Shown one piece after another: positions 1-64,000 of a stretch of 64,000 nucleotides of DNA. This stretch comes from Puniceicoccales bacterium (GTDB lineage Bacteria; Verrucomicrobiota; Verrucomicrobiia; Opitutales; JAIRLG01), in contig JAIRRP010000052.1 of the NCBI GenBank assembly GCA_031255915.1, positions 2,062 through 66,061 of the forward strand, in the 5' to 3' direction. A program made the translations under genes and the position numbers. Positions within the stretch are counted from its first letter, which is position 1; the number at the start of each line of letters is the position of its first letter. Below the pieces are notes generated by a model. The model saw nothing but the letters and a program-made list of their open reading frames with translations. It searched no databases and was not told the DNA's origin.

Positions 1-2
1 TG

Positions 3-428
3 CACGACGATTTCAAAAAAATCTTTGCACAGACGGTTTTACAATTTAAAGCCGGCAATTTTCACTCACCGGGGGAAATTTTAACGGCTTTATATTTTTC
101 GACATTAAAAATGTTCCCTAATTTGAAACCACAGCGCAGAAAATTTGCTTCCGAGCAAGACTACATTGCTGCAGTGCATCAAAACCTAGAAAAATTACTC
201 ATTGCTTTTCGGGATCATCCAGAAGAATTTTATCCCATGGATGAGGAATCCAAAACCCTTTTCAATGCGAACATTGACCAAGTCATTCGCACCGTACAAG
301 ATCAGCATACGGCCAATATTAAAAAACGACTTGCTCCAAATGAGTCTTACCATAAGGCCACGGCCGCTTCGCCAAAAAAACTCTTTGAGGATTTAGCCTC
401 CCCTCAGAGGGTCTATCACGAAGTTTAG
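3..428 (+). CDS. hypothetical protein, C-terminal part (5' end outside the window)
   Basis: The frame of the listed 111..428 ORF stays open back to position 3 (HDDFKKIFAQTVLQFKAGNF...), so the CDS is cut by the window edge. No recognisable motif. Confidence 0.45.
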   Translation, partial: HDDFKKIFAQTVLQFKAGNFHSPGEILTALYFSTLKMFPNLKPQRRKFASEQDYIAAVHQNLEKLLIAFRDHPEEFYPMDEESKTLFNANIDQVIRTVQDQHTANIKKRLAPNESYHKATAASPKKLFEDLASPQRVYHEV

Positions 429-551
429 CCTTAAAAAATTGACATCATTGATCTCTTGCTTGCTCCCCTCCTTGCTTAAAAAAGAACTCGGTAGGGATTT
501 CTTGACGTAATTTCTTCTCATAAATGCCAAAAGATTCTAGACTTCAGGTCG

Positions 552-2039
552 ATGACAGCGATCATACAGCATTCCCTACAATCCTTGAGCCATGGAAAGG
601 ATGGTCAGTGGCTGCATTTTCAGGACAGGGTCATCACCGGCCTGAGCTGTGACAGCCGAATGGTGAAATCGGGCGATCTCTTTTTTGCAATTCTCGGAAG
701 CAAACAGAACGGCGAGTCATTTATTCCCGACGCCATGGCGAAGGGCTGCGCCGCCATCGTCACCGAACGGGAATGTCCCCTGGATCCCAAGACATTCCCG
801 CAGTGGGTCGTTCCCGATGTTCGACGAACATTGGCGGAAACGGTGCGGTATTTTTATCGTTTTCCGGACGAAGCACTCGATATTTATGCCGTTACGGGCA
901 CCAACGGCAAGACGACCATAGCGTACCTATTGCAGTACCTGCTCTCGGCCGAACGACGGGCCGGCTATCTCGGAACACTTTTCTACGATACCGGCCATGA
1001 AAAGTATCCGGCCCCTACGACTACTCCTGACCCCATCCACCTACAGCAGTTACTCCGCCAGATGGTCGATCAGGGCGTGGGCTCGGCAACTCTGGAATTG
1101 AGTTCTCATGCGCTGGATCAGAAGCGCGCTTTTGGTATGAAAATCGGCACGGCGATCTTTACGAATCTTGCGGAAGATCACCTGGAGTATCACGGTGGCC
1201 GCGAGGCCTATTTTGATGCTAAATCTCGTCTGTTCGATGGGAGGAATGGCTCCGTCCCGCCCTATGCGATCCTCAACGGAGATGATCCTTACGGCCGACG
1301 ACTCCAAAAACATCTCAGCGGATTACCAGCCAAAATTTATACCTATGGATGTTCGGAAAACGTCCACGTACGGGCACATTCCATCGAGCAGCGGCATTAC
1401 GGGACTTTTTTCAACCTGACGATGCAGGGAATGACATGGTCGGTTGAAAGTCCCCTATGGGGTATCTACAACGTCAGGAATGTCCTGGCGAGCATGGCCG
1501 CATTGCTGGCAACAGGCCGGTTCTCGGAAAAAATTCTGGAGAGGCTCCGAAATTTCCCCGGTATCCCAGGAAGGACTCAAGTCGTGACGCAATGTGGAGG
1601 ACTCCTCACCATGGTGGATTATGCCCATACCGCCGATGCGCTAGCCAAAGTTCTGGAGATGCTCAAACCCCTGTGCTCCGGACGACTTCTGCTGGTATTC
1701 GGTTGCGGAGGTGACCGCGACCGGGCCAAACGACCCGAAATGATGCGTATCGCGCAACAATGGGCCGATGAGGTCTGGGCCACCGGCGATAATCCTCGAA
1801 CGGAATCCCAGGAACAAATTTTTTCCGATATGCGCGCTGGTCTGAGAGCTGCATCCCCAGCCGTCCACTGGATCCACGACCGCCGCGAAGCGATTTTTCA
1901 AGCCGTCCATACCGCCCAAGTCCACGATATAATCCTGGTCGCCGGGAAGGGACATGAGACCTATCAGGAAATTGGAACGGAACGGTTTCCTTTCGACGAT
2001 GCTGAAATATTAGAGGGCGTCGTCAAAGCCAGACAGTAA
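552..2039 (+). CDS. murE: UDP-N-acetylmuramoyl-L-alanyl-D-glutamate--2,6-diaminopimelate ligase
   Basis: 495-aa ORF with the Mur ligase P-loop VTGTNGKTT, the GDNPRTE (DNPR) motif typical of DAP-adding MurE, and GKGHE near the C-terminus. The last ~9 codons lie inside a repeat copy. Confidence 0.9.
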   Translation: MTAIIQHSLQSLSHGKDGQWLHFQDRVITGLSCDSRMVKSGDLFFAILGSKQNGESFIPDAMAKGCAAIVTERECPLDPKTFPQWVVPDVRRTLAETVRYFYRFPDEALDIYAVTGTNGKTTIAYLLQYLLSAERRAGYLGTLFYDTGHEKYPAPTTTPDPIHLQQLLRQMVDQGVGSATLELSSHALDQKRAFGMKIGTAIFTNLAEDHLEYHGGREAYFDAKSRLFDGRNGSVPPYAILNGDDPYGRRLQKHLSGLPAKIYTYGCSENVHVRAHSIEQRHYGTFFNLTMQGMTWSVESPLWGIYNVRNVLASMAALLATGRFSEKILERLRNFPGIPGRTQVVTQCGGLLTMVDYAHTADALAKVLEMLKPLCSGRLLLVFGCGGDRDRAKRPEMMRIAQQWADEVWATGDNPRTESQEQIFSDMRAGLRAASPAVHWIHDRREAIFQAVHTAQVHDIILVAGKGHETYQEIGTERFPFDDAEILEGVVKARQ

Positions 2040-2153
2040 TCTTCTCATCCTGTTCCACAACTCCTCTGATAGGTCACGCCTCCCGGGTGCCTTTTCTCCA
2101 TTCCCTCTTCTTTTTTTCTTTGTTCGTCTTTTATTGGACGACATCCTCCAGAG
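2010..2153. repeat. AT-rich palindromic MITE-like repeat, copy A (variant subtype shared with copy D)
   Basis: The left end ttagagggcgtcgtcaaagccagacag matches the terminal inverted repeat ctagagggtatcatcaaaatcagacag of other copies. The right end is gacgacatcctccagag. The interior cttctcatcctgttccac...ataggt matches the reverse complement of 37712..37856. Confidence 0.75.
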
Positions 2154-2286
2154 CAGGGAGTATATCGTTTGCGATCCGAACGCAACAACGGGCAAAAAAC
2201 AAGCCATTTTCCGCAACTTGCACACTTGCCTTTTGGAGGAGAAGCTTTAGATGACAGGAGTTGTAACCCACTAAAAAGATGTTCCT

Positions 2287-3837
2287 ATGACCCGAGATAT
2301 TGCCGCCGAAATCCGTGAAGAGATCCGTCGTTTTCAGCCCCAGACGGTTCGAAAAAACATCGGTCAGATTATCCAGTTGGCGGATGGCGTTGCCTTTGTC
2401 GAAGGACTGTCGGATGTCATGTACAACGAAATCGTCCTGTTTCCGAACGGTGCTCGTGGAGTTGCTCTGAATCTCGAAGAAGACCGCGTTGGCGTTATGC
2501 TCCTCGGCGATACCACCGGTATCAAATCAGGCGATACCGCCGAAACCTCCGGAAAGCTATTATCCGTTCCCGTTGGGCAAGAATTCCTGGGCCGCGTCGT
2601 CGATGCACTGGGGAATCCCATCGACGCCAAGGGAAAAATAAATGCATCCGAATATTACCCCATCGAGCGTACGGCCTATGGCATCAGGCCAAGACAATCG
2701 ATTTCACAGCCATTGCAAACTGGTATTCTGGCCATCGATGCGATGATCCCCATCGGCCGTGGTCAGCGCGAGCTGATCATCGGAGACCGTGCCACGGGCA
2801 AAAGTACATTGGCCATCGACACCATTCTAAACCAGACGCTGACCAATCACCAGGGCCTGGCCAGCGGCGATACGTCGTTCCGGCCCATATATTCCATCTA
2901 TGTCGCTATTGGGCAGAAAAATTCGTCGATCGCCCGGACGATCCAGATACTGGAAAATGCCGGTGCTATGGAATTCACGACCCTCGTCGTTGCATCCGCT
3001 TCGGAAAATCCAGCCAATCAATACATCGCACCCTACACGGGTTGTACGATGGGCGAATGGTTCATGGAGCACGATAGGGACGCCCTTATCGTTTACGATG
3101 ACCTGTCGAAACATGCCATAGCATGGCGACAGATTTCACTGATATTAAAGCGTCCAGCGGGCAGAGAAGCTTATCCGGGAGATGTCTTTGCTATCCACTC
3201 GCGGCTATTGGAACGCGCAACACGCCTGATACCGGAATTTGGTGGCGGTTCTCTCACGGCGCTTCCGATCATCGAAACACAGGCCGGCGACGTATCGGCT
3301 TACATCCCCACCAATATCATTTCCATCACCGATGGACAGATTTTTCTCGATACCGATCTCTTCAATAGTGGTACTCGCCCCGCCATCTCCGTCGGTATTT
3401 CTGTCTCTCGCGTGGGCTCGGCGGCCCAGACAAAGGCATTGAAACAGGTGGCGGGGAAATTAAAATTAGAGTTGGGACAATATTACGAATTGGCGGCTTT
3501 TGCTCAATTTGGTTCCGATCTCGATCCCAAAACGCAACAACAATTGGATCGCGGTGCTCGCATCGTGGAGATACTCAAACAACCCGCATCGCAGCCCATA
3601 GCGATTGAAAGACAGATACTGCTACTCTGGAGCATTCAACGGGGATATGGCGATGATCTTCCGGTCAATTCCATGGGCGAGATGATGGCATCACTGCTCT
3701 CCTTCTTTGAGTCCTATTACCTCGAACTTCTCCAGGTTCTGCGACAAAGACAGGACATCGATTCCACGATGGAGGAACAACTTCATGCTGGATTGAAAGC
3801 GTGGAAACAGCAGCAAGCTCATCCTCAGGCAGCGTAA
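2287..3837 (+). CDS. atpA: F1 ATP synthase alpha subunit
   Basis: The 516-aa ORF is alignable end to end with F1-alpha: [18 protein letters not shown] (Walker A), [53 protein letters not shown]. No other atp genes flank it. Confidence 0.9.
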
Positions 3838-3896
3838 GTTTATCTTCTGAAGCCCACGGAAATAATGGCCCAATACCTCATAACGGAGACAGACAT

Positions 3897-4166
3897 ATGA
3901 AGAAAGGTTCTCGCCGCCAATTGAGTTTCGAACAAAAGCTTCAGCAACTCGAGCATGTCGTAGCGGAAATGGAAACCGAAGGAGTGACGCTCGAGGCGCT
4001 TTTAGAAAAATATCGAGAAGGGCATGCCCTTCTTGCCGCTTGCCAAGAAGAATTAGACCGTGCAGAAATGATCATCCGAACTTTCGAAGGAACATCACTG
4101 TCTGATGGCAGCGAGGAATCTACCGGCGATGAGGAAGGGACTTCGGAGGTCTCGGAATGCTCCTAG
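3897..4166 (+). CDS. xseB: exodeoxyribonuclease VII small subunit
   Basis: LSFEQKLQQLEHVVAEMETEGVTLEALLEKYREGHALLAACQEELDRAEMII fits the XseB helical hairpin. The start was moved to the ATG at 3897 (GGAG ~9 nt upstream) because the listed 3801 start overlaps atpA. Confidence 0.8.
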   Translation: MKKGSRRQLSFEQKLQQLEHVVAEMETEGVTLEALLEKYREGHALLAACQEELDRAEMIIRTFEGTSLSDGSEESTGDEEGTSEVSECS

Positions 4167-6016
4167 AAACACTTAAGGACCCAACGGCGCTCAAGACCTT
4201 TTCTCACAGACAACTCACGGCCCTCGCAGAAGAAATACGAACGCTTGTTTACACAACCGTTACCAAGAACGGCGGGCATCTCGCATCTAATCTGGGTGTG
4301 GTGGAACTCAGCATCGCCCTTCATTACGTCTTTAACTCACCACGTGATGCCCTGGTCTGGGATGTCTCGCATCAGATTTATACCCATAAACTGCTGACGG
4401 GGCGCTATCCTTTTTTCCACCGCCTCCGGCAAACAGAGGGAGTCAGCGGCTTCAGTTGCCCGGATGAAAGTGAGCACGATCTCTTCACCACAGGACATGC
4501 CGGAACAGCATTATCCTCTGCACTGGGCTTGGCCAAAGCCCGTGATTTACGCGGTGGGAATGACCATATCATTATCCTCCTCGGTGATGCTTCCATGACG
4601 AATGGACTTACGCTCGAAGCGCTCAGTAACATCGCTTCTACGACCCAACGCCTCATCGTCATTCTCAACGATAATGGCTTTTCCATAGCTCCTAACGTCG
4701 GTGCCATTGCAAAAATACTCAGCCGGCTCATTCAACGGCCAGCCTATGCGAAATGCAAACGCTTGGGGAAATCCTTTTTAAATCTCTTCCCGGGAGGATC
4801 CACTTGCATAAGCGCTCTCAGGGCCATTAAACGCCGTGTCAAGAGCCTCTTTCTCCCCTCTTCCCTTTTCGAAGATTTCGGATTGCGTTACTGGGGACCC
4901 GTGGATGGACACCATCTGCCCGATCTTATCTACTACCTGCAATGCTGTCAAAAAGCTTCGGGCCCCATTCTCCTTCATGTAAAAACGCAAAAAGGCCATG
5001 GCATACCCGATGTCGCCACCCATCCCGAAAAATTCCATAGCGTTGCACCACAAAAGACAAAATCTACACAGCCAACCTTCACTTATGGTGAACTTTTAGG
5101 GAAATGTTTGGAATCCATGATGGAAAAAGATCCTCAGGTCGTGGCCATTACAGCCGCCATGGCCCGTGGCACAGGATTAGCTTCGATTCAAAATAAATTC
5201 CCTCAAAGGGTTTGGGATGTCGGGATGGCAGAGGCCCATGCGGTGACGTTTGCAGCCGGCATGGCAAAAAGCGGGTTCTTTCCCGTATGCGCCATCTACT
5301 CCACCTTCATGCAGCGCGCCGTAGATTCCTTTTTCCACGACGTGGCGCTCCAGGGATTGCCCATGCTTATCTGTATGGATCGCTCAGGACTGTCCTGCCA
5401 TGATGGCCCGACGCATCACGGCCTCTTTGACATTGCTCTCTTCGCCTCCGCTCCATCGGTCATCTGTGTACAACCTAAAGACTCACAGGAGTGGATTGAT
5501 CTGTTTTTTTCCGCTCGACAATGGAAACGCCCTGTACTCATGCGCTATCCTAGAGAATGTCCACAGCCATGGCCCCCTATCCGGGATTCGCAATTCATCC
5601 CATTGGCCCATGCGGAAGTCCTGGAGAAGGGTCGGGATATTTGCCTATGTGCCCTGGGCCCCATGGTCGACATAGCGCAGGCATTGGTGGCGCGATTTTC
5701 GGCACACGGTCTCTCGGTAACGGTCATCAACATGCGTTTTATCGTCCCATTGGATGAGGTATTGCTAAAAAAAATCCTCCCTCAACATCGCTTGTGCGTC
5801 ACCTTAGAGGATCATGTCGTCTACGGCGGATTGGGAAGTATCTTGGCCACTTGGATGGCGCTTTCCGGCATCCATACTCCATTATATCCCATCGGATGGC
5901 CCAATCGATGGGTGGAACATGCCAATTGCGATGAAGATCTACAGGAGCGCTATGGGCTCACCGAACAAAAAATTTTTCAATGCATCCTGGAACGTTGGAA
6001 GACACGGCCCACTTGA
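4157..6016 (+). CDS. dxs: 1-deoxy-D-xylulose-5-phosphate synthase
   Basis: 619 aa with GGHLASNLGVVELSIALHYVFNSPRDALVWDVSHQIYTHKLLTGR and the GDASMTNG ThDP motif. Overlaps the xseB stop by 10 nt. Confidence 0.92.
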   Translation: MLLETLKDPTALKTFSHRQLTALAEEIRTLVYTTVTKNGGHLASNLGVVELSIALHYVFNSPRDALVWDVSHQIYTHKLLTGRYPFFHRLRQTEGVSGFSCPDESEHDLFTTGHAGTALSSALGLAKARDLRGGNDHIIILLGDASMTNGLTLEALSNIASTTQRLIVILNDNGFSIAPNVGAIAKILSRLIQRPAYAKCKRLGKSFLNLFPGGSTCISALRAIKRRVKSLFLPSSLFEDFGLRYWGPVDGHHLPDLIYYLQCCQKASGPILLHVKTQKGHGIPDVATHPEKFHSVAPQKTKSTQPTFTYGELLGKCLESMMEKDPQVVAITAAMARGTGLASIQNKFPQRVWDVGMAEAHAVTFAAGMAKSGFFPVCAIYSTFMQRAVDSFFHDVALQGLPMLICMDRSGLSCHDGPTHHGLFDIALFASAPSVICVQPKDSQEWIDLFFSARQWKRPVLMRYPRECPQPWPPIRDSQFIPLAHAEVLEKGRDICLCALGPMVDIAQALVARFSAHGLSVTVINMRFIVPLDEVLLKKILPQHRLCVTLEDHVVYGGLGSILATWMALSGIHTPLYPIGWPNRWVEHANCDEDLQERYGLTEQKIFQCILERWKTRPT

Positions 6017-6076
6017 GTCGATAGGAGAAATTTCATTGGCAAGTGATATTTTTCTCCTACATTGCTTTTTCCTTCG

Positions 6077-8587
6077 ATGGAAAAAATGGATATGGGTAAA
6101 GAAAATACTACAGGTAAGCATTGTAAACCTTCGCAAAAAAGCGCTCTCCCCTCACTGTCAGCATCCGAACTAGAACAATCGATTCGTCACCATTTAACGG
6201 CATCGCTGGCGCGTCATCCGGCATCCGCTACACCACACGAATGGTGGCTCTCGACCTGTTTTGCCATCCGAGATTACGTCCTAGACCGCTTCGTATATAC
6301 CCAGTGCCAACATCACTCGCAGGATGTCCGGCGGCTCTATTACCTATCGATGGAATACCTCACCGGCCGCCTACTCAACAGCAATTTACTCAACACCGGA
6401 TTACTCGAAACGGCGAGAACAGCCCTACAATCGCTCGGGCAAAACCTTGACATCCTGCTGGATGAAGAAGTCGATATGGGTCTCGGTAATGGCGGTCTCG
6501 GACGTCTCGCTGCCTGTTTTCTCGATTCTCTAGCGACACTGAATTATCCTGCCATTGGCTACGGCATACACTATGAATTTGGTCTTTTCCGTCAGGAAAT
6601 TTGCGATGGACAGCAGGTAGAAAAACCGGATAATTGGCTTCTTTTTGGCAATCCTTGGCAGATCGTACGGCCGGAAAATGCCCAAAAAATTCCACTTTAT
6701 GGACGCGTTGTCGATCACTTCAATGCAAAAGGTGATTGGTGTCCGCTCTGGATCGATACGCAGGAAATTCTAGGTATTCCGTGGGACATCCCCATCGTCG
6801 GCTACGGCGGCAAGACGGTCAATTTTCTCCGCCTATGGGAATCCCGTGCCACACACGATTTTGACCTCGAGGAATTCAATCGCGGCGACTATACCGATGC
6901 CGTACTGGAAAAAATTCACGGCGAGAACATCTCAAAGGTTCTGTATCCGAACGACACAACGGAAAATGGTAAAGAATTACGACTTATTCAGCAGTATTTC
7001 TTCGTCGCATGCTCGATTCGCGACATCCTACGGCGCTATAAAAATGCCCACACTGACATCGAACAGCTACCCGAGAAGGCCATCCTGCACATCAATGATA
7101 CGCATCCCACCATAGCGATTCCAGAGCTCATGAAGATATTGACCGATGAGGAACATTTACCGTGGGAAAAGGCCTGGAACATCGTTCAAAAGGTATTCGC
7201 CTACACCAACCATACTTTGATGCCAGAAGCCCTCGAATGCTGGAATATTTCCCTATTTCAGCGCGTCTTGCCACGGCATTACCAAATCATCTGCGAGATC
7301 AATCGCCGCTTCCTAGAAGGTGATGTGGAACACAAATGGCCCGGTGACAGGGATAAAAAACGCTCTCTTTCACTCATTGGGGACAACGTCGTTCGCATGG
7401 CTCCGCTGGCCGTCATCGCCAGTCAATCGATTAACGGTGTCGCTGCTCTACACAGCCGCTTGATCCGCGAACGCCTGCTGCCAGATTTTTATGCCCTCTA
7501 TCCGGAACGTTTTAACAACAAAACCAATGGCATTACACCACGGCGCTGGCTGCAACAGTGCAATCCAAGGCTATCAAATCTGATCTCCGAAACCATCGGC
7601 AGCGAATGGAAGACAGATCTCGAGCTCTTGAAGGAGATGGAACCTTACGCGAAGCAAAAGTCCTTCCAAGAATTGTTCATGAAGGTCAAGCGCCAAAACA
7701 AGGAAGATTTGGCCCATATTATTCAGGAACGACTGGGCATTACCGTCGATCCCACAGCGCTTTTCGACGTTCAAATCAAGCGCCTTCACGAATATAAGCG
7801 CCAACATTTGAACCTACTCCACGTATTGAACCTCTATCGTCGCATTTTACATGGAGCATCACCGACAACCCTACCACCGCGAGTCGTCATCTTTGCTGCC
7901 AAGGCGGCACCGGGCTACACCGTAGCCAAGATGATCATCCATGCCATCAATGCCGCCAGTGACAAGATCAACCATTGTCCGCATGCCCAAGATTGGCTAA
8001 AAGTTATTTTCTTACCGAATTACAACGTCTCTCTCGCAGAAAAAATTATCCCGGCCGCCGATTTATCGGAACAGATTTCAACCGCCGGTAAAGAAGCTTC
8101 CGGTACGGGCAACATGAAGCTTGCCCTCAATGGGGCCTGTACGATTGGGACGCTGGATGGAGCCAATATCGAAATTTTGGAAGAGGTACACCGCGATAAC
8201 ATCTTCATCTTTGGCAAAACGGAATCGGAAATCGAGACGCTGCGGCAGCGAGGATATAATCCCTTCGATATCTACCACCAGCATGAAGAACTTCGCGAAC
8301 TACTTGACTGGATGCGCTCCGATTACTTCGCATTACCCGATGGGCAAAACCCCGTTAAGGCCCTAGCCGAGCATATTCTCTACAACGGCGATCCCTTCTT
8401 CGCATTAGCGGACTACAAGGACTATCGCCGTGCGCAACTTTGGGTCGACCAATCCTTCCTAGATCCCAAGCGCTGGGCAATGCAGGCCATCTTTAACACG
8501 ATCCGCATGGGTCGCTTTTCGAGCGATCGTACCATTCGCGAATACGCCGAGGAGATATGGAAACTTCCGGCCATAAGTATGGGATAG
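6077..8587 (+). CDS. glgP: glycogen/maltodextrin phosphorylase
   Basis: EASGTGNMKLALNGACTIGTLDGANIEI (PLP-lysine motif), LGNGGLGRLAACFLDS and NDTHP. The ATG at 6077 was preferred over the TTG at 6062. Confidence 0.92.
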   Translation: MEKMDMGKENTTGKHCKPSQKSALPSLSASELEQSIRHHLTASLARHPASATPHEWWLSTCFAIRDYVLDRFVYTQCQHHSQDVRRLYYLSMEYLTGRLLNSNLLNTGLLETARTALQSLGQNLDILLDEEVDMGLGNGGLGRLAACFLDSLATLNYPAIGYGIHYEFGLFRQEICDGQQVEKPDNWLLFGNPWQIVRPENAQKIPLYGRVVDHFNAKGDWCPLWIDTQEILGIPWDIPIVGYGGKTVNFLRLWESRATHDFDLEEFNRGDYTDAVLEKIHGENISKVLYPNDTTENGKELRLIQQYFFVACSIRDILRRYKNAHTDIEQLPEKAILHINDTHPTIAIPELMKILTDEEHLPWEKAWNIVQKVFAYTNHTLMPEALECWNISLFQRVLPRHYQIICEINRRFLEGDVEHKWPGDRDKKRSLSLIGDNVVRMAPLAVIASQSINGVAALHSRLIRERLLPDFYALYPERFNNKTNGITPRRWLQQCNPRLSNLISETIGSEWKTDLELLKEMEPYAKQKSFQELFMKVKRQNKEDLAHIIQERLGITVDPTALFDVQIKRLHEYKRQHLNLLHVLNLYRRILHGASPTTLPPRVVIFAAKAAPGYTVAKMIIHAINAASDKINHCPHAQDWLKVIFLPNYNVSLAEKIIPAADLSEQISTAGKEASGTGNMKLALNGACTIGTLDGANIEILEEVHRDNIFIFGKTESEIETLRQRGYNPFDIYHQHEELRELLDWMRSDYFALPDGQNPVKALAEHILYNGDPFFALADYKDYRRAQLWVDQSFLDPKRWAMQAIFNTIRMGRFSSDRTIREYAEEIWKLPAISMG

Positions 8588-8734
8588 GACAAGGAAAGGA
8601 TGGTCACCAACCTGAAATAATTTCGAACAACTCTATGATTGGTCCTCATCGAGGATGTTATCTCCTCAGCTTTAAACCATTCCTGAATACCCTAATAGAA
8701 GATAAAAAGCTACCCATGATCGCCATTACTTGAG

Positions 8735-9556
8735 ATGTACCTATCTTTTTTTGGATTTTCTGAAAAACCATTTACCATTAAGCCCAATAAGCACTTGCTG
8801 TTCTTGGGTTCTCCTCATGTCTCGGCGCTATCATTGCTCTGCTATGGCGTGGAAAACAACGATGGCTTTACGGTCATCGTGGGTGAAGTGGGTTGCGGCA
8901 AGACCACCTTATGCCAAGCATTACTAGACCAACTAGATGCCAAAAAATACTTCCCCATTTATCTCCCCATTCCTCCCCAGACAGAAGAAGAACTACTCGC
9001 CTCCTTCATCAGTACGTTCGACATCCAAGAAGTATCATCCGGTAACATCGTCGAGACTCGAAAAGGCATCAAGCAAAAACTCACGTACTACAACCGGCAA
9101 CGCAAACGTGTCCTGCTCATCGTCGATGAAGCGCAAAATCTGTCCAATGCGATGCTGGAAAACATACGTCTGCTCTCCAATATCGAGATCAATGGCAACC
9201 GCGCCATGCACATTATCCTATTGGGACAACCAGAATTGAAACAACACCTGCGACAACGGTGCATGCGCCAGCTACGGCAAAGGATATCCGTCTTTCAGGA
9301 ATTAAGACCATTGAATGCGCGCGAAACGCGACATTATATTCAACACCACTTGAGTCTCGTGCAGACGGAACACATATCACTATTCACCTATTGGGCGATG
9401 CATAAGATTTTCTCCCTGAGCAAAGGTGTCCCGAGAATTATCAATAATATCTGTGATAAATCATTGATATCCGCCTACGTGCGCAATTCCTATAAGGTGA
9501 AGCGTCGCGATGTCGTCCGAGCCTTCCAAGAAATTCAGCAGATAGAAGAATCATGA
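8735..9556 (+). CDS. gspA: ExeA/GspA-like AAA ATPase (type II secretion accessory)
   Basis: The N-terminus MYLSFFGFSEKPFTIKPN resembles ExeA. Walker A is GEVGCGKTT and Walker B is LLIVDEAQNL. Confidence 0.75.
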   Translation: MYLSFFGFSEKPFTIKPNKHLLFLGSPHVSALSLLCYGVENNDGFTVIVGEVGCGKTTLCQALLDQLDAKKYFPIYLPIPPQTEEELLASFISTFDIQEVSSGNIVETRKGIKQKLTYYNRQRKRVLLIVDEAQNLSNAMLENIRLLSNIEINGNRAMHIILLGQPELKQHLRQRCMRQLRQRISVFQELRPLNARETRHYIQHHLSLVQTEHISLFTYWAMHKIFSLSKGVPRIINNICDKSLISAYVRNSYKVKRRDVVRAFQEIQQIEES

Positions 9557-10152
9557 ATTTACTCCATGAAGCTTTACTAAAGCGTCGGCGAGAATCACTG
9601 CCTGTAATTTCCAGACCACCAACAGAAACTCTCCAGTCGACAGAGAGGTTTTGCGATCGACGAGAGCCATTGCATGAGGCACTTTTTCACAAAAAAAGAA
9701 GAGGCATAGGGACCCGATTCCGGAACTTTTTACGCCATTGGAAAATCATTGCCCTCGTGGGAGGCATCCTCAGCGGAATATTTTTTGCCTCACGGCATTC
9801 TCCTTTGGAAGCACAGAATACTCCCTCCTCTGCCGTAAAAAAAATGACAGGTATGCTCGCCGAAATAAGCTCCTCGACAACATCATGGCTAAGGCACATC
9901 TTTTCCCAACAACACAGCGCTTCGCAGCAGAAAAAAATTTCAGAATACCTGAAACAGATCAAAATTCAGGACGTCCAAACATCGGAAACAACACGTGCCA
10001 AGATTCGGATGGGAACAAAAATCTATCTCCCAGGTGCCATCATCAGTGAGGACCCCTGTGTCCGTTTTGTCGGCGTCGAACAAAAGCATATCATATTTGA
10101 GGATCGAGAAAATAGACGTTACACCTACCTCATTGAGGCAATATTGGAATGA
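9553..10152 (+). CDS. membrane protein, possible GspB/ExeB-like partner of the upstream ATPase
   Basis: ATGA start/stop overlap with the gspA-like gene. It has a single TM segment IIALVGGILSGIFFA. The C-terminal pattern IRMGTKIYLPGAIISEDPCVRFVGVEQKHIIFED resembles T2SS-B/PilP-type beta domains (by eye only). Confidence 0.4.
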   Translation: MNLLHEALLKRRRESLPVISRPPTETLQSTERFCDRREPLHEALFHKKRRGIGTRFRNFLRHWKIIALVGGILSGIFFASRHSPLEAQNTPSSAVKKMTGMLAEISSSTTSWLRHIFSQQHSASQQKKISEYLKQIKIQDVQTSETTRAKIRMGTKIYLPGAIISEDPCVRFVGVEQKHIIFEDRENRRYTYLIEAILE

Positions 10153-10204
10153 CAAAAGATTGAAATAGGAAAAAAATCCTCAAACATGGAGACTGTAGTT
10201 ACGA

Positions 10205-10249
10205 TTTTTTTTGCATCTGAAGAAAAAATATACTAGGAATAACGAAATT
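10205..10249 (+). promoter_or_regulatory. conserved upstream block of the three-member secreted family (copy 1)
   Basis: TTTTTTTTGCATCTGAAGAAAAAATATACTAGGAATAACGAAATT lies directly before the ATG. Near-identical blocks precede the two paralogs at 22133..22181 and 24542..24592 (minus strand). Confidence 0.4.
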
Positions 10250-12289
10250 ATGAAGATGTTAAGTCGCACGGTAAAGACAACCGCATGGGTCTTGGGTCTC
10301 TGGGGAATACTATGGGCGGAAGATACCGATTACCTTCATTTTACCCAACTACCGAGCAAAGTTATCTCTTCGAACCTTATGACTCCGACTTTCTCGGGAT
10401 GTCTAATAGAGGAATCTCGACTAAGGCATGTGCCGTTGGCATCTCCAAAAGGAAGAGAATTATTCCGAATCCAATGGGGGAATGATTACTACCACCATCC
10501 CACTAGTGCCATCATCACTAATCTGGAGAATGATCTGAAGCCATTGCCTCCAGAAAAGAATCCGCGGACATGGTTAGAGCGCTGTGGAAGACCTCAAACG
10601 ACGGCTAATTCTTTTTTTGGCATAAAGGTCGTGGAACAGCCGCCTGGGGATAATACCATGAGATTTCAATTTCGACATTTCTCCATAGGAGCAAATAATC
10701 ACTTCGCCGTGAAGCTCCACAATGCAGAGTGGTTATGCCCATGGGACGATACACCTGGCCTCCATCAGTGCTCTCTTCCCAATGGCTATGTATTGCGCAA
10801 AAAATTCAGCACCAACAGGATGAACACCATCATTCCCAAGTCTCATTGGTTCGCATTCGAACTCCAAGGAATAGGTATCGGTGATATGAATTCAAATCAA
10901 TACAGTTCTTTGCTCTGGTTCGTTTTTCTGCTGCCTCCAGAGTCTCGTGACGATGAGAATGTAGGAGAATTAGGAGTGACGCTTGAGTCCATATATCGGA
11001 ATATAGCCCTTTTTGTCCTGGGGCCCGATGGCATAGATCATAGCGCTGAATTCAATAGATGCAAAAATGCCTTAACCGCTTGCCAAGACGCTTTCAGGAA
11101 TTTTGAAAACTCCAAGTCCTCATTCGATTCCATCATCACTCGATATCAGCAAGAGGCGGATCCTACGCGTATTTCGTTACGATTACAGGCCATTAAGCAA
11201 TCCATTCCTACTTTTAAGTCTGTCTGCGAAAACTACCTACAGGCTAAAACAGAGTGTAAGCAAACTTTTACATCATCTTGGGTTCCTACTAGGTCCCAGG
11301 AGATGCTACCGCAGGTTCCAGATGCTTCTGTTCGACGACAAGAAATACCCAGAAAGGATATCTATAATTCAGGTAACTTCAACAATAGCTTTTATTTTTC
11401 TGACGATGAAGAAGATCATCGCTCACGCATCTATTCAGGCAGTGAATACTTTCCAGAAGCTGTCTGTGTACATAGTTATACAGACTTCGGCCCGATCTTG
11501 TGTGAAAAATTATTCGTGAATCTGCTATGGAACGAAACCGCGAAAGGTGATGCTCTTCGGCAGAGATGTCAAATATTTTTCAATGTGGACGCTTTACCAC
11601 AGGAGCTGCAGGGCTTCCTCTTCGATCCCAATGCTCCGTTTGGGAGATTGCGTTTTCAGATACTTGCACAACCCTACAATGAAGGCCAAAATAAAACCCA
11701 AATCCTGCGGCCCCATTATGCCATCGCCAATGGCATATTCCCTGGAAAGGGCAGTCCTCCATTGGTATATGCGCGTTACGCGATGAGACTTTTCGGCGCC
11801 AACTTCATAGATAACCAGGACAATAACGGAAATGATAGGCATTACGGGCACGCTGGTTTTTTAGGCGAACGGCCACAAGGTTTTCTCCTAAAGGAAGTCA
11901 ATACGCATGAAGGTCTTCAAGGCGGTCTGCCAATGTGGGTCGTATCTCCCAATAATTGCCGCATCGCTGGTACAAATGATTATACCAAAAACAAGGTATT
12001 TTACTCCGTTGTCATCGGGCGTTGTATGGAGTTCAATGAATTCGACAACTGGGAACAGGATAACACGGCCATCGTGACATTGCATATCTTATTATCGACA
12101 GGGGATCATGGAAGCCTGTGCGATGAAATGATGCGCCATGAGGAATCTTACGAAAAGATACAGTCGCTCCCAGTTCTTGCTAAAGCATTATACGACCATT
12201 GGAATGATTCGCATCAAAACGACCATCCTAAACCTGAAAATCCATTCAAAACACTCCATAATTTAGTGAAATTACCAGGTTCTCCATAA
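10250..12289 (+). CDS. secreted protein, family member 1 (shared N-terminal module, unrelated C-terminal domain)
   Basis: The start MKMLSRTVKTTAWVLGLWGILWAED matches the paralog start MKMLSRTLKTAVLVMGIWKTIWADP. Residues ~100-240 align by eye with both paralogs (WLERCGR..., WDDTPGLHQCSLPNGYVLRKK, ELQGIGIG, QYSSLLWF). The C-terminal half has no OTU motifs. Confidence 0.7.
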   Translation: MKMLSRTVKTTAWVLGLWGILWAEDTDYLHFTQLPSKVISSNLMTPTFSGCLIEESRLRHVPLASPKGRELFRIQWGNDYYHHPTSAIITNLENDLKPLPPEKNPRTWLERCGRPQTTANSFFGIKVVEQPPGDNTMRFQFRHFSIGANNHFAVKLHNAEWLCPWDDTPGLHQCSLPNGYVLRKKFSTNRMNTIIPKSHWFAFELQGIGIGDMNSNQYSSLLWFVFLLPPESRDDENVGELGVTLESIYRNIALFVLGPDGIDHSAEFNRCKNALTACQDAFRNFENSKSSFDSIITRYQQEADPTRISLRLQAIKQSIPTFKSVCENYLQAKTECKQTFTSSWVPTRSQEMLPQVPDASVRRQEIPRKDIYNSGNFNNSFYFSDDEEDHRSRIYSGSEYFPEAVCVHSYTDFGPILCEKLFVNLLWNETAKGDALRQRCQIFFNVDALPQELQGFLFDPNAPFGRLRFQILAQPYNEGQNKTQILRPHYAIANGIFPGKGSPPLVYARYAMRLFGANFIDNQDNNGNDRHYGHAGFLGERPQGFLLKEVNTHEGLQGGLPMWVVSPNNCRIAGTNDYTKNKVFYSVVIGRCMEFNEFDNWEQDNTAIVTLHILLSTGDHGSLCDEMMRHEESYEKIQSLPVLAKALYDHWNDSHQNDHPKPENPFKTLHNLVKLPGSP

Positions 12290-12366
12290 GAGGATATCGA
12301 GATTTTCATCCTCGAGGGGCACTTAAAATTATACCAATCCTCAAGCTGGAACCAGAGATTCCTCTT

Positions 12367-14559
12367 GTGACGGATTGGTATTTTCCTATAATCGGTCTCG
12401 CTATGGATGGAGTAACTTATTATCGAGATATACCTCTCATTACAACAGAACAAAAAGACATTCAATCGAATACGCTTAATTTACTCCAGAGTATTGCGAA
12501 ACAAGGAAACATAGAATCCCATGCGTCAGGCCCAAGCGTGGTGAACTTGTCCTCCCTAATGGTCGGCAAAGATTTAAAGGCCCATGGTAAAATTCTCGGA
12601 GATATCGATACGCTGCTAAAAAGGGCCAATTCCGATGGGGGTCTTGAGGGACTTCTCGCACAACAGATCCCTGAAGGGAATCGGGACCAAATCAATCGAG
12701 CTAAGGAGGTTATCTTAGCGACACTCGTCTCGCTACCACAAAGCGAGCGTAAAGCAATTCTAAACGATCCTAAGCGTCTACAATCAATGTGTAAAAACGC
12801 CATCTTTGGATCTTTAATCTCAAAAAACGATAAGGTCTGCGCGATTTGTTCCAGTAATGTTCAAAAATCTCCCGCATACAAAGGTATAAACCAGCTTGAC
12901 AAAAGTGTTCAGCCATTGGTTCGACAGAGTGCCCAGCGGCTGGAAATGCTCATGACTCGAGCGCCAAATCTGAATGAAAAGCAAAAGGAAGATATCCGCA
13001 CAAAGGCGATGGATTTTTTCCAAAAAACGGAATTTAACAATAATACACTCCATTTTCCAATAAAATCTCCCACTCATCACGATTCCAATGCCCTTGCCCA
13101 TTTAGACTCGAAAAGAGCAGACATGCGTCATCTTGGTTATCTCCTAAAGTCTCTTGGAGAAGACACTTATAAGCAATTCACCATCCCTGATCAAATCTTT
13201 ATGCAGCATGGTCAGGGAGATGTAAACGGAGATTTGACACTTAACCAATGGCTAAAGCGTGGTTCTTCTGCAGATAAGCCACTCAACGTTTCGGTTTCTA
13301 ACGAATACCTCCCAAATCAATCGCCATCACCGGGATCATCCCAAAATCTACAAAAGCCGATAACATCTTCATCATCGAGTTTCAACCCAGTAATACCGGA
13401 GAATACAAAACCAATGCAGCTGAATGTGACGAATTCAGATTCAATATCGCCACAACCATGGATACCGCAAAGTAAACTACCGCAAACACCATTTAGACAG
13501 CCAACTGCTCTATTTAGGTCGAAACAAACGTCAAACACCATGCCGAGGGCGCAAGATACGCACCTAAAAATAGATCTGCTACAGGCAAATCTAGAGCCAT
13601 CTTTAACTACACCGACATATGCATCAACGCCGCCAAATCCACGGGCAATCCAAACTAAAGCGCCAATGTCACCAGGTTATCCGGTACAAATGCCAGGCTC
13701 TCCGCCACAATCAAAGGTAAATACATCGTCAGAGCTAAAGCCGGAGATAAGTCTAAAGGAACAATTACAAACGGCGAAATCGAAATTGACAAAAACCGAT
13801 GCGCCGGTGGTTAAAGGAATACAGAAGCCTCAATTGAGTCCAGAAACCCAGGCTATGCAGGATCAAGTGAAGACTTTTTATACAGGATCATCAGGAAATG
13901 TTCCGGATACCATTGATCACAGGAGGACCAGGGACGCACTCAACAATTTGCTACAATTTTCAGAACCATTTCTTTCCCCATCTTCAGATTTTCATGAAAC
14001 AATAAATCAGTTTCTTTATGTTTTAGATAACGTAAATTCACGCATTGCCTACTGCGATAACAATGGTGAACGAGAATTAATGCTCAGCGTTCTAAAATTC
14101 GTCGATACTCATATGGATCCGTTTTTAACCAATGCATTTAATCAAAGTCCTGCTGAACAACGCCTAAGTATTATGAACGGCAGCAAAGCTGCCAGGGATC
14201 AAATGACGAGTAACATTGAGCGCCTAAACCACGGTATTAAAAAGGATAGAGACATAGAGAAAACAAGAGATGAAATGATGTCCACATCACTAGAATGTCT
14301 GGATAAAGTCAAAACCGACCCGAAGGCAAATCTCGACGATATAGCAGGAACGCTCATAAAAGAGATAAAGAAGGACCCCAATTTTGCCTATATACTTGCG
14401 TCAATGGATGAACCTAGTAGTCCGGATGAATCTGATAAGTTATCACCGCTTCAGCAATTGATAAATGGTTCTCCCACATTTAAAAACTACATAAACGATA
14501 AAGAAAATGAAAAGGTTAAAGCTAACCTTCTAGATGGTAATTCTAAATTATCATTTTAG
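12367..14559 (+). CDS. large hypothetical protein with a central Pro/Ser-rich tract (effector-like)
   Basis: 730-aa ORF with a GTG start (start uncertain; the next Met is at 12403) and no signal peptide. Low-complexity P/S/Q-rich region at about residues 315-455. Helical C-terminal part. Confidence 0.6.
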   Translation: MTDWYFPIIGLAMDGVTYYRDIPLITTEQKDIQSNTLNLLQSIAKQGNIESHASGPSVVNLSSLMVGKDLKAHGKILGDIDTLLKRANSDGGLEGLLAQQIPEGNRDQINRAKEVILATLVSLPQSERKAILNDPKRLQSMCKNAIFGSLISKNDKVCAICSSNVQKSPAYKGINQLDKSVQPLVRQSAQRLEMLMTRAPNLNEKQKEDIRTKAMDFFQKTEFNNNTLHFPIKSPTHHDSNALAHLDSKRADMRHLGYLLKSLGEDTYKQFTIPDQIFMQHGQGDVNGDLTLNQWLKRGSSADKPLNVSVSNEYLPNQSPSPGSSQNLQKPITSSSSSFNPVIPENTKPMQLNVTNSDSISPQPWIPQSKLPQTPFRQPTALFRSKQTSNTMPRAQDTHLKIDLLQANLEPSLTTPTYASTPPNPRAIQTKAPMSPGYPVQMPGSPPQSKVNTSSELKPEISLKEQLQTAKSKLTKTDAPVVKGIQKPQLSPETQAMQDQVKTFYTGSSGNVPDTIDHRRTRDALNNLLQFSEPFLSPSSDFHETINQFLYVLDNVNSRIAYCDNNGERELMLSVLKFVDTHMDPFLTNAFNQSPAEQRLSIMNGSKAARDQMTSNIERLNHGIKKDRDIEKTRDEMMSTSLECLDKVKTDPKANLDDIAGTLIKEIKKDPNFAYILASMDEPSSPDESDKLSPLQQLINGSPTFKNYINDKENEKVKANLLDGNSKLSF

Positions 14560-14758
14560 GATGAGCTCGTGTCCGCAAGGAGGTAGCGAAGAACCGGCCT
14601 ATCCGGATGGATTATCGTCACCTCTTTTCAAAGCTACAAAAGCTGACACCATTTTAAAGCATCGAAGGAGAAATATCTTAAGCTAGAGTTCATGGACTAG
14701 ATTTTTCTTGCGTCTACGGAGAAAATTCACAGAATAGAATTCCTAGTTTAGGGAAGGT

Positions 14759-16435
14759 ATGGTAAGGATAAGGACAGGGAAGATAGGGAATGCAGATCAA
14801 GAAGTGTCAAAGACGGGAAAGAATGCACGTAGCATCAAGTCCTATAAAGGTGATCAAAGCATCGCTAGAAAATCTGGATCATCGAGCTTTATAGAGAGCC
14901 TCAATGGTAAAGGTCTCAAAGGGTTTATTGCTAGTAAGACAGGACTACTAGGCAGATTATCCGGTAACCACACTGCAAAGATGAAAATCATGCAAGCGGT
15001 ATCCAATATGACGAAGGATATCGTTAATGATGATGATAGAGAAATCGCCGGTAAAGATTTTATCAGAAGCGAGTTTAAAGAAGTAGCCCAAGATCCTAGA
15101 TACAAGCACCTTGTTGCAAGTGCCCTGGGTTCAGCTATGGGTGGTGCAGCTTGGATTAAGAAAAGAGATGCTAATGGCGATGCGACTGCTCTCTCAAAAA
15201 ATGCGCTCGAAACCTTTATGAACCTTGTCGAGGAGGGTGTTTTGACAGATAAAGACATACAAACAGTCATGGAAAAACTAGGCCCAAAGGGGACTGGTGC
15301 CCTGCAGAACCCAGATTCTCCATTCTGGAAAGGCCTTCAGAAACTTTCTGAGGAATCGCGCGTCAAGTTGGCCGACATCATCCTTACATCTCAGACTTAT
15401 CAGGAAAAGAATGCACGACTTCAGGAAATAAAGACAACATTGAATAACGCCATTAGTGGAGATAAACCCCTGGCAGAGTTAAATAGTGCTCTCTTTGACT
15501 GTGACGACGTAGAGAAACAATACCTTCTTGAGAGGAATGGATTCCAAATACCTCAAAATATCGATACCCTCGAAATGTGCGATCATAAGATTAAGGAAAT
15601 AACCACCGATTTTCGAGGTGGAGCAAGAGGAGTACGTGATGGAGTAGCAGACAGCGAAGCTCTCGCTAAGCACCTCGCCGATAAAACGAAACAGGTCCTT
15701 CAAAACGCCCCGAAAAATACTGAGGTACAAAAAGCGTTGACCCAATGCCAAGAATTATTCGCCGAAGCCCAAGGTCTAGAAAAAGAGATTTTCTCGCTCC
15801 GGTCGAGTATCATAAATGGTCAGCACGGCTACTCACTTGAAAAGGCTTTGGATAAAAAAATTGCAGATGACAAGAAGTTAGGAAAAGCTGGTATCACCAC
15901 CTATACGGAGTGGCTGGCAAAAATTACAGAAAGGACCAAGAAAAAACATGACATAGATGATGACATAGCAAAGGCACTTTCGTTAGAGCTAAATGACCCT
16001 CAACGACTACCAGAAATCAATAAATGCGCCAATAAGCTCATAGATTATGCCGATTTTTTCATCAAAAATGCAAAGATAGAAGAGGACATCATGGCCAATC
16101 GAGATGCTCTAAAACTACCCAAACCTCCTATGAATGAAGTGTTTTCTCAAGGCGGTACGGGCGATCTCTTGCAATTTGGCATTAATCAATGTATAAAGTT
16201 ATTAACAGAGGGCATAAAGAGTGCGATTCAAGTCCACGTTCCCGAGGGCAAACTAGAAGCATTTACTAAAAAACTTGACATTATCCAAGCACAAGGTTCA
16301 TCGGGTGGGCTGATGCGTTTTATAAAAAATGTAGCCCAAAATCCAAGAACCTATGGTTTACCAGAAGATTTTCAAATACCAGATAGCCTGAATCAGCTCG
16401 TGGATATCGCTGAAGAATTCAACAAGTTTGCCTAA
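14759..16435 (+). CDS. large hypothetical protein (effector-like, Lys/Glu-rich helical)
   Basis: 558-aa ORF with AGGGAAGG upstream of the ATG, a Ser/Lys-rich disordered N-terminus, and no recognisable motif. Confidence 0.6.
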   Translation: MVRIRTGKIGNADQEVSKTGKNARSIKSYKGDQSIARKSGSSSFIESLNGKGLKGFIASKTGLLGRLSGNHTAKMKIMQAVSNMTKDIVNDDDREIAGKDFIRSEFKEVAQDPRYKHLVASALGSAMGGAAWIKKRDANGDATALSKNALETFMNLVEEGVLTDKDIQTVMEKLGPKGTGALQNPDSPFWKGLQKLSEESRVKLADIILTSQTYQEKNARLQEIKTTLNNAISGDKPLAELNSALFDCDDVEKQYLLERNGFQIPQNIDTLEMCDHKIKEITTDFRGGARGVRDGVADSEALAKHLADKTKQVLQNAPKNTEVQKALTQCQELFAEAQGLEKEIFSLRSSIINGQHGYSLEKALDKKIADDKKLGKAGITTYTEWLAKITERTKKKHDIDDDIAKALSLELNDPQRLPEINKCANKLIDYADFFIKNAKIEEDIMANRDALKLPKPPMNEVFSQGGTGDLLQFGINQCIKLLTEGIKSAIQVHVPEGKLEAFTKKLDIIQAQGSSGGLMRFIKNVAQNPRTYGLPEDFQIPDSLNQLVDIAEEFNKFA

Positions 16436-16532
16436 TGCTTGCAAAGAAGTCATGCCATTAAGTTTTTCAAAAGCCTTTACATCCATTTTCTGTTCTTGCC
16501 ATAGCTATCCTTAGGTTTTCCATGGACATTCC

Positions 16533-18140
16533 ATGAAGCATATCTTCGTGACCGGTGGGGTAGTATCTTCACTGGGTAAGGGCCTGACGTCGGGAGCACT
16601 GGGAGCGTTATTGGAATGCCATGGACTTCGGGTCGAACTGCAAAAATTTGACCCCTATTTAAACCTCGATCCGGGCACCATGAGTCCCCTACAACACGGC
16701 GAAGTCTATGTGCTGGATGATGGAACCGAAACCGACCTCGACCTGGGCCATTACGAGCGCTTCACCCACGCGATCCTTTCGAGGGAAAATTCCCTCACCG
16801 CCGGAAGAATTTACGAAAGTGTACTGCAGAAAGAACGCAACGGGGATTACCTGGGCCAAACCGTCCAAGTCATTCCCCACATAACGGATGAAATCAAATC
16901 TCACCTGCGCCGAGTCGATACGGGAGCCGATCTGTGTATTACGGAAATCGGTGGTACGATCGGCGACATCGAGAGCTTGCCATTCCTGGAAGCACTGAGG
17001 CAATTCGCCCTCGAGGAAGGTCGCGAAAATGTGCTCTTCATGCACCTTACGCTTCTGCTTTACCTGCGTTCCGCTGAAGAACTCAAAACGAAGCCGACGC
17101 AGCAGAGTGTCGCCAAATTACGCGAGATCGGTATCCAGCCCGATATTCTCGTCTGTCGTACCGAACAACCGATTACGCCCACCATACGGCAGAAAATTAG
17201 CCTATTTTGCAACGTCCCGCCGCAGGCTGTCGTCGAAGAACGCGATCTGCAGCATTCCATCTATGAACTTCCCCATGTCCTGCACCAGGAAAAACTCGAT
17301 GCACTCGTACTTCAGCACCTGCAATTGGCTCCAAGGGAATGTCACATCGAGGTCTGGGAAAAAATTTCACAGCAAATCCAACAGACAAAGCCCATTTACC
17401 ACATCGGCCTCATCGGCAAGTACATCTCTTGCAAAGATGCCTACAAATCGATCTATGAAGCATTGGCCCACGCCGGGATTGCGCTCTCGTGCTCCGTAAA
17501 AGCGGTGGCCATTGACTCCGAAACACTGCTGTCCGAAAAGGATTGCCATGAGCAGCTACGGACGCTCGACGGGATCCTCACCCCAGGTGGATTCGGTACC
17601 CGTGGGATCGAAGGAAAAATCCTCGCCGCCAATTATGCACGAGAGCATGCCATTCCCTACTTCGGCATCTGCCTCGGTATGCAAGTCGCTGCGATTGCCT
17701 TTGCCCGCAACGTCCTTCAATGGCCACATGCCAACAGCACGGAATTCGACCCACAAACGCCCCATCCCATCATTTGCCGCATGGCCGGACAAAAAGATAC
17801 CGATGTCAAAGGCGGTAGTATGCATCTCGGTGCCATAACATGCCACCTATCAGCAGGAACTCTCTCCCAAAAGGCCTACGGGAAGAACTACATCTCCGAA
17901 CGCCATCGCCATCGCTACGAATTCAACAGCACCTTCGAAGAAGAGTTCCAAAAACACGGAATGGTCATCACTGGCCGGTGCCTCGACAATCATGCGATCG
18001 AAATCCTCGAAATCCCGGCACATCCGTGGTACGTGGCTGTACAATTTCACCCAGAATTCCTGTCGAAACCATGGCAAGCTCACCCATTATTTCGATCATT
18101 CCTCCAGGCTGCTTCACATCATGGCCACGCCAACGATTAA
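16533..18140 (+). CDS. pyrG: CTP synthase
   Basis: MKHIFVTGGVVSSLGKG N-terminus and a glutaminase domain with GICLGMQ and HRHRYEFN. Confidence 0.95.
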   Translation: MKHIFVTGGVVSSLGKGLTSGALGALLECHGLRVELQKFDPYLNLDPGTMSPLQHGEVYVLDDGTETDLDLGHYERFTHAILSRENSLTAGRIYESVLQKERNGDYLGQTVQVIPHITDEIKSHLRRVDTGADLCITEIGGTIGDIESLPFLEALRQFALEEGRENVLFMHLTLLLYLRSAEELKTKPTQQSVAKLREIGIQPDILVCRTEQPITPTIRQKISLFCNVPPQAVVEERDLQHSIYELPHVLHQEKLDALVLQHLQLAPRECHIEVWEKISQQIQQTKPIYHIGLIGKYISCKDAYKSIYEALAHAGIALSCSVKAVAIDSETLLSEKDCHEQLRTLDGILTPGGFGTRGIEGKILAANYAREHAIPYFGICLGMQVAAIAFARNVLQWPHANSTEFDPQTPHPIICRMAGQKDTDVKGGSMHLGAITCHLSAGTLSQKAYGKNYISERHRHRYEFNSTFEEEFQKHGMVITGRCLDNHAIEILEIPAHPWYVAVQFHPEFLSKPWQAHPLFRSFLQAASHHGHAND

Positions 18141-18816
18141 ATCACATCCCGAACTGGCCCAAACCGCCATCCTACTCCTCGCCGCCGGAAGTAGCCAGCG
18201 CATGGGCGGAAAAATCGCCGATAAATGCCTATTCCCTCTCCGAGGGAAAATCCTCCTGAGCTATGCCTATGAGGCCTTCCAATCCATCGGCAATTGGCAA
18301 GAGATCGTGATTGTTTACCGCGATGAAGCGCAGCAAAAATTATTGGCACCCTATTTCTCGCCAGCCGTCACATGGGTCTCCGGAGCCACGACCCGAGCGC
18401 TTTCCGTCTTCAATGCACTGGAATATCTCCATCGACAAGCAACTCCCCCTCGATGGGTCTTGATTCACGACGGTGCGCGGCCCTACATTGCCCAAGAACT
18501 CATTGAAAAAATCTTCCTAGAAACACTGAAAAAAGGGTCTGCGATCCCGGCCAAAGAAGTCACCGACACGCTCGTGCAAAAGGACTCTCTTCAGGGCATC
18601 TACCACTACCCTCGTCGACAGGACTACCTTCGGGTAGAAACGCCACAGGGATTTACTTTTTCCCTACTTTATCAGGCCTACCGATCACAGCTGCACGATT
18701 TGTCTTCCTTTACGGATGACAGTGCCATTTACCAAACCCAATCTCCGCTCCATTTCGTCGTCCATCCCATGCGGAACGACAAAATCACATTCGCTGAAGA
18801 ACTCCAGTATTGCTAG
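18121..18816 (+). CDS. ispD: 2-C-methyl-D-erythritol 4-phosphate cytidylyltransferase
   Basis: LLLAAGSSQRMG motif, IHDGARP, ETPQGF. The start was trimmed to the ATG at 18121, a 20-nt overlap with pyrG. The listed 17992 start lies inside pyrG. Confidence 0.85.
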   Translation: MATPTIKSHPELAQTAILLLAAGSSQRMGGKIADKCLFPLRGKILLSYAYEAFQSIGNWQEIVIVYRDEAQQKLLAPYFSPAVTWVSGATTRALSVFNALEYLHRQATPPRWVLIHDGARPYIAQELIEKIFLETLKKGSAIPAKEVTDTLVQKDSLQGIYHYPRRQDYLRVETPQGFTFSLLYQAYRSQLHDLSSFTDDSAIYQTQSPLHFVVHPMRNDKITFAEELQYC

Positions 18817-18943
18817 CGATGAGAAAAAAAATTCCCCTTTTGTCTTTCAGGATTCCTCTTACCTCTTATCCTGTAGAACAAAAAAAGGCTATGCCTGGTT
18901 TCCAAACTAGTTTAAGTTACATGGCTCATCACTTTATGACGCC

Positions 18944-19915
18944 ATGAAATTACAGCGCGTGGGTGTTATCGGTGCCACAGGTCTCGTAGGACAGGCCATC
19001 GTTGAGTGGTTGCTGCGCTTTGGATATTTACCAGACTACATCTCGCTCTTCGCCTCCCAGAGCTCAGACGGGAAATCACTGACCCTAGGTCAGAAGAACT
19101 TCTCGGTGCTCTCCCTGACGGAGAAAGCCATCCAGACCCTCGACGTCGCCCTCTTCGCGACCGATGCCGCCGTGAGTCGCCAATGGATATCCATCGCCCA
19201 ATCCCGCGGTGTCGTATGTATCGACAACAGCTCCGCCTTCCGACAGGATCCATCGGTTCCACTCGTCATCCCCGAAGTCAATGGTCATGTACTCGCCACC
19301 CATCCGCAAGTCATAGCGAGTCCCAACTGCTCGACGATAATTGCGCTGCTGGCATTGGCGCCACTACATCACACCCTGCGCATGAAAGCCTTCACGGCAT
19401 GTACCTACCAAGCGGTTTCCGGCAACGGCACAGAAGGACTCAGGACATTGGAACGTGAACGACAGTGCGGTGACAGTTTTTCTGAAATTTATTCGGATCG
19501 GATCGAAGGCAATGTCATCGCCTCCATTGGGATACCCCAAGGAAACGGCTTTACCGACGAAGAGGAAAAATTATGCCATGAGAGCCGAAAAATTCTAGCA
19601 TCTCCGGAACTACAAGCTACGGCGACCTGCGTTCGCGTTCCCGTTGAGCGAGCGCACTCCATGGCTCTACAAGCGCGCTTCGAAAGCTCTGTCGACTTGG
19701 CAATGGCTGAAGAGCAGCTGCGCTATGCACCGGGCATACATTATACACTTACCTCCGTCGCGACACCATTTCGCTGCGCCTGGAACGAAGATTGTTTCGT
19801 CAGTCGCCTGCGGAAAGATCCCTTCGATGACAAGCAGCTTCTCCTCTGGACCGTTGGTGATCAGATATGGAAAGGCGCGGCTCTGAACGTCGTTCAGATT
19901 CTCAACCGCCTCTGA
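18944..19915 (+). CDS. asd: aspartate-semialdehyde dehydrogenase
   Basis: VGVIGATGLVGQ, IASPNCSTI (active-site Cys) and TYQAVSGNG. Confidence 0.9.
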   Translation: MKLQRVGVIGATGLVGQAIVEWLLRFGYLPDYISLFASQSSDGKSLTLGQKNFSVLSLTEKAIQTLDVALFATDAAVSRQWISIAQSRGVVCIDNSSAFRQDPSVPLVIPEVNGHVLATHPQVIASPNCSTIIALLALAPLHHTLRMKAFTACTYQAVSGNGTEGLRTLERERQCGDSFSEIYSDRIEGNVIASIGIPQGNGFTDEEEKLCHESRKILASPELQATATCVRVPVERAHSMALQARFESSVDLAMAEEQLRYAPGIHYTLTSVATPFRCAWNEDCFVSRLRKDPFDDKQLLLWTVGDQIWKGAALNVVQILNRL

Positions 19916-29048: not shown

Positions 29049-29102
29049 TGCGTATATTTTTTCCGTGAGGAACTTAGGTATTATTATGTTGCGAGAAAAA
29101 GT

Positions 29103-29131
29103 TTGACAGAGGTTATGCTAAGACCTAGCCT
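29103..29131 (+). promoter_or_regulatory. candidate sigma70-type promoter of rplM-rpsI
   Basis: TTGACA (29103..29108), a 17-nt spacer, then TAGCCT (29126..29131), about 25 nt upstream of the rplM start. Confidence 0.35.
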
Positions 29132-29155
29132 GCGGCTGAGTCTTGTGAGGTTTCG

Positions 29156-29587
29156 ATGAGAACAACTTTAGTGAAAAAGGTAGATATGAACGAGAAAAAA
29201 TGGTTTCTCGTCGATGCTTCTAGGGGTAATTTAGGCCGGATTTCCGTCAAAATTGCCAATGTGTTGCGCGGACGCCATAAGGTGACTTATACTCCTCATA
29301 TGGACGACGGCGATTTTGTCGTGGTGGTGAATGCTAATAAAGTGCACCTGACCGGCAAAAAAGATGAGGATAAGGATTATATGTTCTATGCGATGTACCA
29401 GGGAAATGAAAAGCGTTTCTCCAGTAAGGAAATGCGTACGCGACGACCTTGCTTTCTCATAGAGCATGCGGTCAAAGGCATGTTGCCGAAAAATAAACTT
29501 GCGAGCGCCATGCTTAAAAAACTAAAGGTCTATGCGGGAGAAACGCATCCCCATGAGGCCCAAAACCCCATCCCACTGGAAGTTTAA
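29156..29587 (+). CDS. rplM: 50S ribosomal protein L13
   Basis: KKWFLVDASRGNLGRISVKIANVLRGRHKVTYTPHMDDGDFVVVVNANKVHLTGKK is a canonical L13 sequence. Confidence 0.95.
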   Translation: MRTTLVKKVDMNEKKWFLVDASRGNLGRISVKIANVLRGRHKVTYTPHMDDGDFVVVVNANKVHLTGKKDEDKDYMFYAMYQGNEKRFSSKEMRTRRPCFLIEHAVKGMLPKNKLASAMLKKLKVYAGETHPHEAQNPIPLEV

Positions 29588-29595
29588 TATTATTT

Positions 29596-30015
29596 GTGTT
29601 GGATCCTATGGTAGTCAGTTCGGAATCGGTTGCTGAATTTCTTGGAACAGGTCGCCGGAAAGCGGCCATAGCTAAAATCCGTCTCAGGGCCGGAAATGGA
29701 AAATTTCTCATTAATGGCCGTGAAGTGGAAAATTATTTGTGTCTCGAGAGCGCCCAAAAGGAAGCACTTTCGTCCCTGCGCTGCGTGGATTTAAAAGATA
29801 AAATAGATGTGACGGCAACGGTGCTCGGTGGTGGTACGAGTGGCCAAGCGGGTGCTATTCGCCTAGGCATCGCTCGAGCCATCCAGAAAATGGATGAGGC
29901 TCTGCGTATTCCCTTAAAAAAAGGGGGACACTTGACTCGTGATGGGCGTATGAAAGAGCGCAAGAAGTCCGGTCAGCCGGGAGCTCGCAAACGCTTCCAG
30001 TTCTCGAAACGCTAA
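29596..30015 (+). CDS. rpsI: 30S ribosomal protein S9
   Basis: GTGRRKAAIAKIRL, GGGTSGQAGAIRLGIARA and a C-terminal GARKRFQFSKR. GTG start at 29596 (alternative ATG at 29608). Confidence 0.93.
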   Translation: MLDPMVVSSESVAEFLGTGRRKAAIAKIRLRAGNGKFLINGREVENYLCLESAQKEALSSLRCVDLKDKIDVTATVLGGGTSGQAGAIRLGIARAIQKMDEALRIPLKKGGHLTRDGRMKERKKSGQPGARKRFQFSKR

Positions 30016-30146
30016 GGGACTTCTCCTCTTGGAGTCTCTTCGGGTAAGGCCGGAAGAAGTTTTCCCAGAGCGGCAGCGGATCCCTCTCAGGAGACGAAGC
30101 AGAGAAATTGAGAGATTGGCCTTGTTCGTGAGAGAATGATATTCTT

Positions 30147-30295
30147 CTTAGAGGGTATCGTCAAAATTAGGCAGCAAAAAGGGAGATAGAGCGGATGTGG
30201 AATATGGAAATAAGTCTCTTACATGCCCTTTTTTCCATCCCTTCTTCTTTTTCTCTCTTTTTCCCTTTGTCAATCCTTTTTGAAGACACCCTTAA
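30147..30295. repeat. AT-rich palindromic MITE-like repeat, copy B
   Basis: cttagagggtatcgtcaaaattaggcagcaaaaagggagatagagcggatgtggaatatggaaa...ccctttgtcaatcctttttgaagacacccttaa. The termini are inverted repeats of each other, and the element is inverted relative to copies E/F/G. Confidence 0.8.
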
Positions 30296-30816
30296 AAAAG
30301 AGATTGTCCTTTGCGGCACGGGGAAAGCTGGTTTTGGGACAAGGAGTGCACCTATCTTTTAGAACATTAAATTTGGTCAGGAGTGGCTGTGGCTATTTTA
30401 CTATGTTGAAAAGAATAAAAGGTATATATGAAAATCCCACAGATCTCCGATATTTGGGATGAAAAGCGAGCTCGGGTAAAAGGAGAATAGTTTTTTATTT
30501 ACTCAGGAGCTCCGATGAGGGAAATAACTACAGGAAGAGAGGATATTATACGATGTACAAAAACCTCTCTGCCTTGTTGTGTACCCTTAGAAACATTATA
30601 CGTTTAGTAGGTAAACGGACCAGGCGATCTACAGCACATAGCAAAATCTGACGACCGCTGCTTTCTTCCGAACCTGACGGAGTTAGCCGACTTGTTATTG
30701 CACAGAACCCAGCCCGAAATATTAATGGGAAGAAGTCAAAGAAAAAGGCAATGCAAAAATTTTCTTCCTGACTTTCTTCCTGAAATGGTTCTTTTTTGAG
30801 GGATAAAAAGGAGAAC

Positions 30817-31035
30817 ATGGCTCGCAATCGCCTCAGTCCGAAGGATATAACGAATGATTTAAGTCGCTTCCATGGCCCATTGCATCGGCGATGGGCTGAA
30901 AAAAAATCCCCTCGAAAGCACATCGCGACGTATCGCGAGGGGAGCCAGAGTCTATGTGACCGCATCACTCTCTACCTACTCATGTGTTTTGGTGTAGGAC
31001 AATGTTTTGTGATACTTTTTTTTGATCTTTTTTAA
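30817..31035 (+). CDS. small tail-anchored membrane protein, hypothetical
   Basis: The ATG at 30817 is preceded by AAAAGGAGAAC. Basic N-terminal half and hydrophobic C-terminus ITLYLLMCFGVGQCFVILFFDLF. Ends 6 nt before birA. No homolog recognised. Confidence 0.3.
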   Translation: MARNRLSPKDITNDLSRFHGPLHRRWAEKKSPRKHIATYREGSQSLCDRITLYLLMCFGVGQCFVILFFDLF

Positions 31036-31040
31036 ATTTT

Positions 31041-31568
31041 GTGGAAATTATTCGCCTGGACAATGTCGATAGCACCAATGATGAGGCTTTTCGTTTGAGT
31101 ACCGCAAAGCCATTACCTTTTGTCGTCGTCGCCACGCGGCAATGGGCGGGACGAGGGCAAGGAAATCATACATGGTATAGTGATGATCCGCGTAATTTAT
31201 ACTGGACCATGATTTGGCAACCTCGACAGACACCACAGGCCTTTCAGGATTGTTCCACAAGAGTTGCCATCCTCCTCAGTCAAAAATTAAGGGAACACTA
31301 TCGCATTCCGGTAGCGGTTAAGTATCCCAATGATCTCATGATTCAAGGTCGCAAACTCGGCGGTATCTTGACGGAGACACGCGTTTTATCTGGCAATTTA
31401 CTCCTGGCAGTCTGTGGTATTGGGCTCAATGTCAATGGCGATCTCAGCGCCTATCCCGACGATATTCGAACACATTGCTGCCGTCTAGGCGACTGGGTTC
31501 CAAAGCCCCTAGTGCCGAGAGAGGTAGAAGTTCTACTGGAAGAGATATTTTTCAAGCACTTCCTCTGA
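31041..31568 (+). CDS. birA: biotin--[acetyl-CoA-carboxylase] ligase (short, catalytic domain only)
   Basis: LDNVDSTNDEA, RQWAGRGQGNHTWYSD (GRGRxGRxW-type biotin loop) and KYPNDLMIQGRKLGGILTE. GTG start. Confidence 0.75.
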   Translation: MEIIRLDNVDSTNDEAFRLSTAKPLPFVVVATRQWAGRGQGNHTWYSDDPRNLYWTMIWQPRQTPQAFQDCSTRVAILLSQKLREHYRIPVAVKYPNDLMIQGRKLGGILTETRVLSGNLLLAVCGIGLNVNGDLSAYPDDIRTHCCRLGDWVPKPLVPREVEVLLEEIFFKHFL

Positions 31569-31594
31569 ACATTTCTCTTGCCTAGGAGAGTTGT

Positions 31595-31808
31595 CTAGAG
31601 GGTATCATCAAAATCAGACAGCGAAAAAAGAGAGGGAGCGGATATGGAATGCAGAAACATGTCTCCTATGCGTCCTTTTTTCTTCCCTCTCTTTTTCCCT
31701 TTGTTGACCTTTTTTTGACAACACCTTCTAGGTCAACGACAAAACTCCCAAGCTTGGGAGCTCTCGGTTTGCTCTTTGTTAACCTTTTTTTGACGATACA
31801 CTCTAGAG
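31595..31808. repeat. AT-rich palindromic MITE-like repeat, copy C, plus an adjacent partial second right end
   Basis: The full copy at 31595..31732 runs ctagagggtatcatcaaaatcagacagcg...ttgacctttttttgacaacaccttctagg. It is followed by ...cccaagcttgggag... and a second end ttaacctttttttgacgatacactctagag at 31779..31808. Confidence 0.8.
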
Positions 31809-31883
31809 AAACATCTCCTCAGGATTATTTTTTCTTGGTTTCTTGAAAAAGAAGGCCTAGATGAAGGCGTAGGAGTTTTCAGT

Positions 31884-33671
31884 ATGAAGCGCACACATCA
31901 TTGTAATGCTTTGCGGGAGGCGGAGCTGGGACAAAGGGTCCGACTTATCGGCTGGATTCAGTCGATCCGTGACCATGGTGGGCTGATGTTTATAGACCTT
32001 CGGGATAGAGAAGGCGTGACACAGATCGTCTGTGATCCTAATGGCGAAAATTTTAGGGAAACATCGCCCTTGCTGAAGGAGGAGTCGGTTGTGGAAATTG
32101 CCGGTAAAGTATGTCTGCGGCCGGAGGATGCGCGCAATGAACGTATGGTCACAGGAGTTATTGAAGTGCTGGCGGAGGAGCTCATCATTCATAATATCGC
32201 CGAAACATTACCCTTTCCGATTCATGAGAAGTCGGATAAGGTCAGCGAGGACTTGCGGCTGACCTACCGCTATCTGGATCTGCGTCGCAGTAAAAATTTA
32301 GCACGTCTGCGCCTGCGTCACCAAATCACCCGGGCCGTGCGGCAGTTCCTCGATCAGGAGGATTTCATTGAAATTGAGACACCGGTTTTATTTAAAACTA
32401 CCCCGGAAGGGGCCCGTGAATTTCTTGTCCCTAGTCGCCTGAATCCGGGAAATTTTTACGCGCTTACGCAGTCACCGCAGCAGTATAAACAGATGCTAAT
32501 GGTGGCCGGTGTGGAACGCTATTACTCCTTGGCTCGTTGTTTCCGTGACGAGGATCTACGTGCAGATCGCCAGCAAGAATTTACGCAAATTGACCTCGAA
32601 ATGTCCTTCATCGATCGCGAGGATATGTATGAATTGGTAGAGGGAATGCTTTCGAAAGTATGGGAAACCGCCTTGGGTATCCCATTAAAGCTTCCATTTC
32701 GCCACATGACCTTCCGTGAAGCCATGGATAACTATGGATCCGACAAGCCCGATACACGGTGGGATTTCCCCATTAGGGATATCAGTGAAGTGTTTAGAAA
32801 TTCTTCATTTAAGGTTTTTAGGAATTGTCTCGAAGAAGGGGGTGTGATTAAGGCCATCAATATGAAAGGGTTGGCGGACATCACACAAGGTGAATTGCAG
32901 CACTGCGAAGAGGTGGCACGCTCTTTGGGGGCGAAGGGCCTAGCCTATAGGAAATACGAGGAGGGCATTGGGAAATCTCCCATAGAAAAATTCTTTTCAG
33001 AAGAGGAAAAAAAGGCCCTTGCGGAGCTTTTAGAGGTAGAAGAGGGCGACATCGTCTTCTTTGCGGCTAATCGATGGGAAAAAGCTTGTACGATTCTCGG
33101 TCGGATTCGACTGGAAGCCATCGAGTTGCTCCTCAAGCGCCAAAAGATAGTGCGCGATTCCACGCGATTTGATTTCCTCTGGGTGGTGGATTTTCCACTC
33201 ATGACCTATGATGAAGAACAGGGGCGCTATCTCGCAACACACCATCCCTTTACGGCACCTTTGCCCGAAGACGAGTCGCAGCTATGGGAAAAGCCGGAGT
33301 GTGTCCGTGGTCAGCATTACGACATTGTGCTGAATGGTGTAGAACTGGGTGGCGGCAGTATTCGTGTTCATCGACCGGAGCTTCAGCGCCGTATTTTTCA
33401 GGAGGTGCTTCAAATTCCCGAAGAGGTCGTAGAAAATCGCTTCGGTTACATGATTCGTGCCTTTCGCTATGGAGCGCCACCCCATGGCGGGATCGCTCTC
33501 GGCCTAGACCGCATGGTCGCAATGTTGGCCGGTACGGAAAGCATACGGGACGTGATCGCTTTTCCTAAGACACAGAGCGGTCAGGAATTGATGACGGCAT
33601 CGCCGACACCTGTTTCGGAAAAGCAACTTCAGGATTTATGGATTGCCTCTGTTGCGGAGGCAAAGAAATAG
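31884..33671 (+). CDS. aspS: aspartate--tRNA ligase
   Basis: 595 aa with QSPQQYKQMLMVAGVERYYSLARCFRDEDLRADRQQEFTQIDLEMSF (class II motif 2) and GGGSIRVH ... PPHGGIALGLDRMV (motif 3). Confidence 0.95.
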   Translation: MKRTHHCNALREAELGQRVRLIGWIQSIRDHGGLMFIDLRDREGVTQIVCDPNGENFRETSPLLKEESVVEIAGKVCLRPEDARNERMVTGVIEVLAEELIIHNIAETLPFPIHEKSDKVSEDLRLTYRYLDLRRSKNLARLRLRHQITRAVRQFLDQEDFIEIETPVLFKTTPEGAREFLVPSRLNPGNFYALTQSPQQYKQMLMVAGVERYYSLARCFRDEDLRADRQQEFTQIDLEMSFIDREDMYELVEGMLSKVWETALGIPLKLPFRHMTFREAMDNYGSDKPDTRWDFPIRDISEVFRNSSFKVFRNCLEEGGVIKAINMKGLADITQGELQHCEEVARSLGAKGLAYRKYEEGIGKSPIEKFFSEEEKKALAELLEVEEGDIVFFAANRWEKACTILGRIRLEAIELLLKRQKIVRDSTRFDFLWVVDFPLMTYDEEQGRYLATHHPFTAPLPEDESQLWEKPECVRGQHYDIVLNGVELGGGSIRVHRPELQRRIFQEVLQIPEEVVENRFGYMIRAFRYGAPPHGGIALGLDRMVAMLAGTESIRDVIAFPKTQSGQELMTASPTPVSEKQLQDLWIASVAEAKK

Positions 33672-33745
33672 GAAACGATGCGGATAAAACGAAATCCCAT
33701 CTTCGGGATGGACATTTTTTAATATGTGGACAGTTTTGGAGTTTT

Positions 33746-34390
33746 ATGAAAATGAATAGCAATAGCCTACCTCTCATCGGAGCATTTTTATTAGGTTTTG
33801 GCGCGATTTTTACGTCCCTTATAGCGATGGCCGAAGGACCGTCGGCAGGAACGTCTTTGCAAAATACCTCTCAATGTTGTGCTATTTTGACATTTAATGC
33901 CAATCGCGTCATGCAGGGATATGCCATAGCCAAGAGCCGCGATGAGGAATTGAAGACCTTGGCAGATAGTCTACAGAAGGATGGACAGAAAAAAATGGAA
34001 GAACTGGTGAATGCACAGGAGGAAATCCGGAAGCTGGCTGAAAAGATGGACAATTCTGCACTGACGGATGAAGCGCGTGATAAGATGAAGACCGAAGCGG
34101 AAAAGCAGATAGAAGCATTGCACGAAAAGGAGATGAACTTTCGTCAATGGCAAGAGAAATCGGAATCTCAATTGAGCGAAGTGCGAGCGGAAATGCTCTC
34201 AAAGACCATTGGAGAATTGAAAGTTATAGCTTCTGAATTGGCGGAAGAGGAAGGGGCTCTGCTCGTCCTTAATGGGACAAATCCCGACATTCTCTATACC
34301 GCACCGGCTACGGATCGTTCCGAAAAAATAATCGCTCGTTTGAATCAGCGCTACCCGGCCCCCGTTAAGGCATTACCAAAAACAAAGTGA
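33746..34390 (+). CDS. skp: OmpH/Skp-like periplasmic chaperone
   Basis: Signal peptide MKMNSNSLPLIGAFLLGFGAIFTSLIAMAEG, a long Lys/Glu-rich coiled coil, and the C-terminal pattern ALLVLNGTNPDILYTAPATDRSEKIIARLN. Start trimmed to 33746 because the listed start overlaps aspS. Confidence 0.6.
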   Translation: MKMNSNSLPLIGAFLLGFGAIFTSLIAMAEGPSAGTSLQNTSQCCAILTFNANRVMQGYAIAKSRDEELKTLADSLQKDGQKKMEELVNAQEEIRKLAEKMDNSALTDEARDKMKTEAEKQIEALHEKEMNFRQWQEKSESQLSEVRAEMLSKTIGELKVIASELAEEEGALLVLNGTNPDILYTAPATDRSEKIIARLNQRYPAPVKALPKTK

Positions 34391-34442
34391 TAATGATTTG
34401 TCTTGGTCGCCATAACCCCCTGATATTTAGAGGGAGATCGCT

Positions 34443-35027
34443 GTGAATATAGCCAATTGGGTGACGCTATCGAGAATACCTTCTCTCTTTCTCATTGTCA
34501 TTTTGCTATACATCCAAATTCGTTGGTCAGCGACATTGGGCTTCATTGCGTTCGTCTTAGCGGCCCTTACGGATTGGTATGATGGGTATTTAGCGCGGCG
34601 TTATGGCCTGATTTCCGCTTTTGGGAAATTGATGGATGCGTTGACGGATAAGATATTGATGATCGGCCTATTGATCACCATCTTGGCCCTGAAGATCGTC
34701 CCACTATGGACGCTTTTTTTTATTTTACTCATTGTAGCGAGGGAGTTCATCATCACAGGACTGAGATTGGTTGCTTCCGTGAAGTCCATTGTATTGGCCG
34801 CGGAGAATTGGGGGAAGATGAAGACCATCGCTCAGATTTTCAGCACGGGGTTTTTCATTCTCTGGTATGCTCTGGTGCGCGATGGTCATTCGGTCATTCC
34901 TCATCTCATTTGCGAAATCGTCTATGATGTCGGGATGTTGTTCTTTATAGGCTCGACGTATCTGACTATTGACTCGGGTGTTCGCTATCTCGTGAAGTAT
35001 CGCCATCTCCTACTGCAGATGGATTGA
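34443..35027 (+). CDS. pgsA: CDP-diacylglycerol--glycerol-3-phosphate 3-phosphatidyltransferase
   Basis: CDP-alcohol phosphatidyltransferase motif DWYDGYLARRYGLISAFGKLMDALTDKIL. Multi-pass membrane protein with a GTG start. Confidence 0.88.
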   Translation: MNIANWVTLSRIPSLFLIVILLYIQIRWSATLGFIAFVLAALTDWYDGYLARRYGLISAFGKLMDALTDKILMIGLLITILALKIVPLWTLFFILLIVAREFIITGLRLVASVKSIVLAAENWGKMKTIAQIFSTGFFILWYALVRDGHSVIPHLICEIVYDVGMLFFIGSTYLTIDSGVRYLVKYRHLLLQMD

Positions 35028-35042
35028 GCGACGGAATATTTC

Positions 35043-35573
35043 GTGAAGTATCAAATTATGAAAATAAAAAAGATTCTAAATCCAGCGTGGATAAAGCATG
35101 TTCCCAAGCCGTGGATATTATCATTGGCTACGCTGGGCCCCGTAGGCAATAAACTTTTTGCGCCGGGGACATGGGCCTCCTTTGCCGGTCTATGGTTCTA
35201 TACGTTCTGTTTTTACGGTCTATCGCCACTGAGTTTTCTCTGTCTGGCCATTCTTAGTTCTTATCTTGCGGGAGTTATCTGCCATGCAGCCGAACATAAC
35301 CTACAGGAGAAAGATCCCGATTGCATTGTCCTGGATGAATTCACCGCCATGCCAATCTGCTTCTTTGGGTTTCATGTACGGCCAGAGACACATGCATTGT
35401 GGGTTTTTCTTCTCACAGGGTTCCTGTTATTCCGCTACTTCGACATCTGGAAACCATTGGGTATCTACAAGCTACAGGACCTGCGAGGTGGCCTCGGTAT
35501 TATGCTAGATGACCTAGCTGCTGCTCTGGCGACCAATGTGGTGTTGCATGGTATTTTCCACTTTCTTTGCTAG
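35043..35573 (+). CDS. pgpA: phosphatidylglycerophosphatase A
   Basis: LGPVGNKLFAPGTWASFAGL, LDEFTAMPI, FDIWKPLGI and GLGIMLDDLAAAL. The start is uncertain (GTG 35043 or ATG 35058). Confidence 0.85.
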   Translation: MKYQIMKIKKILNPAWIKHVPKPWILSLATLGPVGNKLFAPGTWASFAGLWFYTFCFYGLSPLSFLCLAILSSYLAGVICHAAEHNLQEKDPDCIVLDEFTAMPICFFGFHVRPETHALWVFLLTGFLLFRYFDIWKPLGIYKLQDLRGGLGIMLDDLAAALATNVVLHGIFHFLC

Positions 35574-35610
35574 GAGTAATTTTACGATTTCAAGCGATTG
35601 GTTATATGCT

Positions 35611-35709
35611 TACCGCCTTTGAACCTTCGGTTCTGACTCGCTACGCGAGCCGCGGAAAGGAAAAATGAAAGCTCCCGCTTTGCATTTTTCCTTGGCCGCA
35701 AAGGCGGTA
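35611..35709 (+). repeat. GC-rich cloverleaf-like repeat, copy R1
   Basis: taccgcctttg-gaaccttcggttc-...ctcgctacgcgag...-ggaaaaatgaaagctcccgctttgcatttttcc-...caaaggcggta. Lies between the convergent pgpA and the 582-aa gene. Confidence 0.85.
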
Positions 35710-35850
35710 AAGCGAATGCCCGGGACCAGGGCAATTTCAACCGGCTACACCTAAAGGGAATCACCACACAGGACAAATAGTGAGACAATCCCCCCCACTA
35801 CTCTGCCAGGAGTCTTTTGAATTTCCGACCCATGTGGTCAGTACCTCACC

Positions 35851-37599
35851 TCACAGATGGAGAATATCCGGCCGGAACGAGATTTTGAGATGGTAATACT
35901 TCCCTGGCAGCAGAAAAATAGGATTAGTTCGAGACAGAATCTGCAAGAAATGGATATGCCCATAAGGAGTTCTGTAGGCCGGATCATCGGCAACCGTGAT
36001 GAGTTCCTTCCACGCCATACCAAAATCATCCTTCTCGACAACCGCTCGCAGGCTCTCCTCTCCCAGCATAAGACTATGAGCACTGAGAACCGAATGAGGA
36101 GCCGAGAGCGCAATGACATAGCGCACCTGATCGACCTTGAGTCGATTCCGAACCACATAGACAAATTCTGAAGTGATGCCCTCCTCTGAGAATGCCCATG
36201 AGACGCGACAACGAGCCAGATCGGGCACAATGACTTCCCGATGGCTGATCAATTCCGGCTGATCATAATGAAAGGAAAAGGAACGCTTCAATCCCATGCC
36301 CGTAGCGCAATTTTTTCCGTAAAACGAAGGGACAAAGAGCTGCCCATTAATGGTCAGTTCGGGCTGCAGGATGGGCAAATAGGTATCCGCCGGGGCATCG
36401 AAAATTCCGGGACAATGGGGAAACGCCAGGCTGTCGCAGGAACCTTTTCCGCCACCTGATATGAGGGGCAGTGCATAATGCGTGCCCTTTTGGGAATTGC
36501 GATAGACAAAAATTCCCTGCTCTTTTTTGATGCTGCGGTCAAATTGAACCAACCGGCCACCTGTCTTTTCTTCAAGACCGGTATCATCCAATGGCAGTGA
36601 TATTTTCTTGGCCAACATCGCCCACTGACAGAGGTAGCGTACGGCATCGAAATTAGCCCTACGGGTGGAGAAAATGACCGGCATTGTCCGTTCTCGATCT
36701 CGAATCACAATGGTGCCGTGGCCCTGGTCGACGTAATGCAAAAAGAAATAATGAAAAAGCCTGCGAATGAGGCTTATGTATAGCGTCTGTTTATCGCTGC
36801 CGACCCATCCCTCCGAAAGGGCCAGTATTGCCGCATTAAGCGTGTAGAGCTGCGCATAAAACCCCGTGTGCTTCCCATAAGCCCAGGCAAGACCATCCGT
36901 GCGAACAAGTTCTGGCAGAAGACAAAGATAACATCCCCCATAAGTTCGGATACTCGGAAGAAGGCGTTTGGTGACATCGCTGTTGATATGCATTCGCATT
37001 ACCTGCTGGACGAAGTTCAATATCCATAGGCCGATGATGTCGTAACAACCTCCGATGCCCTCTTCCGGAGCGCTGTCCATAAAACCATTGGTCATCTTCT
37101 TCGAGACATGGCCTAAAAAAGCTTCGACGAGTGGTAAGGTTTCGTCTTTTTTCGAAAAACCCATGTTGAAGCCGACGAAGGACCTCACAACATCCGATAG
37201 GATACCGTGACCACCCTGCCGAGGATGAAGCATTCGCTCTGTCACCAATGCCTGTGTTTCCTGATCCAGGCTTTGCCAAAGAGGATTACGAGCACATGTG
37301 GTTCCGAAACAGAGCAACGTCAAGGAAGCACAACTCGATGCGATGTCATCCGTAAGCGGGATATAGAGTTGTGAACGAACACATCGGGCTGCCAGTTCGG
37401 GTAACTGAAAGTCACTGAGCTGAAGCTCTTGTAGGCAACGATAATACTCTCCGATGGAAAAAGCGGCATAGGCGGAATCCTCTAACGCAAGAGATTCTCC
37501 TTCCGCCGGAAGGACATCACCATTTTCAGCGATAAAGGGCAAGCTTTGTCCCAAGACAGCTCGCGCTAAATCGATGCATTGCTGTGAAAAATTTTGCAT
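35851..37599 (-). CDS. hypothetical protein (582 aa), co-directional and immediately downstream of the secretin
   Basis: Long uninterrupted ORF with no signal peptide or motif recognised. The N-half looks helical and aromatic-rich and the C-half beta-rich (by eye only). Confidence 0.6.
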   Translation of the reverse strand: MQNFSQQCIDLARAVLGQSLPFIAENGDVLPAEGESLALEDSAYAAFSIGEYYRCLQELQLSDFQLPELAARCVRSQLYIPLTDDIASSCASLTLLCFGTTCARNPLWQSLDQETQALVTERMLHPRQGGHGILSDVVRSFVGFNMGFSKKDETLPLVEAFLGHVSKKMTNGFMDSAPEEGIGGCYDIIGLWILNFVQQVMRMHINSDVTKRLLPSIRTYGGCYLCLLPELVRTDGLAWAYGKHTGFYAQLYTLNAAILALSEGWVGSDKQTLYISLIRRLFHYFFLHYVDQGHGTIVIRDRERTMPVIFSTRRANFDAVRYLCQWAMLAKKISLPLDDTGLEEKTGGRLVQFDRSIKKEQGIFVYRNSQKGTHYALPLISGGGKGSCDSLAFPHCPGIFDAPADTYLPILQPELTINGQLFVPSFYGKNCATGMGLKRSFSFHYDQPELISHREVIVPDLARCRVSWAFSEEGITSEFVYVVRNRLKVDQVRYVIALSAPHSVLSAHSLMLGEESLRAVVEKDDFGMAWKELITVADDPAYRTPYGHIHFLQILSRTNPIFLLPGKYYHLKISFRPDILHL

Positions 37600-37711
37600 G
37601 CTCTACGCCTCTTATTGCGAGGCAATGTAAAGAAACTTGGCAACAAGAAAACGTACTTCTCTGGGACGGCAAGTGTTCTTTATTATTTTTTTAATACAAA
37701 AGAACGTAAAT

Positions 37712-37856
37712 TTCGGAGGACGTCGTCAAAAAAGTTTAACAAAGGGAAAAAGAGAGGAAAGATGGAATGGAAAAGAAGACATATAGGAGACATAACCTAT
37801 TAGGTGAGTGGAACAAGATGAGAAGGTTGCTATCTGGTTTTAACGACACACTCTAA
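37712..37856. repeat. AT-rich palindromic MITE-like repeat, copy D (variant subtype shared with copy A)
   Basis: ttcggaggacgtcgtcaaaaaagtttaacaaagggaaaaagagagg...gtggaacaagatgagaagg...ttttaacgacacactctaa. The secretin stop codon (cta at 37853..37855 on the plus strand) lies in its terminal ctctaa. Confidence 0.75.
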
Positions 37857-40069
37857 TGCCCACGTCGATGCCGGTACTTCCACTTGGCAGTGGGCGGGAC
37901 AATGGCGCGCTTTTCCGGCATGGATGGCTCCAGGAGCGAATTTTCCGATGCTTCTGCCGGCATTTCTCTATTGGTATCCTTCAACGGCATACCATCGGCC
38001 GAGAGGATATTGGCCGTGACGAAGATCAGGAGATTTTTCTTTTGCGTTGTCTCGCCGTGGGAACGAAACAGTTTCCCCAACAGAGGAAGATCACCGAGAA
38101 TGGGAACCTTATCATGAACTTCTTTGGCCTCCTTGTGCATGAGGCCGCCCATCACAACCGTAGAACCATCCTGAATGGTGAGTTCTGTCTTGATCTCTCG
38201 GATGGAAAAAATGGGCTGATAAAATCCCGAGGGTGTGTAGACAGTCTGGCTCGAATTCATGGCGACGCTCGTACCTCCATATTCGACGAATCCCTCGAAC
38301 TCCGTGACGACGGGGTTGAGCCGCAAGTCGATATGTCCATTATCTTCTACGGTGGGGATAGCGGACATCTCGATGCCTACTTTGCGCGTCTGAAAATTCT
38401 CAGGCCGGCCAGCGGTAATCGTAACACCGGCGCCAGAGTTGTTAATACTAGAGCTCCCCACGTCGGATTTCGTCTCACTATAACGGGCCGGGTAACGCAG
38501 TTCCTGTGCGACGGTGATGGAGGCCATTTTTCCCGAAAGGACCGTGATTTTTGGAGCACATATCATTTCGGCCCCCGTGTTTTGTTCAAGCGCCTTCATC
38601 ATGAGATTCAACTTACCACCACTGATGACGCCTACGAAATCTCCGAGAGGAACGGCGTTGTTGCCGTAATTGGCAGCATGAGGAAAAATGGGAGGACTGT
38701 TATCGATGGAAACGCCATCCGCATTACCGGCAGAGGGCACGATGCGTCCCTTACCCATCGAAGTCCTCTGGGTGGCAAAGGCTTCGGTTAATGTGCGGAT
38801 GTTCGTCGTGAAATTTCCGTCCCTGTCGCTACCGGAACCGAAGCGCCAAGTGTTCCCTCCTGCTGTGAGACCCTTTTTAAATCCCCACTGAAGGGCAAAT
38901 TCATCCAGGGCACCTTCTTGGATTTCAACGAAGCGTGTCTCGATTTCCACCTGCTTGGTTTCGCGATAACGGCACAAAATAGTGCCCAATCGACGGAGGT
39001 TAAAGGGCGTGTGGGTTACGATTAATTGCGTTCCATCGAAAACCATATCGCTGCCGGCAGTCCCGTGAAAATCGATACCTGCCCGCTGGAAGAAGTTTTT
39101 GAGGTATGCCTCTTCAAGGACTATGGTAGGGGGATGGGTATCCGAGGAAGAGGACATCGGAGGATCATCCGAGACTTTTCCCATGATTCTAACGACCGTT
39201 CCGCGCGAGATGGGAAAAAATCTCGTCTCGAGGGCACTGGGTTCTTTGGGATTAAAAAACACGACGGCACCATCGATGATATCGAATTGGTAGTGAACCG
39301 CTTTAGCGACGAAGCGCAGTATGCGCTCCAGTGACATGCCACAGAGTCGCAACGTGAGCGTCGTAGAGGGGACATTTCCCAAAACGACCATATTGAATCC
39401 CCTCTTCTCCGGCGAGAGAGAGGGGTCATCGTGCCGTATCGCCATTTCCTTAAGCACTTCTATGGCATGCCCAAAGCTGGCTCCCTGGAACTCGATTTCC
39501 GGCAGTACGATGCTTTGGAGCCTTTTTATAATGGCGGTTTCCTCGTCCATGTCCTGACAGGAAGTTTTTTCTGAAGTATTTTGAATCATGGGCCATTTAC
39601 CTGAAGGAAGATATGAGGTCTTCGGCTGCGATTTTCTGTATTTCGCACCGTCATCCTGCCTTCGTTTGGCAAGACAGAGTCGTTCTCCCGCCCTTGCATC
39701 GGCCGAGTTTTCGTCCAGATAAAGTACATGGCGGAAGCAGAGTAGGGCCCTATCAATCTGGCCAAAGGTGTAGAATTTATATCCGAGCGCCAGCCATTCC
39801 TGGGAGGAATTTTCCCAGGAAGAGGATGCTGCTTGGTCGGGAATATTGTTTTCGGAAGAGGGAAGTATATGACTTGGTCGGGTATTTACGGGAAAAGAGG
39901 TTGCTGGATTGGGATTTTTATGGTGGATTAGGGGGGAATCCGAGTAGGTACCCGAGAGGCTTATTTTCTGGATAAACCTGCCGAGGGTTTCCCCATGGCT
40001 GAGGGTGTGGAAATGGCAGCAACAGACTATCCCAAAAAGGAGCCACTCTCTGCACTTTTTTTTCACCAT
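37853..40069 (-). CDS. gspD: secretin (GspD/PilQ family) with N-terminal TPR-like segment
   Basis: C-terminal secretin signature GSTVVMGGLMHKEAKEVHDKVPILGDLPLLGKLFRSHGETTQKKNLLIFVTANIL, with KQVEIETRFVEIQEGALDEFALQW at the domain start. TPR-like WLALGYKFYTFGQIDRALLCFRHVLYLDENSADA. The start was set to the ATG at 40069 (AGGGAGGA upstream, MVKKKCREWLLFGIVCC signal-like) because upstream codons come from repeat R2. Confidence 0.85.
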   Translation of the reverse strand: MVKKKCREWLLFGIVCCCHFHTLSHGETLGRFIQKISLSGTYSDSPLIHHKNPNPATSFPVNTRPSHILPSSENNIPDQAASSSWENSSQEWLALGYKFYTFGQIDRALLCFRHVLYLDENSADARAGERLCLAKRRQDDGAKYRKSQPKTSYLPSGKWPMIQNTSEKTSCQDMDEETAIIKRLQSIVLPEIEFQGASFGHAIEVLKEMAIRHDDPSLSPEKRGFNMVVLGNVPSTTLTLRLCGMSLERILRFVAKAVHYQFDIIDGAVVFFNPKEPSALETRFFPISRGTVVRIMGKVSDDPPMSSSSDTHPPTIVLEEAYLKNFFQRAGIDFHGTAGSDMVFDGTQLIVTHTPFNLRRLGTILCRYRETKQVEIETRFVEIQEGALDEFALQWGFKKGLTAGGNTWRFGSGSDRDGNFTTNIRTLTEAFATQRTSMGKGRIVPSAGNADGVSIDNSPPIFPHAANYGNNAVPLGDFVGVISGGKLNLMMKALEQNTGAEMICAPKITVLSGKMASITVAQELRYPARYSETKSDVGSSSINNSGAGVTITAGRPENFQTRKVGIEMSAIPTVEDNGHIDLRLNPVVTEFEGFVEYGGTSVAMNSSQTVYTPSGFYQPIFSIREIKTELTIQDGSTVVMGGLMHKEAKEVHDKVPILGDLPLLGKLFRSHGETTQKKNLLIFVTANILSADGMPLKDTNREMPAEASENSLLEPSMPEKRAIVPPTAKWKYRHRRGH

Positions 40070-40231
40070 ATCCTCCCTAAAATCTTTAGGCTTTAGGCTA
40101 GAATTTTCAAGGAAATAAGAAGGTATAACAGGGGATGCGGCGCGACGGTTTTTTGACAAAGGCTTCGTCACTATTTTGTTGGCCCGGAGAAGGAAATGGA
40201 TGATCCTGACCTTGGGGTGCTCTGCTGGCCT

Positions 40232-40332
40232 GGCCGCCTTTGCGGCGAGGAAAAAATGTAAAGCGGGAGCTTTCATTTTTTCTTGCCGCGGCCCGCATAG
40301 CGGGCCAGAGCCCGAAGGGCTCAAAGGCGGCC
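40232..40332 (-). repeat. GC-rich cloverleaf-like repeat, copy R2 (inverted orientation)
   Basis: ggccgcctttgcggcgaggaaaaaatgtaaagcgggagctttcattttttcttgccgcggcccgcatagcgggccagagcccgaagggctcaaaggcggcc. Its reverse complement is collinear with R4/R5. Confidence 0.85.
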
Positions 40333-40522
40333 AGCCCGACCGATCGACCGGAGACGCTGCCCAGATAATCGCACAAATGCCCATGCGCCTAACGCGAATA
40401 ACCCCAGCCCATCGGAGACGCTTGCCTAGACGCAGGCTCCATTCGCCCGAAGAAAATAATACCACTCCATAAAGTTCATTTACGCCGGTATTTTCTTCCC
40501 CATATTCCCAGAGGTTTACATC

Positions 40523-41410
40523 ATGGAACGCTACCTCCTCATCGATGGACTCAATCTCGCCTATCGTTGCTTTTTCGCCGTCCCAAGACTCACCAACCGA
40601 GAAGGTCTAGCCATCAATGCCCTTCAGGGCTGGGTGAGGGCATTGTGGAATTTGGAAGATTACCTCCAACCGCAAGGGGTTGTCGTCTTCTTCGACCAGG
40701 GAATATCTGTCCAACGGCGAGTACTTCTGGAAACCTATAAGGCCAACCGGCCCCCGATGCCGGAAGCCCTCTGTCAACAACTATCGCCGGCAAAAGAACT
40801 GGCACGATACATGGGCTATGCCCTCTATTCACAAGAGGGGATTGAGGCCGATGATCTCATGGCCTCAACGGCGCAATACTATTCCTCTTCCCGAAATATC
40901 TTCATCGCCAGTGCCGATAAGGACCTCGCCCAGTGCGTTGGGAAAAACGTATCTCTCCTGCGCCCATCGCAGCTTCCTCAGGCATCGTGGAAAATCTTCG
41001 ACACCCAACAGGTAAAACAACACTGGGGCATCGAACCTGCCCAAATGGTCGATTATCTCGCCCTCGTCGGAGATATTTCCGATAACGTACCAGGAATCCC
41101 CGGCATAGGCCCCAAAACTGCCCAGAAGTGGCTCCAATCCTTCACCACCATCGAAGGAATTTATTCCCACCTAGGGCAGATATCTCCCATTCGCTTTGCG
41201 AAGTCACTCCCTCTGTATCGAGGGCAACTGGAAATGAATCGCAAGCTCATCCAACTCGACCGGACGTTATCTGTCCCATCCCTGAGTTTCCCCATGCCTC
41301 AGGGTGAACAACTGGCGACTTTACTGCAAGAACTCGGACTCACCGCTCTCGCCACAAAAGCTCGCAGTCGATATGAAAAAAATACCGGACAGTTATCTTT
41401 TAACCTTTAG
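40523..41410 (+). CDS. standalone 5'-3' exonuclease (PolI N-terminal/FEN-like)
   Basis: YLLIDGLNLAYRCFFA, GIEADDLMAS, ASADKDLAQCV and the H3TH motif VGDISDNVPGIPGIGPKTAQKWL. Confidence 0.85.
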   Translation: MERYLLIDGLNLAYRCFFAVPRLTNREGLAINALQGWVRALWNLEDYLQPQGVVVFFDQGISVQRRVLLETYKANRPPMPEALCQQLSPAKELARYMGYALYSQEGIEADDLMASTAQYYSSSRNIFIASADKDLAQCVGKNVSLLRPSQLPQASWKIFDTQQVKQHWGIEPAQMVDYLALVGDISDNVPGIPGIGPKTAQKWLQSFTTIEGIYSHLGQISPIRFAKSLPLYRGQLEMNRKLIQLDRTLSVPSLSFPMPQGEQLATLLQELGLTALATKARSRYEKNTGQLSFNL

Positions 41411-41427
41411 TATTTCAGGATTCATCG

Positions 41428-43545
41428 ATGGAAATGCGAGCACCTAGGAGAAGAGTCGTCAAAATGTATCGGGCATATCTTCCCCATTTATTAGCATGGA
41501 CACTACGGTGTTGGGTTGCCCTTTATCCGCAGGCCACGGATGCCGCCGAGGGTATTTACGGCTTTTCCCTTCACGACTTACTCTCTTCCCAAACCACCGA
41601 CCATTCTCCTTATGCCGCGAACCCTCGTCGGGCGTGGACAATGCCCTTCAATGCCCTCATGGTGGCCGCCTGCGCGTACTCCTCCTCTTCTCCATACACC
41701 ACCTCAGGGTATGGCCCACAGGCATCCGTTTTCCCCTTTTTATCAGAAAGGGAAATCTTTGCCCACCACTCACGAACCATTTTACAGCTGCTCACCAAGC
41801 TCTTCTACTTCGAAGAGCATCCCATCCTCAATAAAGAGCAGAAGGAAAAAGCGCGCATCCTGGCATCAAGGGAATGTGTGCCCAACCATCGCGATGTGCT
41901 GCATGACCTGAAGGCAACATTGGCCACTTGGCTGACACTCTATCGCGGACGAAGATTGAGGTGGCAGCACAACACGACACCGCTTTCCAAAGCCTTTCAG
42001 TGGGCCCTTTGGCGTACCTGTCCTTCGGCTGACCCACGGGCCTTTATTCCCCTGGAAGAATGGTATATTCGCATCCACAGCCTGCGGCAAGCACTGTCTC
42101 GCCATCTTTCATCACCATTACACCCCATAGGCAATACTTCCTCTTCCATCTCACCGCCTATACCTCCCCTAACCGCCAAGGGAAAGTATCATCAAATTCT
42201 GCAAGGGCTCGACGACCTTGGAAATGAATGGATTCTCAAGCCATTTCACTTCCAGGAGCATGTCGGAGGTTGCCTCTGCAGCGGTGTATTGCCGCATCTC
42301 TCTCATCTTATCGGCCGCAACGTCATGAGCTATCGCCTGGGAGAATGGATCTGTCCCGGAATGGTCGTCGAAACATACCCATGCCTCATCCCAAATTTTA
42401 CAGCCGAGACCTCTCATCTCAAGACTTTTTCCCTGGGCATATGCATGAGGAAGGCGCGAGGAATTCCCTTCACTTATTATTGGAAACCAAGAACAGAGCA
42501 GGACCATAAGTGCGCAAAACTGGATCAAGAGAGGGACATCGTTCTCTACATATTAAGCCAACTTGTGGCGGGAAAGCGTCCCGACGAGCCGCTGGAATCG
42601 CTTCGGAAAAGCGACGAACTCAACACCCTCTTCGCCTCGGATGGTGCCGAATTACAAGGCGCTCTGGCACAGTGGCAATCCCTCTCTTCCGTGATAAAAA
42701 CTCTTTTTTTCGATGCCTGGAAACGTTACGAAGCGGAAGTAAATCAACTTCACCAGCGGCTCTCTCCGGGTACTCTGGTCCGCAACATCACGCGGATGCA
42801 ATGGCTCGATGCGCTCCTGCTACAGGGCGATCGGCATCATCATAATTTTTATGTCGCCATCGACGAAAATCCCTATGCGATCCAGTTGATCGACAATGAC
42901 CAGTGCCTGGGTCCACTCCACCCAAAATCGCATTATACTGCATTTCCCGCAAAGATTTTTGAAGAGCAGATGGGCGTATCACTCGATGACTACTTCCGCA
43001 ATCGAGGGCCGACCATTGCTGAATTATGGGCCCACCATGGAGGAAAATCCGTCGCTCCTCTTCCGCAAATCATCGACGAAACCACGGCTAAAAATTTTGA
43101 GCATTGTTCTTCAGAAATAGCAGCATCGCTGGCCGATGGTTGGCTGCTACCGGAAGAAATTTCCGCCCTACAGCACCGTCTACAGGCCATCCAAGCATTT
43201 ATAGCACTATTGAGAACTCGCCATCGCGTCATTCCTGAAGACCCCTCTCTTTGGGAAAATTCGTCCATCACCGCCCTCTTGCAATTCCATGATCCGGAGA
43301 TATACGATCCCTTGTGGCCCGAGACTATGTACATTCGAAATTCCTCCGAGAAAACCCAGAGCAATCCCATTCGCGTCCTGACGCTCTACCAGAAACTCTG
43401 CCGAGAAAAAGACCGGGAGCAGAATACGTACCACCAACTGAGAGCCTGTGTCGATGTTCTGCCAAAGTCCGTAATGCCCGAAAAAGCCTCTCCAAAGGAA
43501 TCCTCTTCGGCTTCATCCTCTGTTTCGGCCGGGCGCCGCCTTTGA
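41428..43545 (+). CDS. hypothetical protein with kinase-like catalytic loop (PI3/PI4-kinase type GDRHxxN ... IDND)
   Basis: 705 aa. LLLQGDRHHHNFYVAIDENPYAIQLIDNDQCLG spans residues 463-495 (42814..42912). A candidate ATP-Lys lies in NEWILKPFHF. The last 3 codons and the stop are supplied by repeat R3. Confidence 0.6.
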   Translation: MEMRAPRRRVVKMYRAYLPHLLAWTLRCWVALYPQATDAAEGIYGFSLHDLLSSQTTDHSPYAANPRRAWTMPFNALMVAACAYSSSSPYTTSGYGPQASVFPFLSEREIFAHHSRTILQLLTKLFYFEEHPILNKEQKEKARILASRECVPNHRDVLHDLKATLATWLTLYRGRRLRWQHNTTPLSKAFQWALWRTCPSADPRAFIPLEEWYIRIHSLRQALSRHLSSPLHPIGNTSSSISPPIPPLTAKGKYHQILQGLDDLGNEWILKPFHFQEHVGGCLCSGVLPHLSHLIGRNVMSYRLGEWICPGMVVETYPCLIPNFTAETSHLKTFSLGICMRKARGIPFTYYWKPRTEQDHKCAKLDQERDIVLYILSQLVAGKRPDEPLESLRKSDELNTLFASDGAELQGALAQWQSLSSVIKTLFFDAWKRYEAEVNQLHQRLSPGTLVRNITRMQWLDALLLQGDRHHHNFYVAIDENPYAIQLIDNDQCLGPLHPKSHYTAFPAKIFEEQMGVSLDDYFRNRGPTIAELWAHHGGKSVAPLPQIIDETTAKNFEHCSSEIAASLADGWLLPEEISALQHRLQAIQAFIALLRTRHRVIPEDPSLWENSSITALLQFHDPEIYDPLWPETMYIRNSSEKTQSNPIRVLTLYQKLCREKDREQNTYHQLRACVDVLPKSVMPEKASPKESSSASSSVSAGRRL

Positions 43546-43634
43546 GCCCAAAGGGCTCTTGCCCGCTATGCGGGCCGTGGTAGGGAAAAATGCAAAGCGG
43601 GAGCTTTCATCTTTCCCTACCACAAAGGCGGCGC
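43533..43634 (+). repeat. GC-rich cloverleaf-like repeat, copy R3 (apex of the long hairpin inverted)
   Basis: The arms are collinear with R5, but the central 15-mer reads caaagcgggagcttt, the exact reverse complement of aaagctcccgctttg in R1/R4/R5. Confidence 0.85.
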
Positions 43635-43754
43635 GCCGGATCCTCCCGAGCGCGAGAGCGAGAAAATGCGCGAAAAAAACACAGGAGGTATGAAAAAGCT
43701 AATCTTGACGGAGACATTCGAGATGGTTACCTCTTCAGATCCATAAGGACTTGT

Positions 43755-43952
43755 ATGTTGAAAACGAGAAAATCAATAGCGAAGCGATTCAAGATTACCG
43801 GTAGCGGCAAGGTCCTGCACCGCACGCCGGGACATCGCCACTTTTTGCGCACTAAGACCACCCAACAACGCCGCATGGCACATCAGGATCATCCCATAGC
43901 ATCGAATGGGCTCAGAAAACAAATCTTGCGAGCCATCGCGGTAGGCCTTTAG
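43755..43952 (+). CDS. rpmI: 50S ribosomal protein L35
   Basis: MLKTRKSIAKRFKITGSGKVLHRTPGHRHFLRTKTTQQRR. AAGGA lies upstream of the ATG at 43755. The listed longer ORF begins inside repeat R3. Confidence 0.9.
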   Translation: MLKTRKSIAKRFKITGSGKVLHRTPGHRHFLRTKTTQQRRMAHQDHPIASNGLRKQILRAIAVGL

Positions 43953-44041
43953 AATCATCACTCTTTCAAAACCTACAGAGTGAATTTTCTGGCGACCTAT
44001 AGGTTTTTCATAATACCATCACCATTTAACAAAGGAAAAAC

Positions 44042-44404
44042 ATGCCAAGAGCTACAAATGCTGTTGCAACCCATCGGCGTCATCGCCGAACTTTGAAAGC
44101 GACTCGCGGTTATTTTGGAAATAAATCGCGACTCTTTCGCTATGCCCGAGAAGCTTTAAGGCGTTCCGGACAGTTTGCCTACCGCGACCGGCGCAAAAAA
44201 AAGACGGAAATGCGTCAGCTATGGATCATCCGCCTCAATGCCGCGTGTCGGCCTTCGGGTCTACCGTATTGCCGCTTCATCGCCGGCCTCAAGGCGGCGA
44301 ACATCTCATTGGATCGCAAATCCCTAAGTGAAATGGCCATCCATGATCCGGAAGCCTTTCGTTCCATCGTCGTGCGCGCTCAAGAAGCGCTCTCACAGCA
44401 ATAG
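44042..44404 (+). CDS. rplT: 50S ribosomal protein L20
   Basis: MPRATNAVATHRRHRRTLKATRGYFGNKSRLFRYAREALRRSGQFAYRDRRKKK ... LWIIRLNAA. Confidence 0.95.
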   Translation: MPRATNAVATHRRHRRTLKATRGYFGNKSRLFRYAREALRRSGQFAYRDRRKKKTEMRQLWIIRLNAACRPSGLPYCRFIAGLKAANISLDRKSLSEMAIHDPEAFRSIVVRAQEALSQQ

Positions 44405-44414
44405 TCCCCTCGCC

Positions 44415-45746
44415 ATGAGTGATGAACAGGAGCGCTGGAAGGCACTTATTCGCCATATGTTCGCCCAGGCGGAGCGAAATCGAGCTAATCATACGGAAGG
44501 TACGGCCGATGACCATGGACCTGAAGTAGGTCTTTTGGCTTCTGAATATGGGGGAAAAGCATTCCCAAAAGAAGCCCTGGAACAGTTGCTGAAACAAATG
44601 CTCCAGCGGCTCGGAAACAGCGAAGGTCTTCAGGGTTCCCTCTCCTCTGTGCTTTCCTCCCTCGCGCCCAATTCGCAATTGCATCAACTCATCGACAGTT
44701 ACCTACGGGAGCATTCCATGGAAGCCCTGATTATTCAGGCAAAGGCAGAACTCGCATCCCTGCAACGGCGGCAGGATTGGGAAGCCAGTAAGGCGCGTTT
44801 CCTGGGCCCCAATGGTTCTCTTCGGACATTCATGAAGGGGCTCCAGCAGCTGCCTCCCGACCAACGTCCCGCATTCGGACAGAAGATCAATGCGATTAAA
44901 ATCGCCCTTGAATCCCTCTTTTCAGACAAGCTCAAGGCCATCGAAGGCGACCTATTACGGCAGCAATTGCCACTTCCTGTCGACATCACATTAAGGCCAC
45001 GTACCTCCGCCAATGGCTGTTTACACCCCCTCACACAGTTGCGCCATCGCATCGACGACATCTTTCACCGCATGGGCTATACCATTGCCGATGGCAGCGA
45101 AATAGAGACCGAATGGTTTTGTTTCGACGCACTGAATACTCCGCCCAACCATCCCGCCCGCAACGAACAGGATACGTTCTATCTCCCGCCAGATATTCCG
45201 GTTGGCAACGTGAGTCGTCGCGAAAAAGAACGCTACCTCCTGCGCTCGCATACCTCTACGGTCCAAATTCGCACAATGCTGTCGGAACATCCACCTCTGA
45301 GCATTGTCTCGCGTGGACGTGTCTTCCGACGCGACACCCCTGATGCGACACACAGCGCCAATTTTCATCAATACGAAGGCCTCCGCGTCGATCGACAGAT
45401 TTCCTTCGCCGATCTCAAAAATACCCTCTTTTTTTTCCTGAAAGAGCTCTTTGGCGATACCATTCGCATACGTCTCCGACCCAGCTTCTTCCCCTTCACA
45501 GAACCCAGTTTTGAGGTGGATATTCAATCGCCCTCCATGGGAAAACTCAGCCATCAATGGATAGAGGTTCTCGGTTGTGGCATGGTCGATCCGGAGGTTT
45601 TCCGTGCCGTGGACTACGATCCCCAAGCGTGGAATGGCTTCGCCTTTGGTATCGGCCTAGAGCGCATCGCCATATTCCTCTATGGCCTAGAGGATGTGCG
45701 GCATTTCTACCGCAATGATCAGCGCTTTTTGAAACAATTCGCATAG
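44415..45746 (+). CDS. pheS: phenylalanine--tRNA ligase alpha subunit (with possible ~100-aa N-terminal extension)
   Basis: Class II core HPARNEQDTFY, LLRSHTSTVQIR, GRVFRRD, FEVD and FGIGLERIA. Canonical PheS aligns from the Met at 44718 (MEALIIQAKAELASL...), but the frame is open and protein-like from the ATG at 44415. No pheT follows. Confidence 0.85.
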   Translation: MSDEQERWKALIRHMFAQAERNRANHTEGTADDHGPEVGLLASEYGGKAFPKEALEQLLKQMLQRLGNSEGLQGSLSSVLSSLAPNSQLHQLIDSYLREHSMEALIIQAKAELASLQRRQDWEASKARFLGPNGSLRTFMKGLQQLPPDQRPAFGQKINAIKIALESLFSDKLKAIEGDLLRQQLPLPVDITLRPRTSANGCLHPLTQLRHRIDDIFHRMGYTIADGSEIETEWFCFDALNTPPNHPARNEQDTFYLPPDIPVGNVSRREKERYLLRSHTSTVQIRTMLSEHPPLSIVSRGRVFRRDTPDATHSANFHQYEGLRVDRQISFADLKNTLFFFLKELFGDTIRIRLRPSFFPFTEPSFEVDIQSPSMGKLSHQWIEVLGCGMVDPEVFRAVDYDPQAWNGFAFGIGLERIAIFLYGLEDVRHFYRNDQRFLKQFA

Positions 45747-46275
45747 GGTATTTTTTTAATTGTGTGGCCTCGCGGTACGTAAAACGAAGTATTTTCGCCA
45801 TCGCTATCGCTATTGACGCAACGGGAATATTTCACTCCTTTTCTTTTCTCATGCGTCTGTGCCGCTTCTTTATCCTATACCTGTCCTGTCCATTCTGCCT
45901 TTTCGGGAGTAGAAACCGCCCTTATCGTCATCACGAGTGCGCATTTGATCATCGATACATTTCCATCAGTCCTACGATCAGTGATGGACTCGTGGGTATT
46001 TTGCGTTGCGATACCTCATGGACTTCCCGTTCGCATCGAGTTCTCCATTATTGGCTCTCGGATAGCCATGGGAATTTCATCATGGGGCTGGATTTCAGTT
46101 CCTTCCATATGCCGCGAGGAGGACTGGGTTTATGGCTGGACCAGCGCGTCCATATTCGTGGGAAGAAGATCGATGGGAAATCCCATCCGGCATTCCTGCG
46201 CGTGGATTTTATCCAAAGAGAGGAGAATCCTGACCATTCTCGTGAGGCACCAACCTTTTCCGCCGAACAGGGGGT

Positions 46276-47322
46276 ATGCAAGCATCCTTCCAAAACGTCG
46301 CCATTCAGGCATTAGCGCATGTTCTTCCTTCGGAAATATGGACATCCGAAGCCATCGAGGAAGAATTGCGTGAGACCTACCAACGGCTTCATCTCTCTCA
46401 GGGCAGGCTGGAGCTCATGACGGGTATCCGTGAGCGTCGGTTGTGGGGCCCCGGGACGCTCGCTTCGCGAGCAGCGGCTTTAGCCGCACAAGCCCTCTTC
46501 GAGGGCTGTCCCGGGGCCCCCGCAGAAACGGTCGACCTGTTGATCCATAGCTCCGTCTGCCGGGATCGTCTGGAACCCGCTACCGCTTCCTACGTCCATC
46601 ATCTCCTGTCCCTGCCGACCCATACCCAGGTCTTCGACGTCTCCAATGCCTGTCTCGGATTCCTGAATGCCATGTGGATAGCGGCCAGTCAAATCGAATC
46701 CGGCATGATCCGATCGGCCCTCATCGTCGCGGGAGAAAATAGCCGACCTCTTCTGGAATCCACTCTTCAGGCCCTGCGGGATACCTCCCTTGACCGCCAA
46801 CGCCTCAAGCCCTATTTCGCCAATTTCACCATTGGTTCCGGCTCCGTCGCCATGCTCCTTACCCATCGTCCTATCGCACCTCATGCCCCGCGCTTTATCG
46901 GGGGCTCGATCATGGCCCATACCCACGCTTGCCACCTCTGCGAAGGAGGCATAAGCGATGGCATGTGGCATATGCAGACGGACTCTGAGGCACTGCTCCG
47001 AGCGGGTATTGCCCTCGCGCACGACAATTGGCGGCAATTTCTTCGACAGACGCGTTGGGATACCTCCCAGATACAGCATTTCATCTGCCATCAGGTCGGG
47101 AGACGTCATCAGTCGCAATTTTACGATGCCCTCGGATTGGAGGTGCAGAAAGATTTTTCCACATTTCCCTTCCTGGGCAATACGGGCTCCGTCGCCTTAC
47201 CCATTACCCTTTCCATCGCGCAAGAGCAACGGCGCTTCCAACCGGGTGATCGCGTAGCGCTTCTGGGTATCGGCAGTGGACTTCACTCCATGATACTAGG
47301 TGTGGAATTTCCAGAGGAATAA
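46276..47322 (+). CDS. KAS III (FabH)-family condensing enzyme
   Basis: Cys-His-Asn triad contexts DVSNACLGF, FICHQVGRRH and LGNTGSVALP. 348 aa with GGGGG upstream of the ATG. Confidence 0.75.
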   Translation: MQASFQNVAIQALAHVLPSEIWTSEAIEEELRETYQRLHLSQGRLELMTGIRERRLWGPGTLASRAAALAAQALFEGCPGAPAETVDLLIHSSVCRDRLEPATASYVHHLLSLPTHTQVFDVSNACLGFLNAMWIAASQIESGMIRSALIVAGENSRPLLESTLQALRDTSLDRQRLKPYFANFTIGSGSVAMLLTHRPIAPHAPRFIGGSIMAHTHACHLCEGGISDGMWHMQTDSEALLRAGIALAHDNWRQFLRQTRWDTSQIQHFICHQVGRRHQSQFYDALGLEVQKDFSTFPFLGNTGSVALPITLSIAQEQRRFQPGDRVALLGIGSGLHSMILGVEFPEE

Positions 47323-47499
47323 GTTCTTGAGGGATTCAACGCGTCCCATTGTTTTTGAACCAAGGCTGTGGAAATCCATGCCTATCGCCCGAGTGAAAAT
47401 TCGTGCCCTTCGGTACCGAAAGATACCTGGAGGGCTTTCTGTTTTCCGGGAATACCGATGAGACGATCCCAAGGATGCCTTTCCTTCTGTCCCCTCGCG

Positions 47500-47580
47500 C
47501 CCCGGGATGTTCGCTTTGCGAACGAGCGGCTACGCCGCTCAAGCCCTCTTCGAGGGCTATCCCGGGGCGCGACCGAAACC
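47500..47580 (+). pseudogene. ~80-bp relic of a KAS III-like gene
   Basis: ccccgggatgttcgctttgcgaacgagcggctacgccgctcaagccctcttcgagggctatcccggggc parallels 46450..46530 of the intact gene (AAQALFEGYPGA vs AAQALFEGCPGA). Confidence 0.6.
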
Positions 47581-47695
47581 ACAAAGCGATACGGTTCCGA
47601 CGTCCCGCGAACAGAAAGCATCTTACACCCATAAAGGCACCCATGCCCGCAACCATCAACAAAGAACCGACCCATTTTCGAAGAACGACCTTTTC

Positions 47696-47772
<77 letters not shown>

Positions 47773-47794
47773 AAATCGCACCACGCGAAGCATA

Positions 47795-47880
47795 TGGTGC
47801 CCAGGGCGGGACTCGAACCCGCACGTCCTTACAGACAAAGGATTTTAAGTCCTCAGCGTCTACCATTCCGCCACCAGGGC
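47795..47880 (-). tRNA. tRNA-Leu (anticodon UAA), long variable arm
   Basis: The reverse complement reads GCCCTGGTGGCGGAATGGTAGACGCTGAGGACTTAAAATCCTTTGTCTGTAAGGACGTGCGGGTTCGAGTCCCGCCCTGGGCACCA, with anticodon loop CTTAAAA. Confidence 0.9.
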
Positions 47881-47963
47881 GATAACCACGCGGGCCCATG
47901 CTGTTCTTTTCTCTCTGCTGGCAAGATTTTTTCAAACATTATCCCTGCGTTTAACTAGAAAAC

Positions 47964-47993
47964 ATCCTCGGAAATTTTCCGAGGATATTTTTT
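47964..47993. terminator. hairpin terminator downstream of the 779-aa gene (bidirectional appearance)
   Basis: Stem atcctcgg/ccgaggat with loop aaatttt, followed by T-runs on both strands (atttttt on plus, gttttct on minus). Confidence 0.5.
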
Positions 47994-48036
47994 GACATTC
48001 CACAGCAGCACTCTGCTTGGAAATATTATACCCCCC

Positions 48037-50376
48037 TTACTGAGTAACTCTGTCTGGACTTACAACCTCACTCCAGGTTTCCCGGAATGCTTCTCCGAGC
48101 AGAGGAGTTATTCCTCGATCTTGATTTTGGGCCTGACCCTGATTACATAGGGCATCATTCCACACCCACCAATCGATATCTAACATCTCCAACTGGGTAT
48201 CTATCTCTATCTGCTGCTCTTCCGTTAAATTCCGATTTTGTCTTTTTTCTAATAAATGGTTCATCGCCGCCACCTTCAGCTCCCGCAACTTCGCATAAGC
48301 CTCCCCCTCCTTATAAGTCCCCCACTCAGCAAGATCCTCTCCCTCAGCAGAAAACCATTGCCAATTAAAAAGATCACTCTTTTCTGCCATATCAACATAT
48401 TGACAGGTAAAATGGTCTTTGCAATTCCAACCGACGATTTCCTCTGTATAAGTATTATCTACACTATTATGTACAATATCATATACAGGGTTAGACTCAT
48501 CATACGGAATTATATAAGGAATTTCACCCTGCACACGCCAGAACCTGAAATTTGGATTACCAAACTTATGATAATTCGGTTCATAAGTATAATAAATTTT
48601 ATCGAAATACGCATGGTTTAGGATTGTCAAAAATGCTCTGTAATGATCATTTTTCTGAATATCAGGATAAACTTTAGCTAAATACCTCAGCTCTAGGAGA
48701 CGAGTACCGGCTAAATTTAGACAAGACGAGGGCAGAGGTTGTTGCGGTGAATTTTCCTCTCCGGAGAATTCCATACCGAAGGTTTCATCACCCTCCAATT
48801 TTCTTTGAAGCACGACAAAATGCATCTCCACTCCCTGCGGATGTATCAAAAAGAAGCAAACGCTTTGCGGAGACCCATCCTTCAAGCGATCCAGCAAATC
48901 CGGCGTTAAGGCATACCACTCACAGGCATCTTTTGCCTCTTGAAGATTATTCAGACTATTTTCAGGAACCACATTCCTCAATAGAGGGACACCTATTCCG
49001 GATATAGCCGGAAAGTTTCGGCATAAAAGACCAGCCTTCTGGTCATAATATCGGTTCCAGCCATCGGGTGTAGCCAAAATGACCGCCACGGGGATCTGCT
49101 GCCCAATAGGAGCCGATAGAGGCAACGAAAGCCCTTGTATGCTATTGTCGTCGTATTTCAATATGAAAAACTGGAGCGTTATCCGCGATAATGGCAGCCC
49201 AAGACGATTCGCTAAAACTGAACAGTCCCATCCTCCAAGAGACGAGGGATCTGGCAAAATGTCTAACACATTTTTACCCGTAAAAAACCTGTTCCGCATG
49301 CCAGGAAGTTCATTCCAAAAGACCCTCTCCCTGGCTAGTTCTTCACGAAATCTCTCTAAACTGATGCCAGCCACATGAAGAGACATCGTTGTGTTGTTAA
49401 AATCTTTAAAAGATGGATTTTTTCCAAAAGTCTCTTGCATTTTTATTTCCGCCTTTCCCAGTGAATTCCAACCATTTCCTAGTTTTCCATACAACGAGAG
49501 CATCGTGCAATTTTTCACCAAAGGATGTTCCGGAACTGGCGCCGGCTGTGTCACTACTGGTCGTGGCTGATTTACCGGTTGTGATGGCGGCAAATTTGGG
49601 AGGCTCACAGGTGGCTGTGATGTCGGTTGTTGCGCCACTGGTGAAGATATAGGAATTATCCTACCGTCGAGCGCTTGCCGGTAATTTGCAGGCACTACAC
49701 TACTTATTTGATTCGAAAGATTTCCCTGTTTTCCACGCATAAAAATGTACTTTATCTGACCTAAAACGACATAGACCTGCATAAAAAATTGTTCATTCTC
49801 ACGATGTGAGACAATAAATGGCTTCTCTGTGGAAATATTATTGATTAAAATATTAAAATCTTGCTCTCCATTCCCCGTGATTTTGTGTTGGCCCTGCGTT
49901 ACTGAGGAGTCATAAAACACCCAAGTTTCGCTGCTGTTAGAACTTTCTGTAACGCTCAATTTAAAGTTCAATGTACGGGTTGGTTGGGTTCGGGTATCTC
50001 CTGATCCTAAATAGAGCATCCTATAGACCACCGACACATTTTGAAGAGGGTAATTGCTCTTCACCGTCTGACGCGCTCTAGCTATCTGTGGCAAGATTTC
50101 CTTTTTATTTATTTTTTCCAATATGCCCTGCATAATATTTCCAGCTTGATACTGAGAACTTTCATTGAATATCGCACCATAGTCTGGAAATTGCATCCAT
50201 AATTTATTATTGTCGTAGTCACCAATTCCGTCATCGCGGGTATTTTCATCGTAAGGCACCCACTGATTACCTTGCTTTATGGACACCGTCACCTTGCCCG
50301 CCGACATCGAGGAAACTCCCATCACACAACAGACGCCCGCAAGCGCCCACAAACGAATATATTTTTGTAATAACAT
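48037..50376 (-). CDS. large secreted hypothetical protein (779 aa)
   Basis: Signal peptide MLLQKYIRLWALAGVCCVMGVSSMSAGK and a central Pro/Gln tract AQQPTSQPPVSLPNLPPSQPVNQPRPVVTQPAPVPEHP. Visibly A+T-rich, adjacent to the tRNA pair, with no recognisable motif. Confidence 0.65.
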   Translation of the reverse strand: MLLQKYIRLWALAGVCCVMGVSSMSAGKVTVSIKQGNQWVPYDENTRDDGIGDYDNNKLWMQFPDYGAIFNESSQYQAGNIMQGILEKINKKEILPQIARARQTVKSNYPLQNVSVVYRMLYLGSGDTRTQPTRTLNFKLSVTESSNSSETWVFYDSSVTQGQHKITGNGEQDFNILINNISTEKPFIVSHRENEQFFMQVYVVLGQIKYIFMRGKQGNLSNQISSVVPANYRQALDGRIIPISSPVAQQPTSQPPVSLPNLPPSQPVNQPRPVVTQPAPVPEHPLVKNCTMLSLYGKLGNGWNSLGKAEIKMQETFGKNPSFKDFNNTTMSLHVAGISLERFREELARERVFWNELPGMRNRFFTGKNVLDILPDPSSLGGWDCSVLANRLGLPLSRITLQFFILKYDDNSIQGLSLPLSAPIGQQIPVAVILATPDGWNRYYDQKAGLLCRNFPAISGIGVPLLRNVVPENSLNNLQEAKDACEWYALTPDLLDRLKDGSPQSVCFFLIHPQGVEMHFVVLQRKLEGDETFGMEFSGEENSPQQPLPSSCLNLAGTRLLELRYLAKVYPDIQKNDHYRAFLTILNHAYFDKIYYTYEPNYHKFGNPNFRFWRVQGEIPYIIPYDESNPVYDIVHNSVDNTYTEEIVGWNCKDHFTCQYVDMAEKSDLFNWQWFSAEGEDLAEWGTYKEGEAYAKLRELKVAAMNHLLEKRQNRNLTEEQQIEIDTQLEMLDIDWWVWNDALCNQGQAQNQDRGITPLLGEAFRETWSEVVSPDRVTQ

Positions 50377-50455
50377 ATTTTTTACCCTTTCAGCTTATGT
50401 GTCGTAGCATGAAAAAGGAATAATGTCAACTTTTGTCGGAACATTAGAATCAAAT

Positions 50456-50989
50456 CTAATGCGTCATAGTAGTATTACTTATATTATCATCCTTTTTTCT
50501 CCTCTTTTCAAAAAAAACACGGACGAGCTCGTAACATTCCTCCGACATGATTCCAAAACGGACACGCGGATGGTGATTCCATGTGAGCAGTTGATGCAAC
50601 GCTAACTTTCCCCCTAAGCAGCCCATTTTTTCATCCGAAAAGCCAAACACAATCTCCCCAACGCGTGACAAAATAGCCGCGCCAGCACACATTGGACAGG
50701 GTTCCTTCGTGACGTACAGAATACTTTCGTTCAAGCGCCAGTCGCCTAAAAAACGCGAGGCCTGTGCCATTGCCAATATCTCCGCATGCGCCGTAGCTTC
50801 TTTCCGGGTCTCGGCGAGATTGTGCGCCGAGGCAATCACCTCCTGTTCGCGTACAATCACAGCCCCTATGGGTACTTCTTCCTCCTCCCAGGCAGTGATC
50901 GCTTCATTGTAGGCCATCGACATGAAAAAGAGATCATCTTTCTGCGATGGCAACGGATATTTGCGGCGAAATGGACAGGCGAATGTCAT
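50456..50989 (-). CDS. tadA: tRNA-specific adenosine deaminase
   Basis: Zinc motifs HAEILAM and PCPMCAGA. The start is uncertain (Met at 50989 chosen; the ORF is open to 51025). Confidence 0.85.
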   Translation of the reverse strand: MTFACPFRRKYPLPSQKDDLFFMSMAYNEAITAWEEEEVPIGAVIVREQEVIASAHNLAETRKEATAHAEILAMAQASRFLGDWRLNESILYVTKEPCPMCAGAAILSRVGEIVFGFSDEKMGCLGGKLALHQLLTWNHHPRVRFGIMSEECYELVRVFFEKRRKKDDNISNTTMTH

Positions 50990-51098
50990 GAGATTCCTCA
51001 TAATACGGATGCCAAGTCCCTGCAAAGCAATTTTTTTCCAAAAAATGCAAACGCCACTTTACCACGAACGGATATGGATCCTCTTGGAGGATACAGAC

Positions 51099-51473
51099 CT
51101 ACTGCCGACAGTAGCGGATTTCTATCACCCGGCGACATTCCGGCATCTGCTGCAACCGCCGCAAAATTTCATCCCGTTTCAGTATTAAAGCGTATTGTGC
51201 CACACTGTTCGCGACCGCTATAAACAGTATACTGTCGCGCACAACGCGATGAGGCTGACAATAATTCGCCAATGCAGGGCCCACGATTTCCGGCCAACGA
51301 CGCTCTATAATCTCCTCCAGACGCAATAATGCTTCCGGCAGATGTTCCTTCAACCATCGCTGCATTACATTGCCCATCGATTTTTCCGATCGCTCCACGG
51401 CGCGACTAGCATTCGGCGGTAACCCGCGCAAATTCGCAATCATATTTTCAATGCGCCGCGAAAAGTAAGGCAT
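51099..51473 (-). CDS. DUF721 (DciA-like) protein
   Basis: WPEIVGPALANYCQPHRVVRDSILFIAVANSVAQYALILKRDEILRRL fits the DUF721 pattern (W..ivG..la..t.p..l.dg.L.v.v.s..w..eL). Confidence 0.55.
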   Translation of the reverse strand: MPYFSRRIENMIANLRGLPPNASRAVERSEKSMGNVMQRWLKEHLPEALLRLEEIIERRWPEIVGPALANYCQPHRVVRDSILFIAVANSVAQYALILKRDEILRRLQQMPECRRVIEIRYCRQ

Positions 51474-51476
51474 AGG

Positions 51477-54227
51477 TTAAAAATCGTAATGCAAAACTCC
51501 ATTATGGAGATTTTCCATTGCCTCATAGAGCGAGGAAGGGAGCGGTATCTCTTCATAAATATCTGACGGCAATGGCGCCATTTTCAATGCGTGTATCGTC
51601 TTGAGACCGTATTCCCAAGCGCGCTGATAGAGGAACGATAGGGCTGCCATATTAGCGATATTCAGGTAAATGTCGAGACATTGCGATTGATCTATCCATT
51701 TCTGCCGCACCGATGCTGCCTGTAAGAGGGATTCCGTGTCCAACACAAAAGCCGTTTTAAAAATGTCCCGAATGGGTTCCGTCATCGGCAAAAGAGCGGT
51801 CAATTCCCCTCCGCAGCAACGCATCTTTTCATAGAATTCCTGTGTCCAGTACCCTGCCATTTGGAGGTGCTTGACCAGGGCATCGCTGAAAAAAGCAATT
51901 TTCTCATCGGCCGAAAAGTGTTTTGAAAAAACATGACCTGTTGCCGGTGCCACCCCGGGATAGCACGCCATGAGCCGTGCTGTGGAACGCGTTGATGACA
52001 GCGCCATGAGATAGGCATTCCGCATCCCTTCTGCCTTCATACGCCCGCGCAGCGTTTCCCATGGCAAAGACGCTCGGTGTTCCGATTCCTTTATCTCACA
52101 ACAGGATGGACAGCGATGGGATTCCCATGGAAATTTTCCCTGTGCCCAAAGGGATTGCCCAAAGCACTCATAGCGCCCCTTCTCTTGGGCTAAATCGACC
52201 GATGCCTCAATCGCATAATAGGAAAACATTTCCAGGCAATCGTCCTGAAATGCTATGGACTGAGGATCATCGAAAGCCAAGTTCTTTTGATAAAGAGCAT
52301 CCTGGAGTCCTGCGATTCCCAAGCCAAGCGGTCGATAGCGCCGCGTCAGCTTTTCACTCGTCTGGGCAGGGAAGTAATTGGCATCGAGCATCGCGTCGAG
52401 CGCGCGAACCGCCAAATGGATCGTCCGCCTCAGCCGAGGTAAATCGAGATTCCCATGCGCATCTAGATGCCGATGGAGAATAATTTCACCGGACGGACAA
52501 CCGGTGGAAGCTTCCGGTTCGGCATGTAAGAGATGTTCTGAACCCACACTGCTGCTATGGATCGTCGATTCGAGCATACGACGCTCATTACAACGGTCTT
52601 TAAAGGCGATGTGAGGGAATCCGGTTTCGTAGATTCGGGCCATAATCTTTCCCCATAACCCGGCAGCAGGAATGGTTCTACTCCAGCACTTCCCATCGCG
52701 TGCCTCCTGTTCGAACTCCCGATAACATTCCTCAAAATTCTGACCGTAAAGCGAGAGTAATTCGCGCGTCTCTTCTACGCGAAAGAGTGTCCAATGCTCA
52801 TCAGAGCGCACCCGCTTCATGAAAATATCCGGAATCCATAATTCCGTACCAAGGCCGTTGGTAGAGTTTTCCTGTGCATCGCGATGTTTGAAATCGATGA
52901 AAGCCTCGATGTCCGCATGCCATATTTCCAGAGAAGCATTGCCATAGATTTTCGATCCTTCTCCTCCCGGTCGCGCGATGGCGAGCTGATGTTGATGGAG
53001 CTCCAAAAATGGCATCACACCGCCACTTCCCTGACGCGTACCGCGAATAGGGCTACCACTTCCCCGCACAGCCGTCCAGGAACCACTTAACGCAGCTCCC
53101 CATTTCACGGCCAAAGCGTTATCGGCAATTCCCTTGATCATGATGCTCTCCAGATCATCCTGTACCTGATAGATATAGGTGGACAACATTTGCGCCCTTA
53201 CGGTCCCGGCATAGCGGAGTGCCGTTGGAGCAACACAAAAGAGTCGATCTTTAAAAAGTCTGTAGAGTTCCAAAACCCACTGCTCCCGCTGAGGAGACGC
53301 TTCTGCCAGGAAAATACCCATGGCGATCCGCATCCAAAAGAATTGCGGCAATTCCCAACAAATGCCTGTTTCCCACTCGCATAAAAGATAATTCTCCAGC
53401 AGCTTATGCATGGCAATACAATCCCATTGCCTATCAGCCGATACATCCAATGCCGCCGCTAATTTCTCTAAATCCCATGCGAGCATTTCGGGATGTAGTA
53501 GACCCGCCTCGACGGCTTCCTGGATATAACGCGGAAATGCCTCGCGATACTTCTTCTCCAAAGCTGCCGCATCTTCCTGCGCAGGATCCCAATCCAAAAT
53601 CTGTGAACAGAGAAAACTCCATTGTAACTGTGCGGAAAAAAAATTGAATCCAGGATCAACCGTCATTAAACCCCTCGCCTGGCGCAACAAATGCTCTTCC
53701 CAGTCTTTCTGAGCCATCTCCCCTTGCAGGTTATGGCACAGCCGTTGTGCGATTTGCTTAGGCGATAGCGGTAGATCCAGTTCCTGCGTTGCGAATAGAA
53801 TCCATGGTAATAAGTCTAGCTCTGTCCATAACCGACTCCGTCCATTCTTATCCCTCAAAAGGAAGATAGCTTCTTGCTGATCATTTGTTTTTTCTTCTTG
53901 GCGTTGCTTGGTCCGTTCAGAACGATATAGGATATAGGCCTCCGCAATTTTAAAATATCCACGGCGCATCAATTCTTCCTGGACGAGATCCTGTACCTGT
54001 TCGAGCGCGATGGTTCTTACTTTTAGGGTACAGACCCGCTGTGTAACCGCTTGAGCGATTTCCTGCGCCACCGGTAAAGGATTTTGATGCTGTGCGACAA
54101 AGGCCTCACCGACCGCTTTCTCGATCTTCTTACTGTCCCAACTGACTTCCTCTCCATTTCGCCTGATAAAACGCAGGGATGGCTGTATAGGGGATGATTT
54201 ACACCCATCATCTGTAAAAGGACTCAT
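51477..54227 (-). CDS. nrdA: ribonucleotide reductase large-subunit homolog with ATP-cone; catalytic residues apparently not conserved
   Basis: ATP-cone LRFIRRNGEEVSWDSKKIEKAV...AYILYRSER. R1-like blocks are RGSGSPIRGT, LEIWHADIEAFIDFK, ETGFPHIAFKDRCN and LAVRALDAMLD. The finger-loop position reads TIHSSSVGSEH instead of TI..SNLC.EI, and the tail reads GLKTIHALK instead of ..LYY. Confidence 0.8.
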   Translation of the reverse strand: MSPFTDDGCKSSPIQPSLRFIRRNGEEVSWDSKKIEKAVGEAFVAQHQNPLPVAQEIAQAVTQRVCTLKVRTIALEQVQDLVQEELMRRGYFKIAEAYILYRSERTKQRQEEKTNDQQEAIFLLRDKNGRSRLWTELDLLPWILFATQELDLPLSPKQIAQRLCHNLQGEMAQKDWEEHLLRQARGLMTVDPGFNFFSAQLQWSFLCSQILDWDPAQEDAAALEKKYREAFPRYIQEAVEAGLLHPEMLAWDLEKLAAALDVSADRQWDCIAMHKLLENYLLCEWETGICWELPQFFWMRIAMGIFLAEASPQREQWVLELYRLFKDRLFCVAPTALRYAGTVRAQMLSTYIYQVQDDLESIMIKGIADNALAVKWGAALSGSWTAVRGSGSPIRGTRQGSGGVMPFLELHQHQLAIARPGGEGSKIYGNASLEIWHADIEAFIDFKHRDAQENSTNGLGTELWIPDIFMKRVRSDEHWTLFRVEETRELLSLYGQNFEECYREFEQEARDGKCWSRTIPAAGLWGKIMARIYETGFPHIAFKDRCNERRMLESTIHSSSVGSEHLLHAEPEASTGCPSGEIILHRHLDAHGNLDLPRLRRTIHLAVRALDAMLDANYFPAQTSEKLTRRYRPLGLGIAGLQDALYQKNLAFDDPQSIAFQDDCLEMFSYYAIEASVDLAQEKGRYECFGQSLWAQGKFPWESHRCPSCCEIKESEHRASLPWETLRGRMKAEGMRNAYLMALSSTRSTARLMACYPGVAPATGHVFSKHFSADEKIAFFSDALVKHLQMAGYWTQEFYEKMRCCGGELTALLPMTEPIRDIFKTAFVLDTESLLQAASVRQKWIDQSQCLDIYLNIANMAALSFLYQRAWEYGLKTIHALKMAPLPSDIYEEIPLPSSLYEAMENLHNGVLHYDF

Positions 54228-54362
54228 GGCATATGGGCATGAATAAAAACGGATTCAGCTCAACGTTAAAATCCACGTGAATCCTTTTCTCTTCTATAGC
54301 CCGTTCATTAGCTGATGCTCGGCATTGGCATCATTACAGTGCTTTAAAATAGTCCCTGTCTC

Positions 54363-54503
54363 CTAGAGGGTGCCATCAAAAATAAAAGATTGATAAAGGA
54401 AAAAGAAGGAATGGAAAAGAGGACACACAAGAGACTTGTTTCTGCATTCCACATTCCCTCTATCTCTCTTTTTGTTGCCTGATTTTGATGACACCCTCCA
54501 GAG
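54363..54503. repeat. AT-rich palindromic MITE-like repeat, copy E
   Basis: ctagagggtgccatcaaaaataaaagattgataaaggaaaaagaaggaatggaaaagagg...cttgtttctgcattccacattccctc...ttgcctgattttgatgacaccctccagag, with ~20-bp terminal inverted repeats. Confidence 0.85.
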
Positions 54504-54539
54504 ACAGGACCTCCTTTGCGGATAAAAGCTTTGCAATTC

Positions 54540-55292
54540 CTAGATAGTTTTGTAGGTTATGTCAGGTTTGTAGCAATAGCCAAGGCTGTGTACCGTTTCT
54601 AGACAAGCCAAGGAGATGTTATGTTCCTGAAAGAGTTTGCGAATTTTCATAATATACTGATCCAAAGATCGGCTCTTAGGATTTATGAATTTCCCCCACA
54701 AATCGTTCATAATTCTTTCACGCCTCAACATTTGGTGAGGATTCTGCGACATATAGAACAGGATATTGAGCTCTTTCTTCCCCACGCGTATAGCTCCTGA
54801 TGGGAAACAGATTTCCATAGTCGCCGGTAATACCTTGACTCCACAGAAGTAAAACTCCTTCTCCGAGGCAGGTATAATGCTATTCATTCGCCCCCCCTGG
54901 GGAATTGATGTCCGTCTAAGGACAGCGTTTACGCGAGAGAGCATCTCGGCAAAACCAAACGGCTTGATCAAATAATCATCACCTCCCATGTCGAGGCTGC
55001 GAATTTTAGTCCTTTCATCGGTCTCGCCAGTCACGAAAATCGTCGGAAGAGCGAACCCTTTCTGCTGTAGCCATTGGAACAATAACAATCCATTGCCGTC
55101 GGGAAGGTTCAGATCGAGCAGTAATAGGTGGACGCTACTGCCAGGACGACGCTGAAAAAAATCCAATGCATCTTGATAAAGATGGAAGATGATAGCACTC
55201 ATATCAATGAATTCCAATTGCCGTTTTATGGCTTGTGCCAACGCCTCATCATCTTCTACAACGACAATCCTCAACTTTTCCGCTAAGGCCAT
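54540..55292 (-). CDS. OmpR/PhoB-family response regulator (no adjacent histidine kinase)
   Basis: REC domain with LRIVVVEDDE, LLLLDLNLPDGNG (acceptor Asp context) and DDYLIKPF. Winged-helix C-terminus with LDQYIMKIRKLF and TVHSLGYCY. Confidence 0.85.
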   Translation of the reverse strand: MALAEKLRIVVVEDDEALAQAIKRQLEFIDMSAIIFHLYQDALDFFQRRPGSSVHLLLLDLNLPDGNGLLLFQWLQQKGFALPTIFVTGETDERTKIRSLDMGGDDYLIKPFGFAEMLSRVNAVLRRTSIPQGGRMNSIIPASEKEFYFCGVKVLPATMEICFPSGAIRVGKKELNILFYMSQNPHQMLRRERIMNDLWGKFINPKSRSLDQYIMKIRKLFQEHNISLACLETVHSLGYCYKPDITYKTI

Positions 55293-55352
55293 AAAGAGAA
55301 AGGGGAAAAATGTAATATATAACAGTGGCTTTAGGAAACTTTTACGATGTAA

Positions 55353-55382
55353 AATGTATAAATATTAAAATTTATGTATAAA
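55353..55382. promoter_or_regulatory. direct repeat ATGTATAAAT x2 (20-bp register) upstream of the response regulator
   Basis: ATGTATAAAT occurs at 55353..55362 and 55373..55382, in the 92-bp A+T-rich gap between the HAD gene stop and the regulator start. Confidence 0.3.
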
Positions 55383-55384
55383 TT

Positions 55385-56038
55385 TTAACATTTATTGAGA
55401 TTGCCTCGATGAATCATCGGCAAAAGATAGGAAGCCATACCTGCTGCGCTGGCTGCTTGGATACCTAAAGGACTATCTTCAATGACCAAGCAATATCTTG
55501 GACGGACGTTAAGCTTTTCCGCTGCCAAAAGAAATAAATCCGGAGCAGGCTTGGTATATTTCACATCTTCGCAAGTTACGATAACGGGAAAATACTCTTT
55601 TATGCCGATACCACTCAATGTCCTATGGACATATTCGCGATAGCCTCCTGAGGCCACGGCCAAAGGCTGCGATAAACGGTGGCATTGTTCCGCGAATTGT
55701 ACGACCGGTGTAATCGGCGTTACCTCACCTAATCGAGGCAGAAGAAACTCCTCCTGGTAGCGCCGCAAAGTGGCGAAATCGATGCTTTCATGGGAAGTAT
55801 GACAAATTTCCTCCAACGTCGTCTCCGTTTTCTGTCCCCCTCGGTTGCAAAAATATTCCCATTGAAAATCGTAGTGAGAGCCATAACGCTCGAGAGAATC
55901 TCTCCAGGCGAGAAAGAACAGCGGCATCGTGTCGACCAATGTCCCATCACAATCGAATATGACCGCTTCGAAAGAAGAAGCTTCAGGAAATAACATCGCG
56001 GGAAAATTCACCGCTTCCGGAGCTGAAGTGCTACCCAT
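55385..56038 (-). CDS. HAD-superfamily hydrolase (beta-phosphoglucomutase/phosphatase-like)
   Basis: Motif I AVIFDCDGTLVDT, motif II VASGG, and motif III/IV KPAPDLF ... VIEDSPLGIQAASAAGM. Confidence 0.8.
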   Translation of the reverse strand: MGSTSAPEAVNFPAMLFPEASSFEAVIFDCDGTLVDTMPLFFLAWRDSLERYGSHYDFQWEYFCNRGGQKTETTLEEICHTSHESIDFATLRRYQEEFLLPRLGEVTPITPVVQFAEQCHRLSQPLAVASGGYREYVHRTLSGIGIKEYFPVIVTCEDVKYTKPAPDLFLLAAEKLNVRPRYCLVIEDSPLGIQAASAAGMASYLLPMIHRGNLNKC

Positions 56039-56122
56039 ACTTTAGCAATGAAGAAATCGCCTAAATGTTTCCCTTAGGGGAACTGAAAAAATCACTATCC
56101 AACTGTATTTCACAATAGTAAC

Positions 56123-57646
56123 TCAGGCGTTTGTCTCTCCTGATGCAATCCTCGCTTTTTCAATCCGGACGCTTAATTTTTTGACAGAGAATAACCAAAT
56201 ACTGCAAATGCAGATAAAGATACCAAAGACATAGGGCGCAATGGTAAAGTAGGTAGCACCTGATATCAGCGCCAACATAGCCGCCTGAATCCAGGCACCT
56301 CCCGCTTTACCCAGGCGGCCACCCACGACATCCACAACCGCTTTCCCCTTTACCTTCATCTCCTCACTAAGCGGAATATAGGCCATCTCCTTCGTCAGAT
56401 CAAAAAGCGCATATTTCGTCGATTTCGCAATCGTTAAAATGACGGTACCCAAAAGAACAGCTGCCACCAATGGGGTTATACCCACGGTGCCCAAAAGGCC
56501 CGAAAGGTTCTCCTTAAAGAGGACAAATATGAAGAATAAACCTCCCAAAAGGAGCGTGATGGCCGGTGTAATAGCCGCGGCCGTGAACCAGCGGAAAGCG
56601 CGCAGTACATTCCCTCCGACAATCATCATGATGATGGAACAAATGCCGGTCCAAAAGGTGTAGCGGCTCATATAGGCATTGTACGCATTCGGATTGGTAC
56701 AATACTGCCCCAACTGCTTCTTCCAAAGCCCTTCCATCAGGTTAATACTAATGCCGTAACATACGATTAAAGAGGCAATGAGGAGTAGGTAAGGTGACAT
56801 GAAGATATCCTTCAAACTTTGCCAAAAGGGTGCTTTTTTCTTCTTCTTGGAGACGCCTGGCAACTCCGGCTTGTCGTAAAAACGCTTATCGGGTAGCACA
56901 TAGGCATAGATCCAACGATAGATGAGCATTGTCGATATCCCTGAAAACACAACCATACCCATGAGCCAATTCAGGGAAATCTGCCATGGATCCATCCCAG
57001 CGGCCGATGTATCGGTCATTACGGAAAATTTTTCCCCTAACCATCCGGAGAATAGCAACGCCACCTGGGCCATAAGCCCAAAAAAGGCGTACACACGCTT
57101 CGCCTCTGATGTCTTCGTGACCTGATTGGCGAATTGCCAAAAGGAGAGGGATAAAATGGCACTGCCCCAAATTTCAGCGAGGATATAGAAGAGTGCATAG
57201 GACCAAATGCCGACGATGGCCAGTGGCCATCTCAAAAATTCCGGTGCGGCCGCTTGCCATGCATGTACCGTCTCTACGGAGGGATGCAGTAGGCTTAAAT
57301 TAGGGTAAATGAGGAACGCGAAAGCCCCAAAAAAAGCGATAAACGGCGTGAGCGTGGCGTAGAACAACTTCTCGTTACTCAAAATATCACTCGCTTTCGC
57401 GTACAAAAGCATGAAAATGACCGCCGATGGCATGACGCAAAAGCCCTTCAGGAAGGGAATGACCTCCGCATCGGAGCCCGGTCCCGTGACCACGAGAGCA
57501 TCTTTGATATTCCTCAGGCAGGAATAATTGAATAAGATGAAAAAGAAAATCAAACTCATCGGAATAACCTTCTTCAACTCGTAAGCATGGATGGGGAAGA
57601 AAACCTTACGCCATTTACCGAACTCTGGCTGCATCACCTCAGACAT
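56123..57646 (-). CDS. tlcA: ATP/ADP translocase (TLC/NTT nucleotide transporter family)
   Basis: 507-aa multi-pass protein. FFPIHAYELKKVIPMSLIFFFILFNYSCLRNIKDALVV...AEVIPFLK...ILAEIWGSAILSLSFWQFANQVTKTSEAKRVYAFFG parallels chlamydial Npt1 / rickettsial Tlc almost motif for motif (from memory). Confidence 0.88.
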   Translation of the reverse strand: MSEVMQPEFGKWRKVFFPIHAYELKKVIPMSLIFFFILFNYSCLRNIKDALVVTGPGSDAEVIPFLKGFCVMPSAVIFMLLYAKASDILSNEKLFYATLTPFIAFFGAFAFLIYPNLSLLHPSVETVHAWQAAAPEFLRWPLAIVGIWSYALFYILAEIWGSAILSLSFWQFANQVTKTSEAKRVYAFFGLMAQVALLFSGWLGEKFSVMTDTSAAGMDPWQISLNWLMGMVVFSGISTMLIYRWIYAYVLPDKRFYDKPELPGVSKKKKKAPFWQSLKDIFMSPYLLLIASLIVCYGISINLMEGLWKKQLGQYCTNPNAYNAYMSRYTFWTGICSIIMMIVGGNVLRAFRWFTAAAITPAITLLLGGLFFIFVLFKENLSGLLGTVGITPLVAAVLLGTVILTIAKSTKYALFDLTKEMAYIPLSEEMKVKGKAVVDVVGGRLGKAGGAWIQAAMLALISGATYFTIAPYVFGIFICICSIWLFSVKKLSVRIEKARIASGETNA

Positions 57647-57779
57647 AATTATTTAACCTCTCCTTTGAGGGAACTTCGAAATCACTTCAGAATGAGTTTC
57701 CTCAAAAGAAGCAAGCTTTTTCACTTTCCAACGCTTGAAATTGCAATTTTCCTAGGGCTGCGTCCTGGCCTTCGATGGG

Positions 57780-57883
57780 CTCACCGCCTTTGAGCCCTTC
57801 GGGCTCTTGCCCGCTGTGCAGGCTGCGGGAAGGAAAAATGAAAGCTCCCGCTTTGCATTTTTTCTTACCGCAAAGGCGGTGAG
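57780..57883 (+). repeat. GC-rich cloverleaf-like repeat, copy R4
   Basis: ctcaccgcctttgagcccttcgggctcttgcccgctgtgcaggctgcgggaaggaaaaatgaaagctcccgctttgcattttttcttaccgcaaaggcggtgag. Confidence 0.85.
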
Positions 57884-57927
57884 CCAGAACCAGAATCTTC
57901 CTCCATGCCCCGGCACATTCCAAAAAA

Positions 57928-58380
57928 TCATGTTACGTAAGGCATCAATACCTCCAACCATGCCCTAGGAGGCTTACAAACACCACCACCTTTTCGGACA
58001 AACGCATGGCGAGAACTCCCGTCAAAAAGCCTCTTGCCCTGGCGTTCGATGGCGTAGATAATCTCAACGCGCGAACGCGGTAGCTCCTGAATTTCAGCCC
58101 ATACGGACAGGTCGTCATCAAAATACGCCGAAGCGCGGTACTTGGCCTGCAGCTCCACCACCGGCAGATAAAATCCTTCCACCTCGATCCTCTTGTAGGG
58201 ATAACCCATGACATCCATCAATGCTACACGAGCCACCTCACACCATACCCAGTAATGCGCATGATGCACGACGCCCATAACATCGGTCTCGGCGTAGCGA
58301 ACACGGATATCTACTTTATTTCTAATCATGATATGAGAAATCATATCATCCGCACACCCAAATAAATCAAGCCATTTCAC
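57928..58380 (-). CDS. ybgC: acyl-CoA thioesterase, YbgC/4HBT hotdog family
   Basis: IRVRYAETDVMGVVHHAHYWVWCEVARVALM is the family N-terminal motif. The start is uncertain (58380, 58344 or 58329). Confidence 0.8.
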   Translation of the reverse strand: MKWLDLFGCADDMISHIMIRNKVDIRVRYAETDVMGVVHHAHYWVWCEVARVALMDVMGYPYKRIEVEGFYLPVVELQAKYRASAYFDDDLSVWAEIQELPRSRVEIIYAIERQGKRLFDGSSRHAFVRKGGGVCKPPRAWLEVLMPYVT

Positions 58381-58392
58381 TCTGGAGTTCCA

Positions 58393-59205
58393 TTAAGGGG
58401 AAGTCCCGTTACGGCTCAATGAAGCTTGTGGAGGAGTTACCCCGTTGGTATTTCCACTTTGAGGTGTTGTCGATGACCATTCCGGCGCCTTGAACGGATG
58501 ACGGCTATGTTTCTTCAAGTAGATGAACCACTGCGTTTTGTCCTCAAATTGCAAGTAGAACCCTTCCGGTGGGTTCATCTTCCCCGAAGACGGTTTTATG
58601 GGCTGCAAAACGATATCCCATTTATCGCTGTCGAAGGTATAGTAGGCATAACCAAAATATATGCAGTGATGGAACAAAACCACATGCTCCGTGGCCGGAA
58701 GCCGCCAACGGCCGACTTTCGTATCCAGAGGCAAAAGGCGGTAGTGCAACCTTACACACTGCTTTTGGGCCTCGTATTCTAGATGGTACTCGATCACTTT
58801 CCCCTGTGGATTGCGGATAAACGGAGGCGTTGTGGAATTCTGCCAATACAGATGGAAATTATCCGGCGATGGATCCATATCTGTCCAATAGGGCCCTAAA
58901 TCTGTGTCTGAATTTTTGGAGCGAATCAAGGAGGCATACATTCCGTGTAATTTCACATAAGATTCCCGCAGGCTGTCTTCCAAAAACTTCTTCGCCACCA
59001 CCTGACCTTCCTCTTCCCAGTCCGGCTGTGCTTCGCGCTCCCACAATTCCACAAAGGTGGTGATCAGAGATACCGCCGCGAGTAAGACGCTGCCACCTAG
59101 CGCCAAGGCCAAGAGCATTTCGATCAGTGAAAACCCATTTCGTTTCACGTAGAGAGTTCTAGCCACATTTTGATAACTGTCAACGCGGCGAAAATGTCGC
59201 TCCAC
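58393..59205 (-). CDS. pseudopilin-like protein (prepilin-type N-terminal domain)
   Basis: KRNG|FSLIEMLLALALGGSVLLAAVSLI has Gly-1, Phe+1 and Glu+5. The rest is unrecognised. Confidence 0.65.
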   Translation of the reverse strand: MERHFRRVDSYQNVARTLYVKRNGFSLIEMLLALALGGSVLLAAVSLITTFVELWEREAQPDWEEEGQVVAKKFLEDSLRESYVKLHGMYASLIRSKNSDTDLGPYWTDMDPSPDNFHLYWQNSTTPPFIRNPQGKVIEYHLEYEAQKQCVRLHYRLLPLDTKVGRWRLPATEHVVLFHHCIYFGYAYYTFDSDKWDIVLQPIKPSSGKMNPPEGFYLQFEDKTQWFIYLKKHSRHPFKAPEWSSTTPQSGNTNGVTPPQASLSRNGTSP

Positions 59206-59898
59206 TTAAAATAATTTTTGCACCGCCTCTTTTGCAGCTGCCTCCTGGGCACGTTTTTTGGAATGTGAGCTCGCATGCCCATACAATTTTCCCTCTAGCC
59301 ACAGCTCGATTTCAAAAACTTTTTGCAATCCTTCTCCCTCTTCTTTCACCAGGCGATAATCGACGCTCCAGGCCGGCGTCTGGCTTTGGGCATATTCCTG
59401 AATTCTCCCCTTGGGATTATATTCCTGTATCGCTAGCTCCACATGAGACTTGATGTCGCCAAACCAGGCCAACACGACCCGCTTCGTCGCTTTGAATCCC
59501 GCTTCGAGAAAAATAGCCCCCACCAGTGCCTCCAGGACGTCCTCCAGAACAGAAGGCCCCATCGGCCCCCCGGAGGCCTGAGTGCTGAAGCGGATCCATG
59601 GGCGAATGTCCAGGCTTTCCGCCAATTTCGCTAAAAATTTCCCATTTACCAAAGAACTCTTGTAGGTGGTGAGTTCCCCTTCCGGCATATTAGGGAACAG
59701 TTGAAAAAGCGTTTCCGTCAGGATCGCTGATAGAATGGCATCGCCCAAAAATTCCAAGCGCTCATAATTTTCCTGTGTCGAGAACGACGGGTGCGTCAGG
59801 GCTTTTTCGAGAAGTTGCTGCGATTTAAAGCGGTACCCTAACGTCTGTTTTAGGGCCTTTCTACTCGGCGACTGCCTCTGGCCGAAGAAAATATTCAT
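59206..59898 (-). CDS. rnc: ribonuclease III
   Basis: Signature NYERLEFLGDAIL and a C-terminal dsRBD (KGRIQEYAQ ... SSHSKKRAQEAAAKEAVQKL). The start at 59898 forms an ATGA overlap with the upstream GT8 stop. The listed longer ORF overlaps that gene. Confidence 0.9.
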   Translation of the reverse strand: MNIFFGQRQSPSRKALKQTLGYRFKSQQLLEKALTHPSFSTQENYERLEFLGDAILSAILTETLFQLFPNMPEGELTTYKSSLVNGKFLAKLAESLDIRPWIRFSTQASGGPMGPSVLEDVLEALVGAIFLEAGFKATKRVVLAWFGDIKSHVELAIQEYNPKGRIQEYAQSQTPAWSVDYRLVKEEGEGLQKVFEIELWLEGKLYGHASSHSKKRAQEAAAKEAVQKLF

Positions 59899-60887
59899 GA
59901 TTTTTGCGATGAGAATAGGCGTTTTATGGGATTTCGCAGAGCCCTGCGCAGAAACCTCTCGATGAAGGACAACCTGTGCAGTATCGACTGGCATTTCATG
60001 GGCTTTATCTGTTGAGCGGTGTCCTGTAAACGCTTTAAATCCTCCGCAAAGGGTGTGCGGGCACATGTTTCCCAGAAAAGATGCGTCAGATAGTAGCACC
60101 CAAAACGTCGTGGAAGTTGCAGGGGCCCTTGCCCGTTAAAGCATTTTATTTCCAGGGCTTCTGAAAATGATTTCCAGGGCTTTTGATAAATGAAATGAAC
60201 GATTTTCGGCTCCTCTTCACGACCGGGGTAAAAATTTCTATAGTCAAATTTGTTCCAGTCGGGAGCCAATGGGTAATAATTCCCATCGATGATGATGTTC
60301 AATGCATCCTGTTCTGGAAAATCAAATGGCCCTCTCGCTTGAATAAGCCTTATGAGGCTTGCCGTAATTCCTTTATCCCTCCATCGATTCAGATCGATGA
60401 GCAGGACGCCCACATTAAAATAATCCGCTGATTTATGCCGCCTCAATCGGCGATTATGTGCCTTCACCGGTGCAAAGCCTTTTTCAGACCTCGCTGCAAA
60501 GGCGTGTGGCTTGATACCCAGATGATAGAGAGATTCCCATTCACCTAAAACCAGCGTATCGCTGTCGAGATAGAGCACCCGCGAAGCTTGGGGTAAAATT
60601 TCTGCCAAAAAAATACGGGCATATACTTCGTGATGCGGATATTTTTCCGTTACGGGAAGTTCCCAGATGACCTTTGGAAGAGGAGGAAAATGGAGCTGTA
60701 GGGCAGAGAAATTTTCTTGCAGCTGCTGTAACTTCTGTCGGGATGTGGCCGAAAGTTTGCCGCTTAGGATATGCACATGGACGGGTGCCGTGCCATGATA
60801 ATGTTCCATCAATGACCAAAGCGCCACGGCAGTGAATTGGACGTAGGTATCATTACAGGCAAAGGCAATGTGAATCGTGCTTTCCAT
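59895..60887 (-). CDS. glycosyltransferase family 8 (LPS/lipooligosaccharide-type)
   Basis: IHIAFACNDTYVQFTAVALWSL, VLYLDSDTLV (DxD) and YFNVGVLLIDLNRWR. Confidence 0.82.
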   Translation of the reverse strand: MESTIHIAFACNDTYVQFTAVALWSLMEHYHGTAPVHVHILSGKLSATSRQKLQQLQENFSALQLHFPPLPKVIWELPVTEKYPHHEVYARIFLAEILPQASRVLYLDSDTLVLGEWESLYHLGIKPHAFAARSEKGFAPVKAHNRRLRRHKSADYFNVGVLLIDLNRWRDKGITASLIRLIQARGPFDFPEQDALNIIIDGNYYPLAPDWNKFDYRNFYPGREEEPKIVHFIYQKPWKSFSEALEIKCFNGQGPLQLPRRFGCYYLTHLFWETCARTPFAEDLKRLQDTAQQIKPMKCQSILHRLSFIERFLRRALRNPIKRLFSSQKS

Positions 60888-60962
60888 AAAACATCCATAA
60901 AACCCATGAGAATTCCCATCAAAGATACAATTTAAATCCCTCCACGAGGAAACATTCAGCTA

Positions 60963-61113
60963 TTAGAAAATGTCGTCAAATAAAAGATTGATAAAGGGAG
61001 AAAAAGAAGGAGAGAGAAGGAATAAAAAAAAGGACACATAGGAAACTTGTTTCTGCATTCCACATCCACTCCATCTCTCTTTTGGTTGCTTGATTTTGAT
61101 GATACCCTCTAGG
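60963..61113. repeat. AT-rich palindromic MITE-like repeat, copy F
   Basis: ttagaaaatgtcgtcaaataaaagattgataaagggag...cttgtttctgcattccacatccactcc...gcttgattttgatgataccctctagg. Confidence 0.85.
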
Positions 61114-61156
61114 TTCCGGAAGGTCTCTAGGGCGTCTCAGGTCGATGGGGCGGGTT

Positions 61157-61256
61157 TGCCGCCTTTGAGCCCAAAGGGCTCTGGCCCGCTGCGCGGGCCG
61201 CGGGAAGGAAAAATGAAAGCTCCCGCTTTGCATTTTTCCTTACCGCAAAGGCGGCA
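61157..61256 (+). repeat. GC-rich cloverleaf-like repeat, copy R5 (best-preserved copy)
   Basis: The outer stem tgccgcctttg/caaaggcggca encloses three hairpins: gagccc-aaa-gggctc, ggcccgc-tgc-gcgggcc and aaggaaaaatg-aaagc-tccc-gcttt-g-catttttcctt. Confidence 0.9.
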
Positions 61257-61294
61257 GGCCGAATCCTCCCGAGCTTGGGAGTTTTGTCTTTGTC

Positions 61295-61443
61295 CTAAAA
61301 GGTGTTGTCCAAAAAGGTCGACAAAGGGAAAAAGAGAGAAGAAAGATGGAATGGAAAAAAGGACATATAGGAGACTTGTTTCTGCATTCCACATTCGCTC
61401 ACTCTCTCTTTTGGTTCCCTGATTTTGACGACACTCTCTAAGG
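61295..61443. repeat. AT-rich palindromic MITE-like repeat, copy G
   Basis: ctaaaaggtgttgtccaaaaaggtcgacaaagggaaaaagagag...cttgtttctgcattccacattcgctc...ccctgattttgacgacactctctaagg. The recJ stop and last codon lie in its right end. Confidence 0.85.
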
Positions 61444-63162
61444 AGAAGAATGTTTCCAATCGATGAGTTCGAGGCGGATGGAACGTCGGCACTGCCAATA
61501 TTCCCAGGATACTTTGATGGCCAAATCAAGTGGACAGTGGATGGGAGGAATGTGCCGAATACCGTTCCAATAGATGCATGAGAAGGAAGGATTGAGACCA
61601 TCTGCGATAAAAAGCCGAATATGTTTTTTATCTTTTCCGAAAATTTCGGCTTCTTCCGTAAGCGTAATTTGGTTCAATGCAAAGATAGGTTCCGGATTAT
61701 CCTGTCCATAAGGCTGTAATTTTTCAAGATCTGTGAGGAAATGATCATCGATTTCATCCAGCGAAATAGCTTTGGAAATCAAAAGTTCACAGCTATTTTT
61801 ATCGAGATTCTGTTGGCATGTAAGTACAGCCTCTTGAAATGTTTTTTGGAGCAGCGGGACATTTTCCAGCTTCAAAGAAATGCCGACGGCCATGGGATGA
61901 CCTCCCCAAGATTCCAATAAATGCGCGCAGGGCGTTAATATCTTTACGAGGTCATAGCCGGCTACACTTCGACCAGAGCCTTTTGCCAACCCGCGCTCCT
62001 CGCCAAGAACGATGCAGGGACGTTGGTAATCACGGGAAAATTTTCCACAGACGATGCCGACGATACCGGAATGCCAAGCGGGATTGAAGAAAAAGATCCC
62101 CGGCAGATGTTCCATGGTCTTGAATTTTTCCTCCGCTTCTGCAATGATCGCCCGCTCGATCTTCTGACGCTCGGTATTCATTTCGTCGAGACTTTGGGCG
62201 AGAATCGAAGCTTCCTGCCTGTCTTCCGAAAGAAGCATCTGCACGGGAACAACGGCATCGGCCAGTCGACCACTGGCATTGATGCGAGGTCCCAATCGAA
62301 AGGAAATGTCCTCAGGAAGAACGGGTTGTTCCGCAGGTATTTGTGTGATGCGGCAAAGCGCATCGATACCGGTTCGTCGTGTTTGAGAAAAATGCCGTAG
62401 CCCGAAATGGGCTAGGATGCGGTTTTCACCGGCCAATGAGACGAGGTCGGCGATGGTTCCCATCGCGACGAGATCGAGTTCTTGCCGTAGATGAAAGTTA
62501 AATGCGCGAGGATCTTCTTTTTTTCGAAAATATTTCAAAAATGCGTGGATGAGTTTGAACATTAATCCAGCGGTGCAGAGGTAACGCCATGGAGGATTCT
62601 GTTCGGTATCGAAAACATGGGGATTGATTAAAATGCAATCTTTTGGGAGCTCGTTGTTGGATTGATGATGATCGATAATTAAAACTTGGATACCAAGAGT
62701 CCTCAGCTTCTGGATTTGGGTGACGGCATTCGTACCGCAGTCAAGGGCTATGACCAACCGAGGAGGTGAGTGCTGAAGCATGCGATCGACGATTTCAGAG
62801 GACATGCCATAACCTTCCGTGAAGCGCCTGGGGATAAAGTATTGCGGTTGAAGTCCGAAATATCGGAGTAGACGGACGAGTAATGTCGTACTCGTAATGC
62901 CATCTACATCGTAATCGCCGATAATGCTGATAGCCCATTGCTCATGAACAGCTTTCTCCAAAAGCTCGATCGCTTCATGCATGTGCGTAATGGCAAAGGG
63001 ATCTTGAAGATGCGCCAGTTTGGGATGTAGAAATGCCTCTGCCGCTTGTGAAGTTTTTATGCCCCTGGAGACTAGGATATGGGCGATGGTGGGATGGATG
63101 CGTAACACATGGTAGAGATGTTCCACCGCTTCTTCATCAACTTCTAGCTGTCTCCATGTCAC
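61438..63162 (-). CDS. recJ: single-stranded-DNA-specific exonuclease RecJ
   Basis: DHH motifs IIGDYDVDGITST, LDCGT, VLIIDHH and GGHPMAVG. Confidence 0.9.
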   Translation of the reverse strand: MTWRQLEVDEEAVEHLYHVLRIHPTIAHILVSRGIKTSQAAEAFLHPKLAHLQDPFAITHMHEAIELLEKAVHEQWAISIIGDYDVDGITSTTLLVRLLRYFGLQPQYFIPRRFTEGYGMSSEIVDRMLQHSPPRLVIALDCGTNAVTQIQKLRTLGIQVLIIDHHQSNNELPKDCILINPHVFDTEQNPPWRYLCTAGLMFKLIHAFLKYFRKKEDPRAFNFHLRQELDLVAMGTIADLVSLAGENRILAHFGLRHFSQTRRTGIDALCRITQIPAEQPVLPEDISFRLGPRINASGRLADAVVPVQMLLSEDRQEASILAQSLDEMNTERQKIERAIIAEAEEKFKTMEHLPGIFFFNPAWHSGIVGIVCGKFSRDYQRPCIVLGEERGLAKGSGRSVAGYDLVKILTPCAHLLESWGGHPMAVGISLKLENVPLLQKTFQEAVLTCQQNLDKNSCELLISKAISLDEIDDHFLTDLEKLQPYGQDNPEPIFALNQITLTEEAEIFGKDKKHIRLFIADGLNPSFSCIYWNGIRHIPPIHCPLDLAIKVSWEYWQCRRSIRLELIDWKHSSP

Positions 63163-63195
63163 TGTAGGTACTTCTTTCTCTTATTATTTTGCCAT

Positions 63196-64000
63196 CTATT
63201 CCGCATCCGTTTGACCATGTTTTGCCGGAAGAAGTTCATGCGCGACAACATGCCGACGATCGCCTTTGTGCCACCAATAGAAAATCGGGCTGGCGATGAA
63301 AATGGATGAGTAGGTTCCCACGATGATGCCGATGCTGAAGATGAGTGCGAGGTCATTGATGACCCCCATTCCGAAACATAGAAGACTCAACGAAGAAAAA
63401 AGCGTCGTAAGGCTGGTCAATAGGGTCCGCGAAAAGGTTTTGTTGATGGCTAGATTGATCACTTCGTACAGCGAGAGGAAGGGATTCAGCCTGAGTTCCT
63501 CACGGATGCGATCGAATATGATGATGGTATCATTGATCGTGTAGCCGATGATCATTAAAATGGCCGCAATCATGGGAATAGAAAATTGGCGCCCCATCAG
63601 AATATAGAGGCCAATGGTAACCCAGGCATCATGCAGTGTTGAAACGATGGCACCTATGCCATAACCCATTTCGAAGCGAAAAACGATGTAGAGGAGTATC
63701 CCGACAAGGGCGATTCCCACCGACAGAAGCGCATTCCAGCGGAGATGTCGACTGGCGGAGGCACCGATACTACTTTCACGGACGATTTGTAGATGAGCTT
63801 CTGGATAGCGTTGCTGTAAGGAGGCGACGACATGCTTTCCTTTCTCCAGCTCCGTCTGGAGCTTCAATAGCTCTGTGGAGTCCCCTGTAGTTCTTTGGTA
63901 GGTCGATATGACTTCACCTAAATGCTCCGCTGAGGCGGCAGTTTTGATATCGCGGAGGACGAGCTTATTTTCAAATTGAAGGATGACCTCATCACCTCCT
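63196..64000 (-). CDS. secF: protein-export membrane protein SecF (or C-terminal part of a SecDF fusion), 5' end outside the window
   Basis: FRFEMGYGIGAIVSTLHDAWVTIGLYILMGRQFSIPMIAAILMIIGYTINDTIIIFDRIREE. I translated upstream of the listed TTG start and the frame stays open to position 64000 (...GGDEVILQFENKLVLRDIKTAASAEHLGEV...). Confidence 0.85.
   Translation of the reverse strand, partial: GGDEVILQFENKLVLRDIKTAASAEHLGEVISTYQRTTGDSTELLKLQTELEKGKHVVASLQQRYPEAHLQIVRESSIGASASRHLRWNALLSVGIALVGILLYIVFRFEMGYGIGAIVSTLHDAWVTIGLYILMGRQFSIPMIAAILMIIGYTINDTIIIFDRIREELRLNPFLSLYEVINLAINKTFSRTLLTSLTTLFSSLSLLCFGMGVINDLALIFSIGIIVGTYSSIFIASPIFYWWHKGDRRHVVAHELLPAKHGQTDAE

Follow-up and report, generated by a model that had tools for sequence, protein, structure and literature searches.

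The locus described here raises the question of what a conserved N-terminal domain does when it stands, behind a signal peptide, at the head of several proteins whose C-terminal parts differ. The window, a stretch of 64,000 nucleotides from a Puniceicoccales bacterium, holds three such genes, M1, M2, and M3 (Table 1). An initial annotation had seen in M1 a delivery or targeting module with swappable cargo domains joined by low-complexity linkers, and had labeled M2 and M3 as OTU proteins.

Table 1. Coordinates of M1, its paralogs, and neighboring features in the window
Feature	Position	Strand	Basis
AAA_22 ATPase, ExeA/GspA family, 273 aa, ATPase domain only	8735..9556	+	Pfam AAA_22 (PF13401) E 1.7e-25
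199-aa single-pass membrane protein, "GspB-like" by position and topology only	9553..10152	+	
M1 upstream element, promoter-like, contains TTGCAT, common to M2/M3	10203..10240	+	38-mer consensus, 2 mismatches
M1 CDS, 679 aa: signal peptide, A module, linker, B module	10250..12289	+	
M1 Sec-type signal peptide, aa 1-23 (MKMLSRTVKTTAWVLGLWGILWA, then ED), predicted cleavage after LWA	10250..10318	+	read by eye
M1 A module, aa ~24-245, mainly beta with three short helices, common to M2/M3	10319..10984	+	
M1 inter-module linker, aa ~246-377	10985..11380	+	
M1 B module, aa 378-679, probable diverged A duplicate plus C-terminal helical tail ending in conserved PKPxNPF	11381..12286	+	
M2 CDS, 711 aa: signal peptide, A module (21407..22063), S/P-rich linker, OTU-like C-terminus (20000..20815)	19997..22132	-	
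M2 upstream element	22143..22184	-	14-mer at 22167-22180
M3 CDS, 728 aa: signal peptide, A module (23807..24472), S/P/Q-rich linker, OTU-like C-terminus (22358..23134)	22355..24541	-	
M3 upstream element	24558..24595	-	38-mer consensus, 2 mismatches
Secretin, T2SS- or T4P-type outer-membrane channel	37853..40465	-	Pfam Secretin E 4.5e-36
TLC-family ATP/ADP translocase, full length	56123..57646	-	Pfam TLC E 6e-173

The N-terminal module and its upstream element

Among all six-frame open reading frames of the window, M1 matches only M2 and M3 by blastp: residues 1-255 align with M3 at 41% identity (E 1.4e-46) and with M2 at 40% identity (E 1.6e-40), and past residue 255 M1 aligns with no open reading frame of the window. 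The common region, previously put at about 240 residues, is therefore real, and the blocks quoted for it (WLERCGR/WLERSGR, AVKLHNAEWLCPWDDTPGLHQCSLPNGYVLRKK, and ELQGIGIG/EIQGQGIG) were found and aligned in all three proteins. Similarity confined to the signal peptide is ruled out by the reach of the alignment, to residue ~255. By inspection, the signal peptide of M1 has a basic n-region and a hydrophobic core of 14 residues, and its cleavage motif, (I/L)WA followed by (D/E), is kept in M1, M2, M3, and the ortholog P0002; a Sec signal peptide (12-15-residue core, small residue at -1, IWA followed by DPD) is likewise predicted by inspection for M1-M3 and most full-length relatives.

The evidence favors the ATG at 10250 as the start of M1, which aligns with the M2 and M3 starts and is preceded by an element common to the three genes. 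A TTG at 10211 is not supported as the start, and the public gene call for M1 (P0001), which begins at residue 63 and is thus 5′-truncated, should be corrected. For the 38-mer consensus found upstream of M1 and M3, 0 matches are expected by chance; the 14-mer TTTTTGCATYTGRA matches the upstream regions of the three paralogs only, and P0002 has a similar element upstream. Scanning the surroundings of M1 for terminator and promoter consensus sequences gave nothing informative. At the DNA level, no sequence is common to the three genes at their 3′ ends.

As modeled, the N-terminal A module of about 220-230 residues is a real, autonomous domain. Its HMM envelope in M1 covers residues 18-237, and its AlphaFold2 model (pLDDT 80, pTM 0.78) is confident for residues ~58-233. 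The earlier remark that neither the N-module nor the C-terminal domain could be recognized agrees with our searches of Pfam-A, NCBIfam, PDB sequences, and PDB structures, which gave no significant match for A or for the C-terminal module B; residues 400-679 of M1 matched nothing in Pfam even at E<=10, and Foldseek comparison of both models with the PDB yielded no recognizable analog (best TM 0.24). M1 itself is without a recognizable catalytic domain. A Cys/His enzyme is an unlikely identity for the A module, as neither the RCGR Cys nor the GLHQ His is invariant among the 22 module copies.

The C-terminal module of M1 and the tails of its relatives

In the AlphaFold2 model of the B module (pLDDT 78, pTM 0.85), strands and helices follow one another as they do in that of A, with secondary-structure agreement at 74 of 126 positions against ~20% for shifted alignments. 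Separate hhalign comparisons of A with B gave Prob 92.3% (E 5.4e-7), 89.6%, and 93.4% (E 2.5e-7), while unrelated profiles reached 0.1-0.2%. The real alignment scored 51, column-shuffled controls at most 23.8, and block-shuffled controls at most 42.6; reciprocal A and B HMM matches land on the same motif. Taken together, the profile comparison, the reciprocal HMM matches, and the order of secondary structure indicate that B is very probably an old, diverged duplicate of A, at an hhalign probability near 92% rather than above 99%. M1 should accordingly be redescribed as a tandem of two diverged module copies. The proposal of unrelated, swappable cargo fails for M1 itself, whose C-terminal domain is a diverged A copy with a helical tail, but it describes other members of the family, where clearly different tails occur.

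As had been noted, the C-terminal ~300 residues of M1 are unlike the C-termini of M2 and M3, and they lack the DGxC...HY pair of an OTU motif. A diverged OTU domain at this position was rejected, the B profile reaching hhalign Prob 0.35% and 0.2% in two comparisons with the M2/M3 C-termini. In M2 and M3 themselves, VAGDG(S/N)CGFWA and NHYKAI are kept in both proteins and resemble, in the same order, what we take to be the Cys-loop and His-loop motifs of OTU proteases, and a sub-threshold otubain match spans the Cys loop. The Peptidase_C65 scores (18.5 bits for M2, 11.2 bits for M3) lie below the Pfam gathering cut-off of 24.3, and searches with this tail found no PDB sequence match and no homologs; we use the OTU label tentatively, for the motif order. 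The linkers of M2 and M3 are of low complexity, as described, but that of M1 is not visibly so, and its similarity to theirs is not significant (E 0.1-0.3).

The family is very rare, predicted to be exported, and built on a previously undescribed domain. When 1.84 billion proteins (cluster representatives) were searched exhaustively by profile, only 18 true relatives were found, plus further B-module members, and the named members come from Puniceicoccales MAGs throughout, save P0034, which is labeled Oscillospiraceae. One candidate, P0020 (E 7e-4), is an FN3-repeat protein that we judge a false positive from its repeated KIQWTDGSY-like motif. HMM domain mapping gave an architecture of the polymorphic-effector kind, with A joined to B (the commonest form in the family), to an OTU-like tail, to a protein kinase domain (P0012, Pkinase above the Pfam threshold), to long coiled coils (P0010, P0013, P0018), or to extra A modules, P0005 having three A modules and P0014 two plus B. 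B-type modules are found in the absence of A as well, immediately behind a signal peptide in P0036 and behind an unrelated N-terminal region in P0034. Because A is repeated in tandem in this way, it appears to be a working domain and not merely a delivery tag. It is probably a binding domain, a role that, since the A and B folds have no analog, we infer from repetition and architecture only.

Family members occupy two variable loci, the first adjoining GlgP and the second Asd, and at the Asd locus architectures differ between related genomes. Tandem arrays of two or three genes and turnover of architecture at syntenic loci were found in six contigs (L001, L002, L005, L006, L010, L011); a search with the alignment of the three paralogs led to one genome locus. 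The family evolves fast (27-60% identity) and varies in copy number and architecture, and in a tree of the N-module the clusters follow lineage, not architecture.

Gene neighborhood and lifestyle

M1 starts 97 bp downstream of an overlapping pair of genes that had been called gspA/gspB-like. The position is as described and the first of the pair encodes an AAA_22 ATPase, but the name "gspB-like" fails every sequence test tried. ExeA/ExeB (GspA/GspB) is a secretin-assembly pair of Aeromonas and Vibrio, with which the window pair has in common an AAA_22 ATPase gene whose end overlaps the next gene, itself coding for a small bitopic membrane protein. Unlike ExeA, the window ATPase has no transmembrane segment and no periplasmic peptidoglycan-binding domain; its Pfam matches are all ATPase-type, and its best NCBIfam model, TIGR03015 (PEP-CTERM-associated ATPase), matches at full length with 222 bits, below the cut-off of 324.5. 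The 199-aa protein, unlike ExeB, has no Pfam, NCBIfam, or T2SSB-model match, and a profile of four orthologs found nothing at E<=10 in the PDB, solved GspB/ExeB included.

In L001, L004, and L011, the genes that precede M1-type genes include relatives of the 199-aa protein gene (40-45% identity), an ExeA-family ATPase precedes M1-type genes in four contigs, and the order GlgP, AAA_22, 197/199-aa gene, A+B gene is kept in the window, L001, and L011, and partly in L004. These genomes are closely related (GlgP is 82% identical among them), and common descent may be enough to explain why M1-type genes stay next to a GspA-like gene. In L002, where a family member comes after GlgP, the pair encoding the ATPase and the membrane protein is missing at that place. 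Further candidate components of type II secretion are the secretin and a prepilin-type, pseudopilin-like gene in the window, which may instead be of T4P type; in a related MAG (L007), a family member (P0017) lies directly after genes for a secretin, a 184-aa protein, and T2SSE. The 64-kb window contains no full gsp set, and other secretion systems may be encoded elsewhere in the genome.

The ATP/ADP translocase in the window points to an intracellular lifestyle. Termite-gut Opitutales with such transporters (NTTs) and reduced genomes are putative flagellate endosymbionts (PMC11257099; PMC8204192), and some free-living bacteria have NTTs too (PMC11257099). The Pcl387 MAGs stem from lower-termite guts, and the bacteria that carry the family appear to be termite-gut Puniceicoccales living inside protist cells.

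Function of the family and its place among known systems

On balance, we lean toward the view that M1 is a lineage-restricted, Sec-exported multi-module protein of a protist endosymbiont that takes a type II secretion route and is directed at the host; the signal peptide behind this view was read by eye, and export and action are what we infer from the features described above. M1 would be a founding-type member, composed of a cleavable signal peptide, an A module, a linker, and a B module, the last an ancient duplicate of A that gained a helical tail. The family would have grown by tandem duplication of a unit comprising the promoter-like element, signal peptide, and A module, and replacement of the 3′ part would have produced the A+OTU-like (M2, M3), A+kinase, A+coiled-coil, A-A-A, and A-A-B forms, with turnover at two recombination-prone loci beside GlgP and Asd. 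Once exported by Sec, the proteins would leave the periplasm by the type II system and may act on the eukaryotic host. A and B could be ligand-binding or adaptor domains, their tandem copies suggesting avidity, and the variable tails may bring enzymatic or scaffolding activities.

One alternative is that A serves as a portable module for delivery or targeting, perhaps as a determinant recognized by the T2SS, with interchangeable cargo behind it. It is consistent with the placement of A, which always comes first after the signal peptide and is joined to tails of four or more unrelated kinds, with the T2SS genes that family members adjoin, and with the duplication of A and signal peptide together with the promoter-like element. 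We nevertheless consider it unlikely, since A is joined most often to its own diverged copy and not to foreign cargo, an export tag need not occur two or three times in a protein (P0005, P0014), B-type modules exist without A (P0036, P0034), and we know of no comparable T2SS export domain. In its strongest form, in which A, with its paralog B, would be a dedicated determinant that on its own could send any cargo, be it a kinase, an OTU-like protease, or coiled coils, out of the periplasm and into the host cell or nucleus, the idea strikes us as distinctly unlikely; if it were true, A would be the first modular, sequence-definable T2SS targeting signal.

The beads-on-a-string build of P0005, M2, and M3, with repeated beta modules and long Pro/Ser/Ala-rich linkers, would also suit surface-retained, adhesin-like proteins, in which A and B anchor to or decorate the outer surface and the tails are displayed at the symbiont-host interface. 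The weak, non-significant structural neighbors of both modules, Ig-like pilus chaperones and adhesin lectin domains, lie in the same direction, but their TM values are below 0.25, no anchoring signal was seen (lipobox, C-terminal beta-barrel, PEP-CTERM, or other sorting motif), and kinase and OTU-like domains usually work in the host cytosol or nucleus; we give this possibility little weight. Finally, the A+B proteins might not be effectors and might instead partner the ExeA-family ATPase and the 199-aa protein as accessories of the envelope or secretion machinery, for example in secretin assembly or peptidoglycan remodeling. The conserved gene order would fit, and an ATPase that lacks the classical ExeA periplasmic domain makes a separate periplasmic partner conceivable. 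Yet tandem arrays, fast evolution, variable copy number and architecture, and fusions to kinase, OTU-like, and coiled-coil regions are atypical of machinery, M1 has its own promoter-like element, the same as that of M2 and M3 at another locus, and the L002 member follows GlgP without the ATPase pair, all of which makes such a role very improbable.

The family can be compared with several known systems. Polymorphic toxins and effectors (Rhs, CdiA, LXG, MIX-type) pair a conserved N-terminal trafficking domain with variable C-terminal domains, and the M1 family resembles them in its conserved N-terminus, its linkers, its replaceable and unrelated C-termini, and the tandem paralogs and turnover at fixed loci. 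It differs in that a new domain, preceded by a Sec signal peptide, takes the place of a T5SS, T6SS, or T7SS marker, in that no immunity genes are evident nearby and no small conserved ORF was noticed downstream on a casual look, in that its tails are of eukaryote-directed types (kinase, OTU-like, coiled coil) and not antibacterial toxins, and in that the commonest tail is a paralog of the N-module itself. The OTU deubiquitinases (ChlaOTU, Legionella Lot) and Ser/Thr kinases (Legionella LegK) are eukaryote-like effectors of intracellular bacteria, of which the DG(S/N)CGFWA and NHYKAI motifs of M2 and M3, the Pkinase of P0012, and the ATP/ADP translocase of the organism are reminiscent; those effectors, unlike the M1 family, use a T3SS or T4SS and have neither a Sec signal peptide nor an A module. 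Chlamydia CPAF and the Legionella Lsp substrates are exported by Sec and the T2SS and reach the host cell, and the Sec signal peptide of the M1 family, with the secretin in the window and the secretin and T2SSE in L007, recalls that route.

What the T2SS recognizes in its substrates is an old question on which the family bears. To our knowledge, known T2SS substrates have no domain or signal in common, whereas one folded domain is common to all candidates in the M1 family, for which T2SS export is putative; the idea of recognition by the T2SS is thus directly testable here. Little has been described of host manipulation by protist-dwelling Verrucomicrobiota, and we know of no published effector repertoire for the symbionts of Nucleococcus type in termite-gut flagellates. 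The A and B modules are two new domain families that provide a searchable marker, and their fusion partners point to host-directed functions.

A conserved N-terminal module and its partners

Compared with all six-frame ORFs of the window, M1 (the protein under study) matches only its paralogs M3 (41% identity, E 1.4e-46) and M2 (40% identity, E 1.6e-40), in both cases over M1 residues 1–255; past residue 255 it aligns with no six-frame ORF of the window. This agrees with the initial annotation, which had the three proteins sharing a signal peptide and some 240 residues, and the sequence blocks quoted there were all found, in register. By inspection, a Sec-type signal peptide (e.g., MKMLSRTVKTTAWVLGLWGILWA|ED) opens each of the three. 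The C-terminal part of M1 is, as was claimed, not OTU (Prob 0.35% against the M2 and M3 tails). For M2 and M3 themselves, OTU membership is tentative, with two motifs and a sub-threshold otubain hit in its favor.

HMM mapping over all members defined an N-terminal module, A, and the M1-type C-domain, B. The most frequent architecture is signal peptide-A-linker-B (M1 and the database proteins P0002, P0003, P0004, P0008, P0009/P0021, P0016, P0025, P0026, P0028 and P0031, plus fragments), with a second A in P0014 (signal peptide-A-A-B) and a run of A modules in P0005 (A-A-A…), whose gene is cut off by the contig end. Elsewhere A, preceded by the signal peptide, joins an OTU-like tail (M2, M3), or A is found with a protein kinase (P0012; PF00069, 37.6 bits against a cut-off of 31.7), a truncated kinase-like tail (P0017) or long coiled coils (P0010, P0013, P0018), so that the proposal of one module fused to differing C-terminal domains holds family-wide. 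B follows the signal peptide directly and precedes a Pro-rich tail in P0036, and follows a transmembrane segment or signal peptide and an unknown region in P0034. P0017 stops just ahead of the kinase catalytic loop, and the ORF after it shows a faint kinase continuation (E 0.58); the kinase fusion has perhaps been split or is decaying.

M1 has no match in Pfam or NCBIfam. Among 5.8 billion proteins, a word-indexed search gave four hits. An N-module profile built from six sequences, run exhaustively with HMMER against 1.84 billion cluster representatives, matched 19 proteins, one of which (P0020, with FN3 repeats) is a false positive, and the B profile added 14 further proteins. This is a real, very rare modular family made of two new, related domains.

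An element of ~38 nt, GATTTTTTTTGCATCTGAAGAAA…, AT-rich with a TTGCAT core, lies 10–50 nt upstream of M1, M2 and M3 and is absent elsewhere in the window. Its conservation between M1 and M3 (about 90%) exceeds that of the coding sequence, and it also precedes the ortholog P0002 in L003; other lineages have a different common element, CGCTTTTTATCTCGACARAAGTAAATTA…. The element at the paralogs probably serves as a promoter or operator specific to the family, and its presence at all three indicates that the duplicated unit comprised a promoter-like region, signal peptide and A. An M1 start at ATG 10250 is supported: it lines up with where M2 and M3 begin and lies downstream of this element. A start at TTG 10211 is without support, as is that of the public gene call P0001 (a JGI model), which begins at M1 residue 63 and loses the signal peptide and the beginning of A. 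The public M2 model (P0006, beginning VSGLGS…) and several relatives' models are similarly shortened, so that from automated annotation one would not recognise these proteins as secreted.

Features of the window and of related contigs (in nucleotides unless marked aa)
Feature	Position	Strand	Remarks
M1	10250..12289	+	679 aa
A module of M1	aa ~24-245		
B module of M1	aa 378-679		
C-terminus of M1	~12230-12286		with NPF motif
M2	19997..22132	-	711 aa
M3	22355..24541	-	728 aa
Upstream element, M1	10203-10240	+	
Upstream element, M2	~22143-22184	-	
Upstream element, M3	24558-24595	-	
First ORF 3' of M1	12367-14559	+	730 aa
Second ORF 3' of M1	14759-16435	+	558 aa
Rhomboid gene	24623-25384		
tRNA-Glu	25889-25966	+	
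Prepilin-type protein	28194..29048		
Small SRP RNA	30615-30714	-	
ORF without significant family	35851-37599	-	
Secretin	37853..40465	-	
ORF without significant family	41428-43545	+	
tRNA-Pro/tRNA-Leu pair	47696-47880	-	
ORF without significant family	48037-50376	-	
TLC-family ATP/ADP translocase	56123..57646	-	full-length, E 6e-173
P0017 (L007)	10001-11803		
ORF after P0017 (L007)	12633-13058		
P0034 (L008/L009)	8001-9530		

The relationship between A and B

The C-domain of M1 had been regarded as one of several swappable cargo domains. Profile-profile comparison and the element order of structural models point instead to a diverged copy of A, and we consider it quite probable that B arose as a duplicate of that module. 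By eye, the A motifs FAVKLHNAEW…LPNGYVLRKK…FAFELQG…LLWFVFLL are echoed in B as YAMRLFGANF…RPQGFLLKEV…FYSVVIG…AIVTLHILL. Six A copies against four B copies gave Prob 41% (E 2.8e-4, 169 aligned columns), 22 against eight gave 92.3% (E 5.4e-7, 189 columns) and 22 against 20 gave 93.4% (E 2.5e-7, 187 columns); hhalign on alignments A3 and A4 gave 89.6% (E 1.9e-6, 38 columns). The raw hhalign score of 51 compares with 12.6 for reversed B columns, a mean of 13.5 (maximum 23.8) for column shuffles and a mean of 33.1 (maximum 42.6) for eight-column block shuffles, which retain the motifs and lose their order. Two profiles with no relation to the family modules, those of the OTU-like tail and of the 199-aa membrane protein encoded upstream of M1, reached Prob 0.1–0.2% against A and against B. 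The A HMM matches the B region of five proteins at the same motif, and the B HMM matches the A region of P0002 (L003; E 0.005). Independently run AlphaFold2 models of A (pLDDT 80, pTM 0.78) and B (pLDDT 78, pTM 0.85) share the order beta, 2–3 helices, 7–8 strands, further helices; with positions paired as in the hhalign alignment, secondary structure agrees at 74 of 126 structured positions, against about 20% in most shifted registers.

That neither domain resembles anything known was borne out in Pfam, NCBIfam, PDB sequence-profile searches and Foldseek against PDB, where no neighbor was significant (best E 7.7e-3 and 3.8e-2 for the two models, TM <=0.24); Ig-like pilus chaperones are weak Foldseek neighbors of both models. 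In BFVD, the A model matches solely uncharacterised giant-virus proteins (TM 0.33–0.36, Foldseek probability 0.97–0.99), too weakly to claim a shared fold; they belong to the protist viruses Mimivirus LCMiAC01, Hyperionvirus, Fadolivirus and Catovirus.

Loci and source organisms

Family members occupy two loci. Beside GlgP, the order GlgP, AAA_22 ATPase, 197/199-aa membrane protein and one to three A+B genes recurs in the window, L001, L011 and partly L004; in L002 an A+coiled-coil gene directly follows GlgP, then another A-module gene. Beside Asd/IspD/PyrG lie two A+OTU-like genes in the window, a tandem of three A+B genes in L005, a single A+B gene in L006 and a signal peptide-B gene with a tail in L010. 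In L007, P0017 comes after genes for a secretin, a 184-aa protein and T2SSE. Lineage determines how the A modules group in the tree (M1, P0002, M2, M3 and P0010 form one clade), which argues for duplication within a lineage and then tail replacement.

The window's TLC translocase, a hallmark of energy parasitism, suggests an intracellular bacterium as the source of the contig. The housekeeping proteins of the window are 58–82% identical to those on the Puniceicoccales contigs, and source-named family members all come from Puniceicoccales MAGs (locus tags LBD40, LBD54, LBT57, LBF21; isolate Pcl387_bin38) except P0034, labelled Oscillospiraceae. The Pcl387 MAGs are from lower-termite guts (bioRxiv 10.1101/2025.08.05.668610). 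Termite-gut Opitutales that have NTT transporters and reduced genomes, among them the intranuclear Ca. Nucleococcus, are described as putative flagellate endosymbionts (PMC11257099; PMC8204192); the window probably derives from such an organism. P0034, in which B joins an unrelated N-terminal region, lies on a contig of 30% GC whose PyrG is just 50% identical to that of the window. Either the module has passed to a different bacterium of the termite gut, or the contig is misbinned or mislabelled.

Possible functions

We suggest that these proteins would be exported by Sec and then released through a T2SS, the variable tails acting on a protist host and A and B serving as binding or adaptor domains. 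This proposal draws on signal peptides seen by inspection, module homology, architectures, synteny, and nearby secretion and NTT genes. The same secretion genes would suit A as a portable T2SS export tag; the repetition of A within one protein, the long Pro/Ser/Ala-rich linkers and the A+B tandem make a binding or adaptor domain a better fit than a pure tag. Candidate catalytic residues in A are not invariant. A further, less likely reading is that the proteins are surface-retained adhesins, which would stay on the cell. Less likely still, M1-type proteins would be accessory to the ExeA-like genes upstream, to which A+B genes are adjacent beside GlgP. The description of that gene pair as gspA/gspB-like is half borne out: the ATPase is of the ExeA family, although it comprises the ATPase domain alone, and the 199-aa protein matches nothing in Pfam, NCBIfam or PDB. 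As candidate effectors with a conserved N-domain and variable C-domain, the family varies a known theme; its importance would rise sharply if A proved a T2SS or host-targeting determinant, and would otherwise be moderate.

The C-termini of M1 and of most B modules conserve P(K/E)P(K/E)NPFxx(L/F)xxL ahead of the last helix. NPF is a short EH-domain-binding motif in eukaryotes, and host mimicry is conceivable, if purely speculative. The last two residues are (S/Q)P in M1, P0002, M2 and M3 alike; despite this common ending, the 3' DNA of their genes is not similar.

The two large ORFs directly 3' of M1, without Pfam or NCBIfam family, lie where the GC content of the window is lowest (0.41–0.43 against ~0.50) and have homologues (44% and 30% identity, respectively) upstream of PyrG in L006. 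The middle of the first is rich in S/P/T/Q. Their products may be further effector candidates without A. Among three more large ORFs without significant family, that of 705 aa has faint PI3/PI4-kinase and Fam20C kinase matches (E ~0.04), and that of 582 aa adjoins the secretin gene. Housekeeping RNAs are also present, and the rhomboid gene comes after M3, with tRNA-Glu ~500 bp beyond it.

Follow-up and report, generated by a model that had tools for sequence, protein, structure and literature searches.

The gene described here lies on the forward strand of a 64,000-nt stretch of Puniceicoccales DNA (the window), directly downstream of a gene encoding a stand-alone 5'-3' exonuclease and upstream of rpmI, rplT and pheS (Table 1). 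The ORF is found as an earlier reading of the DNA from its letters (the sequence-only reading) had placed it, and encodes a predicted protein of 705 aa. Its start lies 18 bp past the stop codon of the exonuclease gene, with the sequence AGGA 7 nt 5' of the ATG at 41428. The NCBI record of the identical protein starts instead at M13 (nt 41464), yielding 693 aa, and is annotated as hypothetical. GC content is 0.51–0.54 in the gene and alike in its flanks, and no second copy is present in the 64-kb window. Promoter and terminator scans gave counts no higher than those in shuffled sequence, and the Rfam scan identified nothing beyond tRNAs and the SRP RNA. The exonuclease and kinase genes are probably co-transcribed. 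Their adjacency is kept in three homolog loci (L001, L002 and L003), and the order exonuclease-kinase-rpmI-rplT-pheS is kept in homolog loci at 47–56% protein identity. The earlier suggestion that the gene was inserted into the slot normally held by infC is not supported by this comparison, as the position is conserved in the clade, the composition equals that of the flanks, and the free-living outgroup Cerasicoccus arenae carries serA-plsY rather than infC 5' of rpmI, with the kinase absent at that locus. A tblastn search with E. coli IF3 as the query gave no infC match in either the window or the homolog loci.

Table 1. Features of the kinase gene, its product and neighboring genes, in window coordinates.
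Feature	Coordinates	Strand	Basis
5'-3' exonuclease, stand-alone, upstream gene	40523..41410	+	PF02739 and PF01367
Whole kinase ORF, 705 aa	41428..43545	+	ORF list and translation
Sec-signal-peptide-like N-terminus, aa 1–39: basic RAPRRRVVK, hydrophobic AYLPHLLAWTLRCWVALY, T-D-A then A	41428..41544	+	Hydropathy heuristic and inspection
Linker, aa 40–104, poorly conserved, low confidence	41545..41739	+	pLDDT <50 at 40–82 and 84–101; variable in close-homolog alignment
Clade-specific N-terminal alpha/beta domain, aa 105–230	41740..42117	+	Conserved in 7 close homologs; pLDDT ~70–90
Kinase N-lobe, aa 250–345	42175..42462	+	Columns at least 90% conserved; AF2; aligned to GSGAFNxVY...VFKP of distant family
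Family-specific helical insertion, aa ~347–446, hinge to pre-catalytic-loop helix	42466..42765	+	~90 residues extra relative to distant-relative profile
Catalytic loop QGDRHHHN, aa 466–473 (D468, R469, H470, N473)	42823..42846	+	Invariant or near-invariant; inside partial Pfam PI3_PI4_kinase match, aa 436–502
Metal-binding IDND, aa 488–491, followed by QCLGP	42889..42900	+	hhalign with IDNG of PI4KIIalpha; conservation
C-lobe conserved block, aa 537–600	43036..43227	+	Second stretch common with distant family; at least 90% conserved; pLDDT >90
Ser-rich C-terminal tail, aa ~680–705, unconserved, low confidence	43465..43542	+	Translation, alignment, AF2
rpmI (~43755–43952), rplT (44042–44404), pheS (to 45746)	43755..45746	+	Pfam L35p, L20, tRNA-synt_2d
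TLC-type ATP/ADP translocase (NTT)	56123..57646	-	PF03219, E = 6.2e-173

The catalytic motif GDRHHHNFYVAIDENPYAIQLIDND occupies residues 467–491 (nt 42826..42900), in agreement with the sequence-only reading. Given the amino acid composition of the window, the chance expectation for a DRHxxN element with [ILV]D[FN][DG] 8–30 residues further on is ~5e-6 per 705 aa and ~2e-4 over the complete set of window ORFs that reach 100 aa; one occurrence is observed. Seven close homologs with 47–66% identity conserve the full length of the protein, and residues G467, D468, R469, H470, N473, D489 and D491 are invariant in all seven. The same residues are at least 90% conserved in an alignment of 148 sequences at ~20–25% identity, as are G252 and K271, which are also invariant in an alignment of 25 sequences. 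A lysine proposed earlier within NEWILKPF is indeed the conserved beta3 Lys, but its residue number is K271 and not K272; it lies on the strand spanning residues 267–272 of the AlphaFold2 (AF2) model and aligns to the VFKP of the distant family. The catalytic loop is paired by hhalign with the DRGNDN loop of PI4KIIalpha, and the metal-binding element takes the form DND in place of DFG. By alignment, D489 is the equivalent of the DFG Asp and D491 is a second invariant acid, with a conserved Cys (C493) adjoining the element. Since G252, K271, D468, R469, H470, N473, D489 and D491 are near-invariant, the protein is probably an active phosphotransferase.

Structural prediction agrees with the motif. 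The AF2 model was built on the 148-sequence alignment, an earlier model on 7 sequences having reached a pLDDT of only 56, which made it unusable. The pTM of the model is 0.81 with a pLDDT of ~90 in the catalytic core, and its elements follow the canonical order of strands, Lys, helix, strands, hinge, helices, catalytic loop, strands and Asp. All of the best 50 Foldseek matches against the PDB are kinase-like folds, which bears out the predicted bilobal architecture. mTOR and other PIKKs head the list (E ~9e-4), PI4KIIalpha is the best target-normalized match (probability 1.00, TMt 0.42, E = 1.6e-3), and Fam20A/C also appear (probability 1.00, TMt 0.35–0.39). In a BFVD structure search, phage PI3K/PI4K-domain proteins rank second and third. 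A kinase-like fold for the window protein is thus close to certain. HipA and APH were rejected as the specific family, as neither has a Pfam match in the window protein or its relatives; macrolide phosphotransferases, which do occur among the Foldseek matches, share just the general fold.

Profile searches of the window protein itself give fainter signals. The PF00454 match (14.2 bits, E = 0.041) lies below the gathering threshold of 27.1 and is partial, covering aa 436–502 on profile positions 118–180 of 241. Fam20C is the second Pfam match (13.8 bits, E = 0.045, cutoff 26.8). No NCBIfam model matches the protein, and searches of the PDB by phmmer with the window protein and with the close-family profile returned nothing significant. 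A profile search of the PDB reaches 4hnd at E = 1.3, and hhalign against the verified PI4KIIalpha sequence gives 74% probability over 78 columns, pairing DRHxxN and IDND with DRGNDN and IDNG. Taken with the Foldseek results, these comparisons place the protein-kinase-like domain nearest to PF00454, PI4KII and Fam20, in keeping with the PI3K/PI4K-type loop and metal-binding element described by the sequence-only reading. By sequence and model the kinase is real, very divergent and of a PI3K/PI4K-like type. PF00454 covers protein kinases as well, namely PIKKs such as mTOR, and Fam20C and CotH are protein kinases, so the fold does not imply a lipid substrate.

The N-lobe contains the Gly-loop residue G252, K271 (nt 42238–42240, W.LKPF), a helix with R297 and N298, and a hinge of the form LG..M..A.G (G337–G345). 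In the AF2 model it is composed of strands 256–261 and 267–272, helix 294–308, and strands 316–322 and 333–341. The helical insertion that follows the hinge contains helices 364–381, 395–403, 407–418 and 421–444 with a pLDDT of ~90. The conserved C-lobe block reads GGKS.APLPQIID..TA ... LLP.EI.AL..RL..IQ and includes P546, D550, E577 and R584. The domain at aa 105–230, conserved among the 7 close homologs in elements such as PSAD.RAF.PLEEW, has no Pfam match and no alignment to the distant family.

At the N-terminus, all full-length close homologs feature a basic region, a hydrophobic stretch of ~15 aa and a T-x-A or A-x-A motif according to the alignment and the hydropathy heuristic, and AF2 predicts a helix at aa 8–32. 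The hydrophobic stretch of the window protein is the weakest in the close family (KD 1.17). These features suggest that the window protein is exported, which we consider somewhat probable. A Tat signal was considered for the RRRVVK of the window copy and dismissed, since the other homologs do not have twin arginines.

The sequence-only reading had found no recognizable similarity in the rest of the protein. This is overturned by the homology of aa ~250–680 to a wider family, of which the close-family profile alone identifies 222 representatives at E <= 1e-3. A homolog search with the 25-sequence alignment gained just 4 distant proteins, as the variable N-termini dominated. In the reverse direction, the window protein obtains 145.6 bits over aa ~251–622 from a profile built only from the 140 distant relatives. 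Among 86 relatives at E <= 0.01, PF00454 is matched by 47 (best 2.8e-7) and Fam20C by 7 (best 2.2e-4), and CotH is matched by one of the 86. The uncharacterized family TIGR03843/SCO1664 is matched by 37 of the 86 relatives (best E = 1.5e-10) and not by the window protein itself. One relative (P0012) is named in UniRef as a PI3K/PI4K catalytic domain-containing protein. Among 20 distant relatives, the cluster look-up names the organism of one, Prosthecodimorpha staleyi. The family as a whole is unnamed, with no model in the curated databases naming it. A literature search on the wider kinase family, on SCO1664/TIGR03843 and on PI4K-like or Fam20-like T3SS effectors found nothing relevant.

Several distant relatives are encoded within T3SS loci. 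The genes for P0041 and for P0016/P0020 each follow immediately after a CesT chaperone gene and adjoin SctF, SctD and SctV genes, and the three form modules of a CesT chaperone, the kinase and a partner of ~180 aa. P0009/P0010 is a tandem pair of the wider family. Homology between these proteins and the window protein extends over the entire kinase domain (the close-family profile finds them at E = 1e-10 to 1e-23), and the invariant residues are shared. By their sequences and surroundings, the distant relatives look like type III secreted effectors. The module kinases have hydrophilic or, in P0041, SicP-binding N-termini, an adjoining CesT gene and a conserved partner ORF. The window protein lacks all of them and has, in their place, two insertions, an N-terminal domain of its own and an N-terminus resembling a signal peptide. 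Around the kinase gene, neither the window nor L001–L003 contains a gene for a T3SS component, a chaperone or the ~180-aa partner. The window as a whole has no T3SS, T4SS or T6SS genes and carries only a secretin of the type IV pilus type and genes resembling pilins.

A pattern scan of GTDB species representatives confines the close family to three Puniceicoccales MAGs from lower termite guts, with no occurrence among the other 185,579 representatives at the sensitivity of the scan. The termite sources of the gene-bearing MAGs are Procryptotermes leewardensis and Roisinitermes ebogoensis, both lower termites. The window also encodes a TLC-type ATP/ADP translocase, a marker of an intracellular lifestyle. 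Opitutales of termite guts that carry NTT are reported as putative endosymbionts of flagellates, the endonuclear Ca. Nucleococcus among them (PMC11257099). By analogy, the carrier clade probably consists of intracellular symbionts of gut flagellates. The T3SS context of the distant relatives, the NTT gene and the termite-gut origin of the MAGs together point to a candidate host-directed role, which by this analogy we regard as close to evenly balanced for the window protein, and make it a credible candidate for a protein that acts on the protist host. The GC content of ~51% is not strongly reduced, an observation that counts against an endosymbiotic, host-directed reading. The housekeeping gene neighborhood likewise counts against a host-directed reading.

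Compared with PI4KIIalpha (PDB 4HND/4HNE) and PF00454, the window protein has the same bilobal kinase-like fold, beta3 Lys and DR(H/G)xxN loop, with IDN(D/G) replacing DFG and, after it, an LP... block and a helix at the C-terminus. It adds the invariant D491 and C493, the helical insertion of ~90 aa, the signal-peptide-like N-terminus and the clade-specific N-terminal domain. Type II PI 4-kinases have DRG, whereas the window protein has DRH, as do PI3K and type III PI4K, and the CCPCC palmitoylation motif of the type II enzymes was not found in its translation. Among bacterial effectors, Risk1, OpiA and LegA5 (PI3K) and LepB (PI4K) are PI kinases of the PF00454 type (PMC7298712), recognized by their catalytic and activation loops, and the site of the kinase-dead mutation in Risk1 is the catalytic-loop His (PMC7298712). 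Francisella OpiA, Legionella LegA5, LepB and MavQ, and Rickettsia Risk1 resemble the window protein in being otherwise orphan sequences, and their carriers are intracellular, as the carrier of the window protein probably is. They are delivered by pathogens through T4SS or T6SS, whereas the window protein has a Sec-signal-like N-terminus and a probable mutualistic protist symbiont as its carrier. No chains of OpiA, LegA5, Risk1, LepB or MavQ are among the PDB profile matches at E <= 10. Fam20C is exported by a signal peptide and has the DRHH...DN(G/D) pattern in common with the window protein; all Pfam matches to Fam20C/CotH are sub-threshold, though, and the Fam20 N-terminal segments are absent from the window protein. 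The settings differ too, with Fam20C belonging to the eukaryotic secretory pathway and CotH to the Bacillus spore coat.

The explanation we prefer, put forward tentatively as a whole on sequence, model and analogy, is that the gene product is an atypical kinase that is catalytically competent, is exported and acts on the host side. The protein would be exported by a Sec-type signal peptide that is probably cleaved after A39, and the mature protein would consist of a disordered linker, the clade-specific N-terminal domain and a bilobal protein-kinase-like domain (aa ~250–680) of the PI3K/PI4K-PI4KII-Fam20 branch. ATP would be bound between the lobes by the G252 loop, K271 and the G337–G345 hinge, and Mg2+ would be held by N473 and D489. 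D468, with R469 and H470, would act on the acceptor hydroxyl, with D491 as a second conserved acid. Released to the host side of the flagellate symbiosis, in parallel with the distant relatives that resemble type III secreted effectors, the kinase would phosphorylate host membrane phosphoinositides as the first choice, or else host proteins. A phosphoinositide substrate, suggested by analogy, is a possibility held with rather low confidence.

That the motif is accidental and the ORF spurious or decaying has practically no probability. The protein is annotated as hypothetical only and matches no curated family, but the seven homologs keep its full length, the motif is expected so rarely by chance, the AF2 model is confident, and the protein reaches 145 bits with the independent distant-relative profile. 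A somewhat unlikely alternative is that the protein is a Fam20C/CotH-type protein kinase, secreted or periplasmic, whose substrates are proteins of the host or proteins of the bacterial envelope or surface. Fam20C is the second Pfam match of the window protein and is matched by 7 relatives, with CotH matched by one, Fam20A/C are among the best structural matches, the N-terminus is signal-peptide-like as in Fam20C, and PF00454 itself includes the mTOR/PIKK protein kinases at the top of the Foldseek list. The NTT gene adds to this, as imported host ATP first crosses the outer membrane and the periplasm could therefore contain ATP. The DRHH...(L/I)DN(G/D) pattern also resembles the Fam20C motif DRHHYE...DNG; however, Fam20C has a Glu at the position of N473, which is invariant here as in the lipid-kinase DRHxxN, and the PF00454 matches among relatives are both more numerous (47 against 7) and stronger (2.8e-7 against 2.2e-4).

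Unlikely, too, is a cell-bound housekeeping kinase, located in the cytoplasm or tethered through its N-terminal helix, that phosphorylates a small molecule, a bacterial lipid or a precursor of the envelope and is co-expressed with the exonuclease and ribosomal-protein genes. The conserved syntenic site between the exonuclease gene and rpmI-rplT-pheS, the weakness of the hydrophobic N-terminal stretch as a signal peptide and the lack of adjoining secretion-system genes are consistent with such a role. So are the 37 relatives matching SCO1664, a family of free-living Actinobacteria, and the small-molecule kinases among kinase-like folds, with macrolide phosphotransferases in the Foldseek list. 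Against it, the close family is limited to one small host-associated clade, which is unexpected for a housekeeping function, and is missing both from the Cerasicoccus locus and, at the sensitivity of the pattern scan, from the remaining GTDB representatives. The distant relatives are T3SS-linked, every homolog has a cleavage-type TxA/AxA motif after its hydrophobic stretch, and the disordered, fast-evolving N-terminal ~100 aa are typical of exported or effector proteins. Very improbable is a kinase fold with another chemistry, such as AMPylation or glutamylation, or a pseudokinase or binding scaffold. Atypical kinase folds with non-phosphotransfer ATP chemistry are known from SelO and SidJ, the family is very divergent with large family-specific insertions, and a second invariant acid (D491) and the conserved C493 lie by the metal-binding Asp. 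Pseudokinases usually lose part of the canonical phosphotransfer set, though, and here the full set of Gly-loop, Lys, DRHxxN and Asp is intact and strongly conserved.

A bolder form of the preferred host-side kinase can be drawn from the T3SS-linked relatives. A kinase of a T3SS-effector family may have been re-tooled for Sec export by intracellular, possibly intranuclear, verrucomicrobial symbionts of termite-gut flagellates and retained, while their genomes were reduced, as a phosphoinositide kinase directed at the host. Its place of action would be the host, following release, or a periplasm to which host ATP is supplied. This version is rather unlikely to be right.

To our knowledge, almost nothing is known of the molecular interaction between endosymbionts and their hosts in termite-gut flagellates, as published genome studies center on metabolism and transporters. 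A conserved, predicted-exported and apparently active PI3K/PI4K-like kinase, kept in a clade with an ATP/ADP translocase and kin to T3SS-effector-like proteins, is a concrete candidate for interaction with the flagellate host. A wider kinase family, with 222 cluster representatives, emerges from the analysis as well, and some of its members are encoded in chaperone-kinase-partner modules at T3SS loci. The finding would be more ordinary, one more divergent kinase-fold family, if the enzyme phosphorylates proteins or remains bound to the cell. If the re-tooled, Sec-exported lipid kinase is true, it would be the first known lipid kinase of effector type in a mutualistic endosymbiont of protists, and an undescribed CesT-kinase-partner effector family would be exposed as well.

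The kinase gene is intact, and its product is identical to an NCBI hypothetical protein (Puniceicoccales MAG, locus tag LBG98_02390) that starts at M13 and is 693 aa long. In the ORF translation, residues 467-491 (nt 42826-42900) are GDRHHHNFYVAIDENPYAIQLIDND, exactly as in the sequence-only reading, which recognised here a PI3K/PI4K-type catalytic loop. The ATP lysine had been tentatively placed in the upstream motif NEWILKPF; the motif holds, while the numbering was one residue off and the lysine is K271. Given the amino-acid composition of the window, the combined motif has a chance expectation of ~5e-6 for a protein as long as this one; among all ORFs of the window there is a single occurrence.

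Only seven close homologs (47-66% identity) are present among 5.8 billion clustered proteins, and all those with an organism name are Puniceicoccales MAGs. The close-family alignment contains three invariant blocks: W.LK.FHFQEH.GG, which holds K271, QGDRH..NFYV, which holds D468, R469, H470 and N473, and QLID.DQCLGP, which holds D489 and D491. Searched exhaustively with the close-family profile, 1.84 billion cluster representatives yielded 222 proteins at E <= 1e-3 (30 at E <= 1e-10), which have both the catalytic segment and a further, C-terminal block in common with the close family. The kinase layout of the distant relatives is complete, with GSGAFNxVY, VFKP, RN.A...VP.TE and LG.VM..A.G from N-lobe to hinge, followed by GQGDRHxxNYF, GIDNDQCFG and LP.VID. 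The positions that are invariant or conserved to 90% or more in alignments of 25, 86 and 148 sequences, which share ~20% identity with the window protein, are G252, K271, R297, the hinge glycines, D468, R469, H470, N473, D489, D491, P546, D550, E577 and R584. As a non-circular test, a profile made solely from 140 distant relatives matched the window protein at 145.6 bits in a continuous alignment over aa ~251-622, which also reveals two family-specific insertions, one helical and of ~90 aa at ~347-446 and the other of ~25 aa after IDND.

A first structural model, built on 7 sequences, was of low quality (pLDDT 56); that from the 148-sequence alignment has a mean pLDDT of 78.8 and a pTM of 0.81, and most of the 250-630 core exceeds a pLDDT of 90. 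The modelled N-lobe consists of two strands (K271 on the second), helix 294-308, two further strands and the hinge, and is followed by several helices, the catalytic loop (466-473), two short strands, D489 and the C-lobe helices, a predicted order that is that of a protein-kinase-like domain. All top 50 Foldseek matches in the PDB are kinase-like folds. Matches comprise mTOR and other PIKKs (E about 9e-4) as well as macrolide phosphotransferases and MAP kinases, and the best target-normalised scores belong to PI4KIIalpha (prob 1.00, TMt 0.42) and Fam20A/C (prob 1.00, TMt 0.35-0.39). The model, the Foldseek matches and the distant-relative profile together bear out the earlier kinase call.

Over aa ~432-502, the window protein scores below threshold against both PF00454 PI3_PI4_kinase (14.2 bits, cutoff 27.1) and Fam20C (13.8 bits). 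Among 86 relatives, 47 match PF00454 (best 2.8e-7), seven Fam20C and one CotH, and the tie of the window protein to PF00454 is transitive, through its relatives. One relative, from Prosthecodimorpha staleyi, is labelled in UniRef as a PI3K/PI4K catalytic domain-containing protein, and TIGR03843 (the SCO1664 family, itself uncharacterised) is matched by 37 of the 86 relatives. Alignment of the family profile by hhalign to PI4KIIalpha (sequence confirmed identical to 4hnd_A residues 120-383) gave 74% probability, pairing DRGNDN/IDNG with the family's DRHHHN/IDND and running on into the LP block. Sequence and profile searches of the PDB found no sequence-level relative among solved structures. 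Within the kinase-like superfamily, the window protein belongs to the PI3K/PI4K-PI4KII-Fam20 neighbourhood as a highly divergent member, unannotated and under all curated thresholds.

A gap of 18 bp separates the kinase gene from the stand-alone 5'-3' exonuclease gene before it; downstream lie rpmI, rplT and pheS, and the GC content of the kinase gene is the same as that of its flanks (0.51-0.54). Loci whose homologs have 47-56% protein identity keep this gene order, indicating that the gene is old and syntenic in the clade and not a recent insertion, as had been proposed for a supposed infC slot. The premise of such a slot does not apply to this order, since the free-living outgroup Cerasicoccus arenae carries serA and plsY, not infC, upstream of rpmI; tblastn with an approximate E. 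coli IF3 query found no infC in the 64-kb window. Translation of rpmI probably begins at an ATG near 43755 (MLKTRKSIAKRF...), leaving a ~210-bp non-coding gap after the kinase gene with no Rfam element or consensus terminator. PheS is 442-446 aa in the clade versus the usual 346-350 aa, with an extension common only to its four closest relatives (P0178-P0181), and beyond these its identity to the rest of the Puniceicoccales falls steeply, to at most 58%, which points to a long, distinct branch. Large orphan proteins are also unusually frequent in the window and could be further symbiosis or effector candidates; in a close-homolog locus (L001), a 791-aa orphan gene after a FabH-like gene may correspond by position to the 779-aa ORF of the window.

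Features of the window and of related loci
Feature	Location	Strand	Remarks
Kinase ORF	41428..43545	+	705 aa
rpmI, mechanical ORF	43590-43952	+	120 aa; L35 domain from about residue 57
pheS	44328-45746	+	N-terminal extension of about 100 aa
TLC-type ATP/ADP translocase	56123-57646	-	507 aa; PF03219, E = 6e-173
Secretin	37853-40465	-	Amuc_1098 family, type IV pilus/T2SS type
Prepilin-type protein	28194-29048	+	N-methylation motif
Prepilin-type protein	58393-59205	-	N-methylation motif
AAA_22 ATPase	8735-9556	+	
Large ORFs	10211-12289, 12367-14559, 14759-16435	+	seven on both strands, 558-779 aa, no Pfam match
Large ORFs	19997-22132, 22355-24541, 35851-37599, 48037-50376	-	as above
Small SRP RNA (bacterial), tRNA-Glu, tRNA-Pro, tRNA-Leu	30615-30714; 25889-25966; 47696-47880	-; +; -	
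CesT-kinase-partner modules in T3SS loci	L008 836-6262; L009 332-6251		
Tandem pair of distant relatives	L004 6684-11549		
CesT-family chaperone gene and downstream ORF	L011 8413-10313	-	436-aa orphan ORF, beside pheS

All full-length close homologs begin with a basic segment, a ~15-residue hydrophobic stretch and T-x-A or A-x-A, a pattern heuristically predicted to be a cleavable Sec signal peptide; the window copy has the cleavage-type motif ...PQATDA/AEG and the weakest hydrophobic stretch. Residues 40-104 are variable and modelled with low confidence, and aa 105-230 make up an alpha/beta domain specific to the clade, for which neither Pfam nor the distant-relative profile detects relatives. 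The secretin, prepilin-type proteins and AAA_22 ATPase of the window are possible parts of a pilus or T2SS-like route releasing Sec-exported proteins.

The distant relative P0041 has a SicP-binding (T3SS chaperone-binding) N-terminus; a CesT chaperone gene directly precedes its gene, and SctF, needle_E, SctD and SctV genes adjoin. P0016 and P0020 lie in two tandem modules (kinase, ~180-aa ORF, CesT gene) by SctF and SctD genes, and the closest outgroup pair, P0009/P0010, is a tandem duplicate with a ~180-aa partner ORF between the two genes. The partner ORFs are mutually homologous, have a GxxGHGxxS block in common, lack Pfam matches and have no counterpart in the window. With these neighbours and the SicP-binding N-terminus, the wider family bears the genomic hallmarks of type III secreted effectors. 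The protein of the termite clade is a derivative that stands alone, and its N-terminus is of another, Sec-like type. Literature searches found no publication on this T3SS-associated chaperone-kinase-partner family, which appears to be undescribed.

The gene-carrying MAGs were obtained from two lower termites, Procryptotermes leewardensis and Roisinitermes ebogoensis. TLC-type ATP/ADP translocases (NTTs) are a hallmark of obligate intracellular bacteria, and one is encoded in the window. Mies et al. 2024 (PMC11257099) describe NTTs from termite-gut Opitutales that occur in lower termites only, and consider these bacteria, among them the endonuclear Ca. Nucleococcus, to be putative flagellate endosymbionts; the window NTT is consistent with this group, and the kinase subfamily is restricted to probable protist endosymbionts. 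A related, strongly reduced verrucomicrobial genome (CP095464.1, complete, 878,461 bp) carries a CesT-family T3SS chaperone gene and, downstream on its strand, an orphan ORF, a hint that reduced Verrucomicrobiota have T3SS effectors.

The best-supported prediction is an exported, active phosphotransferase, in which K271 and the G252 loop would bind ATP, N473 and D489 would bind Mg2+, and D468, together with R469 and H470, would act on the acceptor hydroxyl. We infer a host-directed role from three observations: the effector signature of the relatives, the NTT on this contig and the PF00454-type effectors already published from bacteria (PMC7298712). Phosphoinositides are the first-choice substrate and host proteins the second; a lipid-effector role is plausible. 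The superfamily neighbourhood holds both lipid and protein kinases, so the fold leaves the substrate unsettled, and one rival reading is a Fam20C/CotH-like exported protein kinase. For any exported form ATP need not be lacking, as an NTT-bearing symbiont would have to pass host ATP through its outer membrane. The other rivals are a housekeeping kinase that stays with the cell and a kinase fold with other chemistry.

Effectors of the PI3K/PI4K-like type have been described from bacteria before, and the fold and catalytic motif of the window protein are of a known kind. What is new is the subfamily itself, with a Sec-like N-terminus, its own N-terminal domain, insertions and a D-x-D element, its confinement to bacteria that are probably endosymbionts of protists, and its link to an apparently undescribed T3SS-associated chaperone-kinase-partner family.

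Follow-up and report, generated by a model that had tools for sequence, protein, structure and literature searches.

An apparently non-catalytic homolog of class I ribonucleotide reductase alpha in termite-gut Puniceicoccales, a candidate nucleotide sensor

The locus and its protein family

The 64-kb stretch of DNA analysed here (64,000 nucleotides, hereafter the window) derives from a termite-gut verrucomicrobial metagenome-assembled genome (MAG) of the Puniceicoccales and carries an nrdA-like gene in a bacterial chromosomal context of housekeeping genes, tRNAs and the SRP RNA (Table 1). The open reading frame, described as intact in an earlier note on this DNA, indeed encodes 916 aa with no internal stop and ends with TAA at 51477..51479. 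Over 5,685 bp, an independent assembly (Logan, SRR14710884) matches it at 100% identity. The best solved relative of the protein is the P. aeruginosa NrdA (5im3, E 6e-143 over residues 16-883 with HMMER), and NCBI annotates it as 'ribonucleoside-diphosphate reductase subunit alpha'. It scores 409.4 against TIGR02506 (cut-off 341.05) and 619.9 against the closest equivalog, NF005544, which is under the cut-off of 965.

The protein belongs to a monophyletic family, here termed the dead NrdA family, found in Puniceicoccales/Opitutales MAGs from the guts of lower termites. Its members are 40-86% identical and form three subgroups, A (P0001-6), B (P0007-16, P0018 and P0247) and C (P0017, P0019 and P0020). 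The public annotation of the family as NrdA arises because the TIGR02506 cut-off is passed.

Table 1. Features of the nrdA-like gene, its product and its neighbours in the window (catalytic residues in E. coli numbering)
Feature	Position	Strand	Remarks
dciA (124 aa)	51099..51473	-	Pfam PF05258; separated by 3 nt from the end of the nrdA-like gene
nrdA-like gene	51477..54227	-	916-aa class I RNR alpha homolog, catalytically dead as judged from its residues; MDR0445118.1
C-terminal tail (887-916)	51480..51569	-	Homologous to the redox-shuttle tail CSLxAMxNGGECExCQ; all three Cys replaced
H879-A880	51588..51593	-	Replace radical-transfer Tyr730-Tyr731 (HMMER and MAFFT alignments)
Ten-stranded barrel, degenerate active site (349-879)	51591..53183	-	Pfam PF02867, E 3e-113
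C577	52497..52499	-	Retained equivalent of redox Cys462, in the motif STGCPSGE
Finger loop (556-567)	52527..52562	-	IHSSSVGSEHLL; N437 to S560, thiyl Cys439 to G562, E441 = E564
Loop 2 remnant (P420-S425)	52953..52970	-	Q294 and R298 equivalents replaced by P and S
Loop 1/specificity-site segment (R388-G403)	53019..53066	-	RGSGSPIRGTRQGSGG; R262, I268 and R269 equivalents kept
D357	53157..53159	-	Equivalent of D232, kept, just upstream of loop 1 (alignment)
T350	53178..53180	-	Replaces redox Cys225 (HMMER and MAFFT alignments)
Ribonuc_red_lgN all-alpha domain (270-344)	53196..53420	-	Pfam PF00317, 45.1 bits
ATP-cone (21-106)	53910..54167	-	Pfam PF03477, 65.6 bits
NTP/NDP exchange transporter (TLC/NTT)	56123..57646	-	PF03219, E 6e-173; TIGR00769, 535 bits

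Domain architecture and predicted fold

The protein has the architecture of an R1 subunit, with an all-alpha domain, a ten-stranded barrel and the optional ATP-cone. The latter, already noticed at the N-terminus by eye, is confirmed by its Pfam match and aligns to residues 30-132 of 5im3, which form the N-terminal ATP-cone of P. aeruginosa NrdA. In the AF2 model (pLDDT 83.3, pTM 0.81) the R1-like fold is predicted to be intact: Foldseek matched it to solved R1 structures with TM of 0.80-0.92, and TMt to the P. aeruginosa and human R1 was 0.84-0.92. Domain order and fold are the same as in canonical class I alpha proteins with N-terminal ATP-cones, such as P. aeruginosa NrdA (5im3; TM 0.80/0.84) and the verrucomicrobial NrdA P0063. 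The additional N-terminal extension of about 130 aa of the verrucomicrobial NrdA is missing only in subgroup A of the dead family. Neither a zinc ribbon nor an HTH or other DNA-binding domain was detected by Pfam.

Loss of catalytic positions

Catalytic positions were assigned by HMMER alignment to 5im3 and human RRM1 (3hnc) and by MAFFT alignments with 99 canonical relatives and with the genuine E. coli NrdA from NC_000913.3, all of which were concordant on every assignment, so that four independent alignments establish the losses. The active-site motif is kept in 99/99 canonical relatives, nearly all of which end in CExCQ.

The earlier note held that all catalytic residues had been lost, which is overstated because E441 and C462 are retained. 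Among seven core positions and three conserved tail cysteines (10 in all), five and three are lost, respectively. The by-eye reading was right for the redox Cys225, the finger loop (with G562, at 52542..52544, in place of the thiyl-radical cysteine and S560 in place of N437), the tyrosine pair, the substrate loop (APTxTI...CIEP reading SSTRST...GVAP) and the missing C-terminal CxxC, the tail ending in the Cys-free SSLYEAMENLHNGVLHYDF. It was wrong for the second redox cysteine, where the alignment had been shifted: C577 corresponds to C462 and is invariant across all dead and canonical sequences aligned. Hence only E441 remains of the thiyl-radical site formed by C439 with N437 and E441, only C462 remains of the C225/C462 pair, and nothing remains of the Y730/Y731 dyad or of the C-terminal cysteine pair. 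The tail has low pLDDT in the AF2 model, with a helix predicted at 900-911, and its terminus is conserved within the subgroup (SL..AM..L..G...YDF).

Across the family, C225, Y731 and the tail cysteines are gone from all three subgroups, the C225 position being T/A in A, S in B and D in C. By established enzymology, no class I/II RNR turns over without these residues. Judged by its residues, the nrdA-like protein is no longer able to generate or use a thiyl radical or to reduce ribonucleotides. The E441 equivalent is a glutamate (E564) in subgroups A and B and a serine in C. Subgroup B keeps N/G437, C439, E441, C462, Q294 and R298, which suggests that the subgroups may differ in function.

These retained residues are also the basis for supposing that the protein is still an enzyme with a changed, non-radical reaction, or that subgroup B, having kept C439, might use another radical source. 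The conservation of E564 in two subgroups and of C577 family-wide, the phosphate-loop residues T746, S748 and T749 kept in the ortholog of the window, and an omega of about 0.1 in the barrel would all fit. However, position 562 reads G/S/D/D/D/E among six subgroup A orthologs and is thus unconstrained, the T209, G253, Q294 and R298 equivalents are gone in subgroup A, the AF2 model has no evident cofactor-binding insertion, and the residues missing from all subgroups are those named above as required for turnover, which makes a changed enzyme distinctly improbable.

Preservation of the allosteric sites

In the alignments, the ATP-cone and the loop-1/specificity site are the best-preserved parts of the protein. 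Canonical-invariant columns of the ATP-cone are kept at 80, 91 and 100% in subgroups A, B and C, compared with 44-68% in other regions. The ATP-cone residues R22, R23, W30, E76, Q79, Y98, Y101 and R102 are invariant in dead and canonical proteins alike, as are the specificity-site residues D232, R262 and I268. Within the loop 1 segment, the change of N to R398 is a signature of the dead family. Only subgroup A has lost loop 2 together with several residues that contact the substrate; the Q294 and R298 equivalents, which couple effector to substrate, are still present in subgroup B. In sum, the ATP-cone, loop 1, the specificity-site residues, E441, C462 and the homology of the tail are held in common with canonical class I alpha, and C225, N437, C439, Y730/Y731, the tail cysteines and Q294/R298 are what the window protein lacks by comparison.

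Because the allosteric nucleotide sites are the best preserved, a non-catalytic binding of ATP, dATP and dNTPs is proposed, for which the kept residues count as indirect evidence: nucleotides would still be bound, and sensing or regulation would be the selected function. About 15 further dead NrdA clusters were found among 1.8 billion representative proteins, some of independent origin, and in nearly all of these metagenomic clusters the ATP-cone residues named above are unchanged. A different canonical lineage is clearly the source of several, as judged by their cones of the F30/E83/K22 type.

Selection and persistence

Compared with the 86%-identical ortholog P0002, dN/dS of the gene is 0.107 (NG86) or 0.208 (YN00), with an unsaturated dS of 0.4-0.64. 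By region, omega ranges over 0.08-0.13 for the ATP-cone, the helical domain and the barrel (0.08 in the all-alpha domain, about 0.10 in the barrel) and is 0.19 in the 18-residue N-terminal segment and 0.25 in the C-terminal tail, which is the least constrained part. Neighbouring housekeeping genes range from 0.04 to 0.24, similar to the 0.1-0.2 of the nrdA-like gene. The gene is therefore under purifying selection, as the dN/dS comparison suggested in the earlier note was meant to reveal, and is not a decaying pseudogene.

At canonical-invariant columns, the three subgroups share 11 derived residues, including N398R, D413H (N in P0247), H631Y and R882K, which indicates a single origin and long persistence. 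It is also worth noting that, between the same lineages, the dead NrdA evolves at about twice the rate of NrdD (identities of 59% for the dead NrdA vs 82% for NrdD in one comparison, and of 41 vs 75% in another) and is therefore less constrained than a core enzyme.

Host-associated bacteria accumulate decaying genes, and a functionless relic, being either an nrdA that was inactivated not long ago and is about to disappear or an assembly or annotation artefact, would be consistent with this faster evolution. Moreover, some other dead clusters do look recently decayed, for example P0266, with 1128 bits to NF005544. Against it stand an omega of 0.1-0.2, the absence of frameshifts and stops among more than 25 family members, the 11 derived residues common to subgroups diverged to about 40% identity and, for an artefact, the identical independent assembly. 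Such a reading is very improbable, omega and the shared derived residues effectively refuting it. The proposal that the gene is not broken but encodes a pseudoenzyme is supported by the residue losses, by omega and by the three-branched family of intact reading frames; loss of essential residues together with purifying selection, the operational mark of a pseudoenzyme, is found here.

Genomic neighbourhood and the class III reductase

The nrdA-like gene is probably co-transcribed with dciA. In subgroup A, the conserved neighbourhood reads TLC, HAD, response regulator, nrdA-like, dciA and tadA-like, and includes the nucleotide transporter that had been recognized near the gene and is identified by its TIGR00769 match. 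The nrdA-like-dciA order is kept in all three divergent subgroup A lineages (the window with L001, L002 and L078), the gap in the window being 3 nt, which could point to a replication-linked scaffold, or to a checkpoint that depends on dNTPs and acts on the replisome or on helicase loading, rather than to a regulator of dNTP synthesis. However, the dciA linkage is missing in subgroups B and C, and the gene after dciA is a housekeeping tadA-like deaminase, so the cluster may be a mere string of housekeeping genes; a replication role is improbable.

No nrdB, nrdD or second nrdA was found within the 64-kb window, which extends the earlier statement that no nrdB is adjacent. In GTDB reference genomes, nrdB lies within 10 kb of 0/9 dead loci vs 66/70 canonical loci, and none was found at the further dead-family loci L001-L005 and L076 (L003 being on the same contig as L084). 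Sister lineages with a dead nrdA carry an apparently intact class III NrdD. In L005 and L079, nrdD adjoins the dead nrdA upstream, the two forming a same-strand tandem; for Gsp477_bin174, the contig with nrdD is exactly as long (271,232 bp) as the one with the dead copy and is presumably the same; one NrdD has an accession number that differs by 207 from that of P0004 (subgroup A), within a single MAG series; and an NrdD is present in the same metagenome as P0003. The earlier suggestion that nucleotide import may stand in for synthesis in this organism is hence not the best reading.

The NrdDs of this clade could themselves be the target. In 12/12 NrdDs examined from the termite-gut Puniceicoccales/Opitutales NrdD clade to which the dead NrdA carriers belong, a deletion of about 15 aa removes the ATP-cone hairpin IRKRDGRxVxF, which is kept in four other Opitutales NrdDs. 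By Pfam, no ATP-cone is found in P0171, and that of P0124, at 23.3 bits, falls short of the threshold of 25.8. The dead NrdA might thus act in trans as an allosteric partner, supplying the lost ATP/dATP overall-activity sensing through binding to NrdD or NrdG, and the tandem arrangement in L005 and L079, with an NrdR-box-like palindrome upstream of the nrdD there, would fit such a partnership. It is nevertheless doubtful: adjacency to nrdD is confined to one closely related lineage, the genes being unlinked in A, C and the rest of B, and cone deletion and dead NrdA may go together only because both trace back to a single event in a common ancestor. Furthermore, many natural NrdDs without an ATP-cone manage without a partner, and we know of no interaction between a class I alpha and NrdD.

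Comparison with known non-catalytic homologs

The betaherpesvirus proteins M45 of MCMV and UL45 of HCMV are dead R1 homologs with new host-directed functions. As in these, a full-length R1 fold has outlived the catalytic residues and the R2 partner and is selected for a non-reductase role. The nrdA-like protein differs in being bacterial rather than viral and in its intact ATP-cone and specificity site, which suggest a function tied to nucleotides and not to host signalling. An effector of the herpesvirus kind, exported into a flagellate host and binding the host RNR or other proteins, would suit an organism that has, besides an NTP/NDP transporter, numerous large orphan proteins, the CesT-type chaperone gene in L003, the conserved YDF that ends the subgroup A tail and the presence of protist endosymbionts among termite-gut relatives (PMC8204192). 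However, neither a signal peptide nor an RHIM-like motif ([IV]Q[IVLC]G) was found in the protein, its tail shows homology with that of canonical NrdA, not with that of NrdB, linkage to a secretion system is absent, and conservation of the ATP-cone and specificity site would be left unexplained, so that an effector is hardly credible.

In yeast, Rnr4 is a catalytically dead paralog of the RNR small subunit and an obligatory structural partner of Rnr2. It resembles the present case as an RNR subunit turned pseudoenzyme with a non-catalytic role in dNTP supply, but it is a beta subunit within a still-active class I holoenzyme, whereas no class I partner, canonical alpha or beta, was found linked to the nrdA-like gene and the active RNR of its relatives is of class III. 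NrdR, the ATP-cone and zinc-ribbon repressor of nrd operons, is a DNA-binding protein of about 150 aa. The proposed reading of ATP/dATP by an ATP-cone for a regulatory, non-catalytic output would be similar; only the ATP-cone is common to both, the nrdA-like protein having 916 aa, a full R1 body and no zinc ribbon. NCBIfam also contains NF005401 (PRK06948), a curated bacterial 'ribonucleotide reductase-like protein' family apart from bona fide RNRs. P0001 reaches 71.9 bits where the cut-off is 906, and the two have nothing in common beyond membership of the superfamily.

A proposed sensor and its implications

Taken together, the nrdA-like protein is best read as a non-catalytic nucleotide-binding sensor or regulator descended from NrdA, to which we give a probability of roughly 55%. 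The ancestor would have been a class I alpha subunit of Verrucomicrobia, of the P. aeruginosa-like type that carries multiple ATP-cones. Reductase function would have been lost as Puniceicoccales/Opitutales of the lower-termite hindgut dropped the O2-dependent NrdAB for the anaerobic class III NrdD, and the R1-like fold would then have been kept by selection without catalysis. By binding ATP, dATP and dNTPs, the protein is predicted to sense or regulate the nucleotide pool, and its most likely output would be nucleotide-dependent oligomerisation or partner binding. Since no partner gene conserved across subgroups A, B and C was found in the loci compared, the output mechanism is a guess.

More speculatively, bacteria may repeatedly turn class I RNR alpha into a stand-alone sensor of the nucleotide pool, which in anaerobic termite-gut Opitutales would respond to dATP and ATP and regulate the dNTP supply in trans, most plausibly through the cone-crippled NrdD. 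If this tentative view is true, the dead NrdA would be a regulatory pseudo-subunit bridging two RNR classes, and the other dead clusters that retain the ATP-cone would exemplify it as well.

RNR is among the most intensively studied enzymes, and both genome annotation and metagenomic surveys take its alpha subunit as diagnostic of aerobic dNTP synthesis. If the dead family is not a real reductase alpha, this inference would be wrong in metabolic reconstructions of these gut symbionts. To our knowledge, dead RNR alpha has until now been known essentially from herpesviruses; in keeping with the earlier note, full-text searches of a literature library with incomplete coverage turned up no equivalent in bacteria. 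The ~15 further dead clusters, some independent and nearly all cone-conserved, suggest that non-catalytic RNR alpha may be a recurrent, overlooked class of bacterial nucleotide-binding proteins. The dead family would thus represent a natural experiment in which catalysis was stripped and the allosteric machinery kept under selection, and the dead NrdA would offer a clean system for what the ATP-cone and the specificity site can do alone.

Catalytic Residues and Fold of the NrdA-Like Protein

The nrdA-like gene is an intact open reading frame of 916 codons with an ATG start, a TAA stop and zero internal stops, and run SRR14710884, assembled independently in Logan, matches window positions 48802..54486 base for base. 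Its product (P0001) is identical to MDR0445118.1, titled by NCBI 'MAG: ribonucleoside-diphosphate reductase subunit alpha [Puniceicoccales bacterium]'; it is annotated publicly as a bona fide reductase because it passes the cut-off of NCBIfam TIGR02506 (409 bits against 341). HMMER matched the protein to the solved structures of P. aeruginosa NrdA (5im3; E 6e-143, query residues 16-883), human RRM1 (E about 1e-76, 252-887), yeast R1 (E about 3e-71, 252-877) and E. coli R1 (E about 1e-35, 254-769). An AlphaFold2 model, built with 48 relatives as input, reached a mean pLDDT of 83.3 and a pTM of 0.81, low confidence being limited to the termini and a few loops, and Foldseek comparison with R1 structures gave TM scores of 0.80/0.84 to 5im3 and 0.92 when normalised to human RRM1. 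The protein is thereby predicted to be a complete, well-folded class I ribonucleotide reductase (RNR) alpha subunit.

Five defining features of a functional NrdA are missing from it. The catalytic residues were checked in HMMER pairwise alignments to 5im3 and 3hnc, in a 20-sequence MAFFT alignment, in a 123-sequence alignment including 99 canonical relatives, and against E. coli K-12 NrdA from NC_000913.3, in which C225, N437, C439, E441, C462, Y730, Y731, C754 and C759 were confirmed by position; all four alignments were concordant. The redox-pair C225 of E. coli is replaced by T350, the finger-loop N437 by S560, the thiyl-radical C439 by G562, Y730 and Y731 of the radical relay by H879 and A880, the substrate contacts T209 and G253 by P334 and A379, and Q294 and R298 of loop 2 by P420 and S425. 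The canonical tail of verrucomicrobial NrdA, C-x10-C-x2-C, has all three cysteines replaced, with its homology still recognisable (canonical CSLDAMLNGGECESCQ versus SSLYEAMENLHNGVLHYDF here). The earlier note, a by-eye reading of the sequence, had proposed that all catalytic residues were lost. This holds for eight of the ten residues on which radical chemistry and turnover directly depend, C225, N437, C439, Y730/Y731 and the tail cysteines being gone as described and the codon coordinates given for G562 and H879/A880 being exact. It does not hold for the finger-loop E441 (E564), nor for the second redox cysteine, C462, where the by-eye alignment was shifted: its equivalent is C577 in 'STGCPSGE', which is invariant across every sequence examined. 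With this one correction, the observation is real and robust.

We know of no RNR mechanism that would be possible without the finger-loop cysteine and, judged from its residues, the protein should be unable to act as a ribonucleotide reductase of any known mechanism. That it carries a changed enzymatic activity instead is quite improbable. The conserved C-terminal ...YDF was also considered as a mimic or fusion of the NrdB C-terminal tail, a reading which was rejected because the dead tail matches CSLxAMxNGGECExCQ, the tail of canonical NrdA, save that the cysteines are replaced; canonical verrucomicrobial NrdB ends in ...GHVDDDEL. A CPSC motif within insertion loop 706-717 (pLDDT below 50) is present in this ortholog but absent from the subgroup A homologs P0003 and P0004, and is therefore probably not functional.

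Table. Coordinates of the features discussed (window positions unless a residue range or another locus is named)
Feature	Location	Strand	Remark
nrdA-like gene	51477..54227	-	
ATP-cone	residues 21-106		Pfam
R1 all-alpha domain	residues 270-344		Pfam
R1 barrel	residues 349-879		Pfam, E 3e-113
CPSC motif	residues 706-709 (52110-52121)		
Inverted repeat	54350-54510	-	response-regulator/nrdA-like spacer
NTP/NDP exchange transporter (NTT) gene	56123-57646	-	
ORFs without Pfam domain	10211-16435, 19997-24541, 35851-37599, 41428-43545, 48037-50376		eight ORFs, 558-779 aa
Secretin gene	37853-40465	-	
Prepilin N-terminal methylation motif gene	28194-29048	+	
Prepilin N-terminal methylation motif gene	58393-59205	-	
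Small SRP RNA and three tRNA genes	30615-30714	-	
 	25889-25963	+	
 	47699-47880	-	
nrdD with ATP-cone deletion	L005:4129-6279		716 aa
nrdD with ATP-cone deletion	L006:10001-12109		
Canonical nrdB (P0466)	L158:6197-7452		Puniceicoccales MAG, JGI 3300042659
CesT-family gene	L003:6110-6613		Gsp477_bin29

A Narrow Family of Catalytically Dead NrdA Homologs

Among the best 120 matches in a 5.8-billion-protein database, 21 lack the canonical residues (P0001-P0020, P0024) and 99 are canonical ('NCECYY + CxxC'); with three more cluster members (P0121-P0123), 24 of the 123 aligned proteins are dead. Subgroup A (P0001-6, 24, 121, 122; 916-975 aa) has T/A at C225, S/G at N437, G/S/D/E at C439, H[AGT] in place of YY and a tail ending in ...YDF. 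Subgroup B (P0007-16, 18, 247; about 1040 aa) keeps C439, E441, C462, Q294 and R298, and in some members N437, and has lost C225 (to S), Y731 (to D/E) and the tail cysteines. In subgroup C (P0017, 19, 20; about 1035 aa), C225 is replaced by D and E441 by S, and C439 is either G or kept. An N-terminal extension of ~130 aa, found in the canonical proteins and in B and C, is lost in A.

Eleven derived residues (A192P, G272A, N339Y/F, N398R, D413H, M459L, T541A/L, H631Y, V740L, I752L and R882K) are common to the three subgroups at columns invariant in canonical verrucomicrobial NrdA, and argue for a single origin of the dead family, placed by a crude NJ tree as sister to canonical verrucomicrobial NrdA. 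The distribution of losses suggests that NrdB was lost first, together with the reductant path and the radical relay, and the thiyl cysteine later, the crude tree suggesting that the cysteine was lost independently in A and within C.

The A/B/C family is a narrow lineage: in a library of 1.84 billion representatives clustered at 50% identity, it is reduced to three full-length clusters and one fragment (P0024). Scanning metagenome contigs with P0001 returned only canonical NrdAs at ≤34% identity, the family not being found in that collection. When GTDB was scanned with one genome per species, nine family loci (L078-L086) emerged, two in Opitutales MAGs and seven in 'Puniceicoccales bacterium' MAGs (Roe453_bin126, Nc350_bin44, Ncb351_bin52, Cd354_bin103, Pcl387_bin12, Gsp477_bin29 and Gsp477_bin174); the nine genomes are JAITRB01, JAIDVZ01, JAISYR01, JAITAS01, JAIRMM01, JAITIO01, JAIRYE01, JAIRXR01 and CAZOAG01. 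The named members all stem from a single large MAG submission (MDR accessions; JGI metagenomes 3300042596-3300042659). In this MAG set, the Gsp477 bins derive from the lower termite Glyptotermes and the Roe453 bins from Roisinitermes ebogoensis (PMC11707648). In termite hindguts, the endosymbionts of amitochondriate flagellates are known to include a verrucomicrobial cluster (PMC8204192). The dead family is old and, as far as sampled, restricted to anaerobic termite-gut Opitutales.

Screening 150 representatives of the 50%-identity library revealed about 15 further full-length NrdA-homolog clusters without C225, N437/C439, YY and CxxC (P0249, P0251-P0254, P0265-P0269, P0276, P0279, P0301, P0361 and P0391). 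These calls were made from the full alignment, a motif regex having over-called 'no finger loop', probably through inteins interrupting the motif. One of them, P0251, belongs to a groundwater-type, non-termite 'Verrucomicrobia bacterium' MAG (HBA82828.1/OHE74313.1). Several carry part of the derived-residue signature and may form part of an older, verrucomicrobial clade of dead proteins, while others have proteobacterial-type cones (K22/F30/E83) and group with different canonical NrdAs, which points to an independent origin; at least two origins are apparent. Nearly all keep the ATP-cone residues, and all match NF005544 best, P0265 and P0266 exceeding its equivalog cut-off.

Purifying Selection and Conservation of the Allosteric Sites

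Comparison with the 86%-identical ortholog P0002 (locus L076) revealed purifying selection, with an omega (dN/dS) of 0.107 (NG86) or 0.208 (YN00) at an unsaturated dS of 0.40-0.64; omega is 0.10 against the 66%-identical P0003 (L002). By region, it amounts to 0.19 in the N-terminal segment (1-18), 0.13 in the ATP-cone, 0.09 in the helical region, 0.08 in the all-alpha domain, 0.10 in the barrel and 0.25 in the C-terminal tail, and the syntenic neighbours dciA, deaminase, HAD hydrolase and NTT range from 0.04 to 0.24. Within the same lineages, dead NrdA evolves faster than class III RNR (59 versus 82% and 41 versus 75% identity). Constraint on dead NrdA is real, yet looks weaker than for an essential catalyst. 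The protein is folded and under selection and is no pseudogene; that it is a functionless relic is very improbable. The pseudoenzyme proposed as a candidate in the earlier note is hence supported by the lost residues, the intact ORF, an omega of about 0.1-0.2 and a fold predicted to be intact.

Across 396 columns that are ≥97% invariant in 98 canonical relatives, subgroups A, B and C keep 53, 61 and 53%, respectively; for the ATP-cone columns the values are 80, 91 and 100%, and for every other region 44-68%. Cone residues R22, R23, W30, A38, F43, E76, Q79, Q83, A95, Y98, Y101, R102 and R109 are invariant in dead and canonical proteins. In P. aeruginosa NrdA, its counterpart by alignment is the N-terminal ATP-cone (residues 30-132), an assignment made from this alignment and the conservation statistics, MAFFT putting the single cone of E. 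coli on the degenerate second cone region. The specificity-site residues matching E. coli D232, R262, I268 and R269 (human D226, R256 and I262) are invariant and loop 1 is conserved save for a family-wide N to R398, while subgroup A has lost both loop 2 and the substrate contacts. By these measures, the allosteric nucleotide sites are the most conserved features of dead NrdA. We estimate at roughly 0.55 the probability that dead NrdA would still bind nucleotides, ATP/dATP at its cone and a dNTP at the site in the dimer interface, and would be retained as a sensor or regulator of the nucleotide pool.

NrdB, NrdD and the Working Reductase

At the canonical verrucomicrobial locus L007, nrdB adjoins nrdA. 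In the GTDB scan, nrdB lies within 10 kb at 66 of 70 canonical loci versus none of the nine dead loci, and it was found neither at the other dead-family loci, L001-L005 and L076 (L003 being the same contig as L084), nor in the 64-kb window, which extends the earlier remark that none is adjacent. The window has no NrdD either. The one Puniceicoccales NrdB found in the termite MAG series, P0466, is canonical (81% identical to the reference verrucomicrobial NrdB), and no link to a dead-NrdA genome was found for it. Downstream of its gene, the first 36 nrdA codons (EDVALKRAIAIP) are followed by two in-frame stops before the contig end, which may reflect decay in progress or an assembly end effect.

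In two dead-family loci, L005 and L079, nrdD lies directly upstream of the dead gene and encodes the glycyl-radical motif RIVGYLRP, the CCRL active-site segment and a CxxC zinc site. The contig encoding NrdD P0160, from the same MAG series, is 271,232 bp long, as is JAIRXR010000011.1 (Gsp477_bin174), which carries a dead copy; the two are presumably one contig. P0171 (MDR3143658) and the subgroup A protein P0004 (MDR3143865) almost certainly come from the same MAG because their accessions are 207 apart, and P0169, 82% identical to P0171, shares its metagenome with P0003. Among the NrdDs found, the one closest to MDR0445118 in accession is about 27,000 away, and the best phylogenetic candidate for the MAG of the window, P0167, comes from metagenome 3300042596, on a contig of 2.6 kb that is unbinned; for the MAG of the window, we infer NrdD from the sister lineages. 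These anaerobic termite-gut Opitutales have no linked NrdB and use NrdD. A consensus scan for NrdR boxes returned box-like sites only upstream of nrdD in L005 and of the canonical nrdB in L007 (single sites, three mismatches each), and none upstream of dead genes.

All 12 termite-gut Puniceicoccales/Opitutales NrdDs examined, a clade which includes the dead-NrdA carriers (P0171, P0175, P0169, P0167, P0124, P0160, P0164, P0183, P0128, P0137, P0150 and P0154), share a deletion of ~15 aa removing the 'IRKRDGRxVxF' nucleotide-binding hairpin of the N-terminal ATP-cone, and Pfam detects no ATP-cone in P0171. Four other Opitutales NrdDs (P0207, P0212, P0234 and P0239) retain the hairpin. In the most specific form of the sensor or regulator reading, dead NrdA could accordingly supply in trans the regulation of NrdD, a role also suggested by the tandem genes in one lineage; because this amounts to one evolutionary correlation and one adjacency, we regard it as tentative and on the unlikely side.

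Genomic Neighbourhood and Host Association

In subgroup A (window, L002 and L078), the gene order is NTT, HAD phosphatase, OmpR-type response regulator, nrdA-like, dciA and tadA-like deaminase, with 3 nt between nrdA-like and dciA. This dciA operon would fit a replication-linked role, which is nevertheless rather improbable. The neighbours in B and C are unrelated to those of A, and no partner gene is conserved across the whole dead family at the A, B and C loci compared. The 312-bp spacer upstream of the nrdA-like gene, without an Rfam match, contains a long imperfect inverted repeat predicted to form a ~160-nt hairpin (dG -74 kcal/mol; z-score -6.8 versus shuffles), single-copy in the window, which could be a 5′-UTR structure, a terminator/attenuator or a mobile-element relic.

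The nucleotide transporter noticed earlier is indeed nearby and is an NTP/NDP exchange transporter (TIGR00769, 535 bits). Among the subgroup A lineages it is 79-87% identical with an omega of 0.04, far above its neighbours in conservation, which suggests a central place for nucleotide or energy parasitism in these organisms. The content of the window (housekeeping genes, NTT and eight large ORFs without a Pfam domain) fits a host-associated lifestyle. The Pfam-less ORFs between 10 and 16 kb and between 20 and 24.5 kb fall within stretches of lower GC (0.41-0.45 versus about 0.50 elsewhere), and the sole counterpart of orf779 in the syntenic locus L002 is 29% identical; these ORFs may encode lineage-specific proteins of a host-associated bacterium, acting at its surface or as effectors. 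The secretin and the two prepilin-motif genes point to type II secretion or a type IV pilus, and the SRP RNA and tRNA genes confirm that the context is that of an ordinary bacterial chromosome. In the Gsp477_bin29 lineage, the dead nrdA (subgroup B) has a gene of the CesT family of type III secretion chaperones 3.4 kb upstream, which hints at host interaction.

Relation to Known Pseudoenzymes and Significance

To our knowledge, RNR-alpha pseudoenzymes have been a viral phenomenon until now. Dead NrdA resembles M45/UL45 of betaherpesviruses in being an RNR-derived pseudoenzyme but is bacterial and lacks a RHIM; that it is a herpesvirus-like host effector is extremely improbable. Yeast Rnr4 is also RNR-derived but is a beta, whereas dead NrdA is an alpha subunit. 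NrdR is similar in proposed role only, dead NrdA having no DNA-binding domain, and with 71.9 bits against a cut-off of 906 the protein falls outside the NCBI 'RNR-like' family NF005401. Dead NrdA hence belongs to none of these four. The author of the earlier note knew of no bacterial equivalent, and we found no description of a catalytically dead bacterial NrdA or of the organism in the literature searched, most subscription journals lying outside the search. A 2022 phylogeny of the RNR family describes no such homologs (PMC9531940).

What is new here is that an RNR-alpha pseudoenzyme forms a bacterial family which is under selection and whose allosteric sites are intact. That a dead NrdA is conserved, and its ATP-cone pristine, would surprise the RNR specialist, and the family poses a testable question: what RNR allosteric domains do once they are freed from catalysis.

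Follow-up and report, generated by a model that had tools for sequence, protein, structure and literature searches.

The 64-kb window (the whole stretch of DNA that was analysed) contains five dispersed copies of a palindromic repeat of about 105 nt, family A, either polarity of which folds as a single strand into a four-way junction. Family A is a real, previously uncatalogued repeat of the kind that includes REPs, MITEs and Rickettsia palindromic elements (RPEs), and it belongs with neither the classical MITEs nor the REPs. We consider it probable, with considerable reservation, that its copies are short non-coding palindromic interspersed DNA repeats, selfish or formerly selfish, and kin in kind to REP/REPIN, MITE, RPE and mitochondrial GC clusters.

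A search of the whole window with filters off returned exactly five copies and no sixth, and all five lie where the earlier note had placed them (35611..35709, 40232..40332 in inverted orientation, 43533..43634, 57780..57883 and 61157..61256; its R1 to R5, here W1 to W5). The borders used from here on are those of the covariance model, and the bit scores are those of model R1. Copy W1 (35607..35713, + strand; 96.7 bits; fold -55 kcal/mol, z -7.3) is the most divergent of the five and lacks the 5' arm described below; it is flanked by two convergent genes, pgpA (35043-35573, +) and a 582-aa ORF (35851-37599, -). Copy W2 (40228..40336, - strand; 114.3 bits; fold -77.6 kcal/mol, z -8.9) is apparently covered by an 870-aa ORF, the real start of which is almost certainly downstream, at about 40066, because a signal-peptide-like sequence beginning MVKKK is found there. 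That start would place W2 between two divergent gene starts, those of the secretin gene (about 40066, -) and a 5'-3' exonuclease gene (40523, +), and not at a 3' end. Copy W3 (43530..43637, + strand; 97.5 bits; fold -80.8 kcal/mol, z -9.8) overlaps the final 16 nt of a 705-aa ORF (41428-43545), lies upstream of rpmI-rplT-pheS, and has the central 15 bp of its third hairpin inverted. Both remaining copies are antisense to the two genes around them: W4 (57778..57885, + strand; 115.4 bits; fold -67.9 kcal/mol, z -8.4) lies between a thioesterase gene (57928-58380, -) and a TLC ATP/ADP transporter gene (56123-57646, -), and W5 (61153..61260, + strand; 118.9 bits; fold -77.6 kcal/mol, z -7.7), the copy singled out in the earlier note, is flanked by recJ (61438-63162, -) and a family-8 glycosyltransferase gene (59895-60887, -). 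Synteny breaks at W5, where duplications flank the copy. The 118-nt direct repeats on its two sides were considered as a giant target duplication and rejected as a general feature, the other window copies having no flanking repeats.

Copies are spread unevenly, with none in the first 35 kb of the window and five in the next 26 kb. The larger ORFs called in the window, about 50 of 56, are housekeeping genes or have no Pfam match. With the copies found in related genomes, family A comes to 29 copies, all of which were classed as intergenic. Of the earlier description of the copies as intergenic or at gene 3' ends, in both orientations, the intergenic position holds, and a 3'-end position does not apply to W2. 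When gene context was scored for the first 22 copies and for the one in contig L135, 6-7 copies in same-strand spacers were found to be sense and 8 antisense, with four further copies between convergent genes and three (W2, L006a and L012) between divergent ones.

The minimum-energy fold of each window copy consists of an outer stem of 10-14 bp around three hairpins with 0-5 unpaired bases at the junction, i.e., the very four-way junction that had been proposed from inspection. Fold energies range from -55 to -81 kcal/mol, with z-scores of -7.3 to -9.8 against dinucleotide shuffles, and none of 200 shuffles folds as well. The complementary strand folds equally well, as do the copies under DNA parameters. 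Across the copies the outer stem measures 10-17 bp and is up to 100% complementary, and the three hairpins, each of a different sequence, are nested within this one stem in a fixed order. Distant copies (L141, L139, L011b and L135) keep the junction with hairpins 1 and 3 that are wholly different in sequence, 14-20 bp long and near-perfect. A small core is conserved even in these, namely CTTTG / CAAAG at the junction and the GCCCGC-NNN-GCGGGC of hairpin 2. Hairpin 3 is hypervariable. In W3 its central 15 bp are the exact reverse complement of those in the other window copies, and the same segment is inverted between its 9-bp arms in 4 of the 29 copies, turning the loop from UCCC into GGGA.

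An additional conserved and largely unpaired arm of 25-30 nt is present on the 5' side of the fold in about half of the copies (12-13 of the first 22 examined), always in the same orientation relative to the fold and with a consensus of roughly GAACAnCGTCTCC..CYGGCG. Within the window, flank alignments place it clearly at W4 (57751..57777, +; cctagggctgcgtcctggccttcgatg) and W5 (61127..61152, +; ctagggcgtctcaggtcgatggggcg) and, together with the sequence itself, at W2 (40337..40364, -; ctgggcagcgtctccggtcgatcggtcg), and it is weak at W3. Arm-bearing copies are longer than the borders first assigned to them, which are too narrow there. The left flanks of the copies hold either this arm or nothing obvious in common. 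In about half of the copies the arm carries a CGTC motif, about 20 nt upstream of the outer stem; no -10-like box was found in the arm, and that of W5 is able to form a weak additional hairpin (CGUCUCA/UGGGGCG). Near W2 the sequence holds a second, solitary arm-like motif (about 40404-40431, -, with a core of GCGTCTCC at 40414-40426), which lies about 65 nt further 5' of the W2 arm on the - strand, i.e., at higher + strand coordinates. The idea that the arm is a separate abundant repeat was rejected, as loose matches to its motif number 73 versus 47 expected; none of the 73 adjoins an element except the extra site at 40414-40426.

The substitutions between window copies that had been read as pairing-preserving were all recovered: hairpin 1 is GAACC/GGTTC and hairpin 2 CTCGC/GCGAG in W1, and the base outside CCGCC is paired A:T in W1 and W4 and G:C in W2, W3 and W5. 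Extending the comparison to all 29 copies, with alignments (A6 and A8) that were fitted to the model and so lean towards the structure, 95.4% of pair cells are paired versus 38-57% when the partners are slid, compensatory double changes occur at 38 of 44 pairs versus 17.4 +/- 2.4 in shuffles, and compensated-change cells number 171 versus 33.9 +/- 5.3, statistics that are compatible with selection on the fold and with arm-to-arm conversion alike. A model-free alignment gave a similar covariation result. The structural constraint on a dispersed repeat that the earlier note had suspected is therefore borne out by strong covariation. Among 985 pair cells, 927 (94%) are Watson-Crick, 13 are G:T and 18 are A:C. 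Under RNA-level selection on a single strand, such a predominance of Watson-Crick pairs and such similar numbers of G:T and A:C would be unusual. The covariation expected of structured non-coding RNAs is present and their strand-specific signature, an excess of G:U over A:C and a fixed orientation, is absent; because the pattern is strand-symmetric, covariation does not discriminate RNA from DNA.

The 24 further full copies all come from related uncultured Puniceicoccales genomes, and exact-pattern scans matched the element in Puniceicoccales MAGs only. The window itself belongs to a 67-kb contig of a Puniceicoccales MAG. The host is a clade of uncultured Puniceicoccales (Verrucomicrobiota), probably intracellular. 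No match to the element was found in plasmid and phage collections. In a collection of metagenome contigs, which evidently does not include these organisms (other JGI samples, reached via proteins, contain them), the pattern of the hairpin-3 tip had no match, and the outer-stem pattern matched at least 120 loci, all of them, among the matches listed, chance matches with a model score of at most 21.6 bits. The element was seen in independent NCBI, JGI and Logan assemblies.

Occupied sites differ between relatives, scored as presence or absence only and not by exact insertion borders, the related spacers being too diverged to align. The spacer between the Mur-ligase and ATP-synthase genes is filled in bin136 (L002) and empty in the window. 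A second bin136 contig, L139, is syntenic to 40.5-50 kb of the window, lacks family A at the sites of W2 and W3, and carries copies after pheS and before a 791-aa gene, where the window is empty at both. Downstream of recJ, L133 and L134 have an empty site, and L135 carries a copy in the opposite orientation. Copies at non-orthologous sites are 0.88-0.91 identical between genomes with 75-77% identical coding DNA and unalignable spacers, and nearest-neighbour copies interleave between genomes. All copies differ from one another in sequence, which gives no indication of very recent bursts. Most spacers hold no element. The spacer between the 705-aa gene and rpmI holds a four-way-junction element in every genome examined (family A in two, family C in two others), a constant occupancy that could reflect function rather than a hot spot.

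Besides family A, the clade contains at least two more sequence families built on this four-way architecture, hence at least three in all. Model matches at 46444-46521 in the window, at 8778-8853 in L139 and at 7542-7619 in L141 were suspected of being in-gene false positives, a suspicion that was rejected: they are real four-way palindromes of a second family, B. One family-B copy lies in frame inside an OleA-like gene and was considered as an RPE-like in-frame insertion, which was also rejected, as the OleA-like protein is no longer than its homologues. The architecture is rare in shuffled sequence (0-1 per 64 kb). When scanned for loosely, four-way junctions also turn up in unrelated contigs, at about 1 per 20 kb, a real background that makes a cut on energy density necessary, and 714 kb of such contigs held only three structures of comparable energy density. 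Contig L141 carries 8 elements in 9.7 kb. Neither these families, at least three of which share the architecture, nor the inversion of the hairpin tip and the 5' arm had been seen in the earlier note.

Searches for a described family agree with its statement that none was recognised. Rfam 15, run on the whole window at the gathering threshold, returned only three tRNAs and the SRP RNA and nothing on the element; at an E-value threshold the best sub-threshold match to W5 was TLS-PK3, with 22.8 bits against a threshold of 80. The tRNA model did not match the element, and full-text literature searches found no description of it. The further suggestion of a REP/BIME- or MITE-like element stands as far as a dispersed palindromic repeat under pairing constraint is concerned, and fails on the features that define a REP, a BIME and a classical MITE. 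The outer stem does provide the terminal inverted repeats of a classical MITE. However, a comparison of all k-mers (k = 3-6) over all offset pairs in the sequence flanking the 29 copies yielded no target-site duplication, the best flank-offset scores being equal to a null obtained by re-pairing left and right flanks, and family A is therefore not a classical MITE. By definition a REP is one stem-loop of 20-40 bp whose stem is directly adjoined by an unpaired GTAG or CGTC tag (PMC3733652). As family A has no such single stem-loop with an adjacent tag, and no RAYT was seen in the window, it is neither a REP nor a BIME; the alternating mosaic of REPs with defined linkers that makes up a BIME is replaced by three unlike hairpins nested in a fixed order. 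Following the suggestion to look for a RAYT/TnpA-REP or other cognate transposase, we found no transposase, RAYT, TnpA or other candidate mobilising gene in the 64-kb window. Family A does share with IS200/IS605-type (PATE-like) derivatives the lack of a target duplication and the presence of subterminal hairpins. The in-frame, peptide-adding insertion that characterises an RPE was not seen, all 29 family-A copies being intergenic and the genic family-B copy adding no length.

Mobile DNA is favoured over a strand-specific RNA because occupied sites differ between relatives, copies are about 90% identical where coding DNA is about 76% identical, orientation is unbiased, G:T is about as frequent as A:C, and hairpin tips invert. 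Under this explanation, new copies would arise from folded single-strand DNA, or through copying or conversion with another copy as the source. A trans-supplied enzyme would read the shape of the junction together with the small conserved core (CTTTG / CAAAG and GCCCGC-NNN-GCGGGC) and would leave no target-site duplication, like HUH/Y1 enzymes of the IS200/IS605 or RAYT type. If such a junction-reading enzyme copies the folded strand, the fold would be what selection preserves, probably along with arm-to-arm templated repair. Effects on transcripts in either orientation, for instance cutting of the long perfect hairpin by RNase III or a block to 3' exonucleases, would then be a by-product. The high identity of copies between genomes could equally result from purifying selection for a host function, which speaks against selfish DNA. 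A bolder variant, to which we give a rather low probability, is that the four-way junction itself, and not its sequence, is recognised and propagated. Family A would then belong to a structure-defined class of mobile DNA that mimics a Holliday junction or cloverleaf, comprises at least three sequence families, and can overwrite coding sequence, or arise from it, with protein length unchanged. Its copying would be the work of a junction-specific enzyme, or of the junction-processing and repair machinery of the host, instead of a conventional transposase.

The most serious competitor, although unlikely, is a cis-acting structured RNA module in host transcripts, i.e., a processing or punctuation signal, a stabiliser of mRNA 3' ends or a factor-independent barrier to transcription. 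A cloverleaf would form whichever strand is transcribed, and its long hairpin could serve as an RNase III site or its tRNA-like shape as an RNase P/Z site. This reading would account for the great stability of the fold as RNA on both strands and for the strong covariation; in addition, the copies with examined context are found in transcribed intergenic spacers, rpmI-rplT-pheS is preceded in every genome examined by a spacer that family A or C occupies, RNase III is encoded nearby (59206-60099), and bcr1 is a precedent for a dispersed repeat acting at the RNA level (PMC3184786). However, G:U is not favoured over A:C, the pair cells are overwhelmingly Watson-Crick, copies also occur between divergent promoters, a T run follows the element in W5 only, there behind a separate downstream hairpin, and neither Rfam nor the tRNA model matches. 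Moreover, most spacers are empty and the occupied ones differ between close relatives, so no particular operon depends on the element. The family of small structured RNAs offered as an alternative in the earlier note is likewise disfavoured by the strand-symmetric fold, the mismatch counts, the unbiased orientation and the differing sites. In the form of independently transcribed small RNA genes, with the 5' arm as promoter and the cloverleaf as mature RNA, it is decidedly improbable: a conserved sequence does lie upstream of the fold in a constant orientation, and a terminator-like hairpin (CTCCCGAGCTTGGGAG TTTT) does follow W5, but that terminator-like sequence occurs at one copy only, about half of the copies lack the arm entirely, the arm has no -10-like box, and no sigma-70-like promoter was found around W5. 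Also against such RNA genes stand the hypervariable hairpin 3, whose tip inverts and whose loop changes from UCCC to GGGA, the sites that are not conserved between relatives and the strand-symmetric mismatch pattern.

The strand symmetry and near-perfect Watson-Crick pairing are compatible with a DNA-level host site, at which a nucleoid, topoisomerase or recombination protein would bind a cruciform, four-way junction or duplex and which would be kept because it serves chromosome organisation or repair. BIMEs, for instance, bind gyrase and IHF. The small sequence core that even distant copies keep, at the junction and in hairpin 2, and the position of W5 at a synteny break with flanking duplications, also point this way. 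Nevertheless, we regard such a role as improbable given the uneven spread of copies in the window, the turnover of sites between relatives and the lack of an identified candidate protein; the sharing of architecture only among unrelated sequence families makes a sequence-specific binding protein unlikely. Least credible by far are the readings that make the element what is left of an ordinary insertion sequence, or its end, or an artefact of assembly or chance. The outer stem does resemble a pair of terminal inverted repeats, but its ends are always about 80 nt apart, and neither solitary ends nor solitary hairpin-2 units occur outside elements in the 207 kb inspected. There the element is thus not the end of a longer ordinary IS, the outcome that the earlier note had named as fatal to its proposal, and no transposase is adjacent. 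An artefact is countered by the independent assemblies and by fold z-scores and covariation far beyond chance.

Small palindromic repeats are common in bacteria, yet in most families neither their movement nor the conservation of their folds has been explained. Family A could help here, as its unusually elaborate fold is kept while arm sequences are wholly replaced. As the design recurs in several sequence families of a single clade, shape and sequence can be told apart here more cleanly than in REPs or MITEs, and the search for a structure-specific mobilising enzyme gains a concrete target. In some contigs, such as L141, several percent of the DNA may consist of these elements. Such abundance, the risk of their being miscalled as ORFs and the location of one of them at a synteny break make them relevant to the annotation and assembly of these symbiont genomes. 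If they affect transcripts, RNA processing in a reduced genome would have a further layer that spans the genome and is independent of orientation.

Several known systems resemble family A in part. RPEs are about 100-150 bp long, occur as several families per genome in an obligate intracellular lineage, and lie in frame in protein genes, adding 30-50 residues to the proteins. Like them, the elements described here are palindromic, of similar size and of several families, with family B likewise in frame in the OleA-like gene. Unlike them, family A is purely intergenic in its 29 copies, and the OleA-like protein gains no residues from its family-B element; a relationship in sequence to RPEs was not found. 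The inverted terminal repeat of parvoviruses such as AAV is a T-shaped hairpin with flip and flop forms, in which folded single-stranded DNA is read by an HUH endonuclease. As an analogy, it shares with family A an outer palindrome around small internal ones, adjacent unpaired unique sequence and an internal part that occurs in two inverted configurations. In contrast, it forms a three-way junction at the ends of a linear viral genome, whereas family A is four-way, inverts a single hairpin tip, and has no Rep gene and no viral context.

REPs and REPINs with their RAYTs (PMC3733652, PMC3116915) are also short GC-rich intergenic palindromic repeats in many copies and both orientations, without target-site duplication, in which the hairpin and not the sequence is the conserved feature and recognition is presumed to be of single-strand DNA. 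The CGTC motif in the 5' arm of about half of the family-A copies is a further likeness. However, a REP is a single stem-loop with its tag immediately next to an 8-13-bp stem, and a REPIN is two such units inverted, whereas family A has four helices at a junction over about 105 nt, with CGTC about 20 nt from the outer stem and in some copies only. Bacterial MITEs such as Correia/NEMIS, RUP, bcr1 and Coxiella QMITE1/2 (PMC3184786, PMC5896051, PMC10969869) share terminal inverted repeats, a non-coding nature, a size of 100-400 bp, polymorphic insertion sites, a stable fold and a frequent occurrence in host-restricted bacteria, and bcr1 also shows compensatory changes. Classical MITEs differ in having short direct target repeats (TA, 2-5 bp, etc.) and a recognisable parent IS, neither of which was found for family A in the flanks of the 29 copies and the 207 kb inspected, and in forming one long hairpin instead of a perfect four-way junction. 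Finally, the mitochondrial GC clusters and double-hairpin elements of fungi (PMC4478555, and Paquin et al. 2000 as cited in it) are tiny GC-rich palindromic mobile elements that encode no enzyme. They occur in reduced endosymbiont-derived genomes, with constrained secondary structure, strain-to-strain turnover of sites and exchange between genomes, and their palindromes merge and shuffle into more complex folds. They are 30-90 nt long, with one or two hairpins in AT-rich organelle DNA, whereas family A resides in a bacterial host of 48% G+C and keeps a fixed fold of three hairpins plus a stem.

The five family-A copies of the window (W1-W5, with W5 at 61153-61260 on the + strand) can be aligned across about 108 nt with a mean column identity of 78%. 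As the earlier note had counted five copies, so the family covariance model recovered exactly these in the window, at 97-119 bits; their opposite strands scored merely 26-39 bits, and no sixth member was found in the whole window with the search filters off. The outer stem enclosing three hairpins that had been proposed from the sequence is the minimum-energy structure of all five: an outer stem of 10-14 bp, hairpin 1 (GAGCCC-NNN-GGGCTC), hairpin 2 ((G)GCCCGC-NNN-GCGGGC(C)) and a long hairpin 3 with a bulge, meeting in a junction with only 0-5 unpaired bases. Fold energies are -55 to -81 kcal/mol (z -7.3 to -9.8), which none of 200 shuffles equalled, and the fold is equally stable for the complementary strand and under DNA parameters.

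Every compensatory change listed in the earlier note was found in the alignment, and the structural constraint it proposed is borne out by covariation. With MAFFT and no structure information, 90.9% of pair cells were paired and double changes occurred in 19 pairs (7.6 +/- 1.7 in shuffles). When 29 family-A copies were fitted to the model, an alignment that is biased towards the model and whose copies share descent, 95.4% of cells were paired (79.9% in shuffles), double changes occurred in 38 of 44 pairs (17.4 +/- 2.4) and 171 cells were compensated (33.9 +/- 5.3), values attained by 0 of 500 shuffles. Sliding the 3' partners by 1-3 columns lowered pairing to 38-57%. Given these slid controls and the exchange of whole arms for other sequence, it is safe despite both caveats to conclude that pairing, not sequence, is maintained in family A.

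Constant in all copies are CTTTG / CAAAG adjoining the junction (three pairs invariant or nearly so), hairpin 2 as GCCCGC-NNN-GCGGGC (three invariant pairs) and the two CC/GG pairs of hairpin 1. The four outermost pairs of the outer stem vary (A:T, G:C, C:G), hairpin 1 occurs as GAGCCC, GAACCC, AAGCCC, GCTCCC, GATTCC or GGTCCC with a matching partner each time, and hairpin 3, the most variable part, is a near-perfect 14-20 bp of wholly different sequence in L141, L139 and L011 (loci from related Puniceicoccales). In W3, L004, L005 and the L139 copy at 10856, the middle of hairpin 3 (15 bp, AAAGCTCCCGCTTTG) is replaced by its exact reverse complement between 9-bp arms GGAAAAATG / CATTTTTCC, with the bulge switching side and the loop going from UCCC to GGGA, a minute inversion of the type expected from recombination or template switching inside a DNA hairpin. 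A conserved 25-30-nt 5' arm (consensus roughly GAACAnCGTCTCC-(about 9 nt)-CYGGCG) precedes the outer stem in 12-13 of the first 22 copies, the rest beginning directly at that stem. Folding leaves the arm mostly unpaired or as a weak hairpin, and its proximal part, GGCTGGCGGGTT, is discernible even in the distant L141 copies. Because it lies on the hairpin-1 side without exception, it is part of the element.

The window (G+C 47.8%) contains housekeeping genes, and one of its proteins is 100% identical to a protein encoded on a 67,204-bp contig from a Puniceicoccales MAG. It also has a TLC ATP/ADP transporter gene (56123-57646; Pfam E 6e-173), a marker of intracellular life, whose presence suggests an energy parasite or an intracellular symbiont. 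Eight large ORFs (558-779 aa) at 10211-16435, 19997-24541, 35851-37599, 41428-43545 and 48037-50376 have no Pfam match and encode lineage-specific proteins, possibly tied to the host-associated lifestyle; the 705-aa one among them has homologues in this clade only. An exact-pattern scan with the hairpin-3 tip across 185,579 species-representative genomes returned 12 sites, all from two Puniceicoccales MAGs of one sample (11 in bin136, GCA_031279255.1, and one in bin38), and further relatives' contigs were found in JGI and Logan assemblies via homologues of RecJ and of the 705-aa protein. The model identifies 29 full family-A copies from five genomes (the window genome, bin136, bin38, L135 and L141), with decayed or partial copies in three more contigs (L136, L137, L138). 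Family A is restricted to this one clade; nothing was found in plasmid or phage collections, nor among at least 120 metagenome loci having outer-stem words only. It matches no Rfam 15 family and is not described anywhere that full-text literature searches reached, in agreement with the earlier note, which did not recognise it as a described family.

Within the clade, sites turn over. Coding DNA of the window and bin136 shares 75-77% nucleotide identity and the spacers are unalignable; the family-A copies are 0.88-0.91 identical, a conservation above background. Nearest neighbours interleave across genomes (W5 with L010 and L003, W4 with L007a and L002), and the genes flanking similar window and bin136 copies differ, L002 alone being syntenic with the window. 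The Mur ligase / ATP synthase spacer is empty in the window and filled in bin136 (L002), as are the spacers after pheS and before a 791-aa gene (both filled in L139 of bin136), and the W2 and W3 sites lack a family-A copy in L139. A decayed L138 copy stands at the W3 position, possibly one ancient common site. Downstream of recJ, the site is filled antisense to recJ in the window, filled in the sense direction in L135 and empty in L133 and L134. W5 occupies a rearrangement junction, since the gene after recJ is an amine oxidase gene in relatives and a glycosyltransferase gene in the window. Around it lies a 118-nt direct repeat (60994-61111 and 61323-61440; 81% identity, 329 nt apart) containing recJ's last codons, and the recJ 3' end occurs a third time, in inverted orientation, at 60963-60980.

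Other small features lie nearby. Directly past W5, at 61266-61291 (+), is a terminator-like hairpin, CTCCCGAGCTTGGGAG, followed by TTTTGTCTTT, with both neighbouring genes on the - strand. The spacer after the ribonucleotide reductase gene holds a 19-nt inverted repeat (54363-54501; CTAGAGGGTGCCATCAAAA / TTTTGATGACACCCTCCAG, 101 nt apart), which may be another small repeat family and whose arm resembles the recJ-end motif TTTTGATGAYACCCTCTAG repeated around W5. ORFs running across GC-rich elements (61090-61422 (+) and 45813-46373 (+) in the window; 613-1215 and 4526-4813 in L141), some called genes in public annotation, are probably spurious.

Target-site duplications are absent at every offset in the flanks of the 29 copies. 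The earlier note had advised looking for a RAYT or other cognate transposase, and none turned up: no transposase domain is encoded by the larger ORFs called in the window (about 50 of 56). It had also allowed for the terminal part of a longer ordinary IS, against which argues the lack of solitary ends able to bound a longer element in the 207 kb inspected.

A broadened model gave a weak match at 47495-47572, between an OleA/FabH-like gene and two tRNA genes, which is a different element of the same four-way architecture, unrelated to family A in sequence. Its outer stem (CGCGCCCCGGGAT / ATCCCGGGGCGCG) encloses hairpins of 6-7 bp with triloops (GTTCGC-TTT-GCGAAC, GAGCGGC-TAC-GCCGCTC, AGCCCTC-TTC-GAGGGCT; -63 kcal/mol, z -8.4), and compensatory changes separate it from its homologue at L141 6571-6649. 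We then scanned for the architecture itself, folding 9-bp inverted repeats 35-130 nt apart and requiring at least three branches and at most six unpaired junction bases. The scan recovered every family-A copy, a family B (46445-46520 and 47495-47572 in the window; L139 8782; L141 6571 and 7547) and a family C whose outer stem is (G)CGATGGCCC / GGGCCATCGC (L004 6576-6670; L011 4709-4817; L139 5561-5648; L141 3569-3692 and 9529-9648). Another family-C element lies at L140 4144-4231. Six of the seven window matches reached -0.55 kcal/mol per nt, as did 3 of 35 in 714 kb of unrelated contigs; shuffled windows gave 0-1 matches, and L141 has eight four-way-junction elements within 9.7 kb. With three families recovered and few comparable structures in unrelated contigs, the architecture belongs to the repeat population of the clade and not to a single sequence family. 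The family-B palindrome also lies in frame within the OleA/FabH-like gene of three genomes (46445-46520, residues 57-82 of ORF 46276-47322; L139 8782-8849; L141 7547-7614), where it codes for WGPGTLASRAAALAAQALFEGCPG and leaves the protein no longer than solved OleA structures or homologues from outgroups. Within one genome, the genic and intergenic copies have lineage-specific bases in common; the element may derive from the gene, or the gene may have been converted by the element.

If selection acted on an RNA of one polarity, G:U pairs should be tolerated and A:C should not; among 985 pair cells we counted 927 Watson-Crick, 13 G:T and 18 A:C. Between same-strand genes 6-7 copies are sense and 8 antisense, hence without orientation bias; four others have convergent neighbours and three stand between divergent starts. 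Even where their sequence differs among copies within one genome, long arms are perfectly paired, which suggests that arm-to-arm templating acts besides selection. Together with the hairpin-3 tip inversion, these observations point to a strand-symmetric, DNA-like constraint. An RNA effect working in either orientation may be compatible with them, and the main rival reading, an orientation-independent RNA module used by the host, draws its best support from the spacer before rpmI, which is occupied in all genomes examined, albeit by different families (W3 in the window, family C in bin136 and the L141 genome); we consider it unlikely. The best-supported reading is that family A is selfish DNA, a non-autonomous palindromic repeat whose fold would be the feature recognised during copying. 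As no target duplication was seen, the repeat probably spreads either as folded single-stranded DNA processed by a trans-acting enzyme, for which we infer an HUH type, or by conversion templated on existing copies. The recognition or cleavage core would consist of the CTTTG / CAAAG junction, hairpin 2 and the arm that bears CGTC.

Between the REP/BIME- or MITE-like element and the small structured RNA family offered by the earlier note, the evidence favours the side of mobile DNA, while membership of the named classes is not borne out. Family A works like elements of the REP/REPIN, MITE, RPE and mitochondrial GC-cluster kinds, yet departs from the definition of each. It is not a classical MITE, since neither a target duplication nor a parent IS turned up in the material searched; nor is it a REP/BIME, REP being a tagged 20-40-bp stem-loop (PMC3733652), since it has no such stem-loop and no RAYT was seen in the window; nor an RPE, since it makes no length-adding insertions in genes. 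Another dispersed repeat with compensatory changes is bcr1 (PMC3184786), and for the GC clusters of yeast mitochondria small palindromes have been described to merge into more complex folds (PMC4478555). What is unusual here is a fixed four-way-junction design common to several families, in which the arm sequences are completely replaceable.
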